A stretch of 64,000 bases of DNA from contig JASMDC010000002.1 of the NCBI GenBank assembly GCA_030753015.1, forward strand, positions 32,001 to 96,000. Direction: 5' to 3'. Below the pieces are notes generated by a model that was given only the letters and a program-made list of their open reading frames with translations, was not told the origin of the DNA and did not search any database. Each line of letters starts with the position of its first letter. Position 1 is the first letter of the stretch. This document shows positions 1-64,000 of this stretch, in pieces. A program made the translations under genes and the position numbers. This DNA is from Candidatus Undinarchaeales archaeon. GTDB lineage: Archaea > SpSt-1190 > JASMDC01.

Positions 1-1
1 C

Positions 2-3000
2 TTCTGAGGTGCAGGAGCTATCACTGAACACCTCGACGTTGTCGGCTGTCCCGGAATCCTCCAGGTCAGTGTGGGTCTCCCCGGCCACTTTGCCCAGGTG
101 GATCGTGGTGGCCCCGGACACGGTCCGTCCCGACGCCTCGAACAGCCTGTTGTTGGAGCCATCGCAGAACACCGCGTAGAATGTCGACGAGTCGGTCTTG
201 TTCACGTAGAGGTCGTAGTCGTTGGCGGTCTGGGCCGTGGTCATGCTTCCGTCATAGCCGCGGAGGTCGGCATCCACATCGGTGCATCCCTTGCTCGCGG
301 CGGCGAATAGCTTGGCATAGGTCGGCCCGGAGGGGACATCACCGGTGACCTTGTACAGGGGTGTGTAAGCGTACCCACTGCCGCCGGACAGGCTCGACTG
401 CTTGGTGGCGGTGATGATGTTGGTACCGGTACATGAAAGGGACGAGGACGTGATGGCGAGGTACATGTCGGAGATGCCCGTGACATCGACGTACAGCACG
501 TCACCGTTCCCGGAGCCTCCTTCGAAGGTAGCCCCGTTGATGCTCTCGCTGACGAGCGCGGACCCGCCCGGAGCAGAGCAGGCGACAACATAGTCGCTGG
601 TGTCGTCCAGATCATCATGGATGTTCTGCGGGGTCGTTATCCGGGCCACGTCGAACGTCCGGTCGCCGGCGGTGAGGTCGCGGGTGCGCTCGAGGACCTC
701 GGTAGAGCCACCGGTGTCCTCATAGGCGTGGACGAGGACGGCGCTGTCCGCGTTATCGCCGAAGAGCTTGAACGCGCTGGACTGGAATGTGGTGGTCCAG
801 GTATCGTCGCCGTTAGAGTCATAGTCCAGCCCCACCCGCAGAACTCCCGAGGGCATTGTCCCTGCAGCGAGTGTCTCCAGGTCCTGGGTGGAGGCTTGGG
901 CAGTGAGCGTGAAGGCGTGACCGCACTGGACGTACTGACCCGAGTCCACGGACGTGCGGACGTAGAATGGGCTCCCCGTGTCCTCGAACCATATGTAGTA
1001 GTCCGGAGCGGCTGACGTCGGGTTCACAGTCTCGGAGCTAACCGCTGACGCGCAGCCGATAGTGTTGTGGACCTCGATGACGTCGTTGCTACCGGTGCGA
1101 AGGTCGGCGTGCACCTCACCGTGCAGCCGGCCCACATCGATATCGGCAGTACCGATACTGGTAGTGCTCGTCTCTAGAGCCTTGGTCGTGCCGTTGCAGA
1201 ACACCACGTAGTAGGTGGCCCCGTTCTGCCCGTAGACAGCGTAGTCGGCGTTTATCTGGGAGGAGTCGGTCGTCGAGTCCGAGGAAACGTAGATCTGACT
1301 GCCACCACAGGCACCGGTCCCGGGATCGTCCACGAACATGCGGACCGACGGATTACCTTCAGGGATGTCACCTGCGCCCTTGGCTTCGGGTGCGAACGTA
1401 TAATCGCTACCACCAGCGACGCTGAGCTTGATACCTGCCGAAAGACCAGTGGCGGAGCAGGACGAGGCGGAACCGGATACCACGAAGTACGCAGTTGACT
1501 GAGTGACCTCAAAGTACTGGTAGGTGCTCCCGCCCTCATAGCTCGTACCGGTGACAGACTCGCTCGTAAGAACTACCCCGTCAGGTGCCGTGCACGCCAC
1601 GATGAATTGGGAGTTCAGGTCGTCGTGGACCTTGGAAGCACCACCCGAGGCGACACGGGCAACGTCGACGTCCACGGCCGCGCTGATGGAGCTCTGGGCC
1701 ACGCTCTGGAGGCGACGTGTACCACCGTTGCAGAACACAAGCCTGAAGGTGGAGCCGTCGGTCTTGTTCACGTAAAGGTCGTAGTCGTTGTCGCTCTGCC
1801 CTTCGACGAGGGTTCCGTCGTAGCCGGCCATGTCGCCGTCAACGTCGCTGCAACCCTTCCCTATCGCTGAAAAGAGGAGGGCGCGGTCGACTCCGGTCGG
1901 AACGTCACCGGTAAGTTTGTACTTTGGGATGTACCGGTAATGACCGCCAGCGGAAACGCTGGTCTGCTTGGTGGCAGTGAGGAGGGTGGACCCGGTGCAG
2001 TCAAGTGACGCGGAGGAGCTGCCGAAGTAGACCGTCGTCTGGCTCGTAGCATCGAAGTATAGGGTGTTACCGCCCTCATAGGACGTACCGGTGATGTCCT
2101 CGCTCGCGAGCACGGATCCGCCAGGGAGAGTGCATACAACAAGATGGTCGTCGGCGTCGTCCAGGTCGTCATGAAGTGCCTCGCCCGCGGTGACCTTGGC
2201 CACGTCGAACGTCTTGTCACCGCTGTTGATGTTGCGGGTGCGCTCCAGGACCTCGGTTGAACCGCCAGTATCCTCGTAAGCGTGGACGAGGACCGACGTA
2301 TCGGCACTATCACCGTAGAGCCTGTAGGCGCTCGAGGAGAATGATGTCGTCCAGGCGTCGTCACCGTTACTGTCGTAGTCGAGACCGGCTCGTAGGACGC
2401 CTGATGGCACGGTCCCGGACACCTTGCCCTCCGTGTTCTGGACCTTGGCCTGGGATGTAAGTGTGAACGCGTGGCCGCACTGGGTGTATGTGCTGTCCAC
2501 GACGGTACGGACATAGTAGGTACCTCCGGTTGTGTCCTCGAACCAGATCCGGTAGTCCGGGGTACCGGCGGTCGGATTGATAGTCTCGGAGCTGACCATG
2601 CTCGCGCAGTCATTTGCGGAGTGGACCGAGATCGCGTCGTCGCCAGAGCGCAGGTCCGCGTGGACCTCGCCTTGGAGCCGGCCTACATCGATATCGGCGG
2701 TGCCTATGCTGGACGTGGACGTCTCCAGTGCGCGGGACGTGCCGTCGCAGAACACGACATAGTAAGTAATCCCGTTCTGCCCGTATATGGAATAGTCGGC
2801 ATTGGTCTGGCTCGAGTCAGTGGACGTGTCGGATGAGGCGTAGAGCTGGCCGGACGCGTCGCATGCACCTGTCCCGGGATCGGTGAGGAACACGCGGACC
2901 GTCGGATTATCGTTCGGGATATCGCCCGAGCCCTTGGCCTCGGGATCGAAGGTGACCTCCTCGCCGCGGTCCATGTCGCTCTCGGTCCTGGCGGCGGAGA

Positions 3001-6000
3001 GGCCGGTGGTAGCGCAGGAGGAGGCGGACGAGGAGACGGCGAGCACGACGGAGGAATCGTCCGCCGAGACCTCGTAGTACTGGTAGCCGCTATCGAAGGC
3101 TGCGCCGGTGACCGACTCGCTGGAGAGCAGGTTCCCGCTGATGGCATCGCAGGCGACGATGTAGTGGGAGCTGTCCTCGAGGTCGGTGTGGACCTTGCCG
3201 GTCGCGCTGGTGTTGACACCGCCCACGCTGAAGGTCACGTCCGTCGACGATACCGCCTTGGTGCGGACCAGGCGCTTTGTGGACCCGTCGCAGAGCGTCA
3301 TATAGTAAGTGGGGCCCTGTACGACGTATACTGCCAGGTCGTCACTGCCCGTGACGGACGAGGGGAGGGTCTGGCGGGCCTTGGTGGCATCGGACAAGCA
3401 GCCTGCGTCGGAGGTGAACACGCGCACGGTCTTCTCGGCGAGGGATGCGGGCACTTCACCATGCATCTTTGCAGTCGGTGAGAAAGTGACCGCATAGTCC
3501 GAGGATGAGGGCGTGGTGTCGAGGCTGGCCGCCACGAGGACGGAGGCCGTGCAGTCCGTACTGCTGGTGATGACCACGTCGGGAGTCCCCGAGGTCGATT
3601 CGAAGTAGAGGGCGCCGCCGCCGTTGAACGTGCTCGTGGATACCGACTCGGAGCTGAGGAGCGAACCGCCCACGTCCGAGCACGCAACTACCTTGTACGC
3701 GGCACCGGCCAGGTCGGCGTGGAGGCTGCCGGTGACCTTCGCCACGTGGAGTGCGCTATAGCCCGCAGAGCCCTCCGAGCGTGTGCGTCTGAGGAGGTTG
3801 GTGCTACCGTCGCAGAATGCGACATGGTAGGTCGTGCCCCCCTGTTCCACATAGAGCACGGTGTCGTTGGTGATCCCGAGGGGCGAAGCGTGGAGCGTGT
3901 GCTGGGCTACAAGGGCCGTCCCGCTACACCCGAGGTCCGAGGTGAACACCTTGATGGTCTTGCTGGCCAGGCTACCCGGCACCTCACCATAGAGCTTCAT
4001 ACCTGGAGAGAAGGACGCGGAGAGCGTGGCCGGCACAGTGACATCGAGCTTGGCGGCCTTTAGGTTCGTAGCAGCGCACGAGAGAGCGGACGTCGAAATG
4101 ATGACCTCTGGTGTCGCGATGCTCTCGAAGTAAACCCGGGTGCCTGCATTATACTGCGTGCCGGTCACGTCCCTGGTGGAGAGAGCGGAGCCGCCGATGC
4201 CGTTGCATGCCACCACGTGGTAACTGGCATTGGCCAGCTCCGCATGGGCCGTTCCAGTGAACTCGGCGATGCTGAAGGTGGAGTTACCGCTCGGATCGTC
4301 CGCCGCACGATTGTAGAGCTTTGTGGTGCTATCGCAGAAAGCAACGTGGTAGTTATTGCCTGTACCGTTCTGCAGGTAGACCATCATGTCGTTGGAGATC
4401 CCGGTCGGATTGGAATGGAGAGTGTTGTAGGTCACCAGATCGTTGGTGGCACCGCAGTTCTGAGTAGAGTTGAACACCTGGATCGTCTTGCCGCCCATCG
4501 AGGCAGGTACCTCGCCGGAGAACTTGGCCTGGATGGTCACGGAGTTGGCATAGTCGCTGGTGTCGATGTTGTTGTCGATCGCCGCAGCCACGACGTTGGT
4601 CGCCGCGCAGCTCGCTGCGGAACGGCCTACGACAAGGTCCGGGGTTCCAGCGATGGTGGGAGTGGCGTCGTAGTACACCGGGGATGTGTTTATTGCGCCG
4701 CCGTCAACGTCCTTCGAGCTGAGGGCCGAGCCGGCCACGTTATCACACATGGTGATGTGATACGTTGAGTTGGCGATGTCCGAGTGGAGGGTCGCCGAGA
4801 AGATACCCACGTCGAAGTCCACGTCGGCCACCGAGGAGAGGTCCTTCTGCCGCCGCAGGGAGTAGGAGTTGCTGCTGGTGCACACAGTGAAGTAGTAGGA
4901 GCGGCCGCTCTCCAGGAACAGGTCATAGTCGCCCGAGCCCGCAACGCTGGCGGCGATGGCGCCCTTCCCCCAGTACCCGCTGCTGCCGCAGGCGTATGGT
5001 TCGCCGGTGAAGGCCTTGATGTAACCGCTCCCGAGCGTCGATGGCACGTCCCCACTGACCTTGATGTCAGGGTGGAACCCGTTCAGGTAATCACTGGTGT
5101 CGATGGTGACGTCATGGACCGATGTGACCATGTTCGCCTCGGTGCAGTCAGTGGCACTACCCGAAGAGATGAAGAAGTCCGGGGTCCCCGTGGCCTCGTA
5201 GTACTGTGCTCCCGAGATGTCATACGTGCCCACGGTCACGGACTCGCTGTTCAGGGCGCTGCCATCGATGTCGCTGCAGACCACGATGTAGTCACCGCTG
5301 GTTAGCGAGTCATGGAGATTACCTGTGATACGGCCTACGTGGAGGGTGTAGGCGCCCGAGCTCCCGTGCTGCTCCGTGCGCTCCAGGAGCGTGGTGGTCC
5401 CGTCGCAGTAGTTGACGTAGTAGGTGGTGCCGCCTGACTGCATGTACACGGCGGCATCGTTGCTACCGCCCACGGGATCGGCAGGCAGTGTCCCCCGGGC
5501 GACCGTGGCAGCCGAGGAGCAGTCGAGATTGGATGCGTACACCTTGACGGTCTTGCTCGCAAGGGCAGCGGGCACCTCGCCATAGACCTTAGTATCGGGA
5601 TTAAAGGTCGAGACGAAGCTCGCGGGAGCGGAGACGTCCAAGCTGGCGGCCACGAGGTTTGCGGCGGCGCACGAACCAGCGGACGTGGAGATGATCAGGT
5701 CCGGAGTGCCGCCGGTGTCGGCATAGTACACCTTGGTCGATGAGTCGTACTGGGTGCCCGTGACGTCCTCGCTACTGAGGGCAGTGCCTCCGATGTCCGT
5801 GCATGCGACACCGTGATAGCTCCCCGTGGCGAGGTCCGCGTGCGCGTCACCGCCGAAGGAGGCAGCGTCCACCGATGTATCGCTGGAGGGCGTGATCTGG
5901 TACTCGAGGACCTTGGCGTCCCCGCTGGTGCACCATACAAGATAGTAGGTACTGCTGGCGGTGAGATGGACGCTCACGTCATTGTCCACAGTTACAGAGG

Positions 6001-9000
6001 ACACTGTCGTGTTCCTCGCTGCGAGATCGGTCGTGTCCGTGCACCCCTTGCCGGTGGACGTGAAGGCCAGGAGCTTCCCGCTGGCCAGAGCGCTGGGGAC
6101 ATCGCCGTACACCTTCGTGGCCACCGTGAAGGTATGGGTCAGGTCTCCCTCCACAGCCGCGTTGCGCTTCACTGACCTGATGTTGGTGGCAGCGCATGAG
6201 CTGCTCGAGGTCGAGATGAGGAAGTCCGGTGTTGATGTGGCGGTGGTCTCGAAGTACTGGGCCAGAGTATCGTCGTAATCGGCAGCGGTGCGCGTGAACG
6301 AGGAGATGAGGTTGCCGCCCACATCATCGCACACGAGCATGTACAGCGAGGCGGAGTCCAGGTCGGCGTGGAGGTCACCGGACACCTCACCGACCTCGAG
6401 GTTCACGTCACCTCCGGCCGAGGGCGACTTGGTGGTCATTAAGAGCTTGGCGTTGGGACCCGAGGACTTGCAGAACGAGATGTACACCGAGGTCCCGGAC
6501 TGGACGTATACACGGTAGTCGTCGGTGTCCTCGTTCACATTGGTGTCGACGGTGCCCTTAGCGATCCAGGGCGTCATGCTGCACCCCGTGCCTGAGTTAG
6601 TGGTTGCGGTCACCAGCACCGTGCCGGCCCCGAATGTCCCGGTAAGGTCGCCCGTGTACTTGACGTTCGGCTGGAGCTCGTTGACATAGTCGGATGTGTC
6701 CAGCGTCACGTCCAGGATGGCGGCGACCACGTTCGCCTGGGCGCAGCTGCCGGATGACGAGGTGATGACGAGGTCGGGCGTGCCAGTGGACTGGAAGTAC
6801 ACGTAGGTGCTGCCGCCGTCGTATGTCTGAGCGTTGGTGTTAACGGTGTTGAGGGCAGAGCCGCCCAGGTCACTGCACGCGGCGATGTAGTTTGACGTCG
6901 TGGCAAGATCGTTGTGGATGTCCCCGTGGATCCCCTGGATGCTGAAACTGACGCTCTCTCCCGCATCGTCGATGGTCGCGCTCCCGTAGTAGACCTTGGT
7001 GCTGCTCTCACAAGCGTAGAGGTACCGGGCCGATGCATCCGGTAGCAGGTAGACGGAGTACGTACCATAGCTCCCACCGCTGACGACCGTGGCCGAGTTC
7101 ACCACGGATGCCCCGCAGGCGTCTCCGGTCCCGGTGTGGACCTCGATGGTGTCGCCCACGAGGGAGGTGGGGACATTGCCTGTCAGAACGGCCACGTTCC
7201 ATTCCGTGTCCGAGCTCACCGTCTTCTGTTCTTCGAGCACCGGTGATGTGTGGGTGGCGTCCGTGTCGGCCTTGAGGTACATGGGCGTCGTACCATCGTG
7301 ATAGAAGCGGTACTTATACCCGCTGCCGGTGTTCGTGATGGCGCCACGGTAGAGCGTGTCGTCCGTCTCGTCGGCCTCGTCGTCCATCCACACCGAACCG
7401 GACGTTGTAATGGCTGTAGGGACCTGGCCGTACGTCAGGATGTCGAGGTCCACGGTCGTGGTAGTCCCATTGCCCGACGAGAAGAACACGTACCCGACAT
7501 AGACCTTCGTCGACACGGTGGACGTCGTGCGCAGGTAGTACTTACCGTCGGTGGCGTTGGAACGGAAGTAGGCCGTGTAATCATCACCCCCGCTGCTCGT
7601 GATGCTCTGGGTCGCTGTGTCGACTTGTGCTGTCGCCGCCAGGTCGTCGAACACGTCCACGACACCCGCTGTCTCCAGCTCGCTGTGCGCCTCGCCCTTC
7701 ACGGCCGCCACGTTGACGGTCACCGTGTTCGCCTCCTTGCTGGTGTGGGTCTCGATGATGTGGAGCGCCTCGGTGCCACCGTCGCAATAGTAGATATGGT
7801 ATATCCCGTTGGAGCTCTCGTCGATGGTGACCGAATAGTCGTTGCCTGAGCCGTTTTCGGCCGGTTCGGTGACGTAACCTATAGCGTCGCTGTGGCACTT
7901 GCTGGTAGCCGTCGAGTTGCAGGGCGTATCCGCAGCAGAGCTGAATATGCACACGGCGTCGTTGGAGCTGGTGCTACCTTCGAGTGTCGTGGGGAGCTCG
8001 CCCTGGATGGTATCGTCCTGGGGTACTAGGAGGAACTGGCGATAGATCCGGAAGGTCATGTCCTTTGCAGAATCGGCGGTCCAGGCGGACCCACCGTCGG
8101 TGCTGCCTACATATGTCCCGTCAGAGTATGCGTTCGAGTCCGCCTTGGAGATGAGGTAGCTGTTGTCGGCGTCGGCAGAGACGGGCGAGTAGGCCATCAG
8201 CGCGTAATCCACGCCCGTTGAGAGCTGGGTGAGGTTGTTACCGATGTATACAATGAAGTGGGGATTCTGCTTGTCCGTGAACGAATCTTGGCCCCATCCT
8301 GAACCGGTGTCCCTGGACTTGTCACCCCGGGTGTAACAAGTGGTATCACTGAATCCGCATGCAGAGTGCCATCGGTACTCGTGACTAGAATCACAGCTAT
8401 CAGCTTCTAGGACGATAGCATACAGATGGCCTGCGCGTACCACCGTCGGTGTATCGAACTCGAAATCTACCTCAGTGAAAGCGCTTGCACTGTAATCCCC
8501 GATGTTCGCGTCGTCCAATGATTTTGAGGTAAGAGCGGTCCCAGTGGGCATACCATTCGAATCGGCATTCCAGATCGAAACGTTCAAGGGAGACTCGCAA
8601 TGCGTGTCATAATGGGTGACCGTGAGACGCACTTTCGTGAGGTTGCCCGTGCGGCCCGGTTTGAAAGCTTGGGCGTACTTGCTGTTCGTGTAGATGTCAA
8701 TACCACCAGCCCCTGCGGGGGGTGTCGTGGACGTGGCGAGGGGATCCTTCTCGGTCACGTCCAGACGAGAGACCTCCCAAGCGCTCGAGGTATCGACGTC
8801 CCCCGGGAGGACCGGGAGACCGGCAGCGATGAATGTACCGCTGGGTTTGCCAGCGGTCACGCTCTGGATCTCGAAAGCGAGGTTGCCGACAGGTGTACCT
8901 GTCTTCTTCACATGGAAGCTCATGCGGGACAGGTCGGCCGTCTCGTCCATGCGGAATATCTGTGAGAACCAGTTGTCCCCGTGCACTGCGACGGTAGTAT

Positions 9001-9628
9001 CGGCTGTGGTCTGGCTTGCAGCAACGATGTTCTCACGCGTCTTCTCAAGGTATACCTTGATCGCCATGTCATCGTCGGCTGCAGCACCCCAGTTCCATGA
9101 GGTCCCCAAACCCCTGGTGACCATGTTACCACCACTGTAGGGATCCGTCTCGTCCTGGTAACAGATCATATACTCGGTGCTGATATCGCCCCGGGAGCTG
9201 CGGTAGATGACGATGGCGTACTTAACGTCCTCGCTGACCTCGGCCAGGTCGGAGGAGAAATCGACCTCGACCCATGCCTCAGATCCGGAACATGTATAGT
9301 CGAGGGTGATGGCCGGGAAGTCCGAGTATGTCACGGTCGCCGTGGAAAGGATAGTCTCCGTTGGATAATTGGTCTCCGCGTCCACGCTCCGTATCTGTAC
9401 CGTGAGGTCCTGCCATGAGCCAAGTCCGCTGTTCCTTGCCCCCTTCAAGTAGATCTTGGTGACGTTACCCGTGATGGTCGGTGTGAATAGCATAGATCGA
9501 TCGTTCCTCTTGTCCACACCAATGGCGGCATCGGCCGATGTCTGCTGGACGTCGAGCTGTTCGGCGCTAACAAGGCAGAACACGAGCCCAAGGACGAGGA
9601 GAGCGCTGAGGACTAGTCGGTCCGTCAT
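2..9628 (-). CDS. Giant secreted/cell-surface repeat protein, 3' end truncated by the window edge (>=3209 codons)
   Basis: ATG at 9628 with a GGGAGG SD. Signal peptide MTDRLVLSALLVLGLVFCLVSA. Hand translation of 9628-7350 is open, and the same frame at the left edge still reads ...GTADNVEVFSDSSCTSE. The ORF track omits it, consistent with no stop inside the window. Three N-terminal beta-rich domains are followed by about 14 Ser/Thr/Asp/Tyr-rich repeats of ~175 aa. Confidence 0.9.
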   Translation of the reverse strand, partial: MTDRLVLSALLVLGLVFCLVSAEQLDVQQTSADAAIGVDKRNDRSMLFTPTITGNVTKIYLKGARNSGLGSWQDLTVQIRSVDAETNYPTETILSTATVTYSDFPAITLDYTCSGSEAWVEVDFSSDLAEVSEDVKYAIVIYRSSRGDISTEYMICYQDETDPYSGGNMVTRGLGTSWNWGAAADDDMAIKVYLEKTRENIVAASQTTADTTVAVHGDNWFSQIFRMDETADLSRMSFHVKKTGTPVGNLAFEIQSVTAGKPSGTFIAAGLPVLPGDVDTSSAWEVSRLDVTEKDPLATSTTPPAGAGGIDIYTNSKYAQAFKPGRTGNLTKVRLTVTHYDTHCESPLNVSIWNADSNGMPTGTALTSKSLDDANIGDYSASAFTEVDFEFDTPTVVRAGHLYAIVLEADSCDSSHEYRWHSACGFSDTTCYTRGDKSRDTGSGWGQDSFTDKQNPHFIVYIGNNLTQLSTGVDYALMAYSPVSADADNSYLISKADSNAYSDGTYVGSTDGGSAWTADSAKDMTFRIYRQFLLVPQDDTIQGELPTTLEGSTSSNDAVCIFSSAADTPCNSTATSKCHSDAIGYVTEPAENGSGNDYSVTIDESSNGIYHIYYCDGGTEALHIIETHTSKEANTVTVNVAAVKGEAHSELETAGVVDVFDDLAATAQVDTATQSITSSGGDDYTAYFRSNATDGKYYLRTTSTVSTKVYVGYVFFSSGNGTTTTVDLDILTYGQVPTAITTSGSVWMDDEADETDDTLYRGAITNTGSGYKYRFYHDGTTPMYLKADTDATHTSPVLEEQKTVSSDTEWNVAVLTGNVPTSLVGDTIEVHTGTGDACGASVVNSATVVSGGSYGTYSVYLLPDASARYLYACESSTKVYYGSATIDDAGESVSFSIQGIHGDIHNDLATTSNYIAACSDLGGSALNTVNTNAQTYDGGSTYVYFQSTGTPDLVITSSSGSCAQANVVAAILDVTLDTSDYVNELQPNVKYTGDLTGTFGAGTVLVTATTNSGTGCSMTPWIAKGTVDTNVNEDTDDYRVYVQSGTSVYISFCKSSGPNAKLLMTTKSPSAGGDVNLEVGEVSGDLHADLDSASLYMLVCDDVGGNLISSFTRTAADYDDTLAQYFETTATSTPDFLISTSSSSCAATNIRSVKRNAAVEGDLTHTFTVATKVYGDVPSALASGKLLAFTSTGKGCTDTTDLAARNTTVSSVTVDNDVSVHLTASSTYYLVWCTSGDAKVLEYQITPSSDTSVDAASFGGDAHADLATGSYHGVACTDIGGTALSSEDVTGTQYDSSTKVYYADTGGTPDLIISTSAGSCAAANLVAASLDVSAPASFVSTFNPDTKVYGEVPAALASKTVKVYASNLDCSSAATVARGTLPADPVGGSNDAAVYMQSGGTTYYVNYCDGTTTLLERTEQHGSSGAYTLHVGRITGNLHDSLTSGDYIVVCSDIDGSALNSESVTVGTYDISGAQYYEATGTPDFFISSGSATDCTEANMVTSVHDVTIDTSDYLNGFHPDIKVSGDVPSTLGSGYIKAFTGEPYACGSSGYWGKGAIAASVAGSGDYDLFLESGRSYYFTVCTSSNSYSLRRQKDLSSVADVDFDVGIFSATLHSDIANSTYHITMCDNVAGSALSSKDVDGGAINTSPVYYDATPTIAGTPDLVVGRSAASCAATNVVAAAIDNNIDTSDYANSVTIQAKFSGEVPASMGGKTIQVFNSTQNCGATNDLVTYNTLHSNPTGISNDMMVYLQNGTGNNYHVAFCDSTTKLYNRAADDPSGNSTFSIAEFTGTAHAELANASYHVVACNGIGGSALSTRDVTGTQYNAGTRVYFESIATPEVIISTSALSCAATNLKAAKLDVTVPATLSASFSPGMKLYGEVPGSLASKTIKVFTSDLGCSGTALVAQHTLHASPLGITNDTVLYVEQGGTTYHVAFCDGSTNLLRRTRSEGSAGYSALHVAKVTGSLHADLAGAAYKVVACSDVGGSLLSSESVSTSTFNGGGALYFESTSGTPDVVITSSTDCTASVLVAASLDTTPSSSDYAVTFSPTAKMHGEVPASLAEKTVRVFTSDAGCLSDATKARQTLPSSVTGSDDLAVYVVQGPTYYMTLCDGSTKRLVRTKAVSSTDVTFSVGGVNTSATGKVHTDLEDSSHYIVACDAISGNLLSSESVTGAAFDSGYQYYEVSADDSSVVLAVSSSASSCATTGLSAARTESDMDRGEEVTFDPEAKGSGDIPNDNPTVRVFLTDPGTGACDASGQLYASSDTSTDSSQTNADYSIYGQNGITYYVVFCDGTSRALETSTSSIGTADIDVGRLQGEVHADLRSGDDAISVHSANDCASMVSSETINPTAGTPDYRIWFEDTTGGTYYVRTVVDSTYTQCGHAFTLTSQAKVQNTEGKVSGTVPSGVLRAGLDYDSNGDDAWTTSFSSSAYRLYGDSADTSVLVHAYEDTGGSTEVLERTRNINSGDKTFDVAKVTAGEALHDDLDDADDHLVVCTLPGGSVLASEDITGTSYEGGNTLYFDATSQTTVYFGSSSASLDCTGSTLLTATKQTSVSAGGHYRYIPKYKLTGDVPTGVDRALLFSAIGKGCSDVDGDMAGYDGTLVEGQSDNDYDLYVNKTDGSTFRLVFCNGGTRRLQSVAQSSISAAVDVDVARVASGGASKVHDDLNSQFIVACTAPDGVVLTSESVTGTSYEGGSTYQYFEVTQSTAYFVVSGSASSCSATGLSAGIKLSVAGGSDYTFAPEAKGAGDIPEGNPSVRMFVDDPGTGACGGSQIYVSSDSTTDSSQINADYAVYGQNGATYYVVFCNGTTKALETSTTSIGTADIDVGRLHGEVHADLRTGSNDVIEVHNTIGCASAVSSETVNPTSAAPDYYIWFEDTGSPFYVRTSVDSGQYVQCGHAFTLTAQASTQDLETLAAGTMPSGVLRVGLDYDSNGDDTWTTTFQSSAFKLFGDNADSAVLVHAYEDTGGSTEVLERTRDLTAGDRTFDVARITTPQNIHDDLDDTSDYVVACSAPGGSALVSESINGATFEGGSGNGDVLYVDVTGISDMYLAITSSSLSCTGTNIITATKQSSLSGGSGYAYTPLYKVTGDVPSGPTYAKLFAAASKGCTDVDADLRGYDGSMTTAQTANDYDLYVNKTDSSTFYAVFCDGSNNRLFEASGRTVSGATTIHLGKVAGETHTDLEDSGTADNVEVFSDSSCTSE
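60..7000 (-). repeat. Degenerate tandem coding repeat, ~530 bp (~175 aa) unit, about 14 copies
   Basis: A GxxHxDL-like motif recurs near 6920, 6368, 5840, 5310, 4785, 4245, 3720, 3188, 2660, 2170, 1630, 1110, 615 and 70, each with similarly spaced Cys residues. Confidence 0.85.
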
Positions 9629-9630
9629 GG

Positions 9631-10194
9631 TTATCCCTCCCTTCCGACGCGGGCCAGAAGCTCGGACTTACGGTCGAAGAACTCGGCGATGAACATATCC
9701 CTTGGGAAGGTCCAGTCCCAGTCCAGTGGATTCTGCGCGGGGATGATCCCCAGCACATTGAACCGCTCGGGCTCGGTAGTCCAGATCACGTCGATATTGT
9801 TCTCGCGGGCTGTCACGGCAAGGATGCAGTCCTGGATGGCCGATCCGATCAGTCCCTTCTCCTTGGCGATGTAGAGCGCCTTCATAATCGTCATCTGCGA
9901 GGGGGCGACGAGGGTGAGGGTCTGGCTCTTCCATAGGGCCTCGATCCGCTCGTACACCGCGTCCGTGGGGGCAGCGACCTCCATGAGTCGGGGATCGGTG
10001 AGCGCGGCGTAGAACTCGGCGAGGCTCTGGGTGGACACGTAGCCATTGATAAGACCTTGGAGCACGGAGATGGTGATGGCCAGGCTCTTGTTGTAGTGGG
10101 GCGTGTCGGCCATCTCTGAGTACACCCAGATGCCCGTATCGATGAGCACCTTCTTGTCGGCGAACTCGCACTTGTTCACGGACACGCCGTTCAC
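9631..10194 (-). CDS. PIN-domain protein (VapC-like ribonuclease) with C-terminal extension
   Basis: VLIDTGIWVY, SLAEFY and IQDCIL match the PIN acidic-residue pattern. Start placed at the GTG just after the AbrB stop; the track ORF starts at 10224. Confidence 0.8.
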   Translation of the reverse strand: MNGVSVNKCEFADKKVLIDTGIWVYSEMADTPHYNKSLAITISVLQGLINGYVSTQSLAEFYAALTDPRLMEVAAPTDAVYERIEALWKSQTLTLVAPSQMTIMKALYIAKEKGLIGSAIQDCILAVTARENNIDVIWTTEPERFNVLGIIPAQNPLDWDWTFPRDMFIAEFFDRKSELLARVGREG

Positions 10195-10201
10195 GCGGAT
10201 G

Positions 10202-10441
10202 CTACTCGGGTCCGTACAGATCACCTCGCTTGAACCCCTCTTTCGGTCTTGACGAGAGGGGTGCCTTCAGCACACCCTCGATGTAGGACCGTTCAGGGGT
10301 TGTGTCCCGTACGACGACCGCAGTGAAGGAGGCCTCGCCGGTCACGGTCACCTCTATCTTCATCCCGTCGCGCAATCCGAGCTTTTCCCTGATGTTGCGT
10401 GGGATGTAGAGTTTGCTGTGATGGAAAGTTGCAATAGCCAT
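10202..10441 (-). CDS. AbrB/MazE/SpoVT-family DNA-binding protein (VapB-like antitoxin)
   Basis: KLYIPRNIREKLGLRDGMKIEV is the swapped-hairpin motif; the gene lies immediately upstream of the PIN gene. Confidence 0.85.
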   Translation of the reverse strand: MAIATFHHSKLYIPRNIREKLGLRDGMKIEVTVTGEASFTAVVVRDTTPERSYIEGVLKAPLSSRPKEGFKRGDLYGPE

Positions 10442-10469
10442 CAATCTGCCCCAATAACTATAGTACGTT

Positions 10470-10507
10470 TTGGGTATTAATACTTTACCCAATCGAAAAT
10501 TGGGTAA
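10470..10507 (-). promoter_or_regulatory. TATA box flanked by inverted repeats, putative autoregulatory operator
   Basis: TTGGGTA (10470-76), perfect palindrome GTATTAATAC (10474-83), and TTACCCAAT-N5-ATTGGGTAA (10485-10507). Confidence 0.6.
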
Positions 10508-10663
10508 TTTTTAAAGGAAAAACAAAAATGTCACTTGAAAACAACAGACATCGGTCGAATCTCCATCAAATACCACGGATTACCGCAGTACCCACAAATC
10601 AGGATTCATACACACCCGGCCGCTGGCGTAGGTTTTAAATGCGTTCACGGCCCCCTATCCAAC

Positions 10664-11089
10664 GTGGTGAAGAGTAGGCTCCGGGCCAGGAACCTCGTCA
10701 AACGTATCAACGTTGGCCACAAGGTGGAGGCGGAGAAGCGCTCGTACCTACCAACCCTCCGCGAGGTCCTCCGGACCCTCCTCGAGGTGAAACGCAAGAT
10801 CCGCGCCACGACCGTGAGGACCATGAACGAGAAGCGCTTGGTGGACCTCATCACCCTTCTTCAGAACCAGGCCGAGAGGCTTGTCCACTTCAAGCACGAT
10901 CCCGATTGTGGCGACGACGTGAACAAAGCGCTCGACCATATCCATACCTGTGTGCGGGACATAACCCTCAAGGACACCTTCCGCGCCGCACGAGAGGTGG
11001 ACCTTGCGATCAAGACTATCGCGGACGCCATCGCCATGCTGGAAATAGCGGAATGGAAGCTCGAATCAACCGCCAACGAGGAACTGTAG
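10664..11089 (+). CDS. Hypothetical helical protein
   Basis: GTG lies ~24 nt after TTTTAAAT (10633-40), suggesting a leaderless start. Basic N-terminus, helical-bundle-like C-terminus. Overlaps the next gene. Confidence 0.55.
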   Translation: MVKSRLRARNLVKRINVGHKVEAEKRSYLPTLREVLRTLLEVKRKIRATTVRTMNEKRLVDLITLLQNQAERLVHFKHDPDCGDDVNKALDHIHTCVRDITLKDTFRAAREVDLAIKTIADAIAMLEIAEWKLESTANEEL

Positions 11090-12822
11090 CGGTCATTGAC
11101 TGCTACACTGACGAGCCCGCCGGGCTCGGAGTGCCGCCCTACCTTGGAATCCACCCGCGGTACGTGGCGGGCGCTGCCAGCGTCAATGGGCACCAGCCCG
11201 TGTATCTCACTATCGATGACCTGCGTGTTACATCCCGTGGTCGAGGTCGCGGGTACGAGCATCAGAAGCGGACACTTAACACGACACCTAACCTCGCTCG
11301 CGTGTCCCGCGTCCTTGAGCAGGCGCGATTGGTGGTAGTCATCACTGGGAAAGGCACACCTGGTAAGTACGTCTCAGCGGAGCCGGGCAGTCCCGAGGAA
11401 GCAGCGAAACTGGTGGAACGATGCGCGCCACGGCATGGGCCTCTTGTAGCGGCCGGACCGTGCGCATATACCACCCCTGGGCCCTGGGCGGAGAGGTACG
11501 ACCTCGTGGCCACCGGTGACGCCGAGTGCTTTGTTGCCGATCTGCTCGCCGGTGAGGATTCCTCCGACCGGCGACGCGACCACAAAGAGCTCGATGTCTA
11601 CGCTCGAGCGGGCGCTTGCATCCTCCCTCAACACCCCTGGGGCGCTGACGCGACCGTAGAGCTGGAGACCTCACGTGGTTGCCCCCGGGCCCTCTCCGGA
11701 GGGTGTTCGTTCTGCATCGAGCCGGAGACATGGGGTCTGCCCTCCTTCCGGTCGGCAAAGGACGTCCAGGCAGAGGTGACCGCCCTGGCGGCCGAGGGCG
11801 CACGCCACTTCCGTCTCGGGCGACAGTCCTGCATCTACTCTCACGGCGCCCGTGGGATTGGGGAAACTGAGCGTCCCCGGCCCGATCCTATGGCAGTGGA
11901 GCGGCTACTGCGCGCCGTGCGGACAGCAGCTCCCGGTCTATCGACACTTCATGTGGACAACGCCAATCCCGCAATCATCGCCGCCCATCCGGAGGAGGCC
12001 GCATCGATCACCAAGATGCTCGTGCGTCACTGCACATCTGGGAACATAGCCGCTCTGGGCATGGAGAGCGCGGATCCGGCCGTTGTCAAGGCCAACAACC
12101 TCAATGCCGAACCCGAAGAGGTGCTCGCGGCCTGCCGTCTCATCAACCGGTACGGTGCCGGCCGGGGGGAGAACGGCCTGCCCCTGTTCCTTCCGGGCAT
12201 CAACGTCGTGTTCGGGCTCCTGGGCGAGACGTCCGAGACTTACGAGCTCGACCTCGCGTTCCTGCGCGGGCTGCTCGATGAGGGGCTGCTGGTACGGCGG
12301 ATCAACGTCAGGGTGGTGGTGCCCTACTCGGGCACACGGCTCGCACGGGAGGGGGCGCGCATGGCCCGGCGTCATCACTCGCTCATCATGACCTATAGGA
12401 AGCGTATCAGGGAGGAGGTGGACATACCCATGCTCCAGCGAGTGCTCCCTTTGGGGACCAGGCTCACGGGGCTGCGGGTCGAGATCGCCAAGGGGAAGAC
12501 GACCTTCCTTCGTCAGCCGGGGACCTACCCTATCACCGCCGCCATCCAGACCCCGCTCGAGCGCGGTGAGGTTATGGACGCCACGGTCGTTGCGCATCGG
12601 CAGCGGTCGGTGACGGTCGTGCCCAGGCCACTGGATGTGAACGCCGTCTCCATGTCCCTTCTAACGAGTGTTCCCGGGGTCGGGAAGCGCTGGGCAGCTC
12701 GTATCGTACTGGGTCGGCCGTACCGGGACGTCGCGGAGCTGTCCCCTCTCTTGCAGGAGATGAGCGAGCCCGAAGCGTTGGCCGCTGCCCTGGGGATACC
12801 CGCTCGGCGGGAAAAGGCTTAA
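11053..12822 (+). CDS. Radical SAM protein with TRAM-like and C-terminal helix-hairpin-helix domains (COG1031-like)
   Basis: IDCYTDEPAGLGVPPYLG N-terminal signature, CX7CX2C motif (CPRALSGGCSFC), and HhH motif SVPGVGKR. Confidence 0.85.
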   Translation: MEARINRQRGTVAVIDCYTDEPAGLGVPPYLGIHPRYVAGAASVNGHQPVYLTIDDLRVTSRGRGRGYEHQKRTLNTTPNLARVSRVLEQARLVVVITGKGTPGKYVSAEPGSPEEAAKLVERCAPRHGPLVAAGPCAYTTPGPWAERYDLVATGDAECFVADLLAGEDSSDRRRDHKELDVYARAGACILPQHPWGADATVELETSRGCPRALSGGCSFCIEPETWGLPSFRSAKDVQAEVTALAAEGARHFRLGRQSCIYSHGARGIGETERPRPDPMAVERLLRAVRTAAPGLSTLHVDNANPAIIAAHPEEAASITKMLVRHCTSGNIAALGMESADPAVVKANNLNAEPEEVLAACRLINRYGAGRGENGLPLFLPGINVVFGLLGETSETYELDLAFLRGLLDEGLLVRRINVRVVVPYSGTRLAREGARMARRHHSLIMTYRKRIREEVDIPMLQRVLPLGTRLTGLRVEIAKGKTTFLRQPGTYPITAAIQTPLERGEVMDATVVAHRQRSVTVVPRPLDVNAVSMSLLTSVPGVGKRWAARIVLGRPYRDVAELSPLLQEMSEPEALAAALGIPARREKA

Positions 12823-12847
12823 AAACCATAGGGCGGCAGGGTGCCTC

Positions 12848-13903
12848 ATGAAGGCCGTACGCTCCATCACGCTCCCTCGCCGAGTGCTCATCGGTCACGA
12901 CGTGCTAGACGAGGTGGGTACCGTATGTGGTGAGCTCGACCTGGGCGGATCCCTTGTAGTAGCATACGACAAGGGGACGCTGAAAGCGGCTGGAGCAAAG
13001 GTGTTGGACGTGCTACGCAATGACGGTTTCACCGTGACGGCCTTTGAGGTGACCGAGGGAGGGCCTCCAGATGTGGACGCTCTCCAGAACACGGCGCGCG
13101 ATCACGGCGCCATCGTGGCCGTCGGTGGAGGACGGGTCATCGACGTGTCCAAGGCGGCCGGCTTCATGGCGGCCATCCCCTTTGTCAGCATCCCCACCGC
13201 CGCCTCGCACGACGGTATCGCTTCGGCGCAGGCGTCCCTCATAGAGGAGGGCCAGCGCCACAGCATCGCCGCCGTTCCTCCGGTCGCCATAGTCGCGGAC
13301 ACGGCCGTTATCGCCAAGGCGCCACCCCGGCTGTACCGTGCAGGGTGCGGTGACATCATCTCGAACTTCACCGCAGTGCTCGATTGGCAGCTGGCGCGCC
13401 GGCTACACAACGAGTACTACGGTGAGTACGCCGCCAACCTCGCGCTCATGTCGGCCACCATGCTCATGGAGAACGCTGACATCGTGGCGACCACGAACGA
13501 GGAGGGGCTCAGTATCGTGCTGGAAGCCCTCATCTCCAACTCGGTGGCCATGAGCATCTCGGGCTCGTCCCGCCCTTGTTCTGGGGGCGAGCACCTCTTC
13601 AGCCACGCTCTCGACAGCTTCGCCAAGCGGCCCGCGCTACACGGGGAGCAGGTGGCCCTGGGGACCATCATCTGCACCTACCTCCACGGTGAGGACTGGG
13701 AGACCGTGCGCGACGCTCTTGCATGCATCGGCGCTCCTGTCACCGCGAAGGAGGCCGGGCTGACCGACAAGGAGATCGTCAAGGCCCTTCTGATGGCGCC
13801 CAAACTGCGAAAGAGGTTCACTATCCTCCATACGGGCATCACCGAGAAAGCTGCCCGCCGAGCAGCAGAGGCCACGGGTGTCATCGCAGGAGGCGGTAGA
13901 TGA
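12848..13903 (+). CDS. egsA: sn-glycerol-1-phosphate dehydrogenase
   Basis: GGGRVIDVSK, PTAASHDGIAS, SRPCSGGEH and ALHGEQV motifs. Confidence 0.93.
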   Translation: MKAVRSITLPRRVLIGHDVLDEVGTVCGELDLGGSLVVAYDKGTLKAAGAKVLDVLRNDGFTVTAFEVTEGGPPDVDALQNTARDHGAIVAVGGGRVIDVSKAAGFMAAIPFVSIPTAASHDGIASAQASLIEEGQRHSIAAVPPVAIVADTAVIAKAPPRLYRAGCGDIISNFTAVLDWQLARRLHNEYYGEYAANLALMSATMLMENADIVATTNEEGLSIVLEALISNSVAMSISGSSRPCSGGEHLFSHALDSFAKRPALHGEQVALGTIICTYLHGEDWETVRDALACIGAPVTAKEAGLTDKEIVKALLMAPKLRKRFTILHTGITEKAARRAAEATGVIAGGGR

Positions 13904-14994
13904 TGCCTGAGCTCGATCCGTGGGGTAGTTCGGACATCGAGGACTACGCCAAGCTCTTCGACGAGTTCGGTATCCAGCCATTCGAGGAGATACTCGGTAG
14001 TATCGAGAATCCGCACATGCTCATGCGTCGGAAGATCGTGTTCGGCCACCGGGACCTTGAGCGCGTCCTCGACGCAAAGAGGAAGGGCGAGCGGTTCGCT
14101 CTTGTGAGCGGTATGATGCCCTCGGGCAAGATGCACTTTGGCCACAAGATGGTGGTCGACCAGCTCATGTGGTGGCAGGACCTCGGCACGCCCCTCTACA
14201 TCCCCATCGCAAGCGTTGAGGCGTACGGCGTGCGGGAGAAGTCCCTCGACGAAGTGGAACGGTTGGGGATCGAGGAGTACTTGGTAAACTACATCGCCCT
14301 TGGGCTGCGGCCTGACAATTGCACGGTTTACTTCCAGGAGAAGCGACGGGCCGTTGACACCTTAGCACTTCTCTTCTCGCGACGGGTCACCTTCAACGAG
14401 CTGCGCGCCATCTACGGCGAGCTCTCACCCGCCAAGATAGTCTCGGCACTGGTCCAGGTGGGTGACATCCTCCACCCGCAACTGCAGGAGTACGAAGGAC
14501 CTTGCCCTGTCGTTGTCCCCGTGGGTGCTGACCAGGACCCCCATATCCGGCTTACCCGTGACATAGCCTCCCGTGCATCCTCCGAGTTCGGCTTCCAACC
14601 CTGCGCAGCTACGTACCACAGGTTCAATTCGGGGCTGGACGGCGGGAAGATGTCCTCCAGCAAACCCTCATCCTACATCGCGCTCACCGAGACGCTCAAG
14701 GACGCGCGGTACAAGCTCATGAACGCCTTCACCGGTGGGCGTGACACCCTCAAGGAGCAGAAGGAGCTCGGCGGCAGACCGGATATCTGCACCGTCTACG
14801 AGCTCATGAAGCTCCACCTCGAGCCCGACGACGCCAAGCTCGAGAATACTTTCCGTACCTGTGCTGCAGGAGAACTCATGTGCGGCGACTGCAAGAAGTG
14901 CGCCTGGGACCTCCTTGAGCGCTTCCTGGTCGAGCACCAGGAAAAACGGGAGAAGGCGCGCGACCGCATCGAGGAGTACTTAGTAAAGGAGTGA
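13900..14994 (+). CDS. trpS: Tryptophanyl-tRNA synthetase
   Basis: LDPWG, PSGKMHFGH (HIGH), GADQDPH and KMSSS motifs. Confidence 0.95.
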   Translation: MMPELDPWGSSDIEDYAKLFDEFGIQPFEEILGSIENPHMLMRRKIVFGHRDLERVLDAKRKGERFALVSGMMPSGKMHFGHKMVVDQLMWWQDLGTPLYIPIASVEAYGVREKSLDEVERLGIEEYLVNYIALGLRPDNCTVYFQEKRRAVDTLALLFSRRVTFNELRAIYGELSPAKIVSALVQVGDILHPQLQEYEGPCPVVVPVGADQDPHIRLTRDIASRASSEFGFQPCAATYHRFNSGLDGGKMSSSKPSSYIALTETLKDARYKLMNAFTGGRDTLKEQKELGGRPDICTVYELMKLHLEPDDAKLENTFRTCAAGELMCGDCKKCAWDLLERFLVEHQEKREKARDRIEEYLVKE

Positions 14995-16484
14995 TTAACG
15001 TGGAGCTACACCCGAAGGAGCGCGACATCCTAGCCGCCCTGGCGGCCACCGACGGCCCGGCCCGTCCGGAGGAGCTTGAGAGTGTGGACCCCACCACCGC
15101 CCGCAGAATGGGTTACTGGCTCTCCCAGAAGGGGCTTGTGACACTCGAGGAGCGTACCCTCGAGGAGGCCCGCATCACCGAGGAGGGGCGGTTGGCCGCT
15201 TCAAACGGCCTCATCGAACGACGGCTGCTTACTATCCTCACCAAGAAGACACCGCTCGAGGACCTCTTCCGTACCGAGGGCCTGTCCCGGGAGCAGGTGA
15301 AGATCGGGCTCGGTTGGCTGCGCAAACGCAAGTGGGCGACGATCGGGCGTGACGAGGACGTCACGGTGCTCACCCGCAGCGATGAGGGGACGAAGGCCGT
15401 CGACGGGACCTTACTTGAGGAGGAGATTCTCGTCAAGCTGGCCATCGGTCCCATCGCGGTCACCGACAAGGAGCGCAAACTTCTCGAGACGCTCGTCCAT
15501 CGTAGCATGGCCACCGTCTCCGAGCGCAAGGAGCTCGTGCTCACCATCACCGACGAGGGCCGGGAAACCCTCGAATCGAGCGATGACGAAGGCTCCGTCA
15601 GCCTCCTCACTCCTGTTATGCTCGAGACCGGTTCATGGCGGAACGTCTCCTTCCGCAAATACGACGTCACACTTCCCGTCCCGCCGACACGGCCCGGGCG
15701 GAAGCACCCACTCCCAGTGCTCATCGACCGGGTACGCCGTATCTTCCTCGATATGGGATTCCAGGAAGCTCGAGGACCTTTCGTGGAGTCGTCCTTCTGG
15801 TGTTTCGACGCCCTCTTCCAGCCTCAGGACCATCCGGCACGCGAACTTGCTGACACGTTCTACATGAAGAACCCGGCCAAGACCGTGCTCCCGAAGAAGA
15901 TCGTGCCCAAGGTGCGCTCGGCCCACGAGAACGGCACGGCCGGCTCGTCCGGGTGGGGTTACAAATGGAGCGAAGACGTGTCCCGACGGCCGGTTCTGCG
16001 TACGCACACGACAGCGGTCTCGGCCCGCCGTCTCTCCGAGCTCACGCCTCCCGCCAAGGTGTTCTGTGTTGACCGTGCCTTCCGCAACGAGACGCTGGAC
16101 TACAAGCACCTGATGGAGTTCCACCAGGTGGAGGGCATCGTGGTGTCCGAGGACGTCACCTTCAACCACCTGTTGGGCTATCTCAAGGAGTTCTACCAGC
16201 GCCTGGGTTTCGACAAGGTGCGGTTCCGACCCGCCTACTTTCCTTACACCGAGATGAGCGTCGAGCCCGAGGTGTGGATGCCCTCACGAAAGAGCTGGAT
16301 CGAGCTGGGTGGCGCAGGGATGTTCCGCCCCGAGGTCACCGAACCGCTGGGCATCGAGTGTCCGGTGCTCGCTTGGGGCCTCGGTCTGGAGCGTCCGGCC
16401 ATGCTGGCCCTGGAGATGGATGACATGCGCACCTTCTATCGCAACGACGCGGACTGGCTGGCCGACGCGCCGGGGGTGTTCTGA
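14991..16484 (+). CDS. pheS: Phenylalanyl-tRNA synthetase alpha subunit
   Basis: FDALFQPQDHPARE, LRTHTT, FRNETLD, YFPYTE and WGLGLER motifs. Confidence 0.96.
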   Translation: MINVELHPKERDILAALAATDGPARPEELESVDPTTARRMGYWLSQKGLVTLEERTLEEARITEEGRLAASNGLIERRLLTILTKKTPLEDLFRTEGLSREQVKIGLGWLRKRKWATIGRDEDVTVLTRSDEGTKAVDGTLLEEEILVKLAIGPIAVTDKERKLLETLVHRSMATVSERKELVLTITDEGRETLESSDDEGSVSLLTPVMLETGSWRNVSFRKYDVTLPVPPTRPGRKHPLPVLIDRVRRIFLDMGFQEARGPFVESSFWCFDALFQPQDHPARELADTFYMKNPAKTVLPKKIVPKVRSAHENGTAGSSGWGYKWSEDVSRRPVLRTHTTAVSARRLSELTPPAKVFCVDRAFRNETLDYKHLMEFHQVEGIVVSEDVTFNHLLGYLKEFYQRLGFDKVRFRPAYFPYTEMSVEPEVWMPSRKSWIELGGAGMFRPEVTEPLGIECPVLAWGLGLERPAMLALEMDDMRTFYRNDADWLADAPGVF

Positions 16485-18167
16485 ATGGCAACGCTGACGT
16501 TCGACCTGCCCGATCTGTTCAAGCTCATCGGCAAGAAGCTTCCCGTCGACGAGCTCTCGGCCATCCTCGCGGCCATGGGCGTGCCCGTGGAGGGCGTGGA
16601 GGGCGACGAGATCGAGGTCGAGGTGTTCCCCAACCGGCCCGACATGCTCTCGGTGGAGGGCGTCGCCCGGAACCTCAGGGGCATCCTTGGCATCGAGACG
16701 GGATTGCCTGCCACACCGCTCAAGGCATCGGACCTGGTCGTGGAGGTGGACCCGTCCACCAAGGACATCCGTCCCTTCATCGTATGCGGCATCGCCCGCA
16801 ACGTCACGTTCGACGATTCCTTCATCCGCTCGGTGATGCAGATCCAGGAGAAGCTGCACGCCACGCACTGCAGGAAGCGGCGCAAGGCGTCCATCGGAAT
16901 CTACGACCTGGATACCATCACAGGCCCAATACGATACGTCGCTCTGGAGCCGGGGATGATCGAGTTCGTACCCCTCTCCCTCGAGGGCGAGGAGGAGTAC
17001 GGCACTATGAGCGGTCGTGAGATCCTCATCAAGCACTCCAAGGGCCGTGACTACGCGTTCACCCTCGAGGACCTGCCACGCTTCCCCATCCTGGAGGACG
17101 CCAATGGTCAGGTGCTCTCCATGCCCCCCATCATCAACAGCGAGGAGACCCGCGTTTCCGAGGGGACGACGAACCTGTTCTTCGATGTCACCGGCACCGA
17201 TCTCAAGACCATTTGCCAAGTACTCAATATATTCTGCGCCCTGCTCACCGACCGGGGCGCTGATGTGGGAAGTGTCGAGGTGCGTTACCCGGACGCCATC
17301 ATGGTCACACCGGAGCTGGCGCCGTCCACCATGGAGGTCGATGTGGCGTATATCACGGGTCTGTTGGGCATCACCCTTTCCGACAAGGAAGTGGCCGAAC
17401 GCCTGGAGCGCATGCGCCTGGGCGTCAAGAAGAAGGGGAAGGGCCGTCTTGAGGTATCAGTCCCCGCCTTCCGTACAGATGTGATGCATCCCATGGACCT
17501 GGCGGAGGACGTGGCAATCGGCCACGGGTACGATAACTTCGAACCATCCCTCCCTGCCGTAGCGACCGTGGGGGCGCCCTTGCCGATTCGTGATGCTGGC
17601 GACGTGGTCCGAGATGCTCTGATAGGCCATGGATTCAGCGAGGTCATCACATTCGTGCTCACCAATCCCGATCGGCTCTTTACGAGGATGGGCGAGGAGC
17701 AACGGCCGGTAGCGACCATCGCCAATCCCAACTCCAGCGAGTTCACCGTGGTCCGCGATCGCCTTCTGCCCTCCCTTATCGAGACGCTGGAGCGGAACAA
17801 GCGCCACGGGTACCCCCAGCGCCTCTTCGAGGTGGGGGATATCGTGGTGCTCGATGATAAAGCGGACACCGGGACGCGGAACGTCCGGCGCCTTGACGGT
17901 GCCATGGCCGGAACGGACGCCACATTCGCTGCACTGAAGGCGGTAGTGGAGTCCCTGGGGCGGACCCTGGGACGGTCGATGACTTTCGAAGCGGTCGATG
18001 AGAAGGCCTTCATCCCCGGTCGAGCGGCGCGGGTGCTCGTGGAAGGTGCTCCCGCAGGAGTGTTCGGTGAAATCCATCCGGCGGTGCTGGAGTCCTTCGC
18101 TCTGGAGGTCCCTGTCGCTGCCCTTGAGTTCGACCTGGAGGTGCTCTACAATGGTACGCAAGCGTAA
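16485..18167 (+). CDS. pheT: Phenylalanyl-tRNA synthetase beta subunit
   Basis: PNRPDMLSVEG, QEKLH, MPPIINS and DLAEDVAI motifs; follows pheS directly. Confidence 0.96.
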   Translation: MATLTFDLPDLFKLIGKKLPVDELSAILAAMGVPVEGVEGDEIEVEVFPNRPDMLSVEGVARNLRGILGIETGLPATPLKASDLVVEVDPSTKDIRPFIVCGIARNVTFDDSFIRSVMQIQEKLHATHCRKRRKASIGIYDLDTITGPIRYVALEPGMIEFVPLSLEGEEEYGTMSGREILIKHSKGRDYAFTLEDLPRFPILEDANGQVLSMPPIINSEETRVSEGTTNLFFDVTGTDLKTICQVLNIFCALLTDRGADVGSVEVRYPDAIMVTPELAPSTMEVDVAYITGLLGITLSDKEVAERLERMRLGVKKKGKGRLEVSVPAFRTDVMHPMDLAEDVAIGHGYDNFEPSLPAVATVGAPLPIRDAGDVVRDALIGHGFSEVITFVLTNPDRLFTRMGEEQRPVATIANPNSSEFTVVRDRLLPSLIETLERNKRHGYPQRLFEVGDIVVLDDKADTGTRNVRRLDGAMAGTDATFAALKAVVESLGRTLGRSMTFEAVDEKAFIPGRAARVLVEGAPAGVFGEIHPAVLESFALEVPVAALEFDLEVLYNGTQA

Positions 18168-19257
18168 GATCAAGCGGTCCGCAGAGATCGCCCTGGAGAT
18201 GGTAGAGGAGCACGATGATCACAAGCGGAGCCATGGAACATCGGACAAGATGTTCGCGTTCTTCGTAGGAGGGATCATGATCCTCTCTGCTGTGGCCCTG
18301 GGATTCAATTACTTCAGCACGTTCGATAGCGGCGGTGGTAGTGGAGGCCGGGAAGGAGCGCCCGAAGGAGGCCGTTTCCTCTTCGACTGGGATCTGGTGC
18401 CCGGCGAACACTCACCCCAGCTCCGCACGGTCCTCGTGGATGTCTTCGGGGTCACCTTCGCTTCGGAGCCTTCAGTTTTGAAGAGCAAGGATGGTCTGAC
18501 GATCACCTATAGTGATGGGAGCACGACAAGCACCCTCACCCTGGAAGCGGACCAAGAGCTCGTCTCCCTGAACCTCCAGGACGGTACGGAGTACTTGTTC
18601 AAGCTCGTTGAGGACGGGGAGGGTCGTGCTGTGTATGCCACAAGCGAGCGGATCACGCGCTCTCAGGACTATGAGATCGACCTGACCAAGTTCCTTGATA
18701 CTGAAGGCGATTCGCCACCTGAGGAGGCCGAGGCCTATTTCGTGCCTGCGACGATCAAGGGTCGTCTCCCGAGCCTCGTGTTCTTCGGCACCATGGGTGA
18801 GAATACGACCCTCACGCGCCAGGAGGTCATCGTGCGGGTACGTGGTGTGAGGGGTGTTGCCAACGCTACTGAGGCACCTGCCGAGAAGGAGGAGGTCCTT
18901 CATCTCCAGCTCTTCCTCGACCTCGAACATATCCTGGACCAGAACCTCACTGCGAAGCTCGCGGGACAGTTGGAAGTTCTCGGAAAAGAGCTTGCTCTCG
19001 AGACACCAGCAGTATACCAGCCATCGTTCGCTGAGCTGGAAACCGACAAGGTGAACATGACCGTGGGCGGAGAGGGCAAGGTGATCACCTTACGAAACAA
19101 GCTCATCTACAGCATGCTCACACCACCGGTCGAGGAGAACGCTACCGTGCAGCTCATGCTCCGGGGTAAGGTCGTGGGGAGTCGCCCGCACATCCTCACC
19201 GACGGCCGAGAGGACATCATGGGTTTCCAGCAGGCATTCACCCTCTCGCTCGGTTGA
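18151..19257 (+). CDS. Hypothetical single-pass membrane protein
   Basis: ATG at 18151 with GGAGGTG upstream. Basic N-terminus, TM segment FAFFVGGIMILSAVALGF, and an LFDWDLVPG-type module. Confidence 0.75.
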   Translation: MVRKRKIKRSAEIALEMVEEHDDHKRSHGTSDKMFAFFVGGIMILSAVALGFNYFSTFDSGGGSGGREGAPEGGRFLFDWDLVPGEHSPQLRTVLVDVFGVTFASEPSVLKSKDGLTITYSDGSTTSTLTLEADQELVSLNLQDGTEYLFKLVEDGEGRAVYATSERITRSQDYEIDLTKFLDTEGDSPPEEAEAYFVPATIKGRLPSLVFFGTMGENTTLTRQEVIVRVRGVRGVANATEAPAEKEEVLHLQLFLDLEHILDQNLTAKLAGQLEVLGKELALETPAVYQPSFAELETDKVNMTVGGEGKVITLRNKLIYSMLTPPVEENATVQLMLRGKVVGSRPHILTDGREDIMGFQQAFTLSLG

Positions 19258-19272
19258 CGGCCCCTCCATCTG

Positions 19273-19287
19273 GGAAAGGTATAAATA
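19273..19287 (+). promoter_or_regulatory. BRE-TATA promoter of GCS2 paralog 1
   Basis: GGAAAG-GTATAAATA about 45 nt upstream of the start. Confidence 0.65.
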
Positions 19288-19329
19288 GCGCCGAGTGAGC
19301 GAAACCCCGGCAGTAGGGGACTGTCATCT

Positions 19330-20397
19330 GTGATCCTTAACGAGGGGCATTCCGTTGGGCTCGAGAAGGAGTTCTACGTCGTCGGCGCCGACAACAACAC
19401 TTACGAACAGGCCATCGTGAAGGACAGCGTAATCCCCCGCATGAAGGCGGAGCTGGGAGCCTACGACGAGTCCTGGGGTCCAAAGTGCTACATCGACGTC
19501 ACGGGTCCCCTTGAGGTCGTCACACGGCCTTGCTCGGACCTGCGCCAGCTCTCCGATGATATTACCACGGCCTACCGCATCGCGCAGGAGGAATCCGACG
19601 ACCGAGGCCTCTACACACTGGGTATGGGCTCACGTCCAGGCAAGCCCAGCGACCAGGCAGGGCTCCACGTGCACGTGGGCTTCAAGGACGAGGCCGAGGC
19701 CGAGTACGTGTTCAACGAGCTACAGAAGCACGTACCGGACATCATGGCCCTTTCGGCCAACTCACCGTCGCGGTTCGGAGGGGTTAAGGACACGCGAGCG
19801 AGTGGCGGGTACTACGGTCACAAGTTCTCTCCGTACTCTGACACGGGCCGCACCTCGGTCATCTACAAGCGTAGCAACACCCTGGAGGTGCGGTGCATGG
19901 ACTCCCAGGGGACGCCGGAGGAGGACGTGGCCATCGCCGCGTACATATTCGGTATCGCCGAGAAGGCCAAGGAGGACCACGCTAACGGTGTCGAACAGGA
20001 TACTGTCGGGAATGAGGGGCCCAAGAACTTCAAGCACGCTGTCAAGAAGGGCATGGAGGCCACCTTCAAGATCGATGACGAGAAGGTCCCGGCGTACCGC
20101 GTGGTCGAGGACACCTTCGTCGACATCCGCCACTACCTGGAGCGGTACGACTGCCCCGATGAGGTCATGGACGTCCTTGAGGGGAAGGTCAAGGAACGTC
20201 GCTCGGGGGCTGACGACATCCTGGACATCTACCACGAGACCGGCTATAGCAGCATATGGACCGGGATTAAGGACTTCTTCACGCTTCACCGGGGCCACGA
20301 CGAACTCTACGATCGGCTCGCACATAGAGGGCGTAGCGATGACGAGACCACCGTCGATGTCCCAGATGCAGACCTGCTACTCGCAAGAGCCGCATAA
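19330..20397 (+). CDS. Carboxylate-amine ligase, glutamate--cysteine ligase family 2 (GCS2/YbdK fold), paralog 1
   Basis: GLEKEF, LEVVTRPC, GLHVHVG, ALSANSP, LEVRCMD and RSGAD motifs. Confidence 0.88.
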   Translation: MILNEGHSVGLEKEFYVVGADNNTYEQAIVKDSVIPRMKAELGAYDESWGPKCYIDVTGPLEVVTRPCSDLRQLSDDITTAYRIAQEESDDRGLYTLGMGSRPGKPSDQAGLHVHVGFKDEAEAEYVFNELQKHVPDIMALSANSPSRFGGVKDTRASGGYYGHKFSPYSDTGRTSVIYKRSNTLEVRCMDSQGTPEEDVAIAAYIFGIAEKAKEDHANGVEQDTVGNEGPKNFKHAVKKGMEATFKIDDEKVPAYRVVEDTFVDIRHYLERYDCPDEVMDVLEGKVKERRSGADDILDIYHETGYSSIWTGIKDFFTLHRGHDELYDRLAHRGRSDDETTVDVPDADLLLARAA

Positions 20398-20455
20398 TAC
20401 GGCCCATTGTTGCGTTCTATTGTAGTATGGAATGGACTATTTCGCGACCGTTATA

Positions 20456-20470
20456 AGAAATGTATAAATA
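20456..20470 (+). promoter_or_regulatory. BRE-TATA promoter of GCS2 paralog 2
   Basis: AGAAAT-GTATAAATA upstream of ATG 20504. Confidence 0.65.
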
Positions 20471-20503
20471 CCACATCGTGCGCCGCCCCCGCACAGTAAC
20501 GAC

Positions 20504-21625
20504 ATGACAATCGTCAACGAAGGTCATTCGGTTGGGCTCGAGAAAGAGTTCTATGTTGTGGACGGGAGCAACCAGACCTACCAACAGTACACTATCGATA
20601 CAATCGTCAAGGAACGGATGCAAAATGAGATGAAAGCATACGATTCCGATGTAGGACCCAAGTGCTATGTCGATGCATCCGGTCCGTTTGAGATCACGAC
20701 CCGTCCGTGTACAGACCTTCAGCAACTTTCCGATGATATCACAACGACCTACAGGTTCGCCAAAGAAGAGTCGGAGAAACAAGGTCTCTATGCTCTCGGA
20801 ATGGGCGGACGGCCCGGAGCTCCAGACGATGCGGCAGGGCTGCACGTGCATGTCGGTTATGCGAATGAGGGCGAAGCCGACTACGTGTTCCACGAGCTCC
20901 AGAAGCACGTACCGGACATCATCGCGCTCTCGGCCAACTCACCGTCACGGGACGGGATGGTCAAATGCCTGCGGCAGTACGGCAATCCGATAAAGCACCT
21001 CTTCGACTTCCTGGGTGCAGGAGATACGCTCTTCTACGGTCATACGTTCTCACCGTTCGAGAAGACGGGCCGTTCCTCTGTCATCTACAAACGGGACGAC
21101 TCGAACACCGTCGAGGTCCGCTGCATGGACACCCAGGGAACCCCCGAGGAGGACACGGCCGTCGCAGCCTACATTTTCGGCATCGCCGAGAAGGCGAAAG
21201 AGGACTTCAATAACGGTGTTGAACAGGTGGGTATCGGTAAAGAGGAGAAACGCAACTTCAAGCGTGCGGTCCGTAAGGGGATGGAGGCGACCTTCAGAGT
21301 GGATGGGAAGAAGGTGCCAGTATCCCAGGTCGTCGCAGCGACACTCAAGGAGATCCAACCTTACCTGGAGCAGTACGATTGTCCTGATGAGGTCATCGAT
21401 GTGCTCAATGAGCGCGTCGCAACCAAACGCTGCGGTGCTGATGACATAATGGACATCTATCGCGAGGAGGGGGTCGGCGGCTTCTGGGGCAGTCTCACAA
21501 GACCGTTCCTTCTCTCGTCCAAGCGGGAAAGGCTCATCAAGCATCTCGGCTACCGCGACCGGTTCGAGGAAGAGCAGGAAAGACAAGATGATGATCCCTC
21601 TTCCATGGTAGCTTCTCCGACGTAA
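20504..21625 (+). CDS. GCS2-family carboxylate-amine ligase, paralog 2
   Basis: Same motif set: GLEKEF, GLHVHVG, ALSANSP, VEVRCMD. Confidence 0.88.
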   Translation: MTIVNEGHSVGLEKEFYVVDGSNQTYQQYTIDTIVKERMQNEMKAYDSDVGPKCYVDASGPFEITTRPCTDLQQLSDDITTTYRFAKEESEKQGLYALGMGGRPGAPDDAAGLHVHVGYANEGEADYVFHELQKHVPDIIALSANSPSRDGMVKCLRQYGNPIKHLFDFLGAGDTLFYGHTFSPFEKTGRSSVIYKRDDSNTVEVRCMDTQGTPEEDTAVAAYIFGIAEKAKEDFNNGVEQVGIGKEEKRNFKRAVRKGMEATFRVDGKKVPVSQVVAATLKEIQPYLEQYDCPDEVIDVLNERVATKRCGADDIMDIYREEGVGGFWGSLTRPFLLSSKRERLIKHLGYRDRFEEEQERQDDDPSSMVASPT

Positions 21626-21654
21626 AGGACGTCCGCTGCCCTTTTTTCGTAATG

Positions 21655-21688
21655 TTTATATAGGACCGGGCCCGCAACCACTTGCGGG
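21655..21688 (+). promoter_or_regulatory. TATA box plus CCCGCAA-N4-TTGCGGG palindrome, GCS2 paralog 3
   Basis: TTTATATA at 21655-62; inverted repeat at 21671-88. Confidence 0.55.
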
Positions 21689-21711
21689 TAACAACAGGGG
21701 AAACGGGTACT

Positions 21712-22833
21712 ATGGAGGATTTCCTAGAAACAGGCCATAGTGTAGGTCTTGAAAAGGAGTTCTACGTCGTCGACGGGAACAACGGGATGACCAACGACAC
21801 CTACAATCTGGTGCACGACATCGGCGATCGTATGGAAAAAGAACTGGGGGCCTATGACAGCAACTGGGGCCCGAAGTGCTATGAGGACCTCTCCGGCCCT
21901 CTGGAGGTCACCACCCGCCCCTGCAAGGATTTGCGCCAGCTGACCAAGGACATCACGACGTCATATAAGATCGCCCAGGAGGAAGCAGAGAATAACGGCC
22001 TCTACGCTCTGGGGATGGGAAATCGACCAGGCAAGAACGACGACCATGCGGGACTTCACGTTCATGTGGGATTCAAGGACGAGGGGGAGGCGGAGTACGT
22101 GTTCCACGCTCTTCAGAAGCATGTCCCCGACATCATGGCGCTGTCCGCGAACTCGCCCACCAACTATGGCGCTTTCAAGGACATACGCCAGGTCGGTGGC
22201 CTCTTCACACAGCTGGTAGAGAACGTGCTCGCGGTGCCCACCCTCTGGGGGCACAATTTCAGCAAGTACGGCCATACGAGCCGCCGCTCTGTCATCTACA
22301 TGCGGGAAAACACCGTAGAAGTGCGGTGCATGGACTCGCAGGGATCGGGGGAAGAGGACGCGGCCATCGGCGCTTACATATTCGGTATCGCCGAGAAAGC
22401 CAAGGATGACTACGCCAACGGTGTCCCTATGGCGGAGGTCGGACGCTGGGAAGAGAAGAACTTCACACGCTCTCTTGTCAAGGGCATGGAAGCGACCTTC
22501 AAGGTAGACGGCGAGAAGGTCAAGGCCTATCAGGTCGTGGACGACACTTTCGAGGAGATCATGCCGTTTCTCAAGCAGTACAAGTGCCCCAAGAAGGTCC
22601 TCGACGTGCTCGAATCCAAGATAGAAGGCCGGCGCTCTGGCGCGGACGACATCCTCGATATCTACAGGGAGGAGCTCCCTCAGGGCTTCCTGGCGCGGCT
22701 CATCGCTCCATTCAGGCGAAAGGAAGGCCAGAAGGAACAGCTCATCAAACACCTTGCATACCGCGACGAGTTTAAGGAAGAGGTTGAGCTCGAGGATGCT
22801 TTGCCGTGGCAGCCTATGCTCGCAGCAGCATGA
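21712..22833 (+). CDS. GCS2-family carboxylate-amine ligase, paralog 3
   Basis: Same motif set; start MEDFLETGHSVG chosen by alignment with the paralogs. Confidence 0.88.
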   Translation: MEDFLETGHSVGLEKEFYVVDGNNGMTNDTYNLVHDIGDRMEKELGAYDSNWGPKCYEDLSGPLEVTTRPCKDLRQLTKDITTSYKIAQEEAENNGLYALGMGNRPGKNDDHAGLHVHVGFKDEGEAEYVFHALQKHVPDIMALSANSPTNYGAFKDIRQVGGLFTQLVENVLAVPTLWGHNFSKYGHTSRRSVIYMRENTVEVRCMDSQGSGEEDAAIGAYIFGIAEKAKDDYANGVPMAEVGRWEEKNFTRSLVKGMEATFKVDGEKVKAYQVVDDTFEEIMPFLKQYKCPKKVLDVLESKIEGRRSGADDILDIYREELPQGFLARLIAPFRRKEGQKEQLIKHLAYRDEFKEEVELEDALPWQPMLAAA

Positions 22834-22892
22834 TCGGACCTCTCGAACGGTCGTTCCGAATCCTTCCGTCAACTGTTGGCTGAAACCGCACA

Positions 22893-22914
22893 CCGCAAAC
22901 GCAACGTTTATATA
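22893..22914 (+). promoter_or_regulatory. Promoter of the GCS2 paralog 4-5-6 operon
   Basis: CCGCAAACGCAACG-TTTATATA upstream of ATG 22948. Confidence 0.6.
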
Positions 22915-22947
22915 GAGGCCAGAGCAGCACCACTCACCAGTAGCAAC

Positions 22948-24012
22948 ATGGAGATCGTGAACGAGGGTCACTCGGTAGGGCTCGAGAAGGAGTTCTACAT
23001 TGTGAACCACGGAAGCAACGGTAATCTTCACCTTGGGGCAGAGATGGGTATCGCATCCGGTATCGGGAACAGAATGCGTGAGGAGTTGGGTGCCTACGAT
23101 GACGAGGTAGGTCCCAAAGCTTACCTCGATGCATCCGGTCCCATGGAGGTCGTTACCCGTCCCTGCTCGGACCTTCACCAGCTCACAAATGATATCACGA
23201 CCGCCTACGACATCGCCCAGGAAGTAGTGGAAGCGCATGGTAAGTACGCCCTGGGGATGGGGACGCGACCTGGGGCGCCGGACGATAAGGCCGGGCTCCA
23301 CGTTCATGTGGGCTACGGCGACGAGGCAGAGGCGGAATACGTCTTCACCGTGCTCAAGCATCACGTGCCCGAGATCATGGCACTATCAGCGAACTCGCCC
23401 AACAAGGACGGCACTATCAAGGATATGCGTGCCGCCAACCGTTCGTACGGCCAACGCTATTCCCCCTTCAGTACGACCAGCAACGAATCCGTCATCAAGA
23501 AGCGTGACAATACCCTGGAGGTGCGGTGCATGGACACCCAGGGGACAGCAGAAGAGGACGCAGCGATCGCTGCATACATCCTAGGCATCGCCGAGAAGGC
23601 CAAGATCGATTACGCCAACGGAGAGGGCGTCTCGGACCGGTTCGGCGACGAAATCAAGAACCATGAGCAGGCGATAAAGGACGGTATGGCCGCGACGTTT
23701 ACGTACGGTGACGAGACGCGGTCGGTACAGGAAGTGGCCCAGGACACATTCGTCGCTATCCTTCCCTACCTTCGTCAATACGATTGTCCTGACGAAGTGG
23801 TGGGCATATTGGCTGACAAGATCGTCCGCGGACGCTCGGGTGCCGATGATATCCTAGACATCTACGCCGAGCACCGATCCCACGGCTTCATGCAAACACT
23901 TGCATCTCCTTTCACGTTCTGGAGCAGGAGGAAAGCGCTCTACAACGACCTTGCTCATCAGCGTGAGTGGAAGGCGCAGGAACGCGAGCGGGCGGACAGC
24001 GGAGGTGCCTGA
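22948..24012 (+). CDS. GCS2-family carboxylate-amine ligase, paralog 4
   Basis: Same motif set; start MEIVNEGHSVG. Confidence 0.88.
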   Translation: MEIVNEGHSVGLEKEFYIVNHGSNGNLHLGAEMGIASGIGNRMREELGAYDDEVGPKAYLDASGPMEVVTRPCSDLHQLTNDITTAYDIAQEVVEAHGKYALGMGTRPGAPDDKAGLHVHVGYGDEAEAEYVFTVLKHHVPEIMALSANSPNKDGTIKDMRAANRSYGQRYSPFSTTSNESVIKKRDNTLEVRCMDTQGTAEEDAAIAAYILGIAEKAKIDYANGEGVSDRFGDEIKNHEQAIKDGMAATFTYGDETRSVQEVAQDTFVAILPYLRQYDCPDEVVGILADKIVRGRSGADDILDIYAEHRSHGFMQTLASPFTFWSRRKALYNDLAHQREWKAQERERADSGGA

Positions 24013-24015
24013 GAG

Positions 24016-25065
24016 ATGATCTCCGAAATCCTCAACGACGGCCATTCGGTGGGGCTGGAGAAGGAGTTCTACGTGGTGAACGGCCATGGTAGCAATCGCA
24101 GAGGCTACGAGATCGTCCCGGCCGTCGAGGAGCGCATGCGCGAGGAAATGGGCGTCTACGACTCGGTCGTCGGCCCGAAAGCATATAACGATCCCACCGG
24201 TCCTGTTGAAGTTACCACTCGTCCCTGCACGGACCTGCAACAGCTCACCGACGATGTCACGACCGCCTACCGCATCGCGCAGGAGGAGGCTGACGCACGT
24301 GGCTGGTACGCCCTCGGGATGGGCACCCGTCCTGGAAAGCCCTACGACATGGCAGGACTGCACGTCCACATCGGTTTCGCCGACAAGGAGGAGGCCCGCT
24401 ACGTGTTCCACGCACTCCAGGCGCACGTTCCGGACATCATGGCACTGTCGACCAATTCTCCATCGAATGATGGCAAGGTCAAGGACATACGCATGGACGC
24501 ACGCGGCCTAGATGGCCTCTTCATGATCAGGTTCGGTCACCAGTTCGATCCGTTCGAAGACACATCACGCGACTCGGTCATCTACGTACGCGAGAACACC
24601 CTGGAGCTGAGATGCATGGATAGCCAGGGGAGCGCCGTGGAGGACGCAGCCATCGCCGCCTACATCCTCGGTATCGCCGAGAAGGCCAAGGAGGACTATA
24701 CCAACAATGCCTCCATACCGGACGTGCCAGCAGAAGGGCCCGAGAACTTCCAGAAGGCCATCGAGGACGGGATGACCGCGACGTTCACCCACGGGGGCAC
24801 GGAGATCCCTGCGCACCAGGTCGTGGCCGATACGCTCGCTGAGGTCAGACCATACCTGGAGCAATATAATTGCCCTGAGAGCGTCATAGCCTCTCTGGAG
24901 GACAAGGTCGAGAACAAGCGGTCCGGAGCCGACGATATCCTCGACATCTACCAGGAGACGGCACCCAAAGGATTCAAGGAGCGTGTTGGCGCGTTCTTCC
25001 ACCCGTGGCGCACGAAGGAGCGGCTCATCGACCGGCTCTCCCATCGGGACGGCGGGGGGTGCTGA
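24016..25065 (+). CDS. GCS2-family carboxylate-amine ligase, paralog 5
   Basis: GLEKEF, GLHVHIG, ALSTNSP and LELRCMD; 3 nt after the paralog 4 stop. Confidence 0.88.
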   Translation: MISEILNDGHSVGLEKEFYVVNGHGSNRRGYEIVPAVEERMREEMGVYDSVVGPKAYNDPTGPVEVTTRPCTDLQQLTDDVTTAYRIAQEEADARGWYALGMGTRPGKPYDMAGLHVHIGFADKEEARYVFHALQAHVPDIMALSTNSPSNDGKVKDIRMDARGLDGLFMIRFGHQFDPFEDTSRDSVIYVRENTLELRCMDSQGSAVEDAAIAAYILGIAEKAKEDYTNNASIPDVPAEGPENFQKAIEDGMTATFTHGGTEIPAHQVVADTLAEVRPYLEQYNCPESVIASLEDKVENKRSGADDILDIYQETAPKGFKERVGAFFHPWRTKERLIDRLSHRDGGGC

Positions 25066-25069
25066 GAGA

Positions 25070-26140
25070 ATGGCCGAGATCCTTAACGAAGGCCACTCGG
25101 TGGGGCTGGAAAAGGAGTTCTACGTCGTTGATGGTACGGGGAGCACGTACCGTCAGTCGATCCTCGAGGGCCACATCGTGGACAGGATGCAGGCGGAGAT
25201 GGACGCCTACGACGTCAGTGTCGGCCCCAAGTGCTACGAGGACGGTTCGGGTCCACTGGAGGTCGTTACACGGCCCTGCACGAATCTACAACAGCTCACC
25301 GACGACGTCACCACGGCCTACCGCATCGCCCAAGAGGAGGCCGATACTCTCAACTGCTACGCCCTGGGAATGGGTATCCGTCCCGGCCAGTCTAAAGATA
25401 AAGCAGGCCTTCATGTCCACGTCGGATATGCCGATGAGGGGGAGGCGCGTCATGTCTTCTACACGCTCCAGCGCCATGTACCGGACATCCTGGCGCTCTC
25501 GGCCAACTCCCCGATCCGGAGCGGGAAGGTCAAGGACGTCCGTCTGGTCAAGGGCTCTTACGGCCACGAGATCTCGCCCTACTCTAGCACATCCAACAGT
25601 TCTGTGATCCAGAAGCGATCCGGGACCATCGAGGTGCGGTGCATGGACAGCCAGGGATCGGGCGAGGAGGACGCGGCCATCGCCGCGTACATATTCGGGA
25701 TCGCCGAGAAGGCCAAGGATGAGTACCATGGACTCGACGAGGTACCTCCCGAGGCGGATGTCATGTACGATGTCAGCAGCTCGTACGAGGTATTGCAGAA
25801 AGAGCTGGTGAAGAACAGGGACAGGGCCATCAAGCAGGGCATGACAGCCGTTTTCAAGACTGACGGTGAAGAGGTGCCAGCGTATCAGGTAGCAGCCGAC
25901 ACCCTTGAGGCGATCAAACCTTTCCTTGAACGCTACGACTGTCCCGCGGACGTCCTTGCCATCCTTGAGGACAAGGTGGAGCGCCGTCGATCGGGAGCGG
26001 ACGACGTGCTGGACATCTACCGCGAAGTAGAGCAAGAGAAGGGACTGGACACGTGGTGGCAGGGAGTGAAGCGGTTCTTCCGCAAAGACGACGGCCTGTT
26101 CGGGCCCGACCTGTACGACCGCATCGCTCACCGCGATTAG
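25070..26140 (+). CDS. GCS2-family carboxylate-amine ligase, paralog 6
   Basis: Same motif set; start MAEILNEGHSVG, 4 nt after the paralog 5 stop. Confidence 0.88.
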   Translation: MAEILNEGHSVGLEKEFYVVDGTGSTYRQSILEGHIVDRMQAEMDAYDVSVGPKCYEDGSGPLEVVTRPCTNLQQLTDDVTTAYRIAQEEADTLNCYALGMGIRPGQSKDKAGLHVHVGYADEGEARHVFYTLQRHVPDILALSANSPIRSGKVKDVRLVKGSYGHEISPYSSTSNSSVIQKRSGTIEVRCMDSQGSGEEDAAIAAYIFGIAEKAKDEYHGLDEVPPEADVMYDVSSSYEVLQKELVKNRDRAIKQGMTAVFKTDGEEVPAYQVAADTLEAIKPFLERYDCPADVLAILEDKVERRRSGADDVLDIYREVEQEKGLDTWWQGVKRFFRKDDGLFGPDLYDRIAHRD

Positions 26141-26163
26141 GTACCTTTCACACCCTCGCTTGC

Positions 26164-26186
26164 CCGCAAGGGAACGTTTATTAAGC
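26164..26186 (+). promoter_or_regulatory. Promoter of nitrilase-fold gene 1
   Basis: CCGCAAGGGAACGTTTATTAAGC; near-identical copy at 27020-27042. Confidence 0.65.
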
Positions 26187-26223
26187 ATCCCTAAGATGTC
26201 GTGGATTAGGAGCGTAGTGATCG

Positions 26224-26982
26224 ATGTACGAGCTCGAGCCTGGTGATGAACGGCCAGACCACATCACGGTAGGCCTCATCGATGCCGATGTCCCGTTCAC
26301 CAGCAGCGATACCCGGGATGAGACCGTCATGGACCACTATCAGGATGCCATCGGAGCGGCCTTGGAGGCCGAGCCCGACATCCTTGTTGGTGCTGAGTAC
26401 GTATTCTTCCCCTATCAGCCACTCACCCGCGAGGAGCGGGACGAACGGTTCAACGTGATGCGTCAGCTATCGACGGAGCATCCGGACACCCTTCTCATGC
26501 CCGGTACCTACATCTGGCAGGAGCAGGGACATCTGCACAATACACTACCTGTGTTCCACAGGGGTGAGCTGGTGTTCACCTATGAGAAGCAGAATCCGGC
26601 TAATGCCGAGCGCTGGATGGAGAGCGACCATAACTTGGCATACACTGCCGAGAAGAGCGAGGGAGTTCTCGAGTACCAGGGCCTTTCCGTGGGGATGGAG
26701 ATCTGCTACGACCATACGGCACACACACTGCGGGACAAGGGTGTCAGGGACCTCGATCTTCAGGTGTTGGTAGCCAACGGCAAGGATTTCATCGACACGG
26801 CCACCATGGTAAGAGAAGGAGGGTACCATCTTCGCGTCGATGGCAGCGACAGCTCTTCGTACGATAGCGTCGAAGTGCACAAGTGTGTCGGTCCTTACAA
26901 GTACACGACCGTCGGACCTGAACGTATGAGCGAGCTCCCTCATGACATGAAGCTCAACCTCTACGAGCTGGACATGGCGTGA
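26224..26982 (+). CDS. Carbon-nitrogen hydrolase (nitrilase superfamily), copy 1
   Basis: Glu-Lys-Cys triad: VGAEY, YEKQ, MEICYDH; also LHNT. Confidence 0.82.
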   Translation: MYELEPGDERPDHITVGLIDADVPFTSSDTRDETVMDHYQDAIGAALEAEPDILVGAEYVFFPYQPLTREERDERFNVMRQLSTEHPDTLLMPGTYIWQEQGHLHNTLPVFHRGELVFTYEKQNPANAERWMESDHNLAYTAEKSEGVLEYQGLSVGMEICYDHTAHTLRDKGVRDLDLQVLVANGKDFIDTATMVREGGYHLRVDGSDSSSYDSVEVHKCVGPYKYTTVGPERMSELPHDMKLNLYELDMA

Positions 26983-27019
26983 TATGCGCCAGGTCCCCCC
27001 GATAGCACGGGCTAACGGT

Positions 27020-27042
27020 CCGCAAGGGAAGGTTTATCAAGC
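27020..27042 (+). promoter_or_regulatory. Promoter of nitrilase-fold gene 2
   Basis: CCGCAAGGGAAGGTTTATCAAGC. Confidence 0.65.
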
Positions 27043-27080
27043 GGACGTTGCGGCCCGTTCGTTGGAGGACGTGACGGACA

Positions 27081-27902
27081 GTGTACTCACTTGAAGATAC
27101 GACGAGCAATGATCGACCTGACCACATCACCGTCGGGCTCATCCAGGGCGACGTACCGTTCGACCGCTACAGTCCACGCGACGAGTCCTTCATGGACGCG
27201 TACCAGGACACGATCTCCACGGCCCTGGAGGCCAATCCGGACGTCCTCGTAGGCTCCGAGTACTCCTTCTTCCCCCACGTACCCCTCACTCGCGAGGAGA
27301 AGGACGAGCGACTTGAGCAGATGCGCGAGATCTCAGAGGAACACCCTGACACCCTCCTCCTACCGGGCACCTACCTCTGGCAGGAGGGCGGCAAGCTCCA
27401 CAATACCCTCCCCGTGTTCCACAAGGGCGAGATTGTCTACTCCTACGACAAGCAGAACTCGGCGAACGGGGAGAACTGGGTCGCCGAGCAGCATGGTCTT
27501 GAATATGAGGCGGAGAAGAGCCGCGGTGTGTTCGAGCACCGGGGGCTCTCCATGGGGCTGGAGATCTGCTACGATCACTCGTGCTACGAACTGTCGGGCA
27601 AGGATGTCGAGGACCTGGACCTGCAGTTCCTGGTAGCGAACGGGAAGAACTTCATCGAGAGCGCTGCAGTGGTCAGGTCCGGTGGCTACCACGTCCGCTG
27701 TGATGGCGACGAGGACGGGTACGGTGGCGTTGAGGTGAACCGGCGGGTCGGCAGCGATGAGTTCGACGAGGTGTCCACCGGGCAGGAACGTGACCTTCCC
27801 AACGACATGAAGCTGGACCTGTACGACCTGGACATGCGGCGGCCCGGATCCGGCGAGGATGGCTTCTCCGTGGCTGGTTTTATCTCCCGCATTCTCCACT
27901 GA
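27081..27902 (+). CDS. Carbon-nitrogen hydrolase (nitrilase superfamily), copy 2
   Basis: VGSEY, YDKQ and LEICYDH; clear paralog of copy 1, with an extra C-terminal tail. Confidence 0.82.
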   Translation: MYSLEDTTSNDRPDHITVGLIQGDVPFDRYSPRDESFMDAYQDTISTALEANPDVLVGSEYSFFPHVPLTREEKDERLEQMREISEEHPDTLLLPGTYLWQEGGKLHNTLPVFHKGEIVYSYDKQNSANGENWVAEQHGLEYEAEKSRGVFEHRGLSMGLEICYDHSCYELSGKDVEDLDLQFLVANGKNFIESAAVVRSGGYHVRCDGDEDGYGGVEVNRRVGSDEFDEVSTGQERDLPNDMKLDLYDLDMRRPGSGEDGFSVAGFISRILH

Positions 27903-27949
27903 GCTGCCCGGCCCCAAGCCTTTTATTGTTGCTTTGTCCTACTATTTCG

Positions 27950-28234
27950 ATGGTCACACTGCACCGTATCATAGGCCTGATGCTTCTCCTCGCCCTTGTA
28001 GCGGGGTGCCTCTCATCCGGACCTTCCGGAGGGGCCTCCACAACGAACCTCCCATCATACTACCAGCAGCTTGCGGACCAATGCAAGGGCTCCAGCTGTT
28101 GCCTGTCCTCCGTTGATTCGATGTACAGGATGAACGCGACCCTATCTCCGCCCAACGGGTGTCCCCCGGGCACACAGGGGAACATGCTCAGATGTGAGGA
28201 CTCATATAAATGGTGCGAACCTGCGGCCCCGTAA
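27950..28234 (+). CDS. Small Cys-rich putative lipoprotein
   Basis: Hydrophobic signal ending in LVAG-C, six further Cys (C-x4-CC...C...C...WC), and TTTTATT about 25 nt upstream. Confidence 0.7.
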   Translation: MVTLHRIIGLMLLLALVAGCLSSGPSGGASTTNLPSYYQQLADQCKGSSCCLSSVDSMYRMNATLSPPNGCPPGTQGNMLRCEDSYKWCEPAAP

Positions 28235-28240
28235 GGGGAG

Positions 28241-29503
28241 TTATGTCTTGACCGGCACCGGCTGCCCGCCCGGCAGGTCCTCGGCCTTCCCCGTGTCCTG
28301 TACGTAGCTGTAGAGCGCCCCCTCAAGCTCCTCGACCGTGGCGACCTGTTCGAGCTCTTGGGACAGCTGCTTGGCCCGACGGTTCCAGAACGGCTCGTGC
28401 TGTTCGATGTACTCGCGCACGATACCGGCGATCTCCTGTACCGGGACCTCCTCCATCGGAGCGAAAAGCGACTCCATGGTGCCCGCCTTGATCGCACCGT
28501 CCTCGTCACCGGCGATGCCGTACCTGCCGGCCACGCGCTCGTAGGTGCGTAGGGACGAGTCCATCTTGCCGAAGGGCAGGTCGGAGCCGAAGAGGATGCG
28601 GCCCTCGTACTCCTGGTGCCGCGAAAGGATGATGTCAGTGAGGCCGAGGGTGTACTTGCCGACGTCCTCTGGCTTCTCCACCTCGTTGTCCTCCAGGGAG
28701 AAGGGCATGGTGATGGAGAGGTCGAGGTACACGTTCTCGTGGGATGCCGCGACATCGGCCGCCTGGGTCACTGCAGCGGTGCGTGCCTTCGCCGATACTA
28801 CCCGTGAGCTCCCGCCGCAGCCGGAGTGGCCGATGATGATGGTGGTGTCCGGGGCCTTCTCGGCGAGCTTGCCCATACGGTAGGGCTCGCACATGATCAC
28901 GTCCTCCGGATTGTCCTGGTCGATGAGGTCGGGACGGGCCTGGGAGTGGAGGAGCACGGGCATGCCCAGGGCACCTGCCACACGCGCCACGGTAGCGGAC
29001 TCGTCCGAGTCGGCGGCGAACTTCTGCGCCCGGGGATGGAGCTTGAGCCCCTCGGCGCCCTCCAGACGGCACCGCACGACCTCGTACACAGCAGCGTACG
29101 GTCCTTCCGATCCTGTGGTGCCGTTGGGGTCCACCCGACAGAACGGGTTGAACCGGCCTTCGTACTCGTTGGCTGCCCACAGCACACGGTCGTTTGCATA
29201 GTGGAATGGGATGAGGACACCGTTGGGATCCGGCACGTTCCGGTCGCCCTCGTTGAAGGGGAACACGTTACACTGGCTCTGCGGTCCGTAGCCCGCGTCC
29301 ATAGCCTCAATGATCTCCTCGGGTGTCAGGCTCCGCTGTGCCTTTTTCTCCCCGACATGGTCGTACCCTAGGCTGGCCTGGACCTCGGCCATGTTCTCCC
29401 ATGTGTACGGTGCGGTCAGTGTCTCGATGCCGTCCGGGGCGTCCCACCCCATGTGGACGTGACAGTCGAGGATCTCCCTGTCCGTGTCGCCGTACTCGAT
29501 CAT
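28241..29503 (-). CDS. Metal-dependent amidohydrolase (TIM barrel, amidohydro_2-like)
   Basis: DCHVH, GLKLHP, LLHS, IGHSG and FGSDLPF motifs. Confidence 0.88.
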   Translation of the reverse strand: MIEYGDTDREILDCHVHMGWDAPDGIETLTAPYTWENMAEVQASLGYDHVGEKKAQRSLTPEEIIEAMDAGYGPQSQCNVFPFNEGDRNVPDPNGVLIPFHYANDRVLWAANEYEGRFNPFCRVDPNGTTGSEGPYAAVYEVVRCRLEGAEGLKLHPRAQKFAADSDESATVARVAGALGMPVLLHSQARPDLIDQDNPEDVIMCEPYRMGKLAEKAPDTTIIIGHSGCGGSSRVVSAKARTAAVTQAADVAASHENVYLDLSITMPFSLEDNEVEKPEDVGKYTLGLTDIILSRHQEYEGRILFGSDLPFGKMDSSLRTYERVAGRYGIAGDEDGAIKAGTMESLFAPMEEVPVQEIAGIVREYIEQHEPFWNRRAKQLSQELEQVATVEELEGALYSYVQDTGKAEDLPGGQPVPVKT

Positions 29504-29505
29504 GA

Positions 29506-30792
29506 TTACACCAGATACTCCATATTGGTAGATTTCTCGATGACATAGGATGCCAGGTCCTCGCCGTCGTTCACGGCATCGATCTGGACGTCGGCGCCGG
29601 AGCGGCCACTGTACACGCGCGCTTCCAGACGCTCGCGTACATCGTCCGGAATCTTGAGGTCATCGAGGACCGGCTTGATCTTCTCGTATGTCTCCTTGAT
29701 AGCGTCCTTAGCTGCGACCTCTACATCCTGGCCGTCCTTGGAATAGGTGATCGTGCCGTCCATGCCACCGTAGCCCACCTCGTCGATGTTCTTCTTGAGG
29801 ACATCGTTGTCCATCGCGATATCGTACGCGGGGCGGTGATCGGCCAGCCATGTGTCCGATGCGTCCAGCTGTGAGCTGAGCTGGGCGTACTGCTGGTCGC
29901 CGTCGGTCTCCTTACCGAAGAACTTGCGGATGCCCCGGCCCATGGCCGAGAAGATACCGGCATGGTAGACCTGTTCCAGCTGATCCTGCAGGTCGTTGCG
30001 CTCATGCTCTTTGTTGGCGAGTTCGGTCCAGTCGTAGTTACCGCTGGCCATTTCCTTCTTGGCGAACTCAGCGATGCCCCATATGAACGCGGCCACCGCG
30101 ACGTCCTCCTCGGCAGTGAGCTGGGCGTCGGGGCAGCGCACCTCCACGGTCCCCTTGAGCCGGTCGGAGTCCTTCTCTCCGGCGATGACGACCCCGCGGC
30201 CGTCCCAGCGCTCGCGCTTGAAGCTCAGGACCTCGGAGTGGGCCCGGTCCTCGTCGCCGTACACCACCGGATCGTTCGGGATGGTGCGGCCGTACTGCGT
30301 ACCGCCCATATTGGTGGAGTATATGCGGGCGTCCTTGCACCACTTACCCAGTGTGCCCTTCTTTGGCGAGTTGGAGGCGAGGGCGATGATCTCGGGGAGG
30401 TGGGCCCGCAGGGCCTTGGTGACGAACAGCGCCTCACGGTCGTCGGCAGCGCCGACGTGGGTGTGCATGGCCATGTAGCCGCCCTTGTCCGGATGGCGTG
30501 CTGCGGTCATGATCTTGTAGCCGCGGCCGGTGGCCTCGTCACGTACCTTCGTGACCATCTCTTTCATTTCGGTGTTCAGGTCAGTTAGGTTTTCGTAGGG
30601 GTGCGAGTTGATCTCGATACCCCAAACGCTGAATCCGAGCGCTGACGGGTAGTCGTGGTTGATACGGTCGTCGCTGCACGCGTTCTCGATCGAAGTGCAG
30701 TCAACGGGATTGCCATTGGGATCGACGATGATGAACTCCTTCTCCATGCCGATGGTGTGGCCGTCGTTCAGCTTGCCCCACGACATGATCAT
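29506..30792 (-). CDS. GCS2-family carboxylate-amine ligase, divergent paralog 7 with long helical insert
   Basis: GMEKEF, IEINSHP, MHTHVG, ALASNSP, VEVRCPD and RSGAD motifs. Confidence 0.85.
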   Translation of the reverse strand: MIMSWGKLNDGHTIGMEKEFIIVDPNGNPVDCTSIENACSDDRINHDYPSALGFSVWGIEINSHPYENLTDLNTEMKEMVTKVRDEATGRGYKIMTAARHPDKGGYMAMHTHVGAADDREALFVTKALRAHLPEIIALASNSPKKGTLGKWCKDARIYSTNMGGTQYGRTIPNDPVVYGDEDRAHSEVLSFKRERWDGRGVVIAGEKDSDRLKGTVEVRCPDAQLTAEEDVAVAAFIWGIAEFAKKEMASGNYDWTELANKEHERNDLQDQLEQVYHAGIFSAMGRGIRKFFGKETDGDQQYAQLSSQLDASDTWLADHRPAYDIAMDNDVLKKNIDEVGYGGMDGTITYSKDGQDVEVAAKDAIKETYEKIKPVLDDLKIPDDVRERLEARVYSGRSGADVQIDAVNDGEDLASYVIEKSTNMEYLV

Positions 30793-31781
30793 TCCCCTCC
30801 GTGGAACTCTTTCTCCAGCTCCACCGAATACTCGACGATCTGGCGCACTGCGTCCCTGCCATGGCCGGTGCTGCGCTCGAGATTGTAGAATCCACCAGGG
30901 GCGGAGTTAAGTTCCAGCACGATGTAGTCGACGTTACCGTCCTTATCGTATCGCTCCAGGATGTCCACACCGGAGAAGTGCAGGCCGTCACCCATGGCCT
31001 TCACGGCCTCGACCGCCAGCTCTGCGACCTTCTGGTATTCATTATCAGGGACCTTCTCTCCATGGCCACCGTTGTGGATGTTAGTGATCCAGTCGTTGTT
31101 GACACGATACATGGCGCCGATGCACTCGTCGCCCACCACGTATGCCCGGATGTCCCGAAAGCTCTGGTGCGGCCAGTACTTGAACACGTCCTCCTGGACG
31201 ATGTCCGTGCCCAGATTCACCTGCTTGAGCGCCTCTTCGGCGGTGTCCACCTTGCGGATGCCCTTGCCGCCGAAACCATTGGAGGGCTTGAGCACGTAGG
31301 GGCCCTCGACACGTTCGCAGAACTCACGGATATCATCGTAAGAATGAGGGATGACCGTCTCGGCCACGGGCACATCGGCCTGCTCCAGCAGCTGCTGGGT
31401 GCGCACCTTGCTCCCAGTGACCGGGTACATGTCCGGATCGTTGAGAACAAGAGTGCCGTTGGCCTCGAACTCGCGCAGGATGCCCGAGGGGGGCCCGGCC
31501 ATGAAGTTGATAATGACGTCGGGATCGCCGCCCAGCTCCTTGCGGATCTTCTGCTTGACGTGGCCGCCGCCGCTGTAGTGCTTGGGGAACTTCGCGTGCG
31601 CGCCGCGTACGCCGTCCATGGAGTTGACCGCTTCATCGAAGTACCGTCCCAAGGAGGAGTTCATGGAGTTGTCGATATTGTCATGATAGAGCACCTTGAT
31701 GGACTCGTCATCGAGTTCGAACCCGGTGAGCTTGTCCAACAGGTCGCGCCAACCGCTTATCGTGGCCACTTCCTGTGACAT
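30789..31781 (-). CDS. RimK/LysX-family ATP-grasp peptide ligase
   Basis: VLKPSNGFGGKGI, IVQE, DIRAYVVG, WITNIHNGG, GVDIL and ELNSAP. ATGA overlap with GCS2 paralog 7. Start uncertain (31781 or 31850). Confidence 0.88.
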   Translation of the reverse strand: MSQEVATISGWRDLLDKLTGFELDDESIKVLYHDNIDNSMNSSLGRYFDEAVNSMDGVRGAHAKFPKHYSGGGHVKQKIRKELGGDPDVIINFMAGPPSGILREFEANGTLVLNDPDMYPVTGSKVRTQQLLEQADVPVAETVIPHSYDDIREFCERVEGPYVLKPSNGFGGKGIRKVDTAEEALKQVNLGTDIVQEDVFKYWPHQSFRDIRAYVVGDECIGAMYRVNNDWITNIHNGGHGEKVPDNEYQKVAELAVEAVKAMGDGLHFSGVDILERYDKDGNVDYIVLELNSAPGGFYNLERSTGHGRDAVRQIVEYSVELEKEFHGGE

Positions 31782-31975
31782 CGATGAGCTGATGGGCACG
31801 TTAGTTTGCGCATAGGTATTCCCTATTCCTTTGGATGTAAAGAGCTGCACGTCCCGGTGTTTTTAAAGATTTCGAAACCGTGCGGTAGTAACACTTAATA
31901 TATCTCCCCCCGAAACACTGACGGCGGCCAATCCCGGCCATAGTCTTTTATATCTCGGCTTGGTCTTGAAAGGCC

Positions 31976-32692
31976 GTGCGCATCTCCATCGTCATACCGG
32001 CACATGACGAGGAAGGAGTGCTTGAGGAGATCGTCGAGGCCGTGATAGCGGGTACCTCGGAGCTCGACCGTGAGGTCGTGGTCGTGGACGACGTGTCCTC
32101 GGACCGGACCGGTGCCATCGCTGACGAGCTTGCGGTCCGGTACCCCGAGGTCAGAGTTCTCCATCGAACGAAGGACAACTCATTCGGTAATGCCCTACGA
32201 CATGGGCTGGCGAACGCAGAGGGAGAGGTTGTTATCCCCGTGATGGCCGACATGTGCGACGATGTGGCTACCATCTCCCGCATGGCTAAAGTAGCAGAGG
32301 AAACAGGAGTGGCCTTTGTGGTGGGCTCCCGGTACATGCCGGGTGGAGGCACTGTGGACCAGCCGAGGCTCAAGGGGTTGTTCTCACACACCTACTCGAG
32401 GATCTACTCGTTGATGTCGGGACACGCCATCACCGATATAACCAACGCCTTCAAGGCCTACCGGCGCGACGCTATCGAAGGGCTAGATCTTGATTCGGAC
32501 TGGTTCGATATCTCGGTGGAGATCCCGTCACGCATCCTTTTCGAGCGTAGTGGCGACTTCCGTGAGGTGCCGACGATCTGGACTGGACGCGCTGTCGGTG
32601 AGAGCAAGTTCAAGTTGTTCACCATGGGTAAGAATTACGTGCGCTGGCTCATCTTCGTCCTCCGTCATCGGTTCAGTGGTCGGTCGCGATGA
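31976..32692 (+). CDS. Glycosyltransferase family 2 (dolichol-phosphate mannose synthase-like)
   Basis: SIVIPAHDE, VVDDVSSDRT, MADM and VGSRY motifs. Confidence 0.88.
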   Translation: MRISIVIPAHDEEGVLEEIVEAVIAGTSELDREVVVVDDVSSDRTGAIADELAVRYPEVRVLHRTKDNSFGNALRHGLANAEGEVVIPVMADMCDDVATISRMAKVAEETGVAFVVGSRYMPGGGTVDQPRLKGLFSHTYSRIYSLMSGHAITDITNAFKAYRRDAIEGLDLDSDWFDISVEIPSRILFERSGDFREVPTIWTGRAVGESKFKLFTMGKNYVRWLIFVLRHRFSGRSR

Positions 32693-33465
32693 TCGCGCTC
32701 AAGCTGTTCTATAACGGAGAGGGATTTCATGGTTCACAGGTGCAACCCGAGGTACGAACCGTCGCGGGCGAGCTTGAGCGAGCGCTCGCATCCCTGGGTG
32801 CGACACAACGGGTACGGCTGGCATCGCGCACGGACCGGGGCGTCTCGGCCCTAGAACAGGTGGCCTGCTTTGAGCCTCCATCAGAAGGATTCCATCCAGG
32901 TGCTCTCAACGACCGCCTCCCCGACGATATCTGGGTATGGTCCTGGGCCGATGTCGATGAGAGCTTCAGGCCACGACACGCAACCGGTAAAGAGTACGTG
33001 TACGTCCATCCGGCACGGCTCGACGCTGACGCTGCACTCAAAGCAGCGACCATGCTCAAGGGGGAGCACGACTTCACCAATCTCAGCCGTCATGATGACC
33101 GCAGCACTCTCCGGACCCTGGATACAGTGGATGTGACGACCGGTGACTGCACGGTGTTCACGTTCCGGGCCTCGTCCTTCCTCCACGAGATGGTGCGTCG
33201 GTGCGTTACTTTGCTGGCCCGTGTTGGGGGTGGTGAGGCGGGCATTGACGCTGTGGCACGGGCGCTCGATCCTGATGCGACGGTGAATATCCCTCCAGCT
33301 GATCCACGCTGGCTCTACCTTTCCCGTATCTGGTACCGGGATGAGCCCGTGTGGCGTGATTTCGGGCCCGGTCGAGAAGCGGTGCGACGTTTCGTCCGTC
33401 GGATGGCGGAGGAGGCACGAGCACGACAGGGATTAGCGGGATTGGTGCTCTCTCGACTGGATTAG
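32689..33465 (+). CDS. truA: tRNA pseudouridine(38-40) synthase
   Basis: YNGEGFHGSQVQP, ASRTDRGVSA, GEHDF and FLHEMVRR motifs. Confidence 0.92.
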   Translation: MIALKLFYNGEGFHGSQVQPEVRTVAGELERALASLGATQRVRLASRTDRGVSALEQVACFEPPSEGFHPGALNDRLPDDIWVWSWADVDESFRPRHATGKEYVYVHPARLDADAALKAATMLKGEHDFTNLSRHDDRSTLRTLDTVDVTTGDCTVFTFRASSFLHEMVRRCVTLLARVGGGEAGIDAVARALDPDATVNIPPADPRWLYLSRIWYRDEPVWRDFGPGREAVRRFVRRMAEEARARQGLAGLVLSRLD

Positions 33466-34181
33466 GGCTCCTGGCGTGGTGGCGAGAGCACTCCCTGGGC
33501 GAGGTCGGAGATGTTCCCGACCGTGCGTACACGGATCCCTGGGCATGCTTCAGCAACGGGAAGGTCGCGCTGGACGAGGCGGACCTGGCCGGTCACAGGA
33601 TCCTGGCGTTCTTCCCATGTGACGACCTGGGCGTTCTCCTCGGCAACCCACAGCTCGCGCAGTCCTGCATCCAGGACCGCAGCGCACTTCGACGGGAGCT
33701 GAGCAACGCCCATGAGCGATCCGTCAGGGCGCACACCCGCGCTCACCGTGGTCCCCTCCCGCGGAACAGTACCATTGATAGCACAGGTCATGAGCAGGGC
33801 GAGGGCTGCACCGCCAGACCGCCCCACGAGCGAGGCGTTGTGGTCCGTTTCGACCGTCACACCCCTCTCTTCGAGTGAAGCGGACAGTAAAGTGCTCGCC
33901 ACGATCCGTGCCGAGTTGAACGCCTCTAGGAACGCCTCGTCGCCCGTGACGTCCACACTGTCCGTGTCGGAATCCGTCCGAACGCTGACCGTGAGCGAGA
34001 TCATCATCCCCTCTACTGGTGTGTTCTCCTTGAGGATGACGCCCGGGATCCCCAGAGTGCAGGAGCGGGAAGTTATCGGAGCTCCTGAGGACGGACCGGG
34101 CGAGCTACTGAGACACCCGACGACGAGCAAGCAAAGAGAGAGGACGACTGAGGTACTATGTCCGCACGCGGGGAGGATCAT
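33462..34181 (-). CDS. Putative lipoprotein with stand-alone Lon (S16) protease domain
   Basis: LVVG-C lipobox; VGRSGGAAL contains the candidate catalytic Ser and QLPSKCAAV the candidate Lys; no AAA domain. Confidence 0.7.
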   Translation of the reverse strand: MILPACGHSTSVVLSLCLLVVGCLSSSPGPSSGAPITSRSCTLGIPGVILKENTPVEGMMISLTVSVRTDSDTDSVDVTGDEAFLEAFNSARIVASTLLSASLEERGVTVETDHNASLVGRSGGAALALLMTCAINGTVPREGTTVSAGVRPDGSLMGVAQLPSKCAAVLDAGLRELWVAEENAQVVTWEERQDPVTGQVRLVQRDLPVAEACPGIRVRTVGNISDLAQGVLSPPRQEP

Positions 34182-34606
34182 TCTTGATCCACCGGACCGC
34201 TCTTCTCAGGATCCGCGGACTTCTTAAGGCGCTCGTCCCCGGATTCCACATCCTTTTCGTCCATACCATCACCCTTCTCGATAATAACGCGGGTCAGCTC
34301 AGCGGCCGCAGAGTACAGCTCATTGATCCTCTCGCTAGTCGTCGTGAGGCCGAGCCAGCGCATCGTGCTCCGAGAAACGCAGACGAGCCCGAAAGAGACA
34401 GGGACGGTGAGCACAACAGCATAGTCGCTCTGGGACGCGCCCTCCCAAAGGGTAAAGTACGCGAGCATCCCTGTGCTGAACACCGCCATCTCAGCCCACT
34501 CCCACCCGTGTCGGAGGAAGCCAATACTGCGGTTCGCGAAGATGTAACCGAAGAACATCCCGGTCATCCAGCCGAGGACGAAGATAAAAGTCGCACCGAA
34601 GAACAT
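34178..34606 (-). CDS. Hypothetical membrane protein (~3 TM)
   Basis: Three hydrophobic segments; lies in the operon after ffh, with an ATGA overlap to the next gene. Confidence 0.65.
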   Translation of the reverse strand: MFFGATFIFVLGWMTGMFFGYIFANRSIGFLRHGWEWAEMAVFSTGMLAYFTLWEGASQSDYAVVLTVPVSFGLVCVSRSTMRWLGLTTTSERINELYSAAAELTRVIIEKGDGMDEKDVESGDERLKKSADPEKSGPVDQE

Positions 34607-34615
34607 CGGCCATCC

Positions 34616-35965
34616 CTAGCCAAGACCGGGGAATCCGCCACCGCCCAGCTGCTTCATGACTTTTGACATATCCCCGCGGAACCGGCGCTTCTTCATCATT
34701 TTGATGAGCTTCTTGGACTGGTTGAAGTGGTTCACCAGTTCTTTGATCTCTTCGACCTTGGTTCCTGATCCTTGTGCGACGCGCTCCATTCGGGACCTGT
34801 TCAGGCGCTTTGGTTCCCGCAGCTCGTCGACGGTCATGGAGTCGAGGATGAAGCGGTACTTTTCCAGCTTCTCCTCGCTAGCGGAGAGCAGTTCGTCGGG
34901 AAGCTGGGCGCCGCCCATGCCCAGGAGCTCGAACACCTGCTTCAGGGGACCCATGCTCCGGGCGGCCTCCAGCTGGTCGTAGAACTCCACCAGCGTGTAG
35001 TCGCCCTTCATAAACGCCTCGGGATCCAGCTCGGTCTCCTCAACGGCCTCTTTTGCTTTTTCCAGCAGGGTGCTTATGTCCCCCATTCCTAGGAGGCGTG
35101 AGACGAACTTGGCAGGATCGAAGAGTTCCAGATCCTGGGGAAACTCGCCCGTACCGATGAACTTGACCGGTGCATCGGTGACGGAACACGCCGACAGTGC
35201 ACCTCCACCTTTTGCTGTACCATCGAGCTTCGTGATGACCACTCCGGTGACGCCCACGTTCTCGTGGAAGGCCTGGGCCTGGGCCCGGGCACCTTGGCCG
35301 ATGTCCCCCGAGAGCACCAGGAGTACCTCATGAGGCTTGAATTTGATGTTCAGGGCCTTGACCTCGGAGATGAGAGCGCTGTCCAGGCCGTCGCGGCCAG
35401 CGGTATCGACGATGATGACGTCGTACTTGTCGTCGAAGTGCTCCAGACCCTCGTTGAGGATGCGGACGGGATCGTCCGCCTTCGGATCACCGAACACAGG
35501 TACATCGATCTTCTTGCCCAGCTGGGCCAGCTGCTCGTAGGCTGCAGGTCGCCAGGTGTCCGTGCCGATGATGCACGAGGCAAGTCCCTTCTTCTTGAAG
35601 TAGAGCGCGAGCTTGGAACAGGTCGTGGTCTTGCCCGAACCGAAGAGACCGAGGAGCATGATGCGCATAGGGCGGTGCCGGAGGTTGATGTCGGGCGAGG
35701 TCCCTAGGAAGGTGACCAGCTCCTCGTAGAGGACGTTGATGATGTGCTCGCGCTTGGAGAGCGTACCGGCGGGCGGTTTCTCGAGGGCTTTCTCCTTGAT
35801 GGAGGTGGTCAGGGAGAGCACGAGCTTGATATCAACATCGGACATGATCAGCGCACGTTGGATGTCACGCACAATCTCTTCGATGAAAGCCTCATCGATC
35901 CAGGAGGACTTAGCCACCTTTTGCATGACGGCGCGTAGTGATGATCCCAGGTTGTCCAGTACCAA
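34616..35965 (-). CDS. ffh: Signal recognition particle 54 kDa protein
   Basis: GLFGSGKTTT, DTAGR, TKLDGTAKGGGALS and a Met-rich M domain; TTG start. Confidence 0.96.
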   Translation of the reverse strand: MVLDNLGSSLRAVMQKVAKSSWIDEAFIEEIVRDIQRALIMSDVDIKLVLSLTTSIKEKALEKPPAGTLSKREHIINVLYEELVTFLGTSPDINLRHRPMRIMLLGLFGSGKTTTCSKLALYFKKKGLASCIIGTDTWRPAAYEQLAQLGKKIDVPVFGDPKADDPVRILNEGLEHFDDKYDVIIVDTAGRDGLDSALISEVKALNIKFKPHEVLLVLSGDIGQGARAQAQAFHENVGVTGVVITKLDGTAKGGGALSACSVTDAPVKFIGTGEFPQDLELFDPAKFVSRLLGMGDISTLLEKAKEAVEETELDPEAFMKGDYTLVEFYDQLEAARSMGPLKQVFELLGMGGAQLPDELLSASEEKLEKYRFILDSMTVDELREPKRLNRSRMERVAQGSGTKVEEIKELVNHFNQSKKLIKMMKKRRFRGDMSKVMKQLGGGGFPGLG

Positions 35966-35966
35966 T

Positions 35967-36887
35967 TTACTCCTCCTCCTCCTCTTGTGTCGTTGAAGTT
36001 ATCTGTTCGATGAACCACTGGGGATCGAAGGATTCCAGGTCCTCATACTCCTGGCCTGTCCCGATGAACACGATCGGGCTACGCGTGACGTACGAGATGG
36101 AGAGCGAGGAGCCTCCTTTGGCATCAACGTCCACCTTGGTGAGCACGATACCATCGATGCCTACCTTCTCCTTGAAGGTCTTGGCCTGCTCGACGGCGTC
36201 GTTGCCCGTGAGCGCGTCGCCGACGAACATCACGAAGTCGGGGTGGTTCACTCGGATGATCTTCTCCAGTTCGTCCATGAGGTTGACGTTCGTCTGGATA
36301 CGGCCCGCGGTGTCCACCAGCACTACATCGATGCCCTTGGCCTCAGCGTGGCGAATGGCGTCGAAGCATACAGCGGCGGCGTCAGCCCCGTAGTCGTGCT
36401 TTATGACCCGTATGCCCAGGTTACGGCCGTGGACCTCCAGCTGCTCTAGAGCGGCGGCCCTGAACGTGTCGGCCGCGGCGAACACGACGCTTTTACCATT
36501 ATCCATGAGGAAACGGCCCACCTTGGCGATGGATGTTGTCTTGCCGGTGCCGTTGATACCAACGAACATGACGATGAATGGTTGCTTCTTCCCGGTCTCG
36601 GAAATAAAGTCCAGTGGACGGTCCAGGCTCTCGGTAATGACGTCCACTAGGGCCCGCTGCACGCTCTCGATAATGGCACCCCGGCGGATTCGGCTCCCTA
36701 CAAGAGATCCTCGGACCTCATCACACACCCGCTCGGCCACTTCGAGAGCGACATCGTTCTCGAGGAGTGCCATCTGGAGCTCCCAGAGCGGATCAGCGAG
36801 ATCCTGCTCACTGACCTCCTTGTCAAGGACCACCGAGGAGAATCCCGAGACGACCTTGTCGAGCTTGGAGCGGAGCGAGGCGAACAC
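35967..36887 (-). CDS. ftsY: SRP receptor FtsY (NG domain only)
   Basis: GINGTGKTTSIAK, DTFRAAA, DTAGR and TKVDVDAKGG motifs. Confidence 0.96.
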   Translation of the reverse strand: MFASLRSKLDKVVSGFSSVVLDKEVSEQDLADPLWELQMALLENDVALEVAERVCDEVRGSLVGSRIRRGAIIESVQRALVDVITESLDRPLDFISETGKKQPFIVMFVGINGTGKTTSIAKVGRFLMDNGKSVVFAAADTFRAAALEQLEVHGRNLGIRVIKHDYGADAAAVCFDAIRHAEAKGIDVVLVDTAGRIQTNVNLMDELEKIIRVNHPDFVMFVGDALTGNDAVEQAKTFKEKVGIDGIVLTKVDVDAKGGSSLSISYVTRSPIVFIGTGQEYEDLESFDPQWFIEQITSTTQEEEEE

Positions 36888-36899
36888 TTTGCTCAGCCG

Positions 36900-37331
36900 T
36901 TAGACCTGCTCGTCGGCCTTGATGGCCGTGGCCATGGACTGGATGTCCTTCTGGAGCATCTCCATGGCCTGCGAGATCTTCTTGAGGTTATTCTCGATGG
37001 TCGAGCGGTTATTCTCAAGACGGTCGAGATGGCCTTGGAGGATCTTCTTGCTGTCCTTGGTGCTCTTGCGCATCACGATGTTCGCACCTACGTGGACCAG
37101 CACGTTCTTGCGGTCTGATACGTTCGCACGGACGTACACATCAGGTCCTAGTGGTACGAGCACTCCCTTGTCGATGGCATTCATCTCATCGAGCGCTACC
37201 TTCGTGGTGGTGAGCTCGGAGAGGCTCTCGAGCACTATAGTGAGCTGTTCTTGGAAGCCCTGAGCCTGGTTCTTGAGGAGCTCGAGCTCGAGCAGCTTTT
37301 CTTGGAGCGCTCGCTTCTGCTCATCGTTCAT
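36900..37331 (-). CDS. pfdA: Prefoldin alpha subunit
   Basis: Coiled coils flanking VLVPLG...VLVHVGAN; conserved synteny. Confidence 0.92.
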   Translation of the reverse strand: MNDEQKRALQEKLLELELLKNQAQGFQEQLTIVLESLSELTTTKVALDEMNAIDKGVLVPLGPDVYVRANVSDRKNVLVHVGANIVMRKSTKDSKKILQGHLDRLENNRSTIENNLKKISQAMEMLQKDIQSMATAIKADEQV

Positions 37332-37510
37332 TGCTCATCCACCTTGGTGATCGCATCGATGTTGATGGCAGTGCGCTTGGTCTTGTGCTTGCTCCCCAGA
37401 AGGGAGTAGACGAGCTCTTTGGCGTCGTCCTTGTTCTCGGCGGTCACCGTCTTGGTGAACGGCATGACGTTGCGTCCCATCCGGAACGAACCTTTCACGG
37501 AATATTGCAT
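37328..37510 (-). CDS. rpl18a: 50S ribosomal protein L18Ae/LX
   Basis: YSVKG...FTK...YSLLGSKHKTKR; conserved synteny. Confidence 0.92.
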   Translation of the reverse strand: MQYSVKGSFRMGRNVMPFTKTVTAENKDDAKELVYSLLGSKHKTKRTAINIDAITKVDEQ

Positions 37511-37528
37511 GTCATCTACCTCCAATGA

Positions 37529-38197
37529 TCATATGAACCCGAGTGCTTCGTCGATACGCGCGAGCTCCGGTCCGGTCGTTTCTTTTCCCACTATGAATCC
37601 AGTGCTATTGGCCAGGAGCCCCGTCCCCACATAAGGGGAACCGCGGTTCACTGAGCCGATCTCCACGGGCACTTTCATGATCTTCTCGATAAGGTCCAGG
37701 TCCTTGTCCGCAGCGTCCGGGGAAACGATGACTCCTCGGTTCGTGGCACAGGCCAGCGAGCCGATGAGGGGTACGCTCGAAATGGGACTGGTCGTGATCT
37801 TGACGCTGAGAGTGTCCCGGATCGTGTCCAGGGCAGAGCCCTCTATCCGGGGATCCACAAGTGCAGTGCTATCGTTGACGAGCATGAGGTTGCCCAGAGC
37901 GGTGAACTCGCTCGGCACCACTCCCACTTCCACCTTGAGCCGTGATCGTAGGCCCTCGATCTCACGTTCTTTGGTGATGGACGGTACGAGGACGCCGTTG
38001 GAATTCGCGACACAGAACAATCCCAAGAGAGGGGAGTTGGACACGATGGTCGGCATTACTGGTACGTCGAGGGTCTTCTTCAGGGTCTTTATCACTCGTG
38101 CTTTCAGATTCGTAGGCACGAGAGTGTAGGCATCAGTGCACAGAGCGAAAATCCCGATGTAATCGCTGTTGTTGATCTGGACCTTCGCCACGTGCAC
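37529..38197 (-). CDS. eif6: Translation initiation factor 6
   Basis: IGIF, GSVNRG and TTGPELARI motifs. Confidence 0.95.
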   Translation of the reverse strand: MHVAKVQINNSDYIGIFALCTDAYTLVPTNLKARVIKTLKKTLDVPVMPTIVSNSPLLGLFCVANSNGVLVPSITKEREIEGLRSRLKVEVGVVPSEFTALGNLMLVNDSTALVDPRIEGSALDTIRDTLSVKITTSPISSVPLIGSLACATNRGVIVSPDAADKDLDLIEKIMKVPVEIGSVNRGSPYVGTGLLANSTGFIVGKETTGPELARIDEALGFI

Positions 38198-38221
38198 TGG
38201 ACCATCACGCTCCCCGGAGGA

Positions 38222-38854
38222 CTACTCCTTCGCTTCCTTCTTCTCGGCCTTGGGCTTATCCTCGGCCTTCTTGGTAGGTGCCTTCTTCTCGGCCTTGGGC
38301 TTATCCTCGGTCTTCTTGGCAGGTGCCTTCTTCTCGGCCTTGGGTTTATCCTCGGTCTTCTTGGCAGGTGCCTTCTTCTCGACCTTGGGCTTGTCCTCGG
38401 TCTTCTTGGCAGGCGCCTTCTTCTCGGCCTTGGGGACAGCCTTGACTTCCTTGTCGACCTCGGCCTCAAGGGCCTCGGCCATCTCCTCCGATCCGGCGAG
38501 CATCTCCTCTGCGGACACAGCCTCGGCGACGGGCTCAATACCCACCTCCTCGGGTGCCTCGGGCGCTTCCTCGGCTTCAGGCTTCACCTCGGGGAAGCGG
38601 ATGTCGATACCCATGAGCTCGGCACGCACCTGACCCTCGTCATTCTTGATAGTGTGGATGCGGATGCGGGGAGGGATACGCGTGATACCGTTCTTCCACA
38701 CGAGGTCGTTTATCGAGGCGCCGATATAGACATCGTCGGACTTCATGTGGCGCGTGAGGAACTGGCGGATGATCCTGATAGCCTTTGGAGCACGCTTCGT
38801 GGTCGGGGCACGCTTGGCCTTGGCGAGCGGAATCGTGTAGACACGGTCTAGCAT
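38222..38854 (-). CDS. rpl31e: 50S ribosomal protein L31e with long acidic and Lys/Glu/Ala-rich tail
   Basis: RVYTIPL, RAPKAI and VWKNGI...PPRIR motifs; ~125 aa low-complexity extension. Confidence 0.93.
   Translation of the reverse strand: MLDRVYTIPLAKAKRAPTTKRAPKAIRIIRQFLTRHMKSDDVYIGASINDLVWKNGITRIPPRIRIHTIKNDEGQVRAELMGIDIRFPEVKPEAEEAPEAPEEVGIEPVAEAVSAEEMLAGSEEMAEALEAEVDKEVKAVPKAEKKAPAKKTEDKPKVEKKAPAKKTEDKPKAEKKAPAKKTEDKPKAEKKAPTKKAEDKPKAEKKEAKE
38238..38432 (-). repeat. 45-bp tandem repeat, ~4 copies, encoding KAEKKAPAKKTEDKP
   Basis: Directly visible in both DNA and protein. Confidence 0.9.
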
Positions 38855-38866
38855 TTCATCCCCCTC

Positions 38867-39016
38867 CTAGATCTTGGCGTTACTGATGCGCCAGTGGTGC
38901 CGCTTCGGGTGGTCACGCACCCTGCGTCGGGTCTTCACCACGACCCACAAGGGGACGCGCTTGTTCTGTCGAGCGTATCGTGCATATCTGAGCTTTCTAG
39001 CATGTGGTTCAGCCAT
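38867..39016 (-). CDS. rpl39e: 50S ribosomal protein L39e
   Basis: QNKRVPLWVVVKT...HPKRHHWR; 49 aa. Confidence 0.95.
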   Translation of the reverse strand: MAEPHARKLRYARYARQNKRVPLWVVVKTRRRVRDHPKRHHWRISNAKI

Positions 39017-39608
39017 TGTTAGACCTCCATCCGATGATCTTGGATTGAACATGAACGGGGAAGAGCGTCGAGGGGTTGTGGCCAAGCTCCGTGAGTCGGG
39101 CGCGGACCTCGCGCTCGTAGTCGCCGATGAGAAGGGACGTGCCCTCCTCGTACTGGAAAAGTCGGTCGGCCAGTCGCCGTACCGTGCGGTGGCCCATCCC
39201 GATAAGCGGCGCCCAGTACTCAGTGCCGTGTCGGTCCTCGAGACTGCGCATCTCTGCAGGGGTGAGCTTTGGTGTGATATCGTCGCGGCGCGTGCCATCG
39301 GCGATAATGGCGGTGTTCGGGGCGAGCGTCTCTACAACCGCAAGGTGGAGCTGCCTCAGCCCCTCCCGTGGCCGTCCGTCGGCCACGATGCGCTCGCACG
39401 CCTGGTCGAGGAGCTTCCTATCGAGCTCGATATGACGGTGGGCGAATCCGAGCGATGCCGCCGCGTGCTCCGCCTCACGCCAAGCGTCAGTGATCCCGAA
39501 GGATACTGTCGTACAGGTGACGTCGAATCCTGCGTTCTGTAGAAGATGGGCTGTCAATGAGGAGTCCTTACCTCCACTGAAGAGCACAATGGCCTCGTCA
39601 CCGCTCAT
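39009..39608 (-). CDS. PP-loop ATPase family protein (COG2117-like)
   Basis: LFSGGKDSSL, ADGTRRDD and DYEREVR; usual neighbour of rpl39e. Confidence 0.85.
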   Translation of the reverse strand: MSGDEAIVLFSGGKDSSLTAHLLQNAGFDVTCTTVSFGITDAWREAEHAAASLGFAHRHIELDRKLLDQACERIVADGRPREGLRQLHLAVVETLAPNTAIIADGTRRDDITPKLTPAEMRSLEDRHGTEYWAPLIGMGHRTVRRLADRLFQYEEGTSLLIGDYEREVRARLTELGHNPSTLFPVHVQSKIIGWRSNNG

Positions 39609-39952
39609 TTTATGATCCGGTACTCCTTCTTGTTTGCGCCTCTGATCTTCTTGATGATGGTAAGGAGGGCCTTCTCGTCAACCTTCCCGGTGATCTGGCG
39701 ACTTTGGATGAGCTGGATGAGCACGACCTCGACCTGTTCAACGAAGTCTGGACGAGCAATTCGGATCCGGCCGAGGCGTTCGCGTGCTTCCTCGGTGAGC
39801 ATCTTGAGAAAGAGCGTCCGCTTGAGCTCATCGAATTGCTGTCGCTGGGCATCATCATCCATTTGCTGTTGCAGTTGGGCATTGGCATCCAGCTCCTGTT
39901 TTTGACGAAGATACTCCTGCAGTTTTCGCCGACGTATCTCCTCGAGATCGAT
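39605..39952 (-). CDS. PDCD5-like dsDNA-binding protein, apparent non-canonical (ATC) start
   Basis: LTEEARERLGRIRIARP...VEVVLIQL core. The conserved N-terminal DLEEIRRRKLQE lies upstream of the first ATG (39862). Confidence 0.85.
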   Translation of the reverse strand: MDLEEIRRRKLQEYLRQKQELDANAQLQQQMDDDAQRQQFDELKRTLFLKMLTEEARERLGRIRIARPDFVEQVEVVLIQLIQSRQITGKVDEKALLTIIKKIRGANKKEYRIIK

Positions 39953-39955
39953 CGC

Positions 39956-40378
39956 CTACCCTCCCTTGCTTACCTTGAGGGCCAGGGAATCGAGGAACTT
40001 CTGTCCCTTAGGACTGACGATCCGTCCAGATCCCTTCTTGACTTTCACGTAGCCAGAGCCCTCGAGCTGCTGAAGGATATTTCGGAGGATCTTACCGCCT
40101 GCCTTCTGGAACCTTTCAGGCTTCATCCCCCGGTTCTTCCTGCCGCCGTAGAACGTGCGCAGGCGCTCGACACCGACCGGACCATCAATGTAGATCCGGC
40201 GGAGGATGGAAGCGGCTCTGATCTGCCACCAGTTCTCCTGCTCCGGTCGTCGGGTCTTGTGAGAGCCCGTCTTCACGAACGCGGCCCACGGAGGAGCCAC
40301 GATGTTCTTGTCCTTCTTCAGTTCCTGGGAGAGCTTGAGCGTGAGCCCGGCCGCTGGGACGTCATAAACGGTTACCAT
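39956..40378 (-). CDS. rps19e: 30S ribosomal protein S19e
   Basis: TVYDVP, WAAFVKTG, RAASILRRIY and ILQQLE motifs. Confidence 0.96.
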   Translation of the reverse strand: MVTVYDVPAAGLTLKLSQELKKDKNIVAPPWAAFVKTGSHKTRRPEQENWWQIRAASILRRIYIDGPVGVERLRTFYGGRKNRGMKPERFQKAGGKILRNILQQLEGSGYVKVKKGSGRIVSPKGQKFLDSLALKVSKGG

Positions 40379-40937
40379 TGACTTCACCCTTGATCAAGAG
40401 TTTTCGCCCGCGCATGTCGACGACCGATACCCCCAACCGCTCCCTTAGGGCGCGGACGAGAACCCAGTCGTGCCTTTCCGCGGGCGGCGTGGTTTTGAGC
40501 TTCACGCTTATTAATGTTGCGGTCGCCGTGTGCCGTTCCAGTTCCCGAATAATGTCTTCTGTAAGCCCCTCGGGACCAATCTCGACGGTCGGAGTCTCGG
40601 GCTGATAGTCGCGTCGCTCCGCCCGCTCCCGAGCAAACGGTAATCGTGTAATGGTGCCGCATCCCAAGCACGTCCGTACGACCCTGCCCCGCTTCACACG
40701 GACACGGGCGGTCTGGCCGTGCACCATCGGAAGATGGCAGGATGTGCAGACGGAGCGTCTGCGCTGGGCTCCGAGGGGGAGAAGATAGCGCATACCTATA
40801 CGACGGGCCAGCCACACGTATCGGCGGGCGAGCTCGGGTGCCTCTCGCACGGTCCTTTTAGCACGGTCGAGCAGGATATCGATGCGCTCGGAGGCCAGCC
40901 GGCGCATCCATTGGGGCTTCCTTCCACCCCGACCCAT
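40362..40937 (-). CDS. rnp4: RNase P protein Rpp21 fused to a YhbY/CRM-like domain
   Basis: ERIDIL, ARRYV and the CTSC...CLGC zinc ribbon, then PTVEIGPEGLTEDIIRE...LISVKL...RGRKLL with no intervening stop. Confidence 0.8.
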   Translation of the reverse strand: MGRGGRKPQWMRRLASERIDILLDRAKRTVREAPELARRYVWLARRIGMRYLLPLGAQRRRSVCTSCHLPMVHGQTARVRVKRGRVVRTCLGCGTITRLPFARERAERRDYQPETPTVEIGPEGLTEDIIRELERHTATATLISVKLKTTPPAERHDWVLVRALRERLGVSVVDMRGRKLLIKGEVNGNRL

Positions 40938-41620
40938 CAGCTCTTCCCCGTGAACAGGCCCTTTGCGTCCTCGTAAGCGTGGAGGACGGTGGATAGCACC
41001 GTCCATGCCGGGAGGCCGGAGTCGTAGATACTGATGACATTCTCCTCGTCCCGGTGCTTGCGATCGAACTCCCCATGAGGGAAGCCACCGATGACCACTA
41101 TAGGCCGCTTTTCCTTGGCCAGCTGACGCCCCAGTACCCGGGGCGACATCCGCTTGCCTTTCTTGGACAGGATGAAGACCTTGGACGGTTTCTCCCGTTC
41201 CAAGAGCTCATCAAGTGTCATATCCGCCAGTTCCAGCAGAGGCTGTTGTGGAGGGACGGCGCCCTCGATCAGGAGCTGACGCATTAGCCCTGCGAACCTA
41301 TTGTAGTCCTTCGGGATGCGCGTATAGCGGTTGATGGAGATTACTTTGTCGTGACGCGTGTGCACGTGAAGCCTGAGGTGGTCCTTGGAGTTGGCCACCG
41401 AGTGGAGGGCGGTGACCAGGCAGAAGTGGAGGATGTCGGGTCGCCCCCGTCGTCGACCATCGTCGAGCTTCCACGTCGCTCGGTGGTGATGTGTCGACTC
41501 AAGTAGCATATGGCGTGGTTCGTTCCCCGAACGCTCCGCTGATGCCGTGATGACGGTGTCCTTGTGCAACCGCTCCGGGACCAGTTCGAGCTCGGTCTCG
41601 GCAATGACGATGTGGAGCAT
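40937..41620 (-). CDS. nep1: 16S rRNA pseudouridine N1-methyltransferase Nep1/EMG1
   Basis: ELELVP, RGRPDILH, RIPKDYNRF and IGGFPHGEF motifs. Confidence 0.93.
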   Translation of the reverse strand: MLHIVIAETELELVPERLHKDTVITASAERSGNEPRHMLLESTHHHRATWKLDDGRRRGRPDILHFCLVTALHSVANSKDHLRLHVHTRHDKVISINRYTRIPKDYNRFAGLMRQLLIEGAVPPQQPLLELADMTLDELLEREKPSKVFILSKKGKRMSPRVLGRQLAKEKRPIVVIGGFPHGEFDRKHRDEENVISIYDSGLPAWTVLSTVLHAYEDAKGLFTGKS

Positions 41621-41674
41621 CAGGACATATCAGCTGGGAAATAGTAATAAAGTGCTCGGATGGGGGTTAAAAAG

Positions 41675-41791
41675 TGTTGGCGACGGTCCGGGCTTCCCAC
41701 CATCACGGCAGTACCACACGGAACGCGGGAGGACTTTACTTCCGGGTTCGAGATGGGACCGGGTGTTACCCCTCCGCTATGGCCGCCAACG
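41675..41791 (-). rRNA. rrf: 5S ribosomal RNA
   Basis: Minus strand reads GTTGGCGGCCATAGCGGAGGGGTAACACCCGGTCCCATCTCGAACCCGGAAGTAAAG...GGGAAGCCCGGACCGTCGCCAAC, with a paired terminal stem. Confidence 0.95.
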
Positions 41792-41810
41792 TCAGCCTTT
41801 TTAGGGAGGG

Positions 41811-41820
41811 ACTTTTTATA
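41811..41820 (-). promoter_or_regulatory. TATA box of the 5S rRNA gene
   Basis: TATAAAAAGT about 25 nt upstream of the 5S 5' end. Confidence 0.7.
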
Positions 41821-41939
41821 GGTTGCGGTTAGGGCGGCCCGTTTCCCTGTATGATCAGCTCGATGGGACCTCTCCCGGTTGTCAAGTAGATATTAATTAT
41901 CCGGGTACGTATCCCTCGCACCAGGGAAGGAGATTCGCC

Positions 41940-42674
41940 ATGCCGAAATGTCCGAACTGCAACACCGAGGTTTCTCCCGACACGTTCAATTGCTCGACCT
42001 GTGGTGCCCAGGTGTCGCAGGCCGGGCCCGCCTATCCCGGTGCAGAACAATCGAAGATCTCAGGGGGACCGTCGGGTTCCTGGACAGGTGTCATAACCAA
42101 GGTTGTCGGAGTTGTGGTCGTAGGGCTGGTCTTCTTGTTACTCGTACTGCCCATCATCGCCAACATGTGGATCGCGAGCGTCCAGAAAGAGGTAACATCC
42201 GAGGCCGAGGAGCAGATCATGTCCTCGTTCCAGCATGGTACGCTCCAGATAGTATCGGCGTACGAGTGCGAGGACGACATCCCCGACTGTAAGACCCTTG
42301 GTAATCTCTGCTTCTTGGTGCGGAACACGGGGAATACGGTCATCCGACTGTCCGATCTTGGTTCGGCGTTGGTTGTCTACGAGCTTCCGGACGCTCCCGA
42401 GGCGGGAGACCGGCCGCTGATGGGCAAGTACATCAGTGGGACGTTCGGTGAAGATCTGACATGCTGCCTCTTCTCGGCCATGAGCGCCGAGGGTACCTGT
42501 GGTGAGAAGAAAATCATCGAGTCCAGGGAGACCTTCATCATCGGATTCAACGGGGAGTTTGAGGACGGTGCTGGCGCATCACGGCCGATGTCCTTTTCGA
42601 TCGTTGAGGAACAGCGACTAATCCTCAGTATGGACCTCCCTAGCGGGTTCAGGATTACCCATCAAGTGGTGTGA
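41940..42674 (+). CDS. Zinc-ribbon plus TM protein with pilin/archaellin-like external domain
   Basis: MPKCPNC...CSTCG, a long hydrophobic helix, then LQIVS...FLVRNTG; SD GGAG before ATG 41940. Confidence 0.65.
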   Translation: MPKCPNCNTEVSPDTFNCSTCGAQVSQAGPAYPGAEQSKISGGPSGSWTGVITKVVGVVVVGLVFLLLVLPIIANMWIASVQKEVTSEAEEQIMSSFQHGTLQIVSAYECEDDIPDCKTLGNLCFLVRNTGNTVIRLSDLGSALVVYELPDAPEAGDRPLMGKYISGTFGEDLTCCLFSAMSAEGTCGEKKIIESRETFIIGFNGEFEDGAGASRPMSFSIVEEQRLILSMDLPSGFRITHQVV

Positions 42675-42695
42675 GCGGATACGCAGGACCGCTCA

Positions 42696-43883
42696 TCATT
42701 CTCCCGTGCCATTAGCTGAAAGGATCCCTTCCTGCCATCCCCAGGCACCAGTGACCCTTCCATCCTTGGCCAAGCGTCCGAGGCGGCTCCGTGTCCCGTC
42801 AGCGAGTGTCCCGGCAGGTTCACTCTCGAAAGGTGTTCCGGGTAGGGGCATGAACACATGGACATGGGCGCGACCGTTCCGTCTGAACACCTCTTCCATG
42901 AGGCCGAGGGTGAGCTCGACGTCCTCAGTCGTCTCGCCTGGAAGGCCGAACAGGATGTCGACGTCGCATGTAAAACCATGGTCTGTCGCCACGTCAAGGG
43001 CCTGACGCACGTGGTCCGCCGTGTGGCCCCGCCCCATCGTACGCAATAAACGATCCGAACCGCACTGTGCTCCTACCGAGAGCCTACGGTTGGCCACTCG
43101 GTCCGCGACAACGTCCAAGACCTCGGGCGTGACGAAGTCCGGTCGAACCTCCGAGGGGAAGGTGCCAAGGTAGGGTTCGACGCCATGAGAACGTACGGTG
43201 TCCAGGAGCTTGGTAAGCTTTTCAGGTCGAGGTGTCCTGCCGTCCGAGCCATAGGCGAACGAATTCGGGGCCAGGAACCATATACGTGGCTTGCCGTTGC
43301 GTGCGTATAAGCGTGCCGTCCGGTCGACGGAATCGAGAGAACGGTGGCGTACGCATCGGCCGAGCAGGTAGGTGACCTGGCAGTACCCACACCCGAAGGG
43401 ACATCCGCGGGAGATCTCCAGGGGAGCGAAGAGACGCAAGCGCTCGCTCATGGGTGGATGGGCGTCAAGGTCCACAGGTGGAGCCGGATCGAACTGCCCT
43501 TCATACCCGTGTCCATAGATCCCTGGGATGCCCGCGGGCGGAACGCCGTCCCGGAGAGCTCGAGATAGCTGCCCTAGCGCATCCTCGCCCTCGCCCACAC
43601 ACACCCAATCGAACCCGTGTTCCAGGGCCTCCGCGGGCCGGGCCGAAGGGTGGGGGCCACCTGCAATGGTGCGCATACCTCGCGGGAGCGTGGCGAGCTC
43701 ACGATAGACCTTGTCCGCCCGGAGCGTGGTGAACGAGTAGGCTAGGAGGTCGACCTCGGCCGAGCGCGGCTCGTCGACCGTGACGATATCGATCCCGTCC
43801 ACACATTCCAGTGCACCGGCGAGCGCCGGGAGGGTGTAACGACTGGGTTTGGTGTACCGAAGACCGACGGTCAATCGTCCCAT
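42696..43883 (-). CDS. B12-binding radical SAM protein (TIGR04013-like)
   Basis: YSFTT, AGGPHPS, GEGE, EISRGCPFGCGYCQ and GTFPSEVRP motifs. Confidence 0.88.
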   Translation of the reverse strand: MGRLTVGLRYTKPSRYTLPALAGALECVDGIDIVTVDEPRSAEVDLLAYSFTTLRADKVYRELATLPRGMRTIAGGPHPSARPAEALEHGFDWVCVGEGEDALGQLSRALRDGVPPAGIPGIYGHGYEGQFDPAPPVDLDAHPPMSERLRLFAPLEISRGCPFGCGYCQVTYLLGRCVRHRSLDSVDRTARLYARNGKPRIWFLAPNSFAYGSDGRTPRPEKLTKLLDTVRSHGVEPYLGTFPSEVRPDFVTPEVLDVVADRVANRRLSVGAQCGSDRLLRTMGRGHTADHVRQALDVATDHGFTCDVDILFGLPGETTEDVELTLGLMEEVFRRNGRAHVHVFMPLPGTPFESEPAGTLADGTRSRLGRLAKDGRVTGAWGWQEGILSANGTGE

Positions 43884-43893
43884 GGGACCCGTT

Positions 43894-45774
43894 CTACCGG
43901 AAGGTGGGACGGACCGAGAGCCTCATGGGGAGGTACAGGTGCCTGAACGGTTTGTCCGCCGTCTCCTCCTTGATCCGGGAGACCAGGCTGTCCTCGGAGA
44001 GTCCTTCCTGCTTTTTCGTGGAGCGCACTCGGACCGCGAGCTCGCCGCCTTCGGCCTCCTTGTCGCCGAACACGATGATGTAGGGGATCCACTCCTTCGC
44101 GGCGTTGCGGATGCGCTTACCTACTGTCTCGTCGGTGTCGTCGGTGTCGACCCGGATTTCCTTGCTCCGGATGCTGCTTGCAAGGGTCTCAGCACCCTCC
44201 TTGTGTCGCTCCGCCACCGGGATGACACGCACCTGGGTGGGCGCCAGCCATACCGGCAGCTGGGCGACCCCGCCCTTCTCGGCGGTCATGTGAGCGGTTT
44301 CCAGCATAGCATAGATGTCCCGCTCCACTGCCCCGGAGATGGAGCAATGCAGGAGGAGCGGTGTCTGCTTGGAGTCCTTCTCGTCGACGTAACTGATTCC
44401 GAACCGTTCGGAGTTCTCGACATCGATCTGCACGGTGGAGAGGGCCGAACACTTATCCAGGGCGTCGACGAAGTTGAACTCGAACTTAACGACGAAGTAA
44501 GCATAGCGCTTGTCCCAGATCTCGATGAGGGCAGGTCGCTCGATGATGCGGATCATCTCCTGGACCCACTCCTTATTATCCTCGTAGAAGTCCTTGACGA
44601 CACGGAACACTACCTGATAGTTGAGCCCGAGGTCGTCCATGATGTCGCAGGAGAGCTTGTACTGGTTGAAGAACTCCGCCTTGGACTGGTCCATGTCCTT
44701 GCATACGGTGTGCATATCGGGCATGGTGAAGGCCCTAAGGCGCCGTAGCCCGACGAGCTCGCCTGCCTGCTCGCGTCGGAAGGAGTAGCGGGTGAGCTCA
44801 TACATCCGCAGCGGGAGGTTGCGGTAGGTGATGTTCATATTGTGCTTCATGAGGAACTGACCGAAGCAAGCAGCGAAGCGCATGAAGTACTTCTTTGTTC
44901 CGGACATCAGTGTGTACTGTCGTGCCGGGAACCGGTTGAGGTACTTCTCCAGAGCAGGGTGGTGATAGTCGTACATGAGGGGGGTCTCGACGGGCATACC
45001 GCCGTAGTTCACCGTCACACTGGTGATATGGTCCTCGAGTAGGTTCTTGATCAGCTCGCCCTTGGGGTACCAGCGCATGTTGCCCTGGTCGGAGCCCGGC
45101 TCATAGTCAGCGATCTCAAGCCGCTGCATGAGAGTGACGTGCGGTGGGATCCGGTCCACCGAGCGCACGCCCGATACCTCATAGTTGTAGAACCGCTTCA
45201 GGTCGGGGAATTTCTGGTAGTTGAATGAATCGGAAGGGTGGAGGGAACCGTCTGGTGTTAGGACGTTGAGCGTGTGCTTGACCTCCTCCTCCTCCTTGAG
45301 CGCCTGGGAGACTACCTCTTTCTCTTCCTGGGCCCCGCCCGCCTCGCCAGCGTAGATTATACGGGTGAGCTCCGATAGAGGGTGGCCCTTGCACTTGATG
45401 GTGAATCCCTTGTACCAGCCGAAGGGACTGCGGTGGACCTCCCATCCACCAGCTTGTAAGAAGGTCTCCATCCGTTTTAGGATCTTGATCGACTTGTTGG
45501 GGCCGGCAGGATCGGCTCCGAAGAGGAAGTGGACATAGGGATAGAGCACGATGCGCTCGGGCTTCACCTGCTCGGCCACGGCCACGATCTCGTTGGAGAC
45601 CTTCAGGGCGATAGCGTCCACATCCGCCTCGTCCGCTTTCTCGACGGCCAGAAAGCACACGAGGGCCTCCTCGACGCGCCCCTGCTTCATATCGTCAGGA
45701 ATGTCCTCTGCGACCTTGGTTTTCTTCTTGGCCTCGAACTCGAGGAAGTCTGAATGGATTAGTGCGATCCGCAT
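43894..45774 (-). CDS. thrS: Threonyl-tRNA synthetase (archaeal type with N-terminal editing domain)
   Basis: LIHSD, SPFGWYK, CKGHPLSEL, RFAACFGQF, RAFTMPDMH and LHCS motifs. Confidence 0.96.
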   Translation of the reverse strand: MRIALIHSDFLEFEAKKKTKVAEDIPDDMKQGRVEEALVCFLAVEKADEADVDAIALKVSNEIVAVAEQVKPERIVLYPYVHFLFGADPAGPNKSIKILKRMETFLQAGGWEVHRSPFGWYKGFTIKCKGHPLSELTRIIYAGEAGGAQEEKEVVSQALKEEEEVKHTLNVLTPDGSLHPSDSFNYQKFPDLKRFYNYEVSGVRSVDRIPPHVTLMQRLEIADYEPGSDQGNMRWYPKGELIKNLLEDHITSVTVNYGGMPVETPLMYDYHHPALEKYLNRFPARQYTLMSGTKKYFMRFAACFGQFLMKHNMNITYRNLPLRMYELTRYSFRREQAGELVGLRRLRAFTMPDMHTVCKDMDQSKAEFFNQYKLSCDIMDDLGLNYQVVFRVVKDFYEDNKEWVQEMIRIIERPALIEIWDKRYAYFVVKFEFNFVDALDKCSALSTVQIDVENSERFGISYVDEKDSKQTPLLLHCSISGAVERDIYAMLETAHMTAEKGGVAQLPVWLAPTQVRVIPVAERHKEGAETLASSIRSKEIRVDTDDTDETVGKRIRNAAKEWIPYIIVFGDKEAEGGELAVRVRSTKKQEGLSEDSLVSRIKEETADKPFRHLYLPMRLSVRPTFR

Positions 45775-45845
45775 GATAACACCTTCGCGTGAGACGCAAC
45801 CAAACACTTAAAAGGTTGAAGCGGTCGCGCGGTTCAAGAGGGTCC

Positions 45846-46169
45846 ATGACAATGGTGAAACACGAGACGGGAGCTCAGGACAAGGACAAGATGCGCGATC
45901 TATTCCTCCAGGAGATGCCCGCCAAGATCCTTCTTCTTCTAAAAAAACGCAGCCTCAATAAGAGCGTGCGCGACTCATACGCCTCTCAGATTTCCAAGGA
46001 CGTGGATTGTACCTACTCGCACACGGTCAAACTGCTTGGCGAGATGAACAAGCTCGGTCTGGTCAAGTTCGAGCGTAAGGGGCGCCTCAAGCTCGTGATC
46101 CTCTCGACACGGGGCTTCGATCTGGCCAGCCGGCTCGATACCCTTGTGCGGAACCTTAACAAGGTCTGA
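45846..46169 (+). CDS. Winged-helix (MarR-like) DNA-binding protein
   Basis: YASQISKDVDCTYSHTVKLL...GLVKFERKGRLK. Confidence 0.8.
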   Translation: MTMVKHETGAQDKDKMRDLFLQEMPAKILLLLKKRSLNKSVRDSYASQISKDVDCTYSHTVKLLGEMNKLGLVKFERKGRLKLVILSTRGFDLASRLDTLVRNLNKV

Positions 46170-46188
46170 GGATCAAGACCAGCCGCTC

Positions 46189-47187
46189 TTATGAGCTATC
46201 TCCGATCCAGGTGACATCTACTTCGTCGGTGCGGAAGCGCTGGGTTGTGAAGGACTCCTCGATGCCTTCCTTGATACCGGTCTCGTACATCTGCTCGCCA
46301 ACGAGGGCGATCATGGTACCGTTGTCACCGGCATACTCCCGGGGCACCACGTAGGCGTCACCTCCACGCTCATGGGCCATGGTGGCCACCATCTCGAAGA
46401 GGCGCTTATTGGCCGCAACACCGCCCACGAGGAGAGCGTCCTGCTTTTGGGTGTGGGCCATTGCACGCTCGGTGACCTCGGTTAGCATGGCGAAGGAGAC
46501 CTCCTGGACGGCCATGCACAGCGCTTTCATGTCCGCACCGTCGGCGAGCCGCCGCTTGATGTCGGAGAGGATGCCCGAGTAGGAGAGGTCCATACCCTTG
46601 ACCACGTACGGGAGCTCGATGAGGTCCGCACCCGCCTCGGCTGCCTCCCGGGCCATCCGCTCTACCGCCGGACCACCTGGGTGAGGGAGACCACCATACC
46701 GACAGAACTGGTCGAATAGGTTGCCGATGGGGATGTCCAGTGTCTCGCCGAACACGCGGTAACGATGCTCTTCATAGGCGATGACCTGGGTGTTGCCGCC
46801 GCTCACATAAAGAGTCACGGGATCGTCGATGTCACATGCCAGCCGCCCCACCTCGATGTGAGCGATGCAGTGGTTCACTGGGACCAGTGGGATACCATGA
46901 CGGATGGCCAGTGTCCGCGCCGTCACGAGCCCCGCAGCGAGGCAAGGGCCGAGTCCCGGTCCACGGGCGTAGGCAACAGCGTCAAGTTCGCTAGCACTCG
47001 TCCCCGCGGTCTCCAATGCCTCCGTGACCACCTTGGCGGCCACCTGTGCATGGTGCTCCGCAGCATCGCTGGGGCGGATGCCACCGACGGGGGGTTTGAA
47101 CGTGTCCATGATGTTGGAGAGGAGCGTACGCTCATGGCAAACGCCACACCCGAACGTATGGGCCGTTGACTCGATACCAAGGATCAC
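46189..47187 (-). CDS. kae1: t6A synthase Kae1 (stand-alone, not fused to Bud32)
   Basis: LGIESTAHT, GPGLGPCL, HCIAHIE, VSGGNTQ and DNGTMIA motifs. Confidence 0.96.
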   Translation of the reverse strand: MILGIESTAHTFGCGVCHERTLLSNIMDTFKPPVGGIRPSDAAEHHAQVAAKVVTEALETAGTSASELDAVAYARGPGLGPCLAAGLVTARTLAIRHGIPLVPVNHCIAHIEVGRLACDIDDPVTLYVSGGNTQVIAYEEHRYRVFGETLDIPIGNLFDQFCRYGGLPHPGGPAVERMAREAAEAGADLIELPYVVKGMDLSYSGILSDIKRRLADGADMKALCMAVQEVSFAMLTEVTERAMAHTQKQDALLVGGVAANKRLFEMVATMAHERGGDAYVVPREYAGDNGTMIALVGEQMYETGIKEGIEESFTTQRFRTDEVDVTWIGDSS

Positions 47188-47240
47188 GCATCCGAGTCGA
47201 AGGGGAAGACATTAAAAGATTGTTCCCGTCTGCCGCCGGT

Positions 47241-47789
47241 ATGTCAAGCTCCGAGGACATCACATGGGACGGCGAGTCCCTCGTCACCGCTACTATCGGT
47301 GAAGGCTACGAGGCCGAGAAGATAACCGGTGACTGCGACTTCGTCATCCAGGAGCTCATCAATGACGACCGCTCGCTCCGAGAACTCTATATCAACTGGT
47401 CCTGGACAAAGAAGGAAAAGGAGTACAGCGGCTTTGCGGTCATCGAGCCCGAGGGTGATGTAGAGTTCTGGGACAGCCGTCTTAAGGCCATCGGTGAGAA
47501 GGATCACCTTGACATCCACCATAAGGTGGAAGGATATATCCACAGCGTCAATGTGGTGTTGGATAAAGAGACCAAGGCTTTCGCGAACCTCTCCGAGGCC
47601 ATCGCATTCGCAAAGGAGCACAAGAAGGAGTTCGATGAGATCGACTTCGACATCATCCTTCCAAGCATACCTCTGCCGGGCAAGACGAAGATCTCCCCCA
47701 GGCGGGAGGAGGTGCTCGTCCATCTACCCGCGGTAGAGGACCATCTCCACGAGCATGAGAAGCACAAGGAACGCGTGGAGCTTATCTAG
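47241..47789 (+). CDS. Hypothetical acidic protein
   Basis: Open frame with coding-like codon usage; ATTAAAA about 25 nt upstream of ATG 47241; His-rich C-terminus. Confidence 0.65.
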   Translation: MSSSEDITWDGESLVTATIGEGYEAEKITGDCDFVIQELINDDRSLRELYINWSWTKKEKEYSGFAVIEPEGDVEFWDSRLKAIGEKDHLDIHHKVEGYIHSVNVVLDKETKAFANLSEAIAFAKEHKKEFDEIDFDIILPSIPLPGKTKISPRREEVLVHLPAVEDHLHEHEKHKERVELI

Positions 47790-47804
47790 TCGGGACCCGC
47801 TTAT

Positions 47805-47822
47805 CCGGTTCCAAGGGACCGG
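47805..47822. terminator. Hairpin between convergent genes
   Basis: CCGGTTCC-AA-GGGACCGG inverted repeat between the 47789 stop and the rps27ae stop. Confidence 0.35.
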
Positions 47823-47900
47823 GGCAGAAATCGTCATGTCAATAGCGTGAGAACTGGGGAGAACGACTTACCGGACAATCCCGCACAGTGGGATGAGGAG

Positions 47901-48068
47901 CTATTTCTTCCCGTACTCTGTGTAGCCGCAGCGGCCGCAGTGGAAGCGGTCCGCGTGCTTGGCCAGGAAGACGCCGTCCCCGCACCGCGGGCAGGGCTTG
48001 TTGTTCCGCTTCAGCTTCTCACCGTCAAGGGAATAGGCGGCGTTGGGAGTACCATCGGAGCTTACCAT
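47901..48068 (-). CDS. rps27ae: 30S ribosomal protein S27ae
   Basis: Hand translation: [55 protein letters not shown]. Below the ORF-track cutoff. Confidence 0.95.
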
Positions 48069-48601
48069 CAGGCTTTCTCCTCCTTAGGTGCCTTTTCCTT
48101 CTTTCCCTCGGCCTTCTTCTCCTTTGGCGCCTTTTCCTTCTTTCCCTCGGCCTTCTTCTCCTTTGGCGCCTTTTCCTTCTTTACCTTGGCCTTCTTCTCC
48201 TTTGGCGCCTCTTCCTTCTTATCCTCGGTCTTCTCTTCCTTTGGCGCCTCTTCCTTCTTTTCCTCGGCCTTCTCTTCCTTTGGCGCCTCTTCCTTCTTTT
48301 CCTCGGCCTTCTCTTCGCCCTTGATGAGGCCGTTCTTCCTCAGCGTGGCCTTGGTCTCCACTTTTGCGAGCACACCAGCGTCCTTGTAGACCGAGGCATT
48401 GCCCTCACAGGAGTCGATGCCGAAGGTTGTCTCGTACCGGTTGACGATCAAGAGCTCCTTCTTCGCCTTCAGGGCCGATGCCAATTGGGCTCGCACCTCG
48501 CCGATGGGCGGGGTGGCGGCAGTCTTGTGGTCGATGCGGAAGCGCACCTCGGTGCGCGCGAGCAGGAGGTTCTCGTTCTTCTCAACGATTTCAACTTCCA
48601 T
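48068..48601 (-). CDS. rps24e: 30S ribosomal protein S24e with Lys/Glu-rich tail
   Basis: [19 protein letters not shown] and YETTFG motifs; ~80 aa KE-rich extension. Confidence 0.93.
48073..48316 (-). repeat. 39-bp tandem repeat, ~6 copies, encoding (E/K)KAE(E/G)KKE(E/K)APKE
   Basis: Directly visible in both DNA and protein. Confidence 0.88.
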
Positions 48602-48625
48602 GTAAATTCACTCCGTATGTAAATA

Positions 48626-48811
48626 TTATCGTACGCGCAGTGCGTACTTTCCGGGGATATCGACTCCCATCTCGGTAGCAATGATGGAATCATTCGCGTC
48701 CAGGATGTGTGCCACCCCGGTCCATGTAGTCGTGAAGGAGTCGCCCCCGCAAATGGGGCACTTGTCCTTCAGTACGATGCGGCGGCAGGAGCGGCAGACC
48801 TTCTCAGGCAA
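48626..48811 (-). CDS. spt4: Transcription elongation factor Spt4 (RpoE2)
   Basis: CRSC...CPICG...WTG...PGKYALRVR; TTG start after an AGGAGGT SD. Confidence 0.93.
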   Translation of the reverse strand: MPEKVCRSCRRIVLKDKCPICGGDSFTTTWTGVAHILDANDSIIATEMGVDIPGKYALRVR

Positions 48812-49355
48812 GGACAACACCTCCTTCCTCCTCGCCAGCCCAATCGATCTTGCCAAGACCGGGCTGGCGCATGGTCAGACCGACCTTGGCGGACTGGCTG
48901 TGCTTGTAGGACACGGTGATGATGCGTGCCCTGACCTTGTCGCCGCTCTTGAGTACGCGCTTGCTCTCGCGGCCCATGAGAACACCGTCCTTACTGTACG
49001 AGATATAATCATCGGTGATCTGCGAGATGTGGACGAGGCCGTCGATGGGCCCGAGGCGGATGAACGCACCGAAGTCCACGATCTCGATGATAGTGCCCTC
49101 GACCACTTCGTGGAGCTCGGGTCGGTAGATGAGCATCTCGAACACTGTGTCGTAGTAGACGCCAGCGTCACCGGGGATGATCTTCCCCTCGCCAACGCTC
49201 TCTACCTTGGTGATACAGAGCACAACACCGACCTGACGGTCCATGAGGCCCTCATATGCCTTGCGCAGGGACACATCTACCGCTTCCATGGGCTTCTTGC
49301 CCAGGAGCGATGGATCCACCCGGACGCTGTCGCGCATCGAGACCAGTTTATACAT
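48804..49355 (-). CDS. rpoE1: DNA-directed RNA polymerase subunit E' (Rpo7)
   Basis: GKIIPGDAG, FGAFIRLGPIDGLVHISQI and LTMRQPGLGK motifs. Confidence 0.96.
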   Translation of the reverse strand: MYKLVSMRDSVRVDPSLLGKKPMEAVDVSLRKAYEGLMDRQVGVVLCITKVESVGEGKIIPGDAGVYYDTVFEMLIYRPELHEVVEGTIIEIVDFGAFIRLGPIDGLVHISQITDDYISYSKDGVLMGRESKRVLKSGDKVRARIITVSYKHSQSAKVGLTMRQPGLGKIDWAGEEEGGVVLA

Positions 49356-49367
49356 GATTATACCCTC

Positions 49368-49925
49368 CTATCGAATCTCCAGTTTCGGCCGCACCTTCTT
49401 ATCGAACAGCCGCATCGAATGTGCGATGACCTTGCGAGCGGTCACCGCATCCCGCCATCCTAGCACCTCAGTGGTGACGTCCCCGGCGAGTTCGCTCTGG
49501 AGACTGAAGTACCGGGCGATCTCCTTAGGGAGGTTGGTTGGCAGGTCGTCAAGTCGTTTGATATCAGCGAGCGTTCGGTCGCGGACTGGCACGGCCAGCA
49601 CCGTGTCCGAGCGTTGCTCACCTGTGATCATTTCAAGTATCGCTATAGGGCGCGACTCGATGACGCACCCGGGAAATGTCGGTTCGTTGGTGACGACCAG
49701 ACAGTCGAGGGGCTCCCCGTTGTCAAAGATCGTCTGCGGTATGATCCCGTAATCGCCGTTGTGGAAGACGGGGGCAGAGAGTACCGTAGTGAGCTGGTAG
49801 TACACTTGTCCCTTGTCAGAGACCATCTCGTACTTGTTACGTCCCCCGCGGGGTACTTCGACCACGACGTTGATGATTTCTGGCGGATCCGGTCCAGGCG
49901 GGATGGTGATCCAGGGGTTGCTCAT
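49368..49925 (-). CDS. ppa: Family I inorganic pyrophosphatase homolog, catalytically degenerate
   Basis: VVEVPRG, NKYE, YGIIPQT, PLD, FPGCVIESRPI and LAVP are retained; many active-site residues are substituted. Confidence 0.8.
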   Translation of the reverse strand: MSNPWITIPPGPDPPEIINVVVEVPRGGRNKYEMVSDKGQVYYQLTTVLSAPVFHNGDYGIIPQTIFDNGEPLDCLVVTNEPTFPGCVIESRPIAILEMITGEQRSDTVLAVPVRDRTLADIKRLDDLPTNLPKEIARYFSLQSELAGDVTTEVLGWRDAVTARKVIAHSMRLFDKKVRPKLEIR

Positions 49926-50305
49926 GCGCTCACCTCCTCAAGATGACTACGGTTGCGGAGTACCACAACGGGGCGTCTAAGCTCGGCGAGACGCTGCTTG
50001 AGCTCTTTGTCCTGTGTACACACTACGGCCCCTTCCTCCTGGGAAAGGGCGACGAGAATGTCGTCCGTCGATCCCGGAGCGGTGAATGGAAGCACGGCGA
50101 CCCCTAAATCTACAAGCTTGAGCCCGACCTCGGCCGCGAGGTTGTCTCGGCCACGGCCAGCGGTTGCCAGTGCCCGCAACTCGTCCATGACAGCGGGGAC
50201 GGTGACCGTCTCAGCACTGGGATTGAGGCGAGTGAGCTCGGTCAGGACGTCCACACCAAAGTTATGTGGGATCATCAGGAAATTCGTATCGAGAGCGTAC
50301 ATCAT
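49922..50305 (-). CDS. PIN-domain protein (Fcf1/Utp24-like)
   Basis: LDTNFLM, VMDEL, TDD and CTQDKELK; conserved position after eif2g. Confidence 0.88.
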   Translation of the reverse strand: MMYALDTNFLMIPHNFGVDVLTELTRLNPSAETVTVPAVMDELRALATAGRGRDNLAAEVGLKLVDLGVAVLPFTAPGSTDDILVALSQEEGAVVCTQDKELKQRLAELRRPVVVLRNRSHLEEVSA

Positions 50306-51540
50306 TAGATGACACCGTACCCGATCAATCGCCACCTAGCCCCGAACCGCCGCGAGAGCGAGGCACGCTCACCCTCCAGCGCGCATACGGGGCGCTTGAG
50401 CGCCACACGCACGTGGTCCTTGTGTTTGTCGACTACCACACCGACGGTAGTGGCCGAACCTACGTTGATCATGAACAGCTCCTTGGGTGAGATGGGTTCC
50501 ACAGCGATCTCTTCCTTGGATCCCACCACGCGTTCGAGGAGAGTGACGTCCATGTCGAGCGTCGAGAGGACCGGGGGCAGCTTGCCGGGGAAGCCAACGA
50601 GGTTGCCCGAGAGCGAGTCCGCCTTGGAGAGCGATGGGTCCAGGGACGTACCGATACCGAACGATCCGCCGGGGGTCACCTCTTTTGTGGCCTTATCCCC
50701 TGTCGTGATGGTCGTGACGGTCGTGTGCAACGGTTCCCAAACGTCCTTGTTCTCGACCTTATGCCTGATTCCTGGCCGGATCTCGATCTCGTCCCCGATC
50801 TTGAGCTTGCCTTGAACGAGAGCACCGCCGAGGACGCCACCCACGAGCTTGGAGGGATGCTTTCCCGGTCGGTTGACATCGAAAGAGCGCGCGACGTGCA
50901 TACGCGGGTCAGCGGACGGGTCCCGCTTGGGTGTCGGGATGATAGTCTCGATGGCCTGGATCAAGGCGTCCACGTTGATACTATGCTGAGCGGAGATCGG
51001 GATGATGGGAGTTGTCTTAGCCCGTTCCTCTCCGAGGAATTGGACGATCTGTTCATAGTTTTCTTGGACCTGCTCACGGGAGACCAGATCGACCTTGTTC
51101 TGGACCACGACGATTTTTTTGACGCCGACTATGTCCAGCGCCATGAGGTGCTCCTTCGTCTGGGGCTGGGGACACTCCTCGTTGGCTGCGACCACTAGCA
51201 GCGCACCGTCCATGATAGCAGCGCCACAGAGCATGGTGGCCATGAGGGTCTCGTGACCCGGAGAGTCAACGAAGGATACGGCCCGCTGGAGCTTTGCCTC
51301 GCCACCGCACGCAACACACCGATTGAGGGTGGTGAAAGCTTTAGGGCCCTTCTCCTTGGGGCACTTGTAGAAGGATGTGTTGGCGTAGCCGAGCTTGATC
51401 GTGATACCGCGTTTGAGCTCCTCGGAGTGGGTGTCAGCCCATACTCCACTGAGCGCTTTAGTGAGCGTTGTCTTTCCGTGGTCGATGTGACCGACGAGTC
51501 CGATATTGACCTCAGGTTGTGAGACTGGATTGGGGGACAT
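50305..51540 (-). CDS. eif2g: Translation initiation factor 2 gamma subunit
   Basis: QPEVNIGLVGHIDHGKTT, RGITIKLGY, DSPGHE and RWRLIGYG motifs. Confidence 0.97.
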   Translation of the reverse strand: MSPNPVSQPEVNIGLVGHIDHGKTTLTKALSGVWADTHSEELKRGITIKLGYANTSFYKCPKEKGPKAFTTLNRCVACGGEAKLQRAVSFVDSPGHETLMATMLCGAAIMDGALLVVAANEECPQPQTKEHLMALDIVGVKKIVVVQNKVDLVSREQVQENYEQIVQFLGEERAKTTPIIPISAQHSINVDALIQAIETIIPTPKRDPSADPRMHVARSFDVNRPGKHPSKLVGGVLGGALVQGKLKIGDEIEIRPGIRHKVENKDVWEPLHTTVTTITTGDKATKEVTPGGSFGIGTSLDPSLSKADSLSGNLVGFPGKLPPVLSTLDMDVTLLERVVGSKEEIAVEPISPKELFMINVGSATTVGVVVDKHKDHVRVALKRPVCALEGERASLSRRFGARWRLIGYGVI

Positions 51541-51544
51541 GTCT

Positions 51545-51949
51545 TCACTCGGCCTTCTCGGCCCCTCCATCATCGCCAGCGAAGGAGCTCTCGAGCTTCT
51601 TCTTCCCAGCCTTGACTACCTTGGTGTTGATCTGTAGGATGGCGTCCGAGATCGTGTTCCCACGCACACTCTTACGCCGCCGAATACCATCGGATGTCGG
51701 TCGGTAGCCGGGCGGTCCGGCGAGGAGCACCTTCTTACGAGCTGCACCTTCGACATCCTTACGCATGGCGAAGCCTTGCCTATCTGAGCCACCTGTGATC
51801 ATGAGCTCGTAACCGGTGAGACCGAGGACTTCGCCCCGGAAGGTCTCACCTATTCTCTTTCCGATGAGGCTTTTCATCTCATCCCCAGAGAGTTCCTTCT
51901 GGTAGCACTTGCCTCCCTTGATATCCGATATCGTTACTTTGAACACCAT
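51545..51949 (-). CDS. rps6e: 30S ribosomal protein S6e
   Basis: LIGKRIGE, ITGGSDRQGFAM and RRKSVRGN motifs. Confidence 0.96.
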   Translation of the reverse strand: MVFKVTISDIKGGKCYQKELSGDEMKSLIGKRIGETFRGEVLGLTGYELMITGGSDRQGFAMRKDVEGAARKKVLLAGPPGYRPTSDGIRRRKSVRGNTISDAILQINTKVVKAGKKKLESSFAGDDGGAEKAE

Positions 51950-51960
51950 TATCATCATCC

Positions 51961-53733
51961 CTATCCGAGCGCCCACAACGGATTGCGAGTGCGCTTTATA
52001 TCGACGATCTGCTGAAGCGCCGCCTTCTCACTTCCCCGGATAACTTCCAATATCTTTTTAATTGTTCTGTAATCGGGCTCCGGGATATCGGTGAGGAGAA
52101 TATCGTCCTCATCGAAGTCTTTTCCTACCTTTGCGGAGTCGATGGAGAGCGCGACCTGCATACCCTCATCGGCTTTCCGCACGTTTTCACCTTTGTCCTG
52201 TACACCCTTGATACGCCCCACACAATCGCCTTTCAGGGTCATGAGGGGATACCCGGGCTTGACGAGGCCGCCGAGGATCTCCACACCTACCACGGCCGGC
52301 TTGCACTGCCTGAACACGTAGCCACGGAGCACGTGGACCTTGCCGGCCCGCACCACGTTGGAGAGTAGCTCCTCCTTCTCCTTTGCCCTTTCAGTAGTGG
52401 TCCACTCGTCGTAATCCTCGAGGAGCCGGTAGATGACGGTGTTGTTGAACACCGGTACATTCTTGTTTCTGGATAGATCTTCGGCATCGGGAAGGACCGA
52501 TGTGTTGAATCCGAGCACGATGCCGCGGTAACGGTCGGTCTTGCCCACTTGTTCGGCCTTGAGCACATCGCGCTTGGTGACACGTCCCACATCAGCCCGG
52601 CTGATCGGGATCTCAAGGGCTTTGAGCATGCCCACGAGGGCCTCCAGGGCGCCCAGCGTATCGGCCTTGATGACGATACCGTTGACGTTCTGTTCAACGA
52701 GGACGTCGCTCACCTCTTGCGTAGCTGCCTGGACGAGCCGCTTGACCTCCTTCTTGTTCTTTGCCACGGTCAGGGTCGTACCTGCCATAGCGTTCTCGAG
52801 GCCAGGTGCCGCGATCTTGATGCCGGCTGCCGCCTGCACCTCCTTGACCGAGTCGAACTTGTCCCTCGGATCGCGGATCTCGTCGAGGGGTTTGGGGTTG
52901 AGCAGGGCACGCACACGGGCCACGATGGGTGGTCCAAGCGAGCCTACGATGATCGTATCACCCTCCTTGATGGTACCATCGTAGAGGATGACATCGAGGG
53001 TCGTGCCCAGACCCCGCTCCTCCTTCACTTCGAGGATGGTGCCCTTGCCAGGGGCGCTCACGTCCACCGCGAGGCCCTCCTTGAGGAATTGCTGAGTGAG
53101 CCCGGACAGCACCATGAGGAGCTCGCCGATACCTTCCCCGGTCTTTGCAGAGACCGGAACGATGGACACCTGCTTGGCAAAGTCGGCGATCCGGTCAAAC
53201 CGCTCTCCCTCGAATCCCTGCTCCGAGAGCTGGCCTACGAGCGTATAAATCCGCTCCTCGAGCTTATCCACGACGTCCTTCGACTGCTGCTTCAGGCTCT
53301 CTGTGATGCAGGTGGTATCCCCTTTCTTCCATCCATGGATCATGTCCACCTTGTTGGCGGCCACGAGGAAGGGTGTCTTCGATTGACGGAGAATGGTCAG
53401 CGACTCGATGGTCTGGGGCCGGAACCCGTCATTGAGATCAACGACAAGTAGAGCAAAATCGGAGAGAGCACCACCGCGCTTGCGGAGGCTCGTGAACGCG
53501 TGGTGGCCCGGAGTGTCGATGAATAGCAATCCCGGGATGCTCAGGCAAGTGTCCCCCTTCATGAGCCCCTTACAATATGACTCTACGACGTCGAGGGGTA
53601 CACAGGTGGCACCTATATGCTGAGTGATACCACCAGACTCACGGCCAGCTACCGATGTCTTCCTGATCCAGTCCAAGATGCTCGTCTTACCATGGTCCAC
53701 ATGGCCGAGCACGGAGACTATCGGTTGGCGCAA
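51961..53733 (-). CDS. infB: Translation initiation factor aIF5B (IF-2)
   Basis: RQPIVSVLGHVDHGKT, GGITQHIGA, DTPGH, NKVD and KADTLGALEA; TTG start; no intein. Confidence 0.97.
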   Translation of the reverse strand: MRQPIVSVLGHVDHGKTSILDWIRKTSVAGRESGGITQHIGATCVPLDVVESYCKGLMKGDTCLSIPGLLFIDTPGHHAFTSLRKRGGALSDFALLVVDLNDGFRPQTIESLTILRQSKTPFLVAANKVDMIHGWKKGDTTCITESLKQQSKDVVDKLEERIYTLVGQLSEQGFEGERFDRIADFAKQVSIVPVSAKTGEGIGELLMVLSGLTQQFLKEGLAVDVSAPGKGTILEVKEERGLGTTLDVILYDGTIKEGDTIIVGSLGPPIVARVRALLNPKPLDEIRDPRDKFDSVKEVQAAAGIKIAAPGLENAMAGTTLTVAKNKKEVKRLVQAATQEVSDVLVEQNVNGIVIKADTLGALEALVGMLKALEIPISRADVGRVTKRDVLKAEQVGKTDRYRGIVLGFNTSVLPDAEDLSRNKNVPVFNNTVIYRLLEDYDEWTTTERAKEKEELLSNVVRAGKVHVLRGYVFRQCKPAVVGVEILGGLVKPGYPLMTLKGDCVGRIKGVQDKGENVRKADEGMQVALSIDSAKVGKDFDEDDILLTDIPEPDYRTIKKILEVIRGSEKAALQQIVDIKRTRNPLWALG

Positions 53734-53776
53734 CGCTGTCTACTCCCGGGGGAAGCCGCGGTCGATGCCGCGGCGT

Positions 53777-53953
53777 TCAGGGCTTTTTCTTCTGCCCCTG
53801 CTCGGTCCACTTGACCCGGCGGGGAACCCTAGAGAGGTTCAGGAGGTTGTTGTCGCACTTGCTCGAGCAGAAGTACAGGATAGTACCGTCGTCCTTGACG
53901 AACATCATCCCCGAACCGGGCTCGATTTCTTTTCCACAGAAGCTGCAGTCCAT
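53777..53953 (-). CDS. rpl24e: 50S ribosomal protein L24e
   Basis: Hand translation: [58 protein letters not shown]. Below the ORF-track cutoff. Confidence 0.95.
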
Positions 53954-53960
53954 AGTGCTC

Positions 53961-54212
53961 CTACCTCGCTGACAACTTTGATGCCTGCATGGTTGTTTCC
54001 ATAAGCATCAGTATGTCGCCCGTCCTGATGGGCCCTCTGATGTTGCGTACGATGATCTTACCTTGGTCGCGCCCGACGAGAACCTCGCATCGGACCTGGA
54101 TGACCTCACCACGAACGCCGGTGCGTCCCATGATCTCGACCACCCGAGCGGGTGTTCCCAGGTCGGATGCAGCCGATTTCGCCTCTTCCTTCTTTTCAGC
54201 ACCTCGTGCCAC
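53961..54212 (-). CDS. rps28e: 30S ribosomal protein S28e
   Basis: [14 protein letters not shown]...[13 protein letters not shown]. Confidence 0.96.
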
Positions 54213-54221
54213 GGCGCTCCC

Positions 54222-54596
54222 CTACTTATTCTTCAGGAGCTCGGCGACCTTGGCCTGGATCTCCTCGATAATGGGCTTGGCATTGCCAGGCTTTGTGATG
54301 GCGATGGCCGCCGAGGGTACGTCGATGCCGGCCGCGGCGCCCAGTTCCACTTTGCTCTGGACATATACATAGGGTACCTCCTTCTCCTCACAGAGGGGGG
54401 GGAGGTGGGCCACGACCTCGGGGGGCGTGACGTCTTCGGCGATGACCACGAGGCTCGCCTGCTTGCGTTCGATGACCTTCGTGGCCTCATTGCTGCCCTT
54501 CTTGAGCTTACCGGAGGTCTTGGCGACCTCAATGGCCTCAAGGGCCTTGTCGGCGAGCTCTTTGGGCGTATCATACTTCACATGAATCGCTGCCAT
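54222..54596 (-). CDS. rpl7ae: 50S ribosomal protein L7Ae
   Basis: [24 protein letters not shown] and ELGAAAG motifs. Confidence 0.97.
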
Positions 54597-54666
54597 TTCA
54601 TTCAACCTTCCTCGGAATAAATTCCGTCATCGTTCATTGGTTTGGTTGGTGGTGTGGAACGGTTCA

Positions 54667-54680
54667 ATTTATAAGATTTC
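54667..54680 (-). promoter_or_regulatory. BRE-TATA promoter of the rpl7ae operon
   Basis: Minus strand GAAATCTTATAAAT, about 70 nt upstream of the ATG. Confidence 0.7.
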
Positions 54681-54769
54681 CTCAAGGACCGCGTTGCCTT
54701 TTTCCCCCTTGCCGGTCGTCACGAATCCATTTAGTTCACGGACGATATAATCCCGATCGGTGTGAATTT

Positions 54770-55075
54770 ATGGCTGACAAGGAAAATGCCAACACAGAAA
54801 GCGACATTAAGACCGATGAGGTCTTCGAGCAGGAAGAGGCCGTGAAGGTGCGGCCGCTGACCACGTACTACGTGCCCATCAAGGAGAACCTGGGGTTCCG
54901 GTTCGTGGTTTGGCCTACTAACCTCTCCATCGAGAAGGTCTCCAAGAACCTGGAGACCACCCGATGGGACAGGCTTCAGTCACTGAGCCTCACCCGCCGT
55001 TCCGTGGAGTTCCTCGCCACTCGTGCGGGCTCCATGCTCGAACAGTGGGACGTGTGCGCAAAGGCTGCTCGGTAG
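54770..55075 (+). CDS. Hypothetical protein
   Basis: ATG with GGTG upstream, acidic N-terminus, beta-rich core and C-terminal helix; divergent from rpl7ae. Confidence 0.65.
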   Translation: MADKENANTESDIKTDEVFEQEEAVKVRPLTTYYVPIKENLGFRFVVWPTNLSIEKVSKNLETTRWDRLQSLSLTRRSVEFLATRAGSMLEQWDVCAKAAR

Positions 55076-55107
55076 AATTTTTCGTACACGGATCATCCCT
55101 GGGTGCC

Positions 55108-55140
55108 GGGTAGGGGCTCATCACCTCTACCCCTTTTTTT
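55108..55140 (+). terminator. Hairpin plus T-tract terminator
   Basis: GGGTAGGGG/CCTCTACCC 9-bp stem (one G-U pair) followed by T7. Confidence 0.55.
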
Positions 55141-55279
55141 CCCTTATCCCCCGCCAGCGGGCACCCCTGGTATGAGCGGGAGGGGATCGATGAAGACGTG
55201 CGCGGATGGGGATTACCGACGTCCCTAAGGAACACGGTCCGTCCGAGATCCCCACGGTCGCTCGCTCAATGCACACATC

Positions 55280-58200
55280 CTACTGGTAGCCGCCGCTGCC
55301 CCACTTCTGTTGGCTCTGTTGTTGACCACCACTGTAGGATGTCATGGCCTTCTGCAGGTTGGCCTTCATGGTGGCCTTGCGGGCCGCTTCCTTTTGCATC
55401 ATGAACGCCACACCGCCACCGGCAAGGAGCAGGATCCCGCCCAATGCAGCGATGGCATAGAGCATGGCGGACGAACCTCCCTCGGTCGTCGTCCCTGAGA
55501 CCTCCGGATCGGGAGTTGCCTCTGGCGTAGCATAGGGATCCTCGCCGAAGTCGTCGTCACCGGCACCCTCCGTTGGCTCCGGGGTCGCGGCGGGTGTCGG
55601 GGCCGGCGTCGCAGTGGGCTTGGGCGTGGAGGTCGGCTGACCTGTGCCCGTGTCGATGTCGTCAAGGGTCCGCGTGACCACACGGGTCACCTTGTTGAAG
55701 CTCAGCTGCTTGCCCCCGTCGAGACCCAGGGTGAGCTTCTTGTTCTTGTCGTCCATCTCGGCGACCTTACAGCGGAAGTCCACGGCGAGCTCGATCTCCT
55801 TGCCATCCTCGACGGTGTACTCCTTGTCCTTGATGGAGAGGCAGTTCTTCAGTTCGCCGTCGAGAGTGAGCTTGAAAGTGGCGGGGGCCGTGCCGTTGTT
55901 CTTGATCTTGATGACCGAGCCCTTCTCGAGCTTGGGCGGGATGTCGACCACGATGTTGGGTCGGAGAATGTCGATGTTGATAGGCATGGATTCGGTGATC
56001 TCGCCCGGCTTTGTCTGAGAGGTGACAGTTGCCAATAGGGTGTACGTGCCCGCAGCGTTCTCGGGGAGGCTCATGGTGAAGGGGATAACGAGCGGCTGAT
56101 AGGCTGCTGCCTTCAAGGACCGGGTGATGGGGGAGCCGAGAACGGTATCACCGGTCCCGTTGATCACGATGTCGTAGGTGTCCTCCACGTTCCCGGTGTT
56201 GGAGACGTTGACGAAGAACTCGACGGTCTCGCCAGGAACACCCGAAAGACTGGAGGTCGCTGACATCTTCATCCCGAAATGGTCCTCCTTGGTGATGATG
56301 AGCTCCAGTTCCGTGCTCAGTGCCGCGTCCGCGATGCCCAAGGGGTGGGCCGTCACGATGAACTTGCACTCATCGCTCTTGTCGGTGGCCGCAGTGATGT
56401 TGAGAGCGATGCTGTACGCCTCCATGGGTTCGGTCTCCTTCTCGATGGCACCGATGAACTTCGAGCAGGCGTCATTGGATGATAGTTTGAAACGGATGGG
56501 GAATCCCTGCCTGTTGGTGAGGCTCATGATAGCCGATGCCTTGTCCCCTGGTCGGAGGTAGAGCTTGGGATGGGAGTTGGTGATGTTGAACGAAGGAGTG
56601 AACTTGAAGGGGCTCATAGTGATAGTTCTTTCTGAGCATCCCGAGGCAGGATCCTCGGAGCATACCATGAGTGTCGCGTTCACCGTGTTCGTGGCAGCGA
56701 GCTCGCACTTACCCATGAGATGGGATATGAAGGTGAACTTGTAGTCGGTGATGGTGGAGGTGAGCTCCTTGGCGTTGCCAAGGGTCGGTGTGGCGAGCAT
56801 GGTAGTAAGGCTCGTGCGAAGGGCGTCATACGCCGTCTGGTTGATATTGATCAGCAGTCCCTTGGTCGTGCCGAACGCAACGGTATAGCTCCCGGCGAGT
56901 TCCGACACCTCGCCCGTGACCATCGTCGCCAGCTGGCTGAAGAAGAGGCTCTTGTCAAGGTGGGCAATGAGCTTCTTCTCGCCGTCTGTAAGAGCGCATC
57001 CGTATATTGTGGCCGTGTGGTTTGTTGTCCGTTCGGAGTACTTGGAGAGCTGAACCTGGTTCATCGAGAAGGCTGGCGTTATGGTGTCGAGGATGACCGA
57101 GTAGTAGACGAGCTCGGCCAGGTTGCCCTCGTTCCGGAACGATAGGGCACAGCTGGTCTCGGCCAGTTCGCCGGCCGGGGGCCCGGCCACTGAGCACGAA
57201 TACGTCCCAATGTCGAACTTCTTGAACCGGGCCGCACCTACTTCCACGCTCTTCGTCCCGACAAGAAGACCGTCACGTGTGTTGTAGACCTCGATCTTGA
57301 CAGTCCCCGTCTCCTCGCCGTCCGACCAGAAGAGGACCTGGGTCTCGGCCTCATCGCCCTTCACCACGGTGATGTTCTGACATGGAAGAGTTATCTCCTC
57401 CTTTCGGACCAGGGCATGCCATCCTGTCGATGCCTTTGCACAGAGGCGGATATCGCCGTCGACCATGTTATTGCGCATGGTGAAGGCCACGGTGTTGTTC
57501 TGGACAGGGACCACTTCTATCGTGTCCGGAGCATAGATGTCGACAGGGGTGATGACAAGGTAGACCGTCGTGATGTTGTACTCGACTCCGTACTCGGCAG
57601 ATGAGAAGTTCCACGAGACCACGCCCTCGCCAGAGATCCCGTGAGCGAGGAAGTCAAGATCCCACTCCGTGGGCACCTGGCGCACCATATCCTGAACCTG
57701 ACCGTTGATCTCACGTGTGATGAGCACCTCATTCTCAACGTACCATTTCGGGAGGGCGGAGATGGGCTGAGGATCCTCCCCGTACTTCACGTGGGTGTAG
57801 TTCGATGTGTAGCGATAGACTAGTCGTCCGTCGATGACCTCTCGGCTAGCGGCGGTGAGCCTTCCTGAGAGCTTCGAGAGCTGGGACACGTCGATGCGAG
57901 GTTTTCCCTCTTGATAGGATAAGTGGGTTGTGTTCCGGACGAGGGCGTACATGACGGTGTCCTTGAACAGCATGCACTTGGTCTTGACCGTCTGGATCGC
58001 GTTCTCGTCACGGTGGAAGCTGAAGCGCCATGACTGGGGCGGGAACTCCATATGGGCGTAATACTCACCACTTGCCATGTAGTTGTCCACAACGATGATG
58101 TCCTCGTTGTTGTATCCCACCCAAAGAACCGCTGTCGAGGCATCGTTCTCGCTCGCACAGTCGATGTCCCGGTGGTAGACCGTGATGTTGCCGATATCCT

Positions 58201-58894
58201 TTTTGGTATCCATTCCATCAGCGCAGTCGAAGGTGAAATTGACCACCTCGGTATTGTTGCCTTCGATCCGTAGTTTCCCCTCGGACTCGTCGAACTCGAG
58301 GAATGTGAAGGAGTACTTGATGAGGAGGGGATAGAACCCATCAGCGAGCATGTTTGTGACGTAATAGGCGACGTTCTGTTCGTCCCCCAGGCCGAGCTCG
58401 ACACGGCGTCCGACTGATACTGGGAGGTCCCGGGCCTCCTTTCCCACGGCGCACTCGATGAACCCACCCTCCACAAGGTCGAGCCGAGTGAGGTCATCGA
58501 TGGTGAAGTCGACCTGGATGGGGTCCGTAATCATCAGTTCAGGTGGCTCTGATGTGTAGTTGTGGTAGGTAAAGGTGAAGTTCACTTGGCCATCGAGAGC
58601 ACCGGGGCAGTACACGGTGGCCGTTGTCGAGCCACCGCTCTGGAGGATGCTGTCCTTGAAGAGAATGCGGTGCTGGTCGCCAGGTGTGCATCCACCTGAG
58701 CTGATGATATCGTCCTGGAAGAATGGATAGAGGGATATGGGGGATGTGTCGGTGGTTATATTGAAGAAGAGGAAGTACTTGCCATGCGCATCCACCACTT
58801 CGACATCATCGATCGATAGCTCGGCCGCCGTCAAGGGCACCAGGACCGAGGCCAAGGCGATGATAGTGATAAGCGCTCTATAGGCAGGACTCAT
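55280..58894 (-). CDS. Large membrane-anchored surface glycoprotein with Ig-like (CARDB/NEW3-like) domains
   Basis: Signal peptide, many N-x-S/T sequons, VSNTGNVEDTY-type Ig motifs, Pro/Thr linker, C-terminal TM and a Gly/Gln-rich tail. Confidence 0.85.
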   Translation of the reverse strand: MSPAYRALITIIALASVLVPLTAAELSIDDVEVVDAHGKYFLFFNITTDTSPISLYPFFQDDIISSGGCTPGDQHRILFKDSILQSGGSTTATVYCPGALDGQVNFTFTYHNYTSEPPELMITDPIQVDFTIDDLTRLDLVEGGFIECAVGKEARDLPVSVGRRVELGLGDEQNVAYYVTNMLADGFYPLLIKYSFTFLEFDESEGKLRIEGNNTEVVNFTFDCADGMDTKKDIGNITVYHRDIDCASENDASTAVLWVGYNNEDIIVVDNYMASGEYYAHMEFPPQSWRFSFHRDENAIQTVKTKCMLFKDTVMYALVRNTTHLSYQEGKPRIDVSQLSKLSGRLTAASREVIDGRLVYRYTSNYTHVKYGEDPQPISALPKWYVENEVLITREINGQVQDMVRQVPTEWDLDFLAHGISGEGVVSWNFSSAEYGVEYNITTVYLVITPVDIYAPDTIEVVPVQNNTVAFTMRNNMVDGDIRLCAKASTGWHALVRKEEITLPCQNITVVKGDEAETQVLFWSDGEETGTVKIEVYNTRDGLLVGTKSVEVGAARFKKFDIGTYSCSVAGPPAGELAETSCALSFRNEGNLAELVYYSVILDTITPAFSMNQVQLSKYSERTTNHTATIYGCALTDGEKKLIAHLDKSLFFSQLATMVTGEVSELAGSYTVAFGTTKGLLININQTAYDALRTSLTTMLATPTLGNAKELTSTITDYKFTFISHLMGKCELAATNTVNATLMVCSEDPASGCSERTITMSPFKFTPSFNITNSHPKLYLRPGDKASAIMSLTNRQGFPIRFKLSSNDACSKFIGAIEKETEPMEAYSIALNITAATDKSDECKFIVTAHPLGIADAALSTELELIITKEDHFGMKMSATSSLSGVPGETVEFFVNVSNTGNVEDTYDIVINGTGDTVLGSPITRSLKAAAYQPLVIPFTMSLPENAAGTYTLLATVTSQTKPGEITESMPINIDILRPNIVVDIPPKLEKGSVIKIKNNGTAPATFKLTLDGELKNCLSIKDKEYTVEDGKEIELAVDFRCKVAEMDDKNKKLTLGLDGGKQLSFNKVTRVVTRTLDDIDTGTGQPTSTPKPTATPAPTPAATPEPTEGAGDDDFGEDPYATPEATPDPEVSGTTTEGGSSAMLYAIAALGGILLLAGGGVAFMMQKEAARKATMKANLQKAMTSYSGGQQQSQQKWGSGGYQ

Positions 58895-58937
58895 AAGAGG
58901 ACTATAACGTCTGTGTGCTATTTATGTCTTAGTATGG

Positions 58938-61900
58938 TCACCGGCGCGGCGGATATTGTGTACGATTCCCGTACATAGATCCCTGCTGGGGCCAACCTTG
59001 CTGCGCCCCGCGATATCCGCCCGTACCCTTCATTCCGGGACGTCCCGCAACACCGGTCATCGATGTCATTCCCTTGGCGGGGGCCTTGGCGCCGCCACCG
59101 ATGAGGCCCTTCTTCTGTGCAATGAAGGCTCCCGCACCGATCAACACGATGATGACGATGACTGCACCCGCGCCCATGCCACCGCTCTCGGGCTCGGGCG
59201 TCGGTTCGGGTGTCGCTTCGGGCGTGGCTTCCATGGTGGGCTCGACGGTGGTCGTTGACGGTTCGAGCGCGATCGGATGGACCTTATCATAGTTCGCCCC
59301 TTCGACAAGAAGCTCGAGGCTCTCCAATTCGGTGCATTCACTGGTGATGCCTATATCCACGAACCCGCCGGCAGGGACCTCGACGCTCGCGTTGGAAAGC
59401 GTCACGCAGGCAGCACTCTCATCATTGAGAGTAAGCACGATGGTACCGTTGGCATCACCGAGGTTCTCGATCCTGATGGTACTATTCTCATCGAGCGTAT
59501 CGGGTACGGTGAGGGAGAACTCGGGTGCGCTCACGGTCACGGAGAACTTGGCCGTTCGTACAAGGTCGCTCTTGATCCCGTGGGTCACCGAAATAGTGGC
59601 AGTCTGGACACCCCGCTCCTTGGGGGCCGTGGCCTTCACTGTGATGTTGACCGAAGCGCCCGCATCGAGCAGTGGGCGGCTGACGCTCGGAGGTGAGAAT
59701 ACGTCCCTATCCCCGTCAAAGGACACGATGAATGTCGCCTTGCCGTTGCCCTTGTTAATAAGGGTGGCCACGAGTTCGGCCGTTTCCCCGGCCGTAAGAG
59801 CGACATCGCTCACATGGACTTCCAGTTCCATGTCGAGCACCTCCTCGATGTCGACCTCCACGGGGACCGGCACCTTGCGCTGCTGTTCGGTGTAGCCCGT
59901 GGGTAGGGCCTTGACGTGGACCATGTACCGGTCGGGCGTGGACCATGAGATAGGAACGGTGAACACATGCTCGCTGTCCTCCTCGATGAGCACTTCATTC
60001 TCCTCTGCCAGTGCTGTCTCGGAGTAACCCTCAGAGGCGATGAAGTCGAATAGGAGCGGGAAATGGAGGTTGTTGCGTATGATCATGTCGAATGACACTT
60101 CCTCGCCTGCGAGCACGTGGAGCGCTCCGGTCTTCTGCAGGGTGGAGGTGAGTGCGGAGTCCGGCTTGAGCTCATAATCTAGGTCGATGAGGATATCAGT
60201 CACTTCGAAGGTGCGGTTCACGCATGCATATCGCAGCTCATCGTCGAGTTGCATGGGTGTGTCACACGTATATGCTGTCACCTCGATGCTCGTCGCCCGG
60301 CTGAGGCGACACGTCTTCCGATGCGCTTCGAAGAATGCAGTGTAGAGCGATTCCACGGCATCGGCAAGAACAGCTCCCGTCGTTGCGTCGGGGGAAGCCC
60401 GGAACGCTTCGATGTCAGCCTTCAAACGCGCCGATTCAGTGGGCACCCCCATATCATCCGTCCGTGTGGCCAGCACGTCAGCCTCGGTGAAGAAGCTGGC
60501 CATTGGTCCCTCCGCGGTGAAGTTGCCACCATCGGCGAAGAGCTTGGCCAGGAAGAACAACTTCCCCACAGATGTGATGTAGCTCTTCAGATCGAGGTCG
60601 AGCGAGCACCCGATGATGCGTGCCTTCAGGTACTTGTTGGACGAGGCCTTGGCGTCAACGTCCACAGACGAGAAGGGAGGGGTCACAAAGAGGATGTCCC
60701 CTGCGAAGCCGTACCGGTAGGTGTTGCGTACGTTCCCGCCGTTGATGAACTCGAAGTTGCAGCTCATGTCCCATTCGTTCTTGATGCACTCCTTGAGCTG
60801 GATGTGGGAGCTTGTGAAGAACGAGGGGAGGAGAGACACCTTGGCGATACGGCTCAAACGTTCGTCCGATTCCGAGGTGACATTGAGAACGAGATCCCCA
60901 CCAGTTTCTGTCTCCAACCGGACGGTGGTGTTGAGGGTGACGGAGGCCCCTCCGTCGACAGTGACCGAGTGGCATGGTGCGCTCCCTTGCTTGTCCGGCT
61001 GGCCGGTCACCTCGACCCCGCTCACCCAGGCCTTAACACCGGTGGTAGTGCCGCACACGCGGTAGATGTCCTGCTCGAACTTGAGGTTGTGCAGACGGAG
61101 GGCGAACTCCCCTGTCTTGTTGGGGACAACGGTCATATTCTCCGGGGCCGAGATACGGAAGGGTTCGGTGATGCGGTAAGGCACCTTGATGAAGAAGAGG
61201 TCCTGGTGACCTGTCGTGAGGTTGACCCAGATGATCCCGGCGTCCTTGGCCCGGACATGGACCGTCACAAGACTCCCATGGACGAGGTCCTTTGTCCGGT
61301 TCACATAGAGACCCTCCTCGGAATGGCCATGCTTGTCGAGGATGATCTCTCGTGGACCCGAGAGGGCGGGTGAGGATACGTTGAGCGCAACGGAGGTCAC
61401 ATTTACAGGGACGGAGAAGATGAACGTGACGTCCTCGGGGTGATGGAGCGAGAGGTTGTTGTAATGGTGACCGACGACGTAGGTATCGCCTTGCCAACGC
61501 TCCTCTGGGCGCTGAATACCGACGCTGGCCCGGTCAAGGATTCCGTAGGTCACCATCTGTGCAGGCATCAGGCGCGAACCACCGATCTCGTCGCCTTCGC
61601 GGATGGCTATGTAGAACGCGTGGTCCTCGACGAACTCCCGCTCGTAGTTACGAATGACCGTGCCGGGCAGGAGACCGGTCTTGTTCACGACGACGTCCAT
61701 GATGCCGGTGGACCGGTCGAAGCCCTGGAAGAGCATGAATCCCCGCTCGGTCGTGTAATTGACGATGAGCTGAGGGCCCACACGCTTCACGATGTCCCCC
61801 CTGATGAAAGTCTGGTGGAGGAACAGGCTCCGTAGGCCGATGTCCAGGGAGGGGCGGCGGACATCCTTCAACTTACGGGAGGAGGCCTGGTCCACTTGCT

Positions 61901-63971
61901 GGCGCGGATCATCGCCGAACGGGATGAAGGAGGAGAGCTCGAGGCGGTCGTTGCCCCACCGCACGAAGCGGGCATCACTGGCGGTCTTCCCCGCATCGTC
62001 GATGGCCACCTTGAGGACGTTGAATCCGTCCTTGGCCGTGCCCGCCGGTACGTCCACAGTGAGCTTGTAACTACCCTTCACGACATCGTACACGACACCT
62101 TTATCGCCCATGTCCTTGCCATTGAACGTGATCGAATAGGAGTAGGCGTTCTCCATGAAGGGCACGGGGTCGCCCTTGGAGTCGATGAGCAGGAAGGTGA
62201 CGTTGATCCGCTCGGGATCCCTGTCCGCGATTGCCTGCGGTGACAGATCCTCGATGATGAGTTGGTAGCCGTTGGAGCTGCGAGCAGCCCCGAGGCAGTC
62301 GGCCACGACGGTCATGGAACCCCCGGGGGGGATCGTGTCGACTCCTGCTTCCCAGAGCAGGCCCGCCTTCACCGAATCGCATGACACCTCAGTGCGCTCA
62401 CGGTCCGGGACCACGGCCGCTATCGGGGATTTATTGGTGATGTTCACGAAGGCCAGGAGGCGGCCGCCGAGCACGTACGGGGCGTAGTCCACTTCCACGT
62501 TCACCGGGGCTTTGACCGTCACGTCCAGGTCAAGGGTCTCCGAGTCGCCCGTGTCGGACTTGATGGTGAGAGTGTAGTTGTACCAGCCTACAGGAGTGCC
62601 TTCGGGCACGGTCACCTCCATACGTCTGAGGGCGTTGCAGGGGACACCTTCGATCATCTCAGTACATTGTTCGCCCGTGTGGGCCTGGAGCATAACCGTG
62701 GTGCTCGGTTCAGGGCGTCCCGTGATGGTGTTGAGGATGCCTGTGTGGACCTCGTTGGGCCCGGCGAGGCTTAGGGTGATGATGTTGTAGTCGATGGAGT
62801 CAAGGGCCGCGTTGATCTTCTGTGAAAGGCTCCCCAGGCTGAATCCGTCGAAATACTTACCCTTCGTGTCCTTTGTGATGTTGATGAGGTCATAGCAGTA
62901 TCGGTACGCTTCCCGTTCGGTGTCGGGGGCCCAGGCCATACCGGAGCAGTCCTTGGGTTTGGGGACCGTCGTATCGCAAGTATCCCCTGTGTTGCCCTTC
63001 CACGATGGATCGCCACTGCAACAAGTTGACTCGCAGAGCCGCGCCGCGTCTTCTCCCGTGCAGGTGAGGCCGCATTCGTTGCCGGTGGACGTACATGGAG
63101 GGCATGTGGGAGGACAGGGGGACTTCACCTCGCCTTCCGACGGATTGGGTGTGAGCCCGAACACGACGACACCGGCCGCACTAGCCGCGTTGCCCAGCAG
63201 CTCCATCTCATTGTATCGTCCCGTGAACACGGCGGCATCGGTAGTGACGAAGATGATCTTCAGCGCGTCAGGACGCCAGGCACAGGCTCCGTTATCGCAT
63301 TCTCCCGGGAGCGCACCGAACTCGTAGTCACGGCCCCAGTCCTCCTCGATTGCGTACCTGATCGCGTCGTAGGAGTTCTCACGGCAGTCACCGCCCCCTC
63401 CCACGGTCTCGGCCCGGTCCTTGAGCACTTGGAGCCGGTCCTTGAAGTATTGGATATTGTTATCAGTGTCGGTCTCGAAGTCCTTGAACGTTGTGAGCAC
63501 ATCGATGGGATCGCTGGTAGGCCCTGGCAGCTTACGTACGAGATCATCCTGGAAGGGGATCATGGCCACCCTAAGCTTGTTGTTGACCTTGGAACCCATA
63601 TTATAGACAATACTGTCCCAGTCAGTGATGAACTGCCCGAGATCGTCGGCCATACTGGCCGTGAAGTCAGTAACGAAGACAACGTCGATTGACTTGGCCC
63701 GTGCTCCGCGATTGAAGGTGAGCACGCCGATCTCGCTCGTGTCCCCCCAGTACAGGTCGAGCGTGGTCTCGTTCCTGGCGACGAAGGGGGAAACGCAGGA
63801 GTTCCAGTCATCAAGACAAAGACCGAGGTCGCAGTGTATGTCAGTATAGCACATATATGTACGCTCACCGACCGCAGGGACCGTTACGAGGACGAGCACC
63901 AGGAAGAAAAGGCTCGGCAGCCCCCCCTTTCGTTCATCGATCCGGGATCCGTTTATGATTCCATCCCCCAT
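58938..63971 (-). CDS. Large membrane-anchored surface protein with vWA domain, Cys-rich insert and Ig-like domains
   Basis: Signal peptide; DVVFVTDFTASM (MIDAS-like), GGGDCRENSYDAI and WRPDALKIIFVTTDA; INKGNGKATF Ig motif; TPE linker; C-terminal TM. Confidence 0.88.
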   Translation of the reverse strand: MGDGIINGSRIDERKGGLPSLFFLVLVLVTVPAVGERTYMCYTDIHCDLGLCLDDWNSCVSPFVARNETTLDLYWGDTSEIGVLTFNRGARAKSIDVVFVTDFTASMADDLGQFITDWDSIVYNMGSKVNNKLRVAMIPFQDDLVRKLPGPTSDPIDVLTTFKDFETDTDNNIQYFKDRLQVLKDRAETVGGGGDCRENSYDAIRYAIEEDWGRDYEFGALPGECDNGACAWRPDALKIIFVTTDAAVFTGRYNEMELLGNAASAAGVVVFGLTPNPSEGEVKSPCPPTCPPCTSTGNECGLTCTGEDAARLCESTCCSGDPSWKGNTGDTCDTTVPKPKDCSGMAWAPDTEREAYRYCYDLINITKDTKGKYFDGFSLGSLSQKINAALDSIDYNIITLSLAGPNEVHTGILNTITGRPEPSTTVMLQAHTGEQCTEMIEGVPCNALRRMEVTVPEGTPVGWYNYTLTIKSDTGDSETLDLDVTVKAPVNVEVDYAPYVLGGRLLAFVNITNKSPIAAVVPDRERTEVSCDSVKAGLLWEAGVDTIPPGGSMTVVADCLGAARSSNGYQLIIEDLSPQAIADRDPERINVTFLLIDSKGDPVPFMENAYSYSITFNGKDMGDKGVVYDVVKGSYKLTVDVPAGTAKDGFNVLKVAIDDAGKTASDARFVRWGNDRLELSSFIPFGDDPRQQVDQASSRKLKDVRRPSLDIGLRSLFLHQTFIRGDIVKRVGPQLIVNYTTERGFMLFQGFDRSTGIMDVVVNKTGLLPGTVIRNYEREFVEDHAFYIAIREGDEIGGSRLMPAQMVTYGILDRASVGIQRPEERWQGDTYVVGHHYNNLSLHHPEDVTFIFSVPVNVTSVALNVSSPALSGPREIILDKHGHSEEGLYVNRTKDLVHGSLVTVHVRAKDAGIIWVNLTTGHQDLFFIKVPYRITEPFRISAPENMTVVPNKTGEFALRLHNLKFEQDIYRVCGTTTGVKAWVSGVEVTGQPDKQGSAPCHSVTVDGGASVTLNTTVRLETETGGDLVLNVTSESDERLSRIAKVSLLPSFFTSSHIQLKECIKNEWDMSCNFEFINGGNVRNTYRYGFAGDILFVTPPFSSVDVDAKASSNKYLKARIIGCSLDLDLKSYITSVGKLFFLAKLFADGGNFTAEGPMASFFTEADVLATRTDDMGVPTESARLKADIEAFRASPDATTGAVLADAVESLYTAFFEAHRKTCRLSRATSIEVTAYTCDTPMQLDDELRYACVNRTFEVTDILIDLDYELKPDSALTSTLQKTGALHVLAGEEVSFDMIIRNNLHFPLLFDFIASEGYSETALAEENEVLIEEDSEHVFTVPISWSTPDRYMVHVKALPTGYTEQQRKVPVPVEVDIEEVLDMELEVHVSDVALTAGETAELVATLINKGNGKATFIVSFDGDRDVFSPPSVSRPLLDAGASVNITVKATAPKERGVQTATISVTHGIKSDLVRTAKFSVTVSAPEFSLTVPDTLDENSTIRIENLGDANGTIVLTLNDESAACVTLSNASVEVPAGGFVDIGITSECTELESLELLVEGANYDKVHPIALEPSTTTVEPTMEATPEATPEPTPEPESGGMGAGAVIVIIVLIGAGAFIAQKKGLIGGGAKAPAKGMTSMTGVAGRPGMKGTGGYRGAQQGWPQQGSMYGNRTQYPPRR

Positions 63972-64000
63972 CCTTACCGCCTCCCGTAATAGGGATACCT

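Follow-up and report, generated by a model that had tools for sequence, protein, structure and literature searches.

A lineage-specific archaeal cluster of GCS2-fold ligases and hydrolases with a possible role in gamma-glutamyl-type amide metabolism

The analysed window (the whole 64 kb stretch of DNA) contains a chromosomally fixed, lineage-specific cluster of 12 consecutive genes (positions 19330-31850 in the ORF listing with Pfam assignments), 11 of which encode enzymes of C-N ligase or hydrolase families, the remaining one being a small Cys-rich secreted protein. We tentatively propose, with slightly less than even confidence, that the cluster serves ATP-dependent amide or gamma-glutamyl-type peptide metabolism of small molecules by means of substrate-diversified ligases. 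The plus strand carries six tandem GCS2/YbdK-fold ligases, two paralogous CN_hydrolase genes and the small Cys-rich ORF, and converges on a translationally coupled minus-strand operon for a RimK-type ATP-grasp ligase, a seventh GCS2 ligase and an Amidohydro_2 enzyme (Table 1). All 11 enzymes retain their catalytic signatures, and their dN/dS relative to the sister species ranges from 0.06 to 0.16 (0.06-0.19 with the upstream membrane gene included). The original prediction of C-N bond-forming or bond-breaking folds in 11 of the 12 genes agrees with both Pfam and the ORF listing, and the convergent architecture and recognisable catalytic motifs that it described were confirmed.

Table 1. Features of the cluster and its upstream border (positions in the window)
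Feature	Position	Strand	Basis or remark
Upstream membrane-anchored protein, no known family	18151..19257	+	ORF from 17998; likely start M52 at 18151
TATA-box-like GTATAAATA	19279..19287	+	51 nt upstream of GCS2-1
GCS2/YbdK-fold carboxylate-amine ligase, paralog 1	19330..20397	+	PF04107 42.7 bits; 4-row orthogroup; dN/dS 0.157
TATA-box-like GTATAAATA, second copy	20462-20470	+	upstream of GCS2-2
GCS2/YbdK-fold ligase, paralog 2	20504..21625	+	PF04107 44.7 bits; structure modelled
TATA-like GTTTATATAG	21654-21663		upstream of paralog 3
GCS2/YbdK-fold ligase, paralog 3	21712..22833	+	PF04107 44.9 bits; ORF from 21682
TATA-like element	22906-22915		upstream of paralog 4
GCS2/YbdK-fold ligase, paralog 4	22948..24012	+	PF04107 45.3 bits; ORF from 22876
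GCS2/YbdK-fold ligase, paralog 5	24016..25065	+	PF04107 46.9 bits; dN/dS 0.139
GCS2/YbdK-fold ligase, paralog 6	25067..26140	+	PF04107 41.9 bits; ORF from 24983
TATA-like element	26176-26185		upstream of CN_hydrolase 1
Divergent nitrilase-superfamily (CN_hydrolase) enzyme 1	26224..26982	+	PF00795 29.3 bits vs cut-off 23.2
TATA-like element	27032-27041		upstream of CN_hydrolase 2
Divergent CN_hydrolase enzyme 2	27081..27902	+	PF00795 23.9 bits vs cut-off 23.2; 61% identical to enzyme 1
Small Cys-rich protein, signal peptide and lipobox-like LVAGC	27950..28234	+	ORF from 27926; translation
Amidohydro_2 metal-dependent hydrolase	28241..29503	-	PF04909 58 bits
Seventh GCS2-fold ligase	29506..30792	-	PF04107 36 bits; 33% identical to array
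RimK-family ATP-grasp ligase	30789..31850	-	PF08443 78.4 bits

The six array ligases scored 41.9-46.9 bits against the Pfam GCS2 family (PF04107, cut-off 21 bits). Identity to paralog 1 is 55-62% for the other array members and 33% for the seventh GCS2, and at the DNA level the array forms six copies with a period of 1.05-1.24 kb and 65-78% identity. Orthologue lengths place the probable true starts of paralogs 3, 4 and 6 near 21712, 22948 and 25067, respectively (P0004 and P0008 for paralog 3, P0013 and P0014 for paralog 6, and P0015, identical to the C-terminal 354 aa of paralog 4). Paralogs 4 and 5 are separated by 3 nt and paralogs 5 and 6 by 1 nt. The GhExE signature, identified with Mg/ATP in PMC2588565, is invariant together with E63, H114, E204 and R206 (gene-2 numbering) across the seven ligases and haloarchaeal GshA; the same residues and D209 are invariant in a 54-sequence alignment including haloarchaeal GshA.

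The AF2 model of paralog 2 (pLDDT 86.1, pTM 0.88) matched YbdK best in Foldseek (1r8g, E 2.6e-15, TM 0.66-0.69), followed by plant GCL and then by PafA/Dop. Escherichia coli YbdK (PDB 1r8g / 1tt4), the type member of GCS2, is also the best sequence match of the array (profile E 3.7e-13, ~20% identity) and shares its GhExE, HxH, NSP and ExR core motifs, but the NSP-to-ExR segment of the array ligases is shorter and variable, and YbdK is single-copy. The gamma-Glu-Cys activity of YbdK is weak. Haloarchaeal GshA has all core residues in common with the array and falls in a separate clade of the tree; haloarchaea have one characterised GshA copy, which is not known to have linked hydrolases. The comparison with YbdK and GshA models suggested in the original prediction left every cluster ligase below the NCBIfam cut-offs, with 65.8-71.8 bits against 176.4 for TIGR02050 (YbdK) and 40-53 bits against 395 for NF010045 (GshA). 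Judged by these scores, all seven ligases are far from every curated GshA or YbdK model, and the six tandem ones would form a new subfamily, rare in the databases, within the YbdK-type carboxylate-amine ligases.

The six paralogs correspond to six old orthogroups, each retained in about four related genomes (4-6 rows per group in the tree), with branch lengths of ~0.1-0.3 within and ~0.9-1.1 between groups. Their paralogy is ancient and under purifying selection (dN/dS 0.087-0.157). In an alignment of 373 positions, 116 were invariant and a further 105 were fixed within groups and different between them. These group-specific positions are concentrated in segments 21-40, 150-200 (following the NSP motif and a hot spot for indels), 241-275 and 323-347, and may lie near the acceptor pocket. 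Because the catalytic core is invariant and the adjacent loops differ in a paralog-fixed way, the six ligases can be read as substrate-diversified parallel enzymes.

Each array ligase would phosphorylate a carboxylate with ATP/Mg2+, and an amine would then attack the resulting acyl-phosphate. If GshA and GS are a guide, the ligated group would most likely be the gamma-carboxylate of glutamate, and the six enzymes, comparable to the seven PauA enzymes of Pseudomonas, may work side by side on acceptors that are related amines or amino acids. The original prediction argued that thiol synthesis does not explain a seven-copy ligase expansion with hydrolases; a precedent exists in the gamma-glutamylpolyamine synthetases PauA1-7 of Pseudomonas aeruginosa, each with its own amine specificity, and GS-fold gamma-glutamyl-amine synthetases conserve the Glu, ATP and metal sites and differ in the amine pocket (both from PMC5403932). 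PauA1-7, PuuA and GlnA2-4 are paralog sets with gamma-glutamyl hydrolases (see also PMC8998196, PMC6529630 and PMC8394153). The likeness lies in several GS-fold ligase paralogs per genome paired with amide hydrolases. These enzymes are, however, GlnA-type (Gln-synt_C), whereas the cluster ligases are GCS2, and the pathways they belong to run through oxidase and aldehyde dehydrogenase reactions, both missing from the cluster, where no transporter, oxidase, dehydrogenase or regulator defining a Puu/Pau-like catabolic route was found. To our knowledge, all characterised gamma-glutamyl-amine synthetases are GlnA-type. The genes of the PauA, PuuA and GlnA2-4 sets are dispersed rather than arranged in one array, and the gamma-glutamyl hydrolase that goes with them belongs to GATase-1 instead of CN_hydrolase or Amidohydro_2.

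The two CN_hydrolases passed the Pfam threshold only marginally. Their E58/K122/C161 triad is invariant, and the Atlas model of enzyme 1 (pTM 0.89) matched CN_hydrolase clusters at TM 0.72-0.85; a separate AF2 model of the same protein had a pLDDT of 52.4. Described originally as nitrilases, both belong to the superfamily (PF00795, E-K-C triad) as very divergent members and not to the nitrilases proper. The family comprises only six clusters, all from the same clade. The top NCBIfam match of both was the glutamine-dependent NAD+ synthetase (weak, E 3e-6 and 3.7e-5), with scores of 20-26 bits against cut-offs of 355-479 among NCBIfam models, and this enzyme was also a weak PDB match (5kha, E 0.087). 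The NadE glutaminase domain and the deaminated-glutathione amidase Nit1, the best though weak matches, share the CN_hydrolase fold and the triad. The two enzymes may either cleave the amides made by the ligases or supply amine substrates.

The RimK and seventh GCS2 genes overlap by 4 nt, and the latter ends 2 nt before the Amidohydro_2 start. The N-terminal ~120 aa of the ATP-grasp enzyme had no match; the protein is nearer to the MptN (132.3 bits, cut-off 350), rimK_fam (129.9, 143.4) and LysX (111.6, 275.6) models than to GshB (48.2, 272), reaching none. It also matched the GSH-S_ATP domain (PF02955, E 9.6e-11) and the alpha-L-glutamate ligase 7qys in PDB (E 9.2e-18). Like GshA and GshB, two folds that together make a gamma-Glu-X-Y tripeptide, the operon pairs a GCS2 ligase (here with a large insert of ~75 aa) with an ATP-grasp ligase, and the two could perform two successive ligations, as in gshA/gshB; the difference is the co-transcribed hydrolase. 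The metal-dependent Amidohydro_2 hydrolase, also encoded in the operon, has a clade-specific insert of ~33 aa after the HxH motif, an invariant HxH...H...H...D set (D13, H15, H17, H156, H226, D308), a dN/dS of 0.058 and no sequence relative in PDB at E<=1. The predicted amidohydrolase family holds (PF04909), and amide cleavage is presumptive because Amidohydro_2 is a broad family of metal hydrolases. Ligation followed by plain hydrolysis would be a futile cycle, which is a difficulty for the small-molecule reading.

The small Cys-rich protein, conserved in the sister genome G001, whose orthologue carries the Cys-rich module twice, had no Pfam or PADLOC family and is probably a bystander. It is uncertain whether the upstream membrane-anchored protein is part of the system. 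Its translation contains one predicted transmembrane helix, no Pfam or PADLOC family was found, and its Atlas version, which begins at residue 52, gave no usable match. Both G001 and metagenome contig L021 have this gene next to GCS2-1, and its dN/dS is 0.19.

Promoter-like elements that resemble one another lie upstream of genes 1-4 and of both CN_hydrolase genes. The element GTATAAATA occurs twice in the whole window, both times at the array, against 0.04 expected, a test that is partly circular since the element was read from the same spacers. Co-linearity and near-identical promoter-like elements are equally compatible with parallel enzymes and with one pathway of several steps. Seven short contigs of one marine metatranscriptome mapped to the cluster region with at least 99% identity (the upstream gene, paralogs 1, 5 and 6, and the RimK/GCS2-7 junction); they are a weak hint of expression and could be DNA carry-over.

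The array-ligase subfamily is very rare: among 1.84 billion representative proteins it formed one cluster (E 4.9e-154), the next match having an E of 2.3e-43, and the closest named proteins in a search of 5.8 billion were haloarchaeal GshA (~25% identity, E 1e-7 and weaker). The genes are still linked, in the same order in the sister genome and also on related metagenome contigs. The search for the same neighbourhood in other archaea that the original prediction proposed succeeded for the GCS2 and Amidohydro_2 pair, found in two other archaeal families, but not for the array itself, the CN_hydrolase genes or the link to RimK, which are confined to one genus-level clade present in seawater metagenomes. 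A relative of the cluster Amidohydro_2 was found in 14 of the 151 genomes searched, nine of them with a GCS2-like gene within 3 kb (two of the same genus, two of family f11 and five of the six of family f17). In one further genome it adjoins a true glutamine synthetase and AmtB, and one metagenome contig combines an Orn/Lys/Arg decarboxylase, Amidohydro_2, GCS2 and an Amidase. These contexts (FGase-like, DHQase, GS/AmtB, decarboxylase, amidase) look metabolic.

The strongest rival, though unlikely, is a sequential assembly line modelled on the Mur ligases or GshA-then-GshB, in which the seven GCS2 enzymes and the ATP-grasp each add one unit to an oligo-amide or peptide (a ribosome-independent peptide, an oligo-gamma-glutamyl tail, an envelope peptide or a siderophore-like product) that the hydrolases trim or recycle. 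The genes are co-linear with their order kept in the sister species, genes 1-4 and both hydrolases share similar promoter-like elements, both gene rows are tightly coupled translationally, none of the six orthogroups is missing from the sampled genomes, and membrane, secreted and glycosyltransferase genes border the cluster. On the other hand, the paralogs are only moderately diverged, whereas enzymes for intermediates of different length, such as the Mur ligases, are usually far more divergent; the branching order of their tree does not match the gene order, and no carrier, export or cyclisation gene was found in the cluster. It is doubtful that the six proteins form a mixed complex for a single reaction, or that some paralogs are regulatory, and we consider this very unlikely: no catalytic residue has been lost from any of the six, as would seldom be seen in structural or regulatory subunits, and the differences between groups are not limited to surface patches but extend to loop indels near the core. 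In favour of this reading, GS-fold enzymes range from dimers to dodecamers and many carboxylate-amine ligases are dimeric, the gene arrangement is of the co-expression type with all six paralogs retained, and PafA paralog heterodimers were once proposed (PMC2588565).

Reversible tagging of proteins, lipids or cofactors, as originally suggested, found little in its favour and is improbable: ligases would attach glutamate or peptide tags, as PafA and RimK do, and the CN_hydrolases and amidohydrolase, in the role that Dop plays, would remove them. The superfamily and GhExE signature of the array are shared by PafA and Dop (PMC2588565), which set a writer/eraser precedent inside one fold; the RimK family includes protein C-terminal glutamylases (S6 modification enzymes among the PDB matches), and writer and eraser folds are co-located here. 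The hydrolases of the cluster, however, have other folds, the Foldseek matches to PafA/Dop (E 3.4e-10 to 1e-8) reach a TM of only ~0.5, below YbdK, no proteasome or AAA gene was found near the cluster, no Pup-like or LysW-like carrier gene was found in it, the 1-114 nt intergenic spacers leaving no room for one, and the related GCS2 and Amidohydro_2 neighbourhoods look metabolic. Quite improbable, too, is glutamine-dependent amidation of metabolite carboxylates, with the CN_hydrolases as glutaminase subunits feeding ammonia to the ligases. The N-terminal domain of NAD+ synthetase is the glutaminase model, the hydrolases share a gene row with the ligases, and the GS-fold glutamine synthetase takes ammonia as acceptor; but the NAD+ synthetase match is far under its cut-off (25.9 bits against 479), and all six ligases would have to rely on two hydrolases that are neither fused nor translationally coupled (83 and 98 nt spacers). 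That the cluster is an arsenal for defence or effector use, or a mobile island gained by horizontal transfer, is hardly credible despite the tandem expansion, the very narrow distribution and the slightly lower GC content in part of the array (0.554-0.578 against ~0.60 for the window). The cluster lies in conserved housekeeping synteny and is not a mobile island: upstream lie PheRS alpha/beta, TrpRS and G1P dehydrogenase, downstream GT2, TruA, SRP54 and FtsY, and the sister genome preserves these flanks. The borders contain no integrase, transposase or tRNA, no mobile-element gene was found at the cluster, and the sole Rfam match was a 5S rRNA at 41675-41790. None of 10 proteins matched in PADLOC, and every gene is under purifying selection, contrary to the effector role once considered.

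The rest of the genome yielded no canonical GshA, and its two further GCS2 genes likewise score far short of all NCBIfam cut-offs, so that one cluster member could still be the gamma-Glu-Cys ligase of the organism. Under the small-molecule reading, the cluster most likely makes and recycles a family of small glutamate-type amides or peptides.

Twelve consecutive genes, delimited by ORF listing and Pfam scans, form a cluster (see table) in which six tandem GCS2 ligases (paralogs 1–6) and two CN_hydrolases face a convergent operon for a RimK-type ATP-grasp protein, a seventh GCS2 ligase (GCS2-7) and an Amidohydro_2 protein. The gene cluster of the original prediction was confirmed, and the folds named there were correct; Pfam matches were obtained for GCS2, CN_hydrolase, RimK and Amidohydro_2. 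Paralogs 2–6 share 55–62% protein identity with paralog 1, and the identity of GCS2-7 to the array is 33%. At the DNA level, the six copies repeat with a period of 1.05–1.24 kb at 65–78% identity, which marks the tandem array as an old one that has seen no recent gene conversion. Judged by orthologue lengths, paralogs 3, 4 and 6 truly begin near 21712, 22948 and 25067, and with these inferred starts the gaps are 3 nt between paralogs 4 and 5 and 1 nt between paralogs 5 and 6. In the operon, the RimK and GCS2-7 genes overlap by 4 nt and Amidohydro_2 begins 2 nt after GCS2-7. The cluster is fully syntenic in the sister genome of the same genus (G001).

The Cys-rich protein, encoded between the two gene rows, has a family match in neither Pfam nor PADLOC. 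In its sister-genome counterpart the module YYxQLxDQCKGSSCC...SYKWCEP is tandemly duplicated. An Atlas search with the membrane-anchored protein encoded upstream of paralog 1 gave no usable match. The Rfam scan found no RNA element in the cluster, and its sole match in the window was a 5S rRNA gene. Elsewhere in the window, two B12-binding radical SAM proteins are encoded amid translation genes, and two giant ORFs, with only sub-threshold Pfam hints of an Ig-like domain and VWA_4, may encode surface proteins.

Coordinates and main characteristics of the cluster genes and of other loci mentioned in the text
Feature	Location	Strand	Characteristics
Twelve-gene cluster	19330-31850		
Six tandem GCS2 ligases (paralogs 1-6)		+	PF04107, 41.9-46.9 bits (cut-off 21)
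Two CN_hydrolases		+	PF00795, 29.3 and 23.9 bits (cut-off 23.2), marginal
Small Cys-rich protein	27926-28234	+	signal peptide, lipobox-like LVAGC
RimK-type ATP-grasp		-	PF08443, 78.4 bits (cut-off 21)
GCS2-7		-	PF04107, 36 bits (cut-off 21)
Amidohydro_2		-	PF04909, 58 bits (cut-off 26.4)
B12-binding radical SAM protein	10906-12822	+	weak resemblance to TIGR04013 / MJ_1487 family
B12-binding radical SAM protein	42696-43883	-	
5S rRNA gene	41675-41790	-	82.2 bits
Giant ORF	55280-58894	-	1204 aa
Giant ORF	58938-63971	-	1677 aa
Extra-cluster GCS2 gene, source genome	G000:C29:11482-12723		
Extra-cluster GCS2 gene, source genome	G000:C23:42615-43880		
Cys-rich counterpart, sister genome	L011 8006-8527	-	
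Operon of family f17 (genome G029)	L015 5628-9803		GCS2-like ligase (divergent) 483 aa, Amidohydro_2/TatD-like 243 aa, FGase/poly-gamma-glutamate-hydrolase-like 242 aa
Ligase-hydrolase pair of family f11 (genome G023)	L012 3114-8977		GCS2-like 468 aa, Amidohydro_2 428 aa

All seven ligases passed the Pfam GCS2 cut-off (36–46.9 bits versus 21), and none reached the NCBIfam YbdK/GshA models TIGR02050 and NF010039-45, for which the best scores were 65.8–71.9 bits against cut-offs of 176–437. A profile search matched YbdK in PDB at an E-value of 3.7e-13. The AlphaFold2 model of paralog 2 (pLDDT 86.1, pTM 0.88) had YbdK 1r8g as its best fold match (E-value 2.6e-15, TM 0.66–0.69), followed by plant glutamate-cysteine ligase and then PafA/Dop (TM about 0.5). 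In a 44-row tree the six paralogs formed a monophyletic clade (SH-aLRT 99), weakly joined (SH-aLRT 79) with GCS2-7 and rare metagenome relatives on long branches; haloarchaeal GshA and other archaeal GCS2 genes fell outside this grouping. GCS2-7, which groups with the array only weakly and amid long branches, is at most a candidate for its direct ancestor. The source genome contains nine GCS2 genes in total. The two outside the cluster, both divergent, likewise missed every GshA/YbdK cut-off, which leaves the organism without a recognisable canonical GshA. One of the two adjoins two U32-peptidase-family genes, and the other is flanked by genes for a PfkB kinase and a beta-CASP RNase.

The cluster enzymes retain their catalytic residues. 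The GhExE motif, described as the Mg/ATP signature of carboxylate-amine ligases in PMC2588565, reads G-[LM]-E-K-E. The motif and residues E63, H114, E204, R206 and D209 (paralog 2 numbering) are invariant among all seven GCS2 ligases, and equally so across 54 aligned sequences that include haloarchaeal GshA. In the Amidohydro_2 protein the metal ligands HxH...H...H...D are kept, D13, H15, H17, H156, H226 and D308 being invariant in 6 sequences. Residues E58, K122 and C161 of the CN_hydrolases are invariant in 8 sequences and are assigned, by nitrilase motifs, to the Glu-Lys-Cys catalytic triad. The dN/dS values relative to the sister genome were 0.058–0.157 for the 11 cluster enzymes; the membrane protein encoded upstream had 0.191, and GT2, encoded downstream, 0.087.

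The RimK protein passed the Pfam RimK cut-off and scored below those of four NCBIfam models (TIGR00768, 129.9 versus 143.4; MptN, 132.3 versus 350; LysX, 111.6 versus 275.6; CofF, 71.8 versus 300); the nearest models were MptN, RimK and LysX, and its closest relatives in PDB are alpha-L-glutamate ligases. For Amidohydro_2, no sequence relative was found in PDB at E≤1. The AlphaFold2 model of CN_hydrolase 1, built from an 8-sequence alignment, was poor (pLDDT 52.4); an Atlas model (pTM 0.89), which matched CN_hydrolase clusters at TM 0.72–0.85, supports the predicted alpha-beta-beta-alpha CN_hydrolase fold.

TATA-box-like elements were present 42–58 nt before the starts of paralogs 1–4 and both CN_hydrolases; statistics for these motifs are circular because the motifs were read from the same spacers. 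A sigma-70/terminator scan yielded 5 promoter-like sites versus 4.9 expected and was set aside as uninformative for an archaeon. One marine metatranscriptome contained seven short contigs with at least 99% identity to the cluster region. They map to paralogs 1, 5 and 6, to the gene upstream of the array and to the junction of RimK with GCS2-7, and give only a weak hint of transcription; where the cluster has no coverage in run X20, nothing follows about expression. RNA run X24 was discarded as expression evidence, its match being only an 18–21 nt chimeric fragment.

A 30-row tree resolved six orthogroups of 4–6 members each (SH-aLRT 99–100 in five and 89 in one), with one additional divergent paralog, P0020, from a relative. 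The duplications are therefore older than the sampled species, and all copies have been retained. A word-based search of 5.8 billion proteins returned 21 clusters at 48–92% identity, after which identity dropped to 30% or less, mainly for haloarchaeal GshA. Among 1.84 billion representatives searched with HMMER, the best had an E-value of 4.9e-154 and the next 2.3e-43; 4 were found at ≤1e-30, 122 at ≤1e-10 and 965 at ≤1e-3. The closest outsiders are metagenome clusters of one to three members. Among GTDB species representatives, the array occurs only in the sister genome; in that search 6 of 41 genomes gave any match, the other four having single weak ones, and a scan of genome contigs revealed one locus. 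The CN_hydrolase family comprises only 6 clusters, all within this clade, and GCS2-7 has at least one other cluster among the best 8000 candidates scored in the word-based search. Of 17 loci in a metagenome scan, one carried the upstream gene with paralogs 1 and 2, and the remaining 16 were single distant GCS2 genes. Near-identical DNA was present in seawater and other marine metagenomes from 12 studies. The tandem array with its CN_hydrolases is unique to this clade. No array of this kind was described in the literature searched, supplementary gene-neighbourhood tables lying outside that search. What is new is a very rare GCS2 subfamily, an unprecedented six-copy array and equally rare partner hydrolases.

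The source and sister genomes are themselves odd in size: 3.85 Mb (98.9% completeness, 5% contamination) and 3.6 Mb, while their class-mates have only 0.6–1.2 Mb, i.e., are 3–6 times smaller. They could form a deeply branching, free-living lineage, or they may have been misplaced.

The combination of a ligase with an amidohydrolase was also found in other archaea. A search of 151 archaeal genomes found relatives of Amidohydro_2 in 14, and in nine of these a GCS2-like gene was located within 3 kb: two of this genus, two of family f11 and five of the six genomes of family f17, where a single genus has Amidohydro_2 in all six and the ligase adjacent in five. The conserved f17 operon has the order TIGR00375 PHP-type hydrolase, GCS2-like, Amidohydro_2, FGase/poly-gamma-glutamate-hydrolase-like, and looks like an uncharacterised glutamate-amide pathway. 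The f11 pair listed in the table is set among two VWA-domain proteins and a 242-aa protein without assignment, so that the pair occurs there in another setting. In one further genome an Amidohydro_2 relative neighbours a true glutamine synthetase next to an ammonium transporter, and a single metagenome contig joins an Orn/Lys/Arg decarboxylase, Amidohydro_2, GCS2 and Amidase. These recurring neighbourhoods make the GS-fold ligase with Amidohydro_2 a recurrent, metabolic-looking pair. RimK relatives were detected in 64 of the 151 genomes, at no more than 36% identity and in the C-terminal part only, and their co-location with GCS2 and Amidohydro_2 pairs was not found in this set.

GCS2/YbdK-type ligases are widespread, and to our knowledge almost nothing is known of their substrates beyond gamma-Glu-Cys synthesis, EgtA and Pup ligation. 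We tentatively favour a dedicated small-molecule amide metabolism with substrate-diversified ligases, a reading that falls just short of probable. The six YbdK-type ligases would each activate a carboxylate, probably of glutamate type, and join it to an amine or amino acid that differs among the paralogs. Beside the six-ligase set stand a GshA/GshB-like ligase pair and the three hydrolases, which might cleave the products, supply substrates or deliver ammonia. Across the paralog groups, 116 of the 373 positions in paralog 2 never vary, and a further 105 are fixed within each group with differences among three or more groups. These group-specific positions concentrate at 21–40, 150–200 (an indel-rich stretch of low confidence that follows the NSP motif), 241–275 and 323–347, and the catalytic strands are constant across the paralog groups. 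Judged by sequence position, this pattern is the same as in gamma-glutamyl-amine synthetases, which according to PMC5403932 conserve the sites for Glu, ATP and metal and vary in the amine pocket.

The original prediction treated a ligase expansion accompanied by hydrolases as not explained by thiol synthesis; PMC5403932 offers a mechanistic precedent in PauA1-7 of Pseudomonas. The likeness would lie in the way of working, and the array is not a member of the PauA family. Puu/Pau ligases are GlnA-type, whereas the array ligases are GCS2-type, and a Gln-synt_C match was obtained for only one array ligase (19.5 bits, below the cut-off). The Puu/Pau pathway combines an oxidase, an aldehyde dehydrogenase and a GATase-type hydrolase with the GlnA-type ligase; oxidoreductase genes are absent, by Pfam, from positions 17998-34181.

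Other readings of the cluster appear less probable. The enzymes might act one after another as an assembly line making one oligo-amide, which we regard as rather unlikely. More doubtful is a ribosome-independent, template-free system for amide assembly and editing built from GS-fold ligases rather than NRPS or Mur enzymes, in which up to eight amide bonds would be made by the seven GCS2 proteins and the ATP-grasp, whether within a single oligo-amide product or to tag cellular targets, and the three hydrolases would edit or erase them. If true, such a logic of biosynthesis or modification would be new, and restricted so far to one marine archaeal clade.

Protein tagging, also put forward in the original prediction, is improbable. 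An adjacent Pup gene and proteasome/AAA genes would be expected by analogy with PafA/Dop, and neither was seen at the cluster; a small ORF such as Pup does not fit the spacers of 1–114 nt, and the neighbours are tRNA synthetases, GT2, TruA and SRP genes. We give a lower place to glutamine-dependent amidation, and one lower again to a hetero-oligomer composed of the paralogs. The CN_hydrolases match NAD+ synthetase, in its glutaminase domain, only marginally. Least credible is a defence or mobile island, and with it the effector arsenal suggested earlier, because PADLOC component models were matched by none of the 10 proteins (E≤0.01) and the flanks are conserved housekeeping genes.

Defined products would show what the new ligase subfamily does, and likewise the pair of GCS2 and Amidohydro_2 that recurs in several archaeal families. 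Their identity could bring to light gamma-glutamyl-type metabolites not seen before, or a route by which nitrogen is salvaged from marine amines. In this widespread seawater archaeon, a rare subfamily has expanded to six anciently diverged copies under selection, and the array, with an identical catalytic core and different loops in the six paralogs, is a natural experiment in the evolution of specificity.

Follow-up and report, generated by a model that had tools for sequence, protein, structure and literature searches.

Amphipathic helices on a cluster of amide-forming and amide-cutting enzymes in a Candidatus Undinarchaeales archaeon, putative peripheral membrane anchors

Results

Organization of the locus

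The window, the whole 64,000-nucleotide stretch of DNA that was analysed, contains in this Candidatus Undinarchaeales archaeon a cluster of 11 enzymes forming or cutting amides, nine of which carry a short amphipathic segment (Table 1). The seven ligases all possess the catalytic E, E, E, H, H, E and R of the GCS2/YbdK carboxylate-amine ligase superfamily, for which the GhExE motif is named in the available part of PMC2588565, and the two modelled structures fall on its fold: L6 matched 1r8g (Z 30.6, rmsd 2.7, 304 aligned) and 1tt4 (Z 31.1, rmsd 2.7, 304 aligned), and L7 matched 1tt4 (Z 32.0, rmsd 2.8, 322 aligned). The island ligases scored 66-72 bits with the NCBIfam YbdK model TIGR02050, below its curated cut-off of 176.4, and as compared to YbdK-like proteins they lack two stretches, one of about 25 residues ahead of the HxH strand and one of about 10-30 after SANSP. 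A ligase tree took in 157 of 163 proteins, and its deep nodes were weakly supported. The proteins hosting the nine segments are acidic (net charge -19 to -32), and no hydrophobic signal or transmembrane stretch was found in the 11 island enzymes.

Table 1. Genes, amphipathic segments and insertions of the island (positions in the window).
Feature	Position	Strand	Remarks
Ligase 1 (L1), GCS2/YbdK fold, 355 aa	19330..20397	+	Pfam GCS2 above cut-off; catalytic residues kept
L1 segment, neutral	20251-20280	+	within inserted region 20233..20304
Ligase 2 (L2), 373 aa	20504..21625	+	GCS2 match; catalytic residues kept
L2 second amphipathic insertion	20975..21034	+	behind KxxR motif; moment 0.69; absent from the earlier note
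L2 segment, basic tail	21479-21508	+	within inserted region 21461..21532
Ligase 3 (L3), 373 aa	21712..22833	+	GCS2 match; catalytic residues kept
L3 second hydrophobic insertion	22189..22245	+	behind KxxR; moment 0.63
L3 segment	22684-22713	+	within inserted region 22666..22740
Ligase 4 (L4), 354 aa	22948..24012	+	GCS2 match; catalytic residues kept
L4 segment, weakest	23884-23913	+	moment 0.50; within inserted region 23866..23937
Ligase 5 (L5), 349 aa	24016..25065	+	GCS2 match; catalytic residues kept
L5 segment	24970-24999	+	within inserted region 24952..25023
Ligase 6 (L6), 356 aa	25070..26140	+	modelled, YbdK fold
L6 segment	26051-26080	+	predicted helix 329-337; moment 0.81; within inserted region 26021..26110
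Nitrilase-fold hydrolase 1 (nitrilase 1)	26224..26982	+	E-K-C motifs present; no helix tail
Nitrilase-fold hydrolase 2 (nitrilase 2)	27081..27902	+	E-K-C motifs present
Nitrilase 2 amphipathic 10-mer, extreme C-terminus	27870-27899	+	add-on 27837..27899 including variable polar linker
Small Cys-rich protein	27950..28234	+	lipoprotein-like signal (judged by eye)
Amidohydrolase_2 enzyme	28241..29503	-	
Amidohydrolase aromatic/basic segment, weak	28358-28390	-	moment 0.52
Ligase 7 (L7), 428 aa	29506..30792	-	without the L1-L6 insertion
L7 aromatic/basic segment at hairpin tip	29917-29961	-	predicted hairpin 29836..30030, aa 255-319
RimK-type ATP-grasp ligase, 330 aa	30789..31781	-	ATG at 31781
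RimK N-terminal amphipathic helix, neutral	31719-31757	-	moment 0.81

The locus was present in two of the 17 genomes of the class, both belonging to the same genus and 3.6-3.8 Mb in size. Searches for wider loci returned only G006 among genome contigs and one 2.5-kb contig among metagenome contigs, and nothing but GCS2 clusters came from the ESM Atlas. In G006 the small Cys-rich protein gene is matched twice in tandem. None of the island ORFs of at least 80 aa resembles a Pup gene with its GGE/GGQ ending, and the terminal GGE of RimK, considered as a Pup-like ending, was rejected since it is not conserved in G006. Scans for sigma-70 promoters were at chance level, with models that do not suit archaea.

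The amphipathic segments and their chance expectation

An earlier note on this DNA had singled out nine peptides as recurrent amphipathic helices, near the C-terminus of the tandem ligases and aromatic/basic in character. All nine are in frame and in place, the quoted peptides occupying 29917-29958 in L7, 27873-27899 in nitrilase 2, 31719-31754 in RimK and the segment positions of Table 1 in L1-L6. The hydrophobic-moment analysis that it had suggested found each of them amphipathic, with best 11-mer moments of 0.50-0.81, corresponding to the 93rd-100th percentile of the 1,089,123 windows from the 3,233 genes called in the genome; by itself a high moment is no rarity, 935 of the 1,095 proteins with 250-450 aa reaching 0.6 or more in at least one window. 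The rest of the description needed adjustment in places. In L1-L6 the segments are close to the C-terminus but internal, 19-47 residues from the end, and a core helix comes after them, while those of L7 (internal) and nitrilase 2 (extreme C-terminus) lie as described, and RimK does not begin with its helix but carries it near the start, at residues 10-21 from the ATG. The basic character applies to L2, L3, L5, L6, L7 and nitrilase 2, whereas L1, L4 and RimK are neutral, and the occurrence across the island holds for nine of the 11 enzymes, nitrilase 1 having no such helix and that of the amidohydrolase being weak.

The chance test was based on six independent units (L1-6, L7, nitrilase 1, nitrilase 2, amidohydrolase and RimK) and on 232 acidic non-membrane proteins of the same genome as controls. 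By a medium criterion 4/6 island units qualified vs. 45/232 controls (P = 0.015) and by a loose one 5/6 vs. 87/232 (P = 0.031), both criteria having been fixed after the segments had been seen. The helices cluster in the island modestly above chance. Genome-wide, terminal amphipathic windows exceeded those in shuffled sequences at both the C-terminus (56 vs. 28-35) and the N-terminus (53 vs. 22-26), but shuffling abolishes all helices, and real proteins were therefore taken as controls instead.

Four sites on three folds

A homologous insertion of 16-22 residues, which canonical YbdK/GCS2 ligases do not have, is common to L1-L6, and their segments, occupying one homologous site, were counted as a single event. 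The interval from the GA motif to the last helix spans 34-40 residues in 24 of 25 family rows vs. 17-18 in all but one of the 97 distant GCS2 rows; P0020, with 26 residues in that interval, and L7 are both without the helix, which the GCS2 fold therefore does not need. Among the 24 rows with the helix, which are close kin from six paralogue groups, positions 1, 5 and 9 are hydrophobic without exception, the last residue is always Phe, and the 240 residues include 35 basic vs. 8 acidic ones. From genome to genome, each paralogue conserves a motif variant of its own. In the L6 model the inserted helix, fairly ordered (pLDDT 75-86), is the only one of 12 helices without an acidic residue, and it contains four Phe/Trp, any other having at most one. 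A second hydrophobic insertion adjoins the active site in L2, L3 and L5. Beyond the genus, the nearest ligase relatives have neither the insertion nor a transmembrane segment; hydrophobic segments do occur in the ligase relatives P0134, P0136 and P0146. Membrane anchoring as a general trait of short-lid ligases was considered and set aside, the excess of transmembrane segments in them (7/72 short-lid ligases vs. 3/78, P = 0.20) not being significant.

The models predicted a helix in L7 as well as in L6. The segment of L7 is flanked by helices 255-283 and 297-319, forming a predicted 65-residue hairpin, a stretch that aligns with two-helix coiled coils and whose tip (pLDDT 53 vs. 82-90 on the stalks) is separated from the protein body in the model by a helix length of about 25 residues; between L7 and its G006 counterpart the tip is identical at 14/14 positions and the stalks at 19/24 and 21/27. 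Only one of five nitrilase-fold paralogues, nitrilase 2, has the C-terminal tail, and its identity with G006 is 3/11 in the linker and 7/10 in the helix. A RimK relative, P0122 (50% identical), retains the amphipathic head with a different and acidic sequence (net charge -3), and in the helices generally the hydrophobic face is preserved despite drift in sequence. As judged from the sequences, there were apparently four separate gains and not nine: the L1-L6 insertion, the L7 insertion, the nitrilase 2 tail and the RimK head.

The idea that three unrelated folds share a localisation signal was supported only in part: in all three the helices are placed outside the conserved core, but one signal common to them was not supported, and no common sequence tag accompanies them. 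Scored with the motif profile of L1-6, the island ligases reached 22-27 bits vs. 4.4 for L7, -2.8 for nitrilase 2 and 2.8 for RimK, and the proteome-wide motif scan recommended by the note yielded 25 non-island matches of at least 11 bits vs. 22-28 in three shuffles. Three of four regular-expression patterns scanned in the genome were at chance level, and the excess of the fourth, a generic six-residue pattern (190 vs. 142 expected, sd 15), can be explained by ordinary helix periodicity. With blastn, the DNA of the segment sites gave one 21-base match elsewhere, and the four sites were unrelated to each other. A common DNA origin in the form of an in-frame inserted element was rejected, two of the 21 comparisons in which L7, nitrilase 2 or RimK took part reaching P 0.03-0.045, as chance allows. 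In these sequence comparisons no shared origin, at either the protein or the DNA level, could be shown for the four sites.

Discussion

We consider it somewhat probable that the helices are independently gained peripheral membrane anchors on open-active-site, ATP-dependent amide ligases and a matching amidase in a large-genome lineage of Undinarchaeota. The added helices are likely to act as putative weak anchors that would hold the acidic enzymes at the cytoplasmic face of the membrane: their aromatic face would dip into the lipid surface, basic neighbours would bind lipid head groups, and the formation of dimers would supply the valency that single such helices do not have, while nitrilase 1 would be at the membrane only via a partner, if at all. 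It is a tentative suggestion, conceivable though somewhat doubtful, that the ligases join glutamyl or other acyl groups to amines of membrane-bound acceptors, with lipid head groups or membrane proteins as the proposed acceptors, that RimK lengthens the chain and that the nitrilase-fold enzymes and the amidohydrolase remove it; ligases acting on such acceptors would do so without the two stretches that YbdK carries beside the active site. Unlikely in its complete form is a membrane-face write-and-erase system for amides, in which the seven GCS2 ligases with their open site, RimK as extender and an amidase of the nitrilase fold, having each acquired a lipid-binding helix independently, would reversibly add glutamyl-type groups to archaeal lipid head groups or membrane proteins.

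The main alternative, possible but on our estimate rather unlikely, is that the helices are protein-binding elements, joining homo- or hetero-oligomers (with paralogue-specific pairing among the seven ligases) or docking on a shared partner or substrate. The tail of DnaJ binds protein, and the tail of this genome's own DnaJ bears the same pattern. Aligned with glutamine synthetases, the L6 model is matched up to residues 331-339, against the extreme C-termini of the synthetases, which we take to be an inter-ring contact, and the retention of its own motif variant by each paralogue would suit specific pairing. Many enzymes of the ligase superfamily are dimers (PMC2588565, in the part available), and C-terminal tails of nitrilases are known oligomer-stabilising contacts, there as beta strands (PMC6637149, likewise in part). 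However, four positions on three folds, including a hairpin tip, better fit a surface of low specificity, the polar face varies freely between paralogues, and no motif is common to the helices.

That the helices instead fold back onto the enzyme carrying them or stand in for the missing lids, to form a pocket for hydrophobic amine or acyl substrates, their likeness across folds being ordinary amphipathicity, appears quite improbable. The ordered L6 helix, the lid stretches missing with respect to YbdK, the second insertions by the active site of L2, L3 and L5, and the 45 of 232 control proteins that meet the same criterion all agree with it, but P0020 and L7 do without the helix, the L7 tip is poorly ordered and remote from the protein body, and the nitrilase 2 helix comes after a variable polar linker. 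The export tag envisaged in the note, which would make the enzymes effectors sent into the cell of a host or prey, is very improbable in spite of a DPANN-type organism, a full-length SecA in the genus and a lipoprotein-like gene in the island, because the segment is internal in seven of nine proteins, neither a common motif at a common end nor a genome-wide enrichment was found, the 11 enzymes are free of signal and transmembrane stretches, and ATP-dependent chemistry requires the cytoplasm.

Some observations tell against membrane anchoring. The order of the L6 helix also fits docking on the protein body; a DnaJ tail looks alike, the head of the RimK relative is acidic, and nitrilase tails serve as oligomer contacts. 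Two island enzymes are without a clear helix, the enrichment, besides being modest, is post hoc, and everything concerns one genus, whose nearest ligase relatives elsewhere have no transmembrane segment or insertion.

Amphipathic membrane anchors are well known, and as elements the island helices are of a familiar kind; it is unusual, however, that they were gained repeatedly, on three folds and at four sites, within one locus of enzymes that form or cut amides. If they bind membranes, the substrate of an otherwise unexplained ligase array would be narrowed to lipids or membrane proteins, and anchoring by a surface helix would be added to the transmembrane anchoring already described for the ligase fold; the write-and-erase reading, if true, would amount to an undescribed membrane modification. 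Literature searches found no paper linking an amphipathic helix, a glutamate-cysteine ligase and a membrane anchor, only unrelated entries for archaeal lipids and ligases, and no open paper on the DnaJ tail. The main text of PMC7414124 is silent on glutamate-cysteine, RimK, nitrilase, SecA and amphipathic, and its supplements may bear on gene content.

With respect to known systems, the island ligases have their fold and catalytic residues in common with the YbdK/GCS2 ligases (PDB 1r8g, 1tt4; Pfam PF04107), from which they differ by two shorter or missing active-site stretches, amphipathic insertions and seven copies per locus. A precedent for a membrane-anchored ligase of the same fold is PafA with inserted transmembrane segments: in the available part of PMC2588565 the PafA-family ligases of Plesiocystis and Rhodopirellula combine a glutamine-synthetase fold with an anchor inserted into it. 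Those enzymes have four transmembrane segments and a linked Pup gene, whereas in the island the helices are at the surface and the ORFs of at least 80 aa include nothing Pup-like.

The earlier note had compared the segments with the targeting sequences of MinD and FtsA, which, in the accessible portions of the sources, are short amphipathic helices appended to a soluble enzyme, as here (PMC6803595; 10.1101/2020.04.03.021790; 10.1101/2020.10.06.327809). The likeness extends to an amphipathic helix with a bulky hydrophobic face but not to its far C-terminal position, which only nitrilase 2 shares, the other eight being internal (L1-L7) or N-terminal (RimK). The carriers also differ (ParA/MinD or actin-fold ATPases vs. 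GCS2, nitrilase and ATP-grasp folds), and nucleotide-switched binding belongs to the MinD/FtsA side of the comparison. MinD was uninformative as an internal control, neither of the two deviant-Walker A proteins of the genome having such a tail. Besides the DnaJ tail, the pattern recurs on an E2 enzyme, an arginase-family protein and a nucleotidyltransferase of the genome, and only two of 11 hand-picked look-alikes come from families with a known membrane helix, the SepF match being below the Pfam cut-off.

There are also parallels in the same genome. The SepF and SecA families bind membranes via N-terminal amphipathic helices, according to the available parts of 10.1101/2020.10.06.327809 and 10.1101/2021.03.26.437172, and the N-terminal helices of the genome's own SepF-like and SecA proteins have moments of 0.81 and 0.73 and a net charge of 0. 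Six of the nine island helices have a basic polar face, those of L1, L4 and RimK a neutral one, and that of P0122 is acidic; since the SepF and SecA helices are neutral too, the neutral helices of L1 and RimK are no argument against membrane binding. The SepF and SecA helices have no homology to those of the island and are not among the matches of the L1-6 motif profile, but in range of moment, neutral charge and aromatic pattern they resemble the helices of L1, L6 and RimK.

Island and ligase enzymes

The island lies in an archaeal genome of 3.85 Mb (SRP54, FtsY, eIF6 and S19e are encoded in the window, as read from translations), flanked by pheT and a gene without assigned role on one side and by a glycosyltransferase on the other. 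The forward strand carries six tandem GCS2 ligases (L1 to L6), a pair of nitrilase-fold enzymes and a small gene rich in Cys; opposite them, on the reverse strand, lie a RimK-type ligase, another GCS2 ligase (L7, the seventh) and an amidohydrolase. The gene order is kept in the congener genome G006 with 76-95% identity; the remaining 15 genomes of this class (0.6-1.2 Mb) yielded no ligase matches. Enzyme families and catalytic motifs were checked; a write/erase chemistry is a putative reading of the set.

Models of L6 and L7 both adopt the YbdK fold with catalytic residues kept. Canonical proteins have 74-79 residues from the third Glu to HxH and about 70 behind SANSP; here the first distance is 50-51 and, in L1-L6, the second stretch measures 42-59. 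Judging from sequence, these two deletions would open the active site. A search of 1.84 billion representatives returned a single cluster matching L1-L6, besides a wider group sharing the first deletion (73 leaves, support 0.92). Members bearing hydrophobic segments, CDC48-N or zinc ribbons occur in this group but belong to the sister branch, and the excess of hydrophobic segments among short-lid ligases was not significant. The short-lid GCS2-fold group (relatives P0131-P0279), which includes members of 2,200-3,550 aa, N-terminal hydrophobic anchors, a CDC48-N fusion in P0159 and zinc ribbons in P0232, may constitute an undescribed protein-modifying branch. Passages of one paper describe PafA ligases with inserted transmembrane segments as anchors, and GCS2-sized ligases adjoining peptidases that were assigned to small-peptide metabolism (PMC2588565), the latter a fair alternative as substrate area for the island.

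Features recorded in the window and in related loci
Feature	Location	Strand	Observation
Second insertion, L2	window 20975-21034		variable, hydrophobic, adjoining active site
Second insertion, L3	window 22189-22245		as in L2
Second insertion, L5	window 24493-24531		weaker
Six-Cys protein	window 27950-28234	+	within island; lipoprotein-like signal; single copy; no match in Pfam scan
Six-Cys domains, G006	L017:8009-8440		two tandem copies
Lipoprotein-like protein	window 33462-34181	-	three genes off island; by eye like Lon-type serine protease domain; no significant Pfam match
Very large ORF	window 1-9628		8,347 aa, ending at 9628
Run of large genes	window 55280-63971		1,200-1,700 aa each
Three nitrilase-fold paralogues	own genome (G000), C95:104049-105734 and C52:31577-32290		akin to island pair; two in tandem
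Eighth GCS2-like gene (L031)	G000:C29:10800-12600		canonical-looking lid segments
SecA (L020)	G000:C41:11278-13746	-	822 aa, four SecA Pfam domains; neighbours resemble secreted or membrane proteins

Aromatic amphipathic segments

An earlier note had described nine short peptides, in L1-L7, at the nitrilase 2 C-terminus and in the N-terminal part of RimK, as recurrent amphipathic helices akin to the membrane-targeting sequences of MinD and FtsA. All nine were found at the positions the note gives, and their hydrophobic moments ranked in the 93rd-100th percentile, which alone proves little because some such window occurs in most proteins; what distinguishes the segments is their richness in Phe/Trp and scarcity of acids within acidic proteins. 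Among 232 acidic, non-membrane control proteins of similar length, the level of L6 was reached by none, that of L7 by three, that of L2/L3 by 29, and a loose level passed by all seven ligases by 75. Clustering over six independent units (L1-L6 as one, L7, both nitrilases, amidohydrolase and RimK) gave P = 0.015 or 0.031 depending on the criterion, only modest evidence as the thresholds were post hoc.

The segments arose at four separate sites. L1-L6 share a single insertion between the last two helices: 24 of 25 family rows have 34-40 residues in the span concerned, vs. 17-18 in 96 of 97 distant rows, the remaining distant row being truncated (window copies P0001 and P0010, the L7 orthologue P0021 and P0039, of 471 aa, were omitted from the 120 ligase matches). 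Its hydrophobic positions are fixed while polar ones drift, the L6 model places a helix at 329-337 (pLDDT 75-86), and neither L7 nor the relative P0020 has this helix. L2, L3 and, more weakly, L5 carry the further insertion tabulated here, a candidate specificity loop. L7 carries another insertion, about 65 residues in length, for which the model gives two long helices joined by a turn that contains the segment (pLDDT 53 there); the tip is identical in G006, and the hairpin matches coiled coils (Z ~7), which shows arrangement only. The 21-residue tail of nitrilase 2 is absent from nitrilase 1, three further paralogues of the genome and the relative P0129, and with respect to G006 its helix is largely kept while the linker changes. 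In RimK the helix precedes the presumed first strand, where alignment with housekeeping paralogues is poor; its moment of 0.81 is attained by 3 of 2,784 N-termini, RimK included, and a relative at 50% identity has an amphipathic but acidic head.

The observation stands, and the anchor interpretation in part, with independent helices at four sites as putative anchors; the proposed common localisation signal is not supported. The L1-L6 motif profile fails to recognise the segments of L7, nitrilase 2 and RimK, the coding DNA is unrelated, a proteome-wide scan with the ligase profile gave no enrichment, and the 11 island enzymes showed neither a signal nor a transmembrane stretch. We somewhat favor selection for contact with a surface of low specificity, in the simplest case the membrane, as the explanation of these independent gains. 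That the segments are protein interfaces seems less likely, and that they pack on their own enzyme less likely still.

Comparison with known membrane anchors

Anchors of the MinD/FtsA type follow a GF-x-x-R/K-L-F consensus. The MinD helix is far C-terminal and binds only as two or more copies, according to parts of one report (PMC6803595), and the literature searched, to which most subscription journals do not belong, gave no account of such anchors on GCS2 ligases. Eleven proteins with similar terminal helices were hand-picked from genome scans and then family-scanned: besides SecA and a SepF-like protein (23.8 bits, below the cut-off of 27), they comprised DnaJ, an E2 enzyme, an arginase-family protein, a nucleotidyltransferase, DUF47, a DUF4350-like protein, a SNAP/TPR protein and two without family. 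Being a mixture of membrane families and others, they make the segment pattern compatible with membrane binding, not diagnostic of it.

G006 encodes a 93% orthologue of this SecA (L033) and a second copy at 63%, and no full-length match was found among the 15 small-genome relatives; passages of a 2018 review state that archaeal proteins substituting for SecA were not identified (PMC6098224). N-terminal helices bind membranes in both SecA (10.1101/2021.03.26.437172) and SepF (10.1101/2020.10.06.327809), as excerpts of these studies indicate, and the SecA and SepF-like helices of this genome match those of L1 and RimK in moment (0.73 and 0.81, respectively, for SecA and SepF-like) and in their zero net charge.
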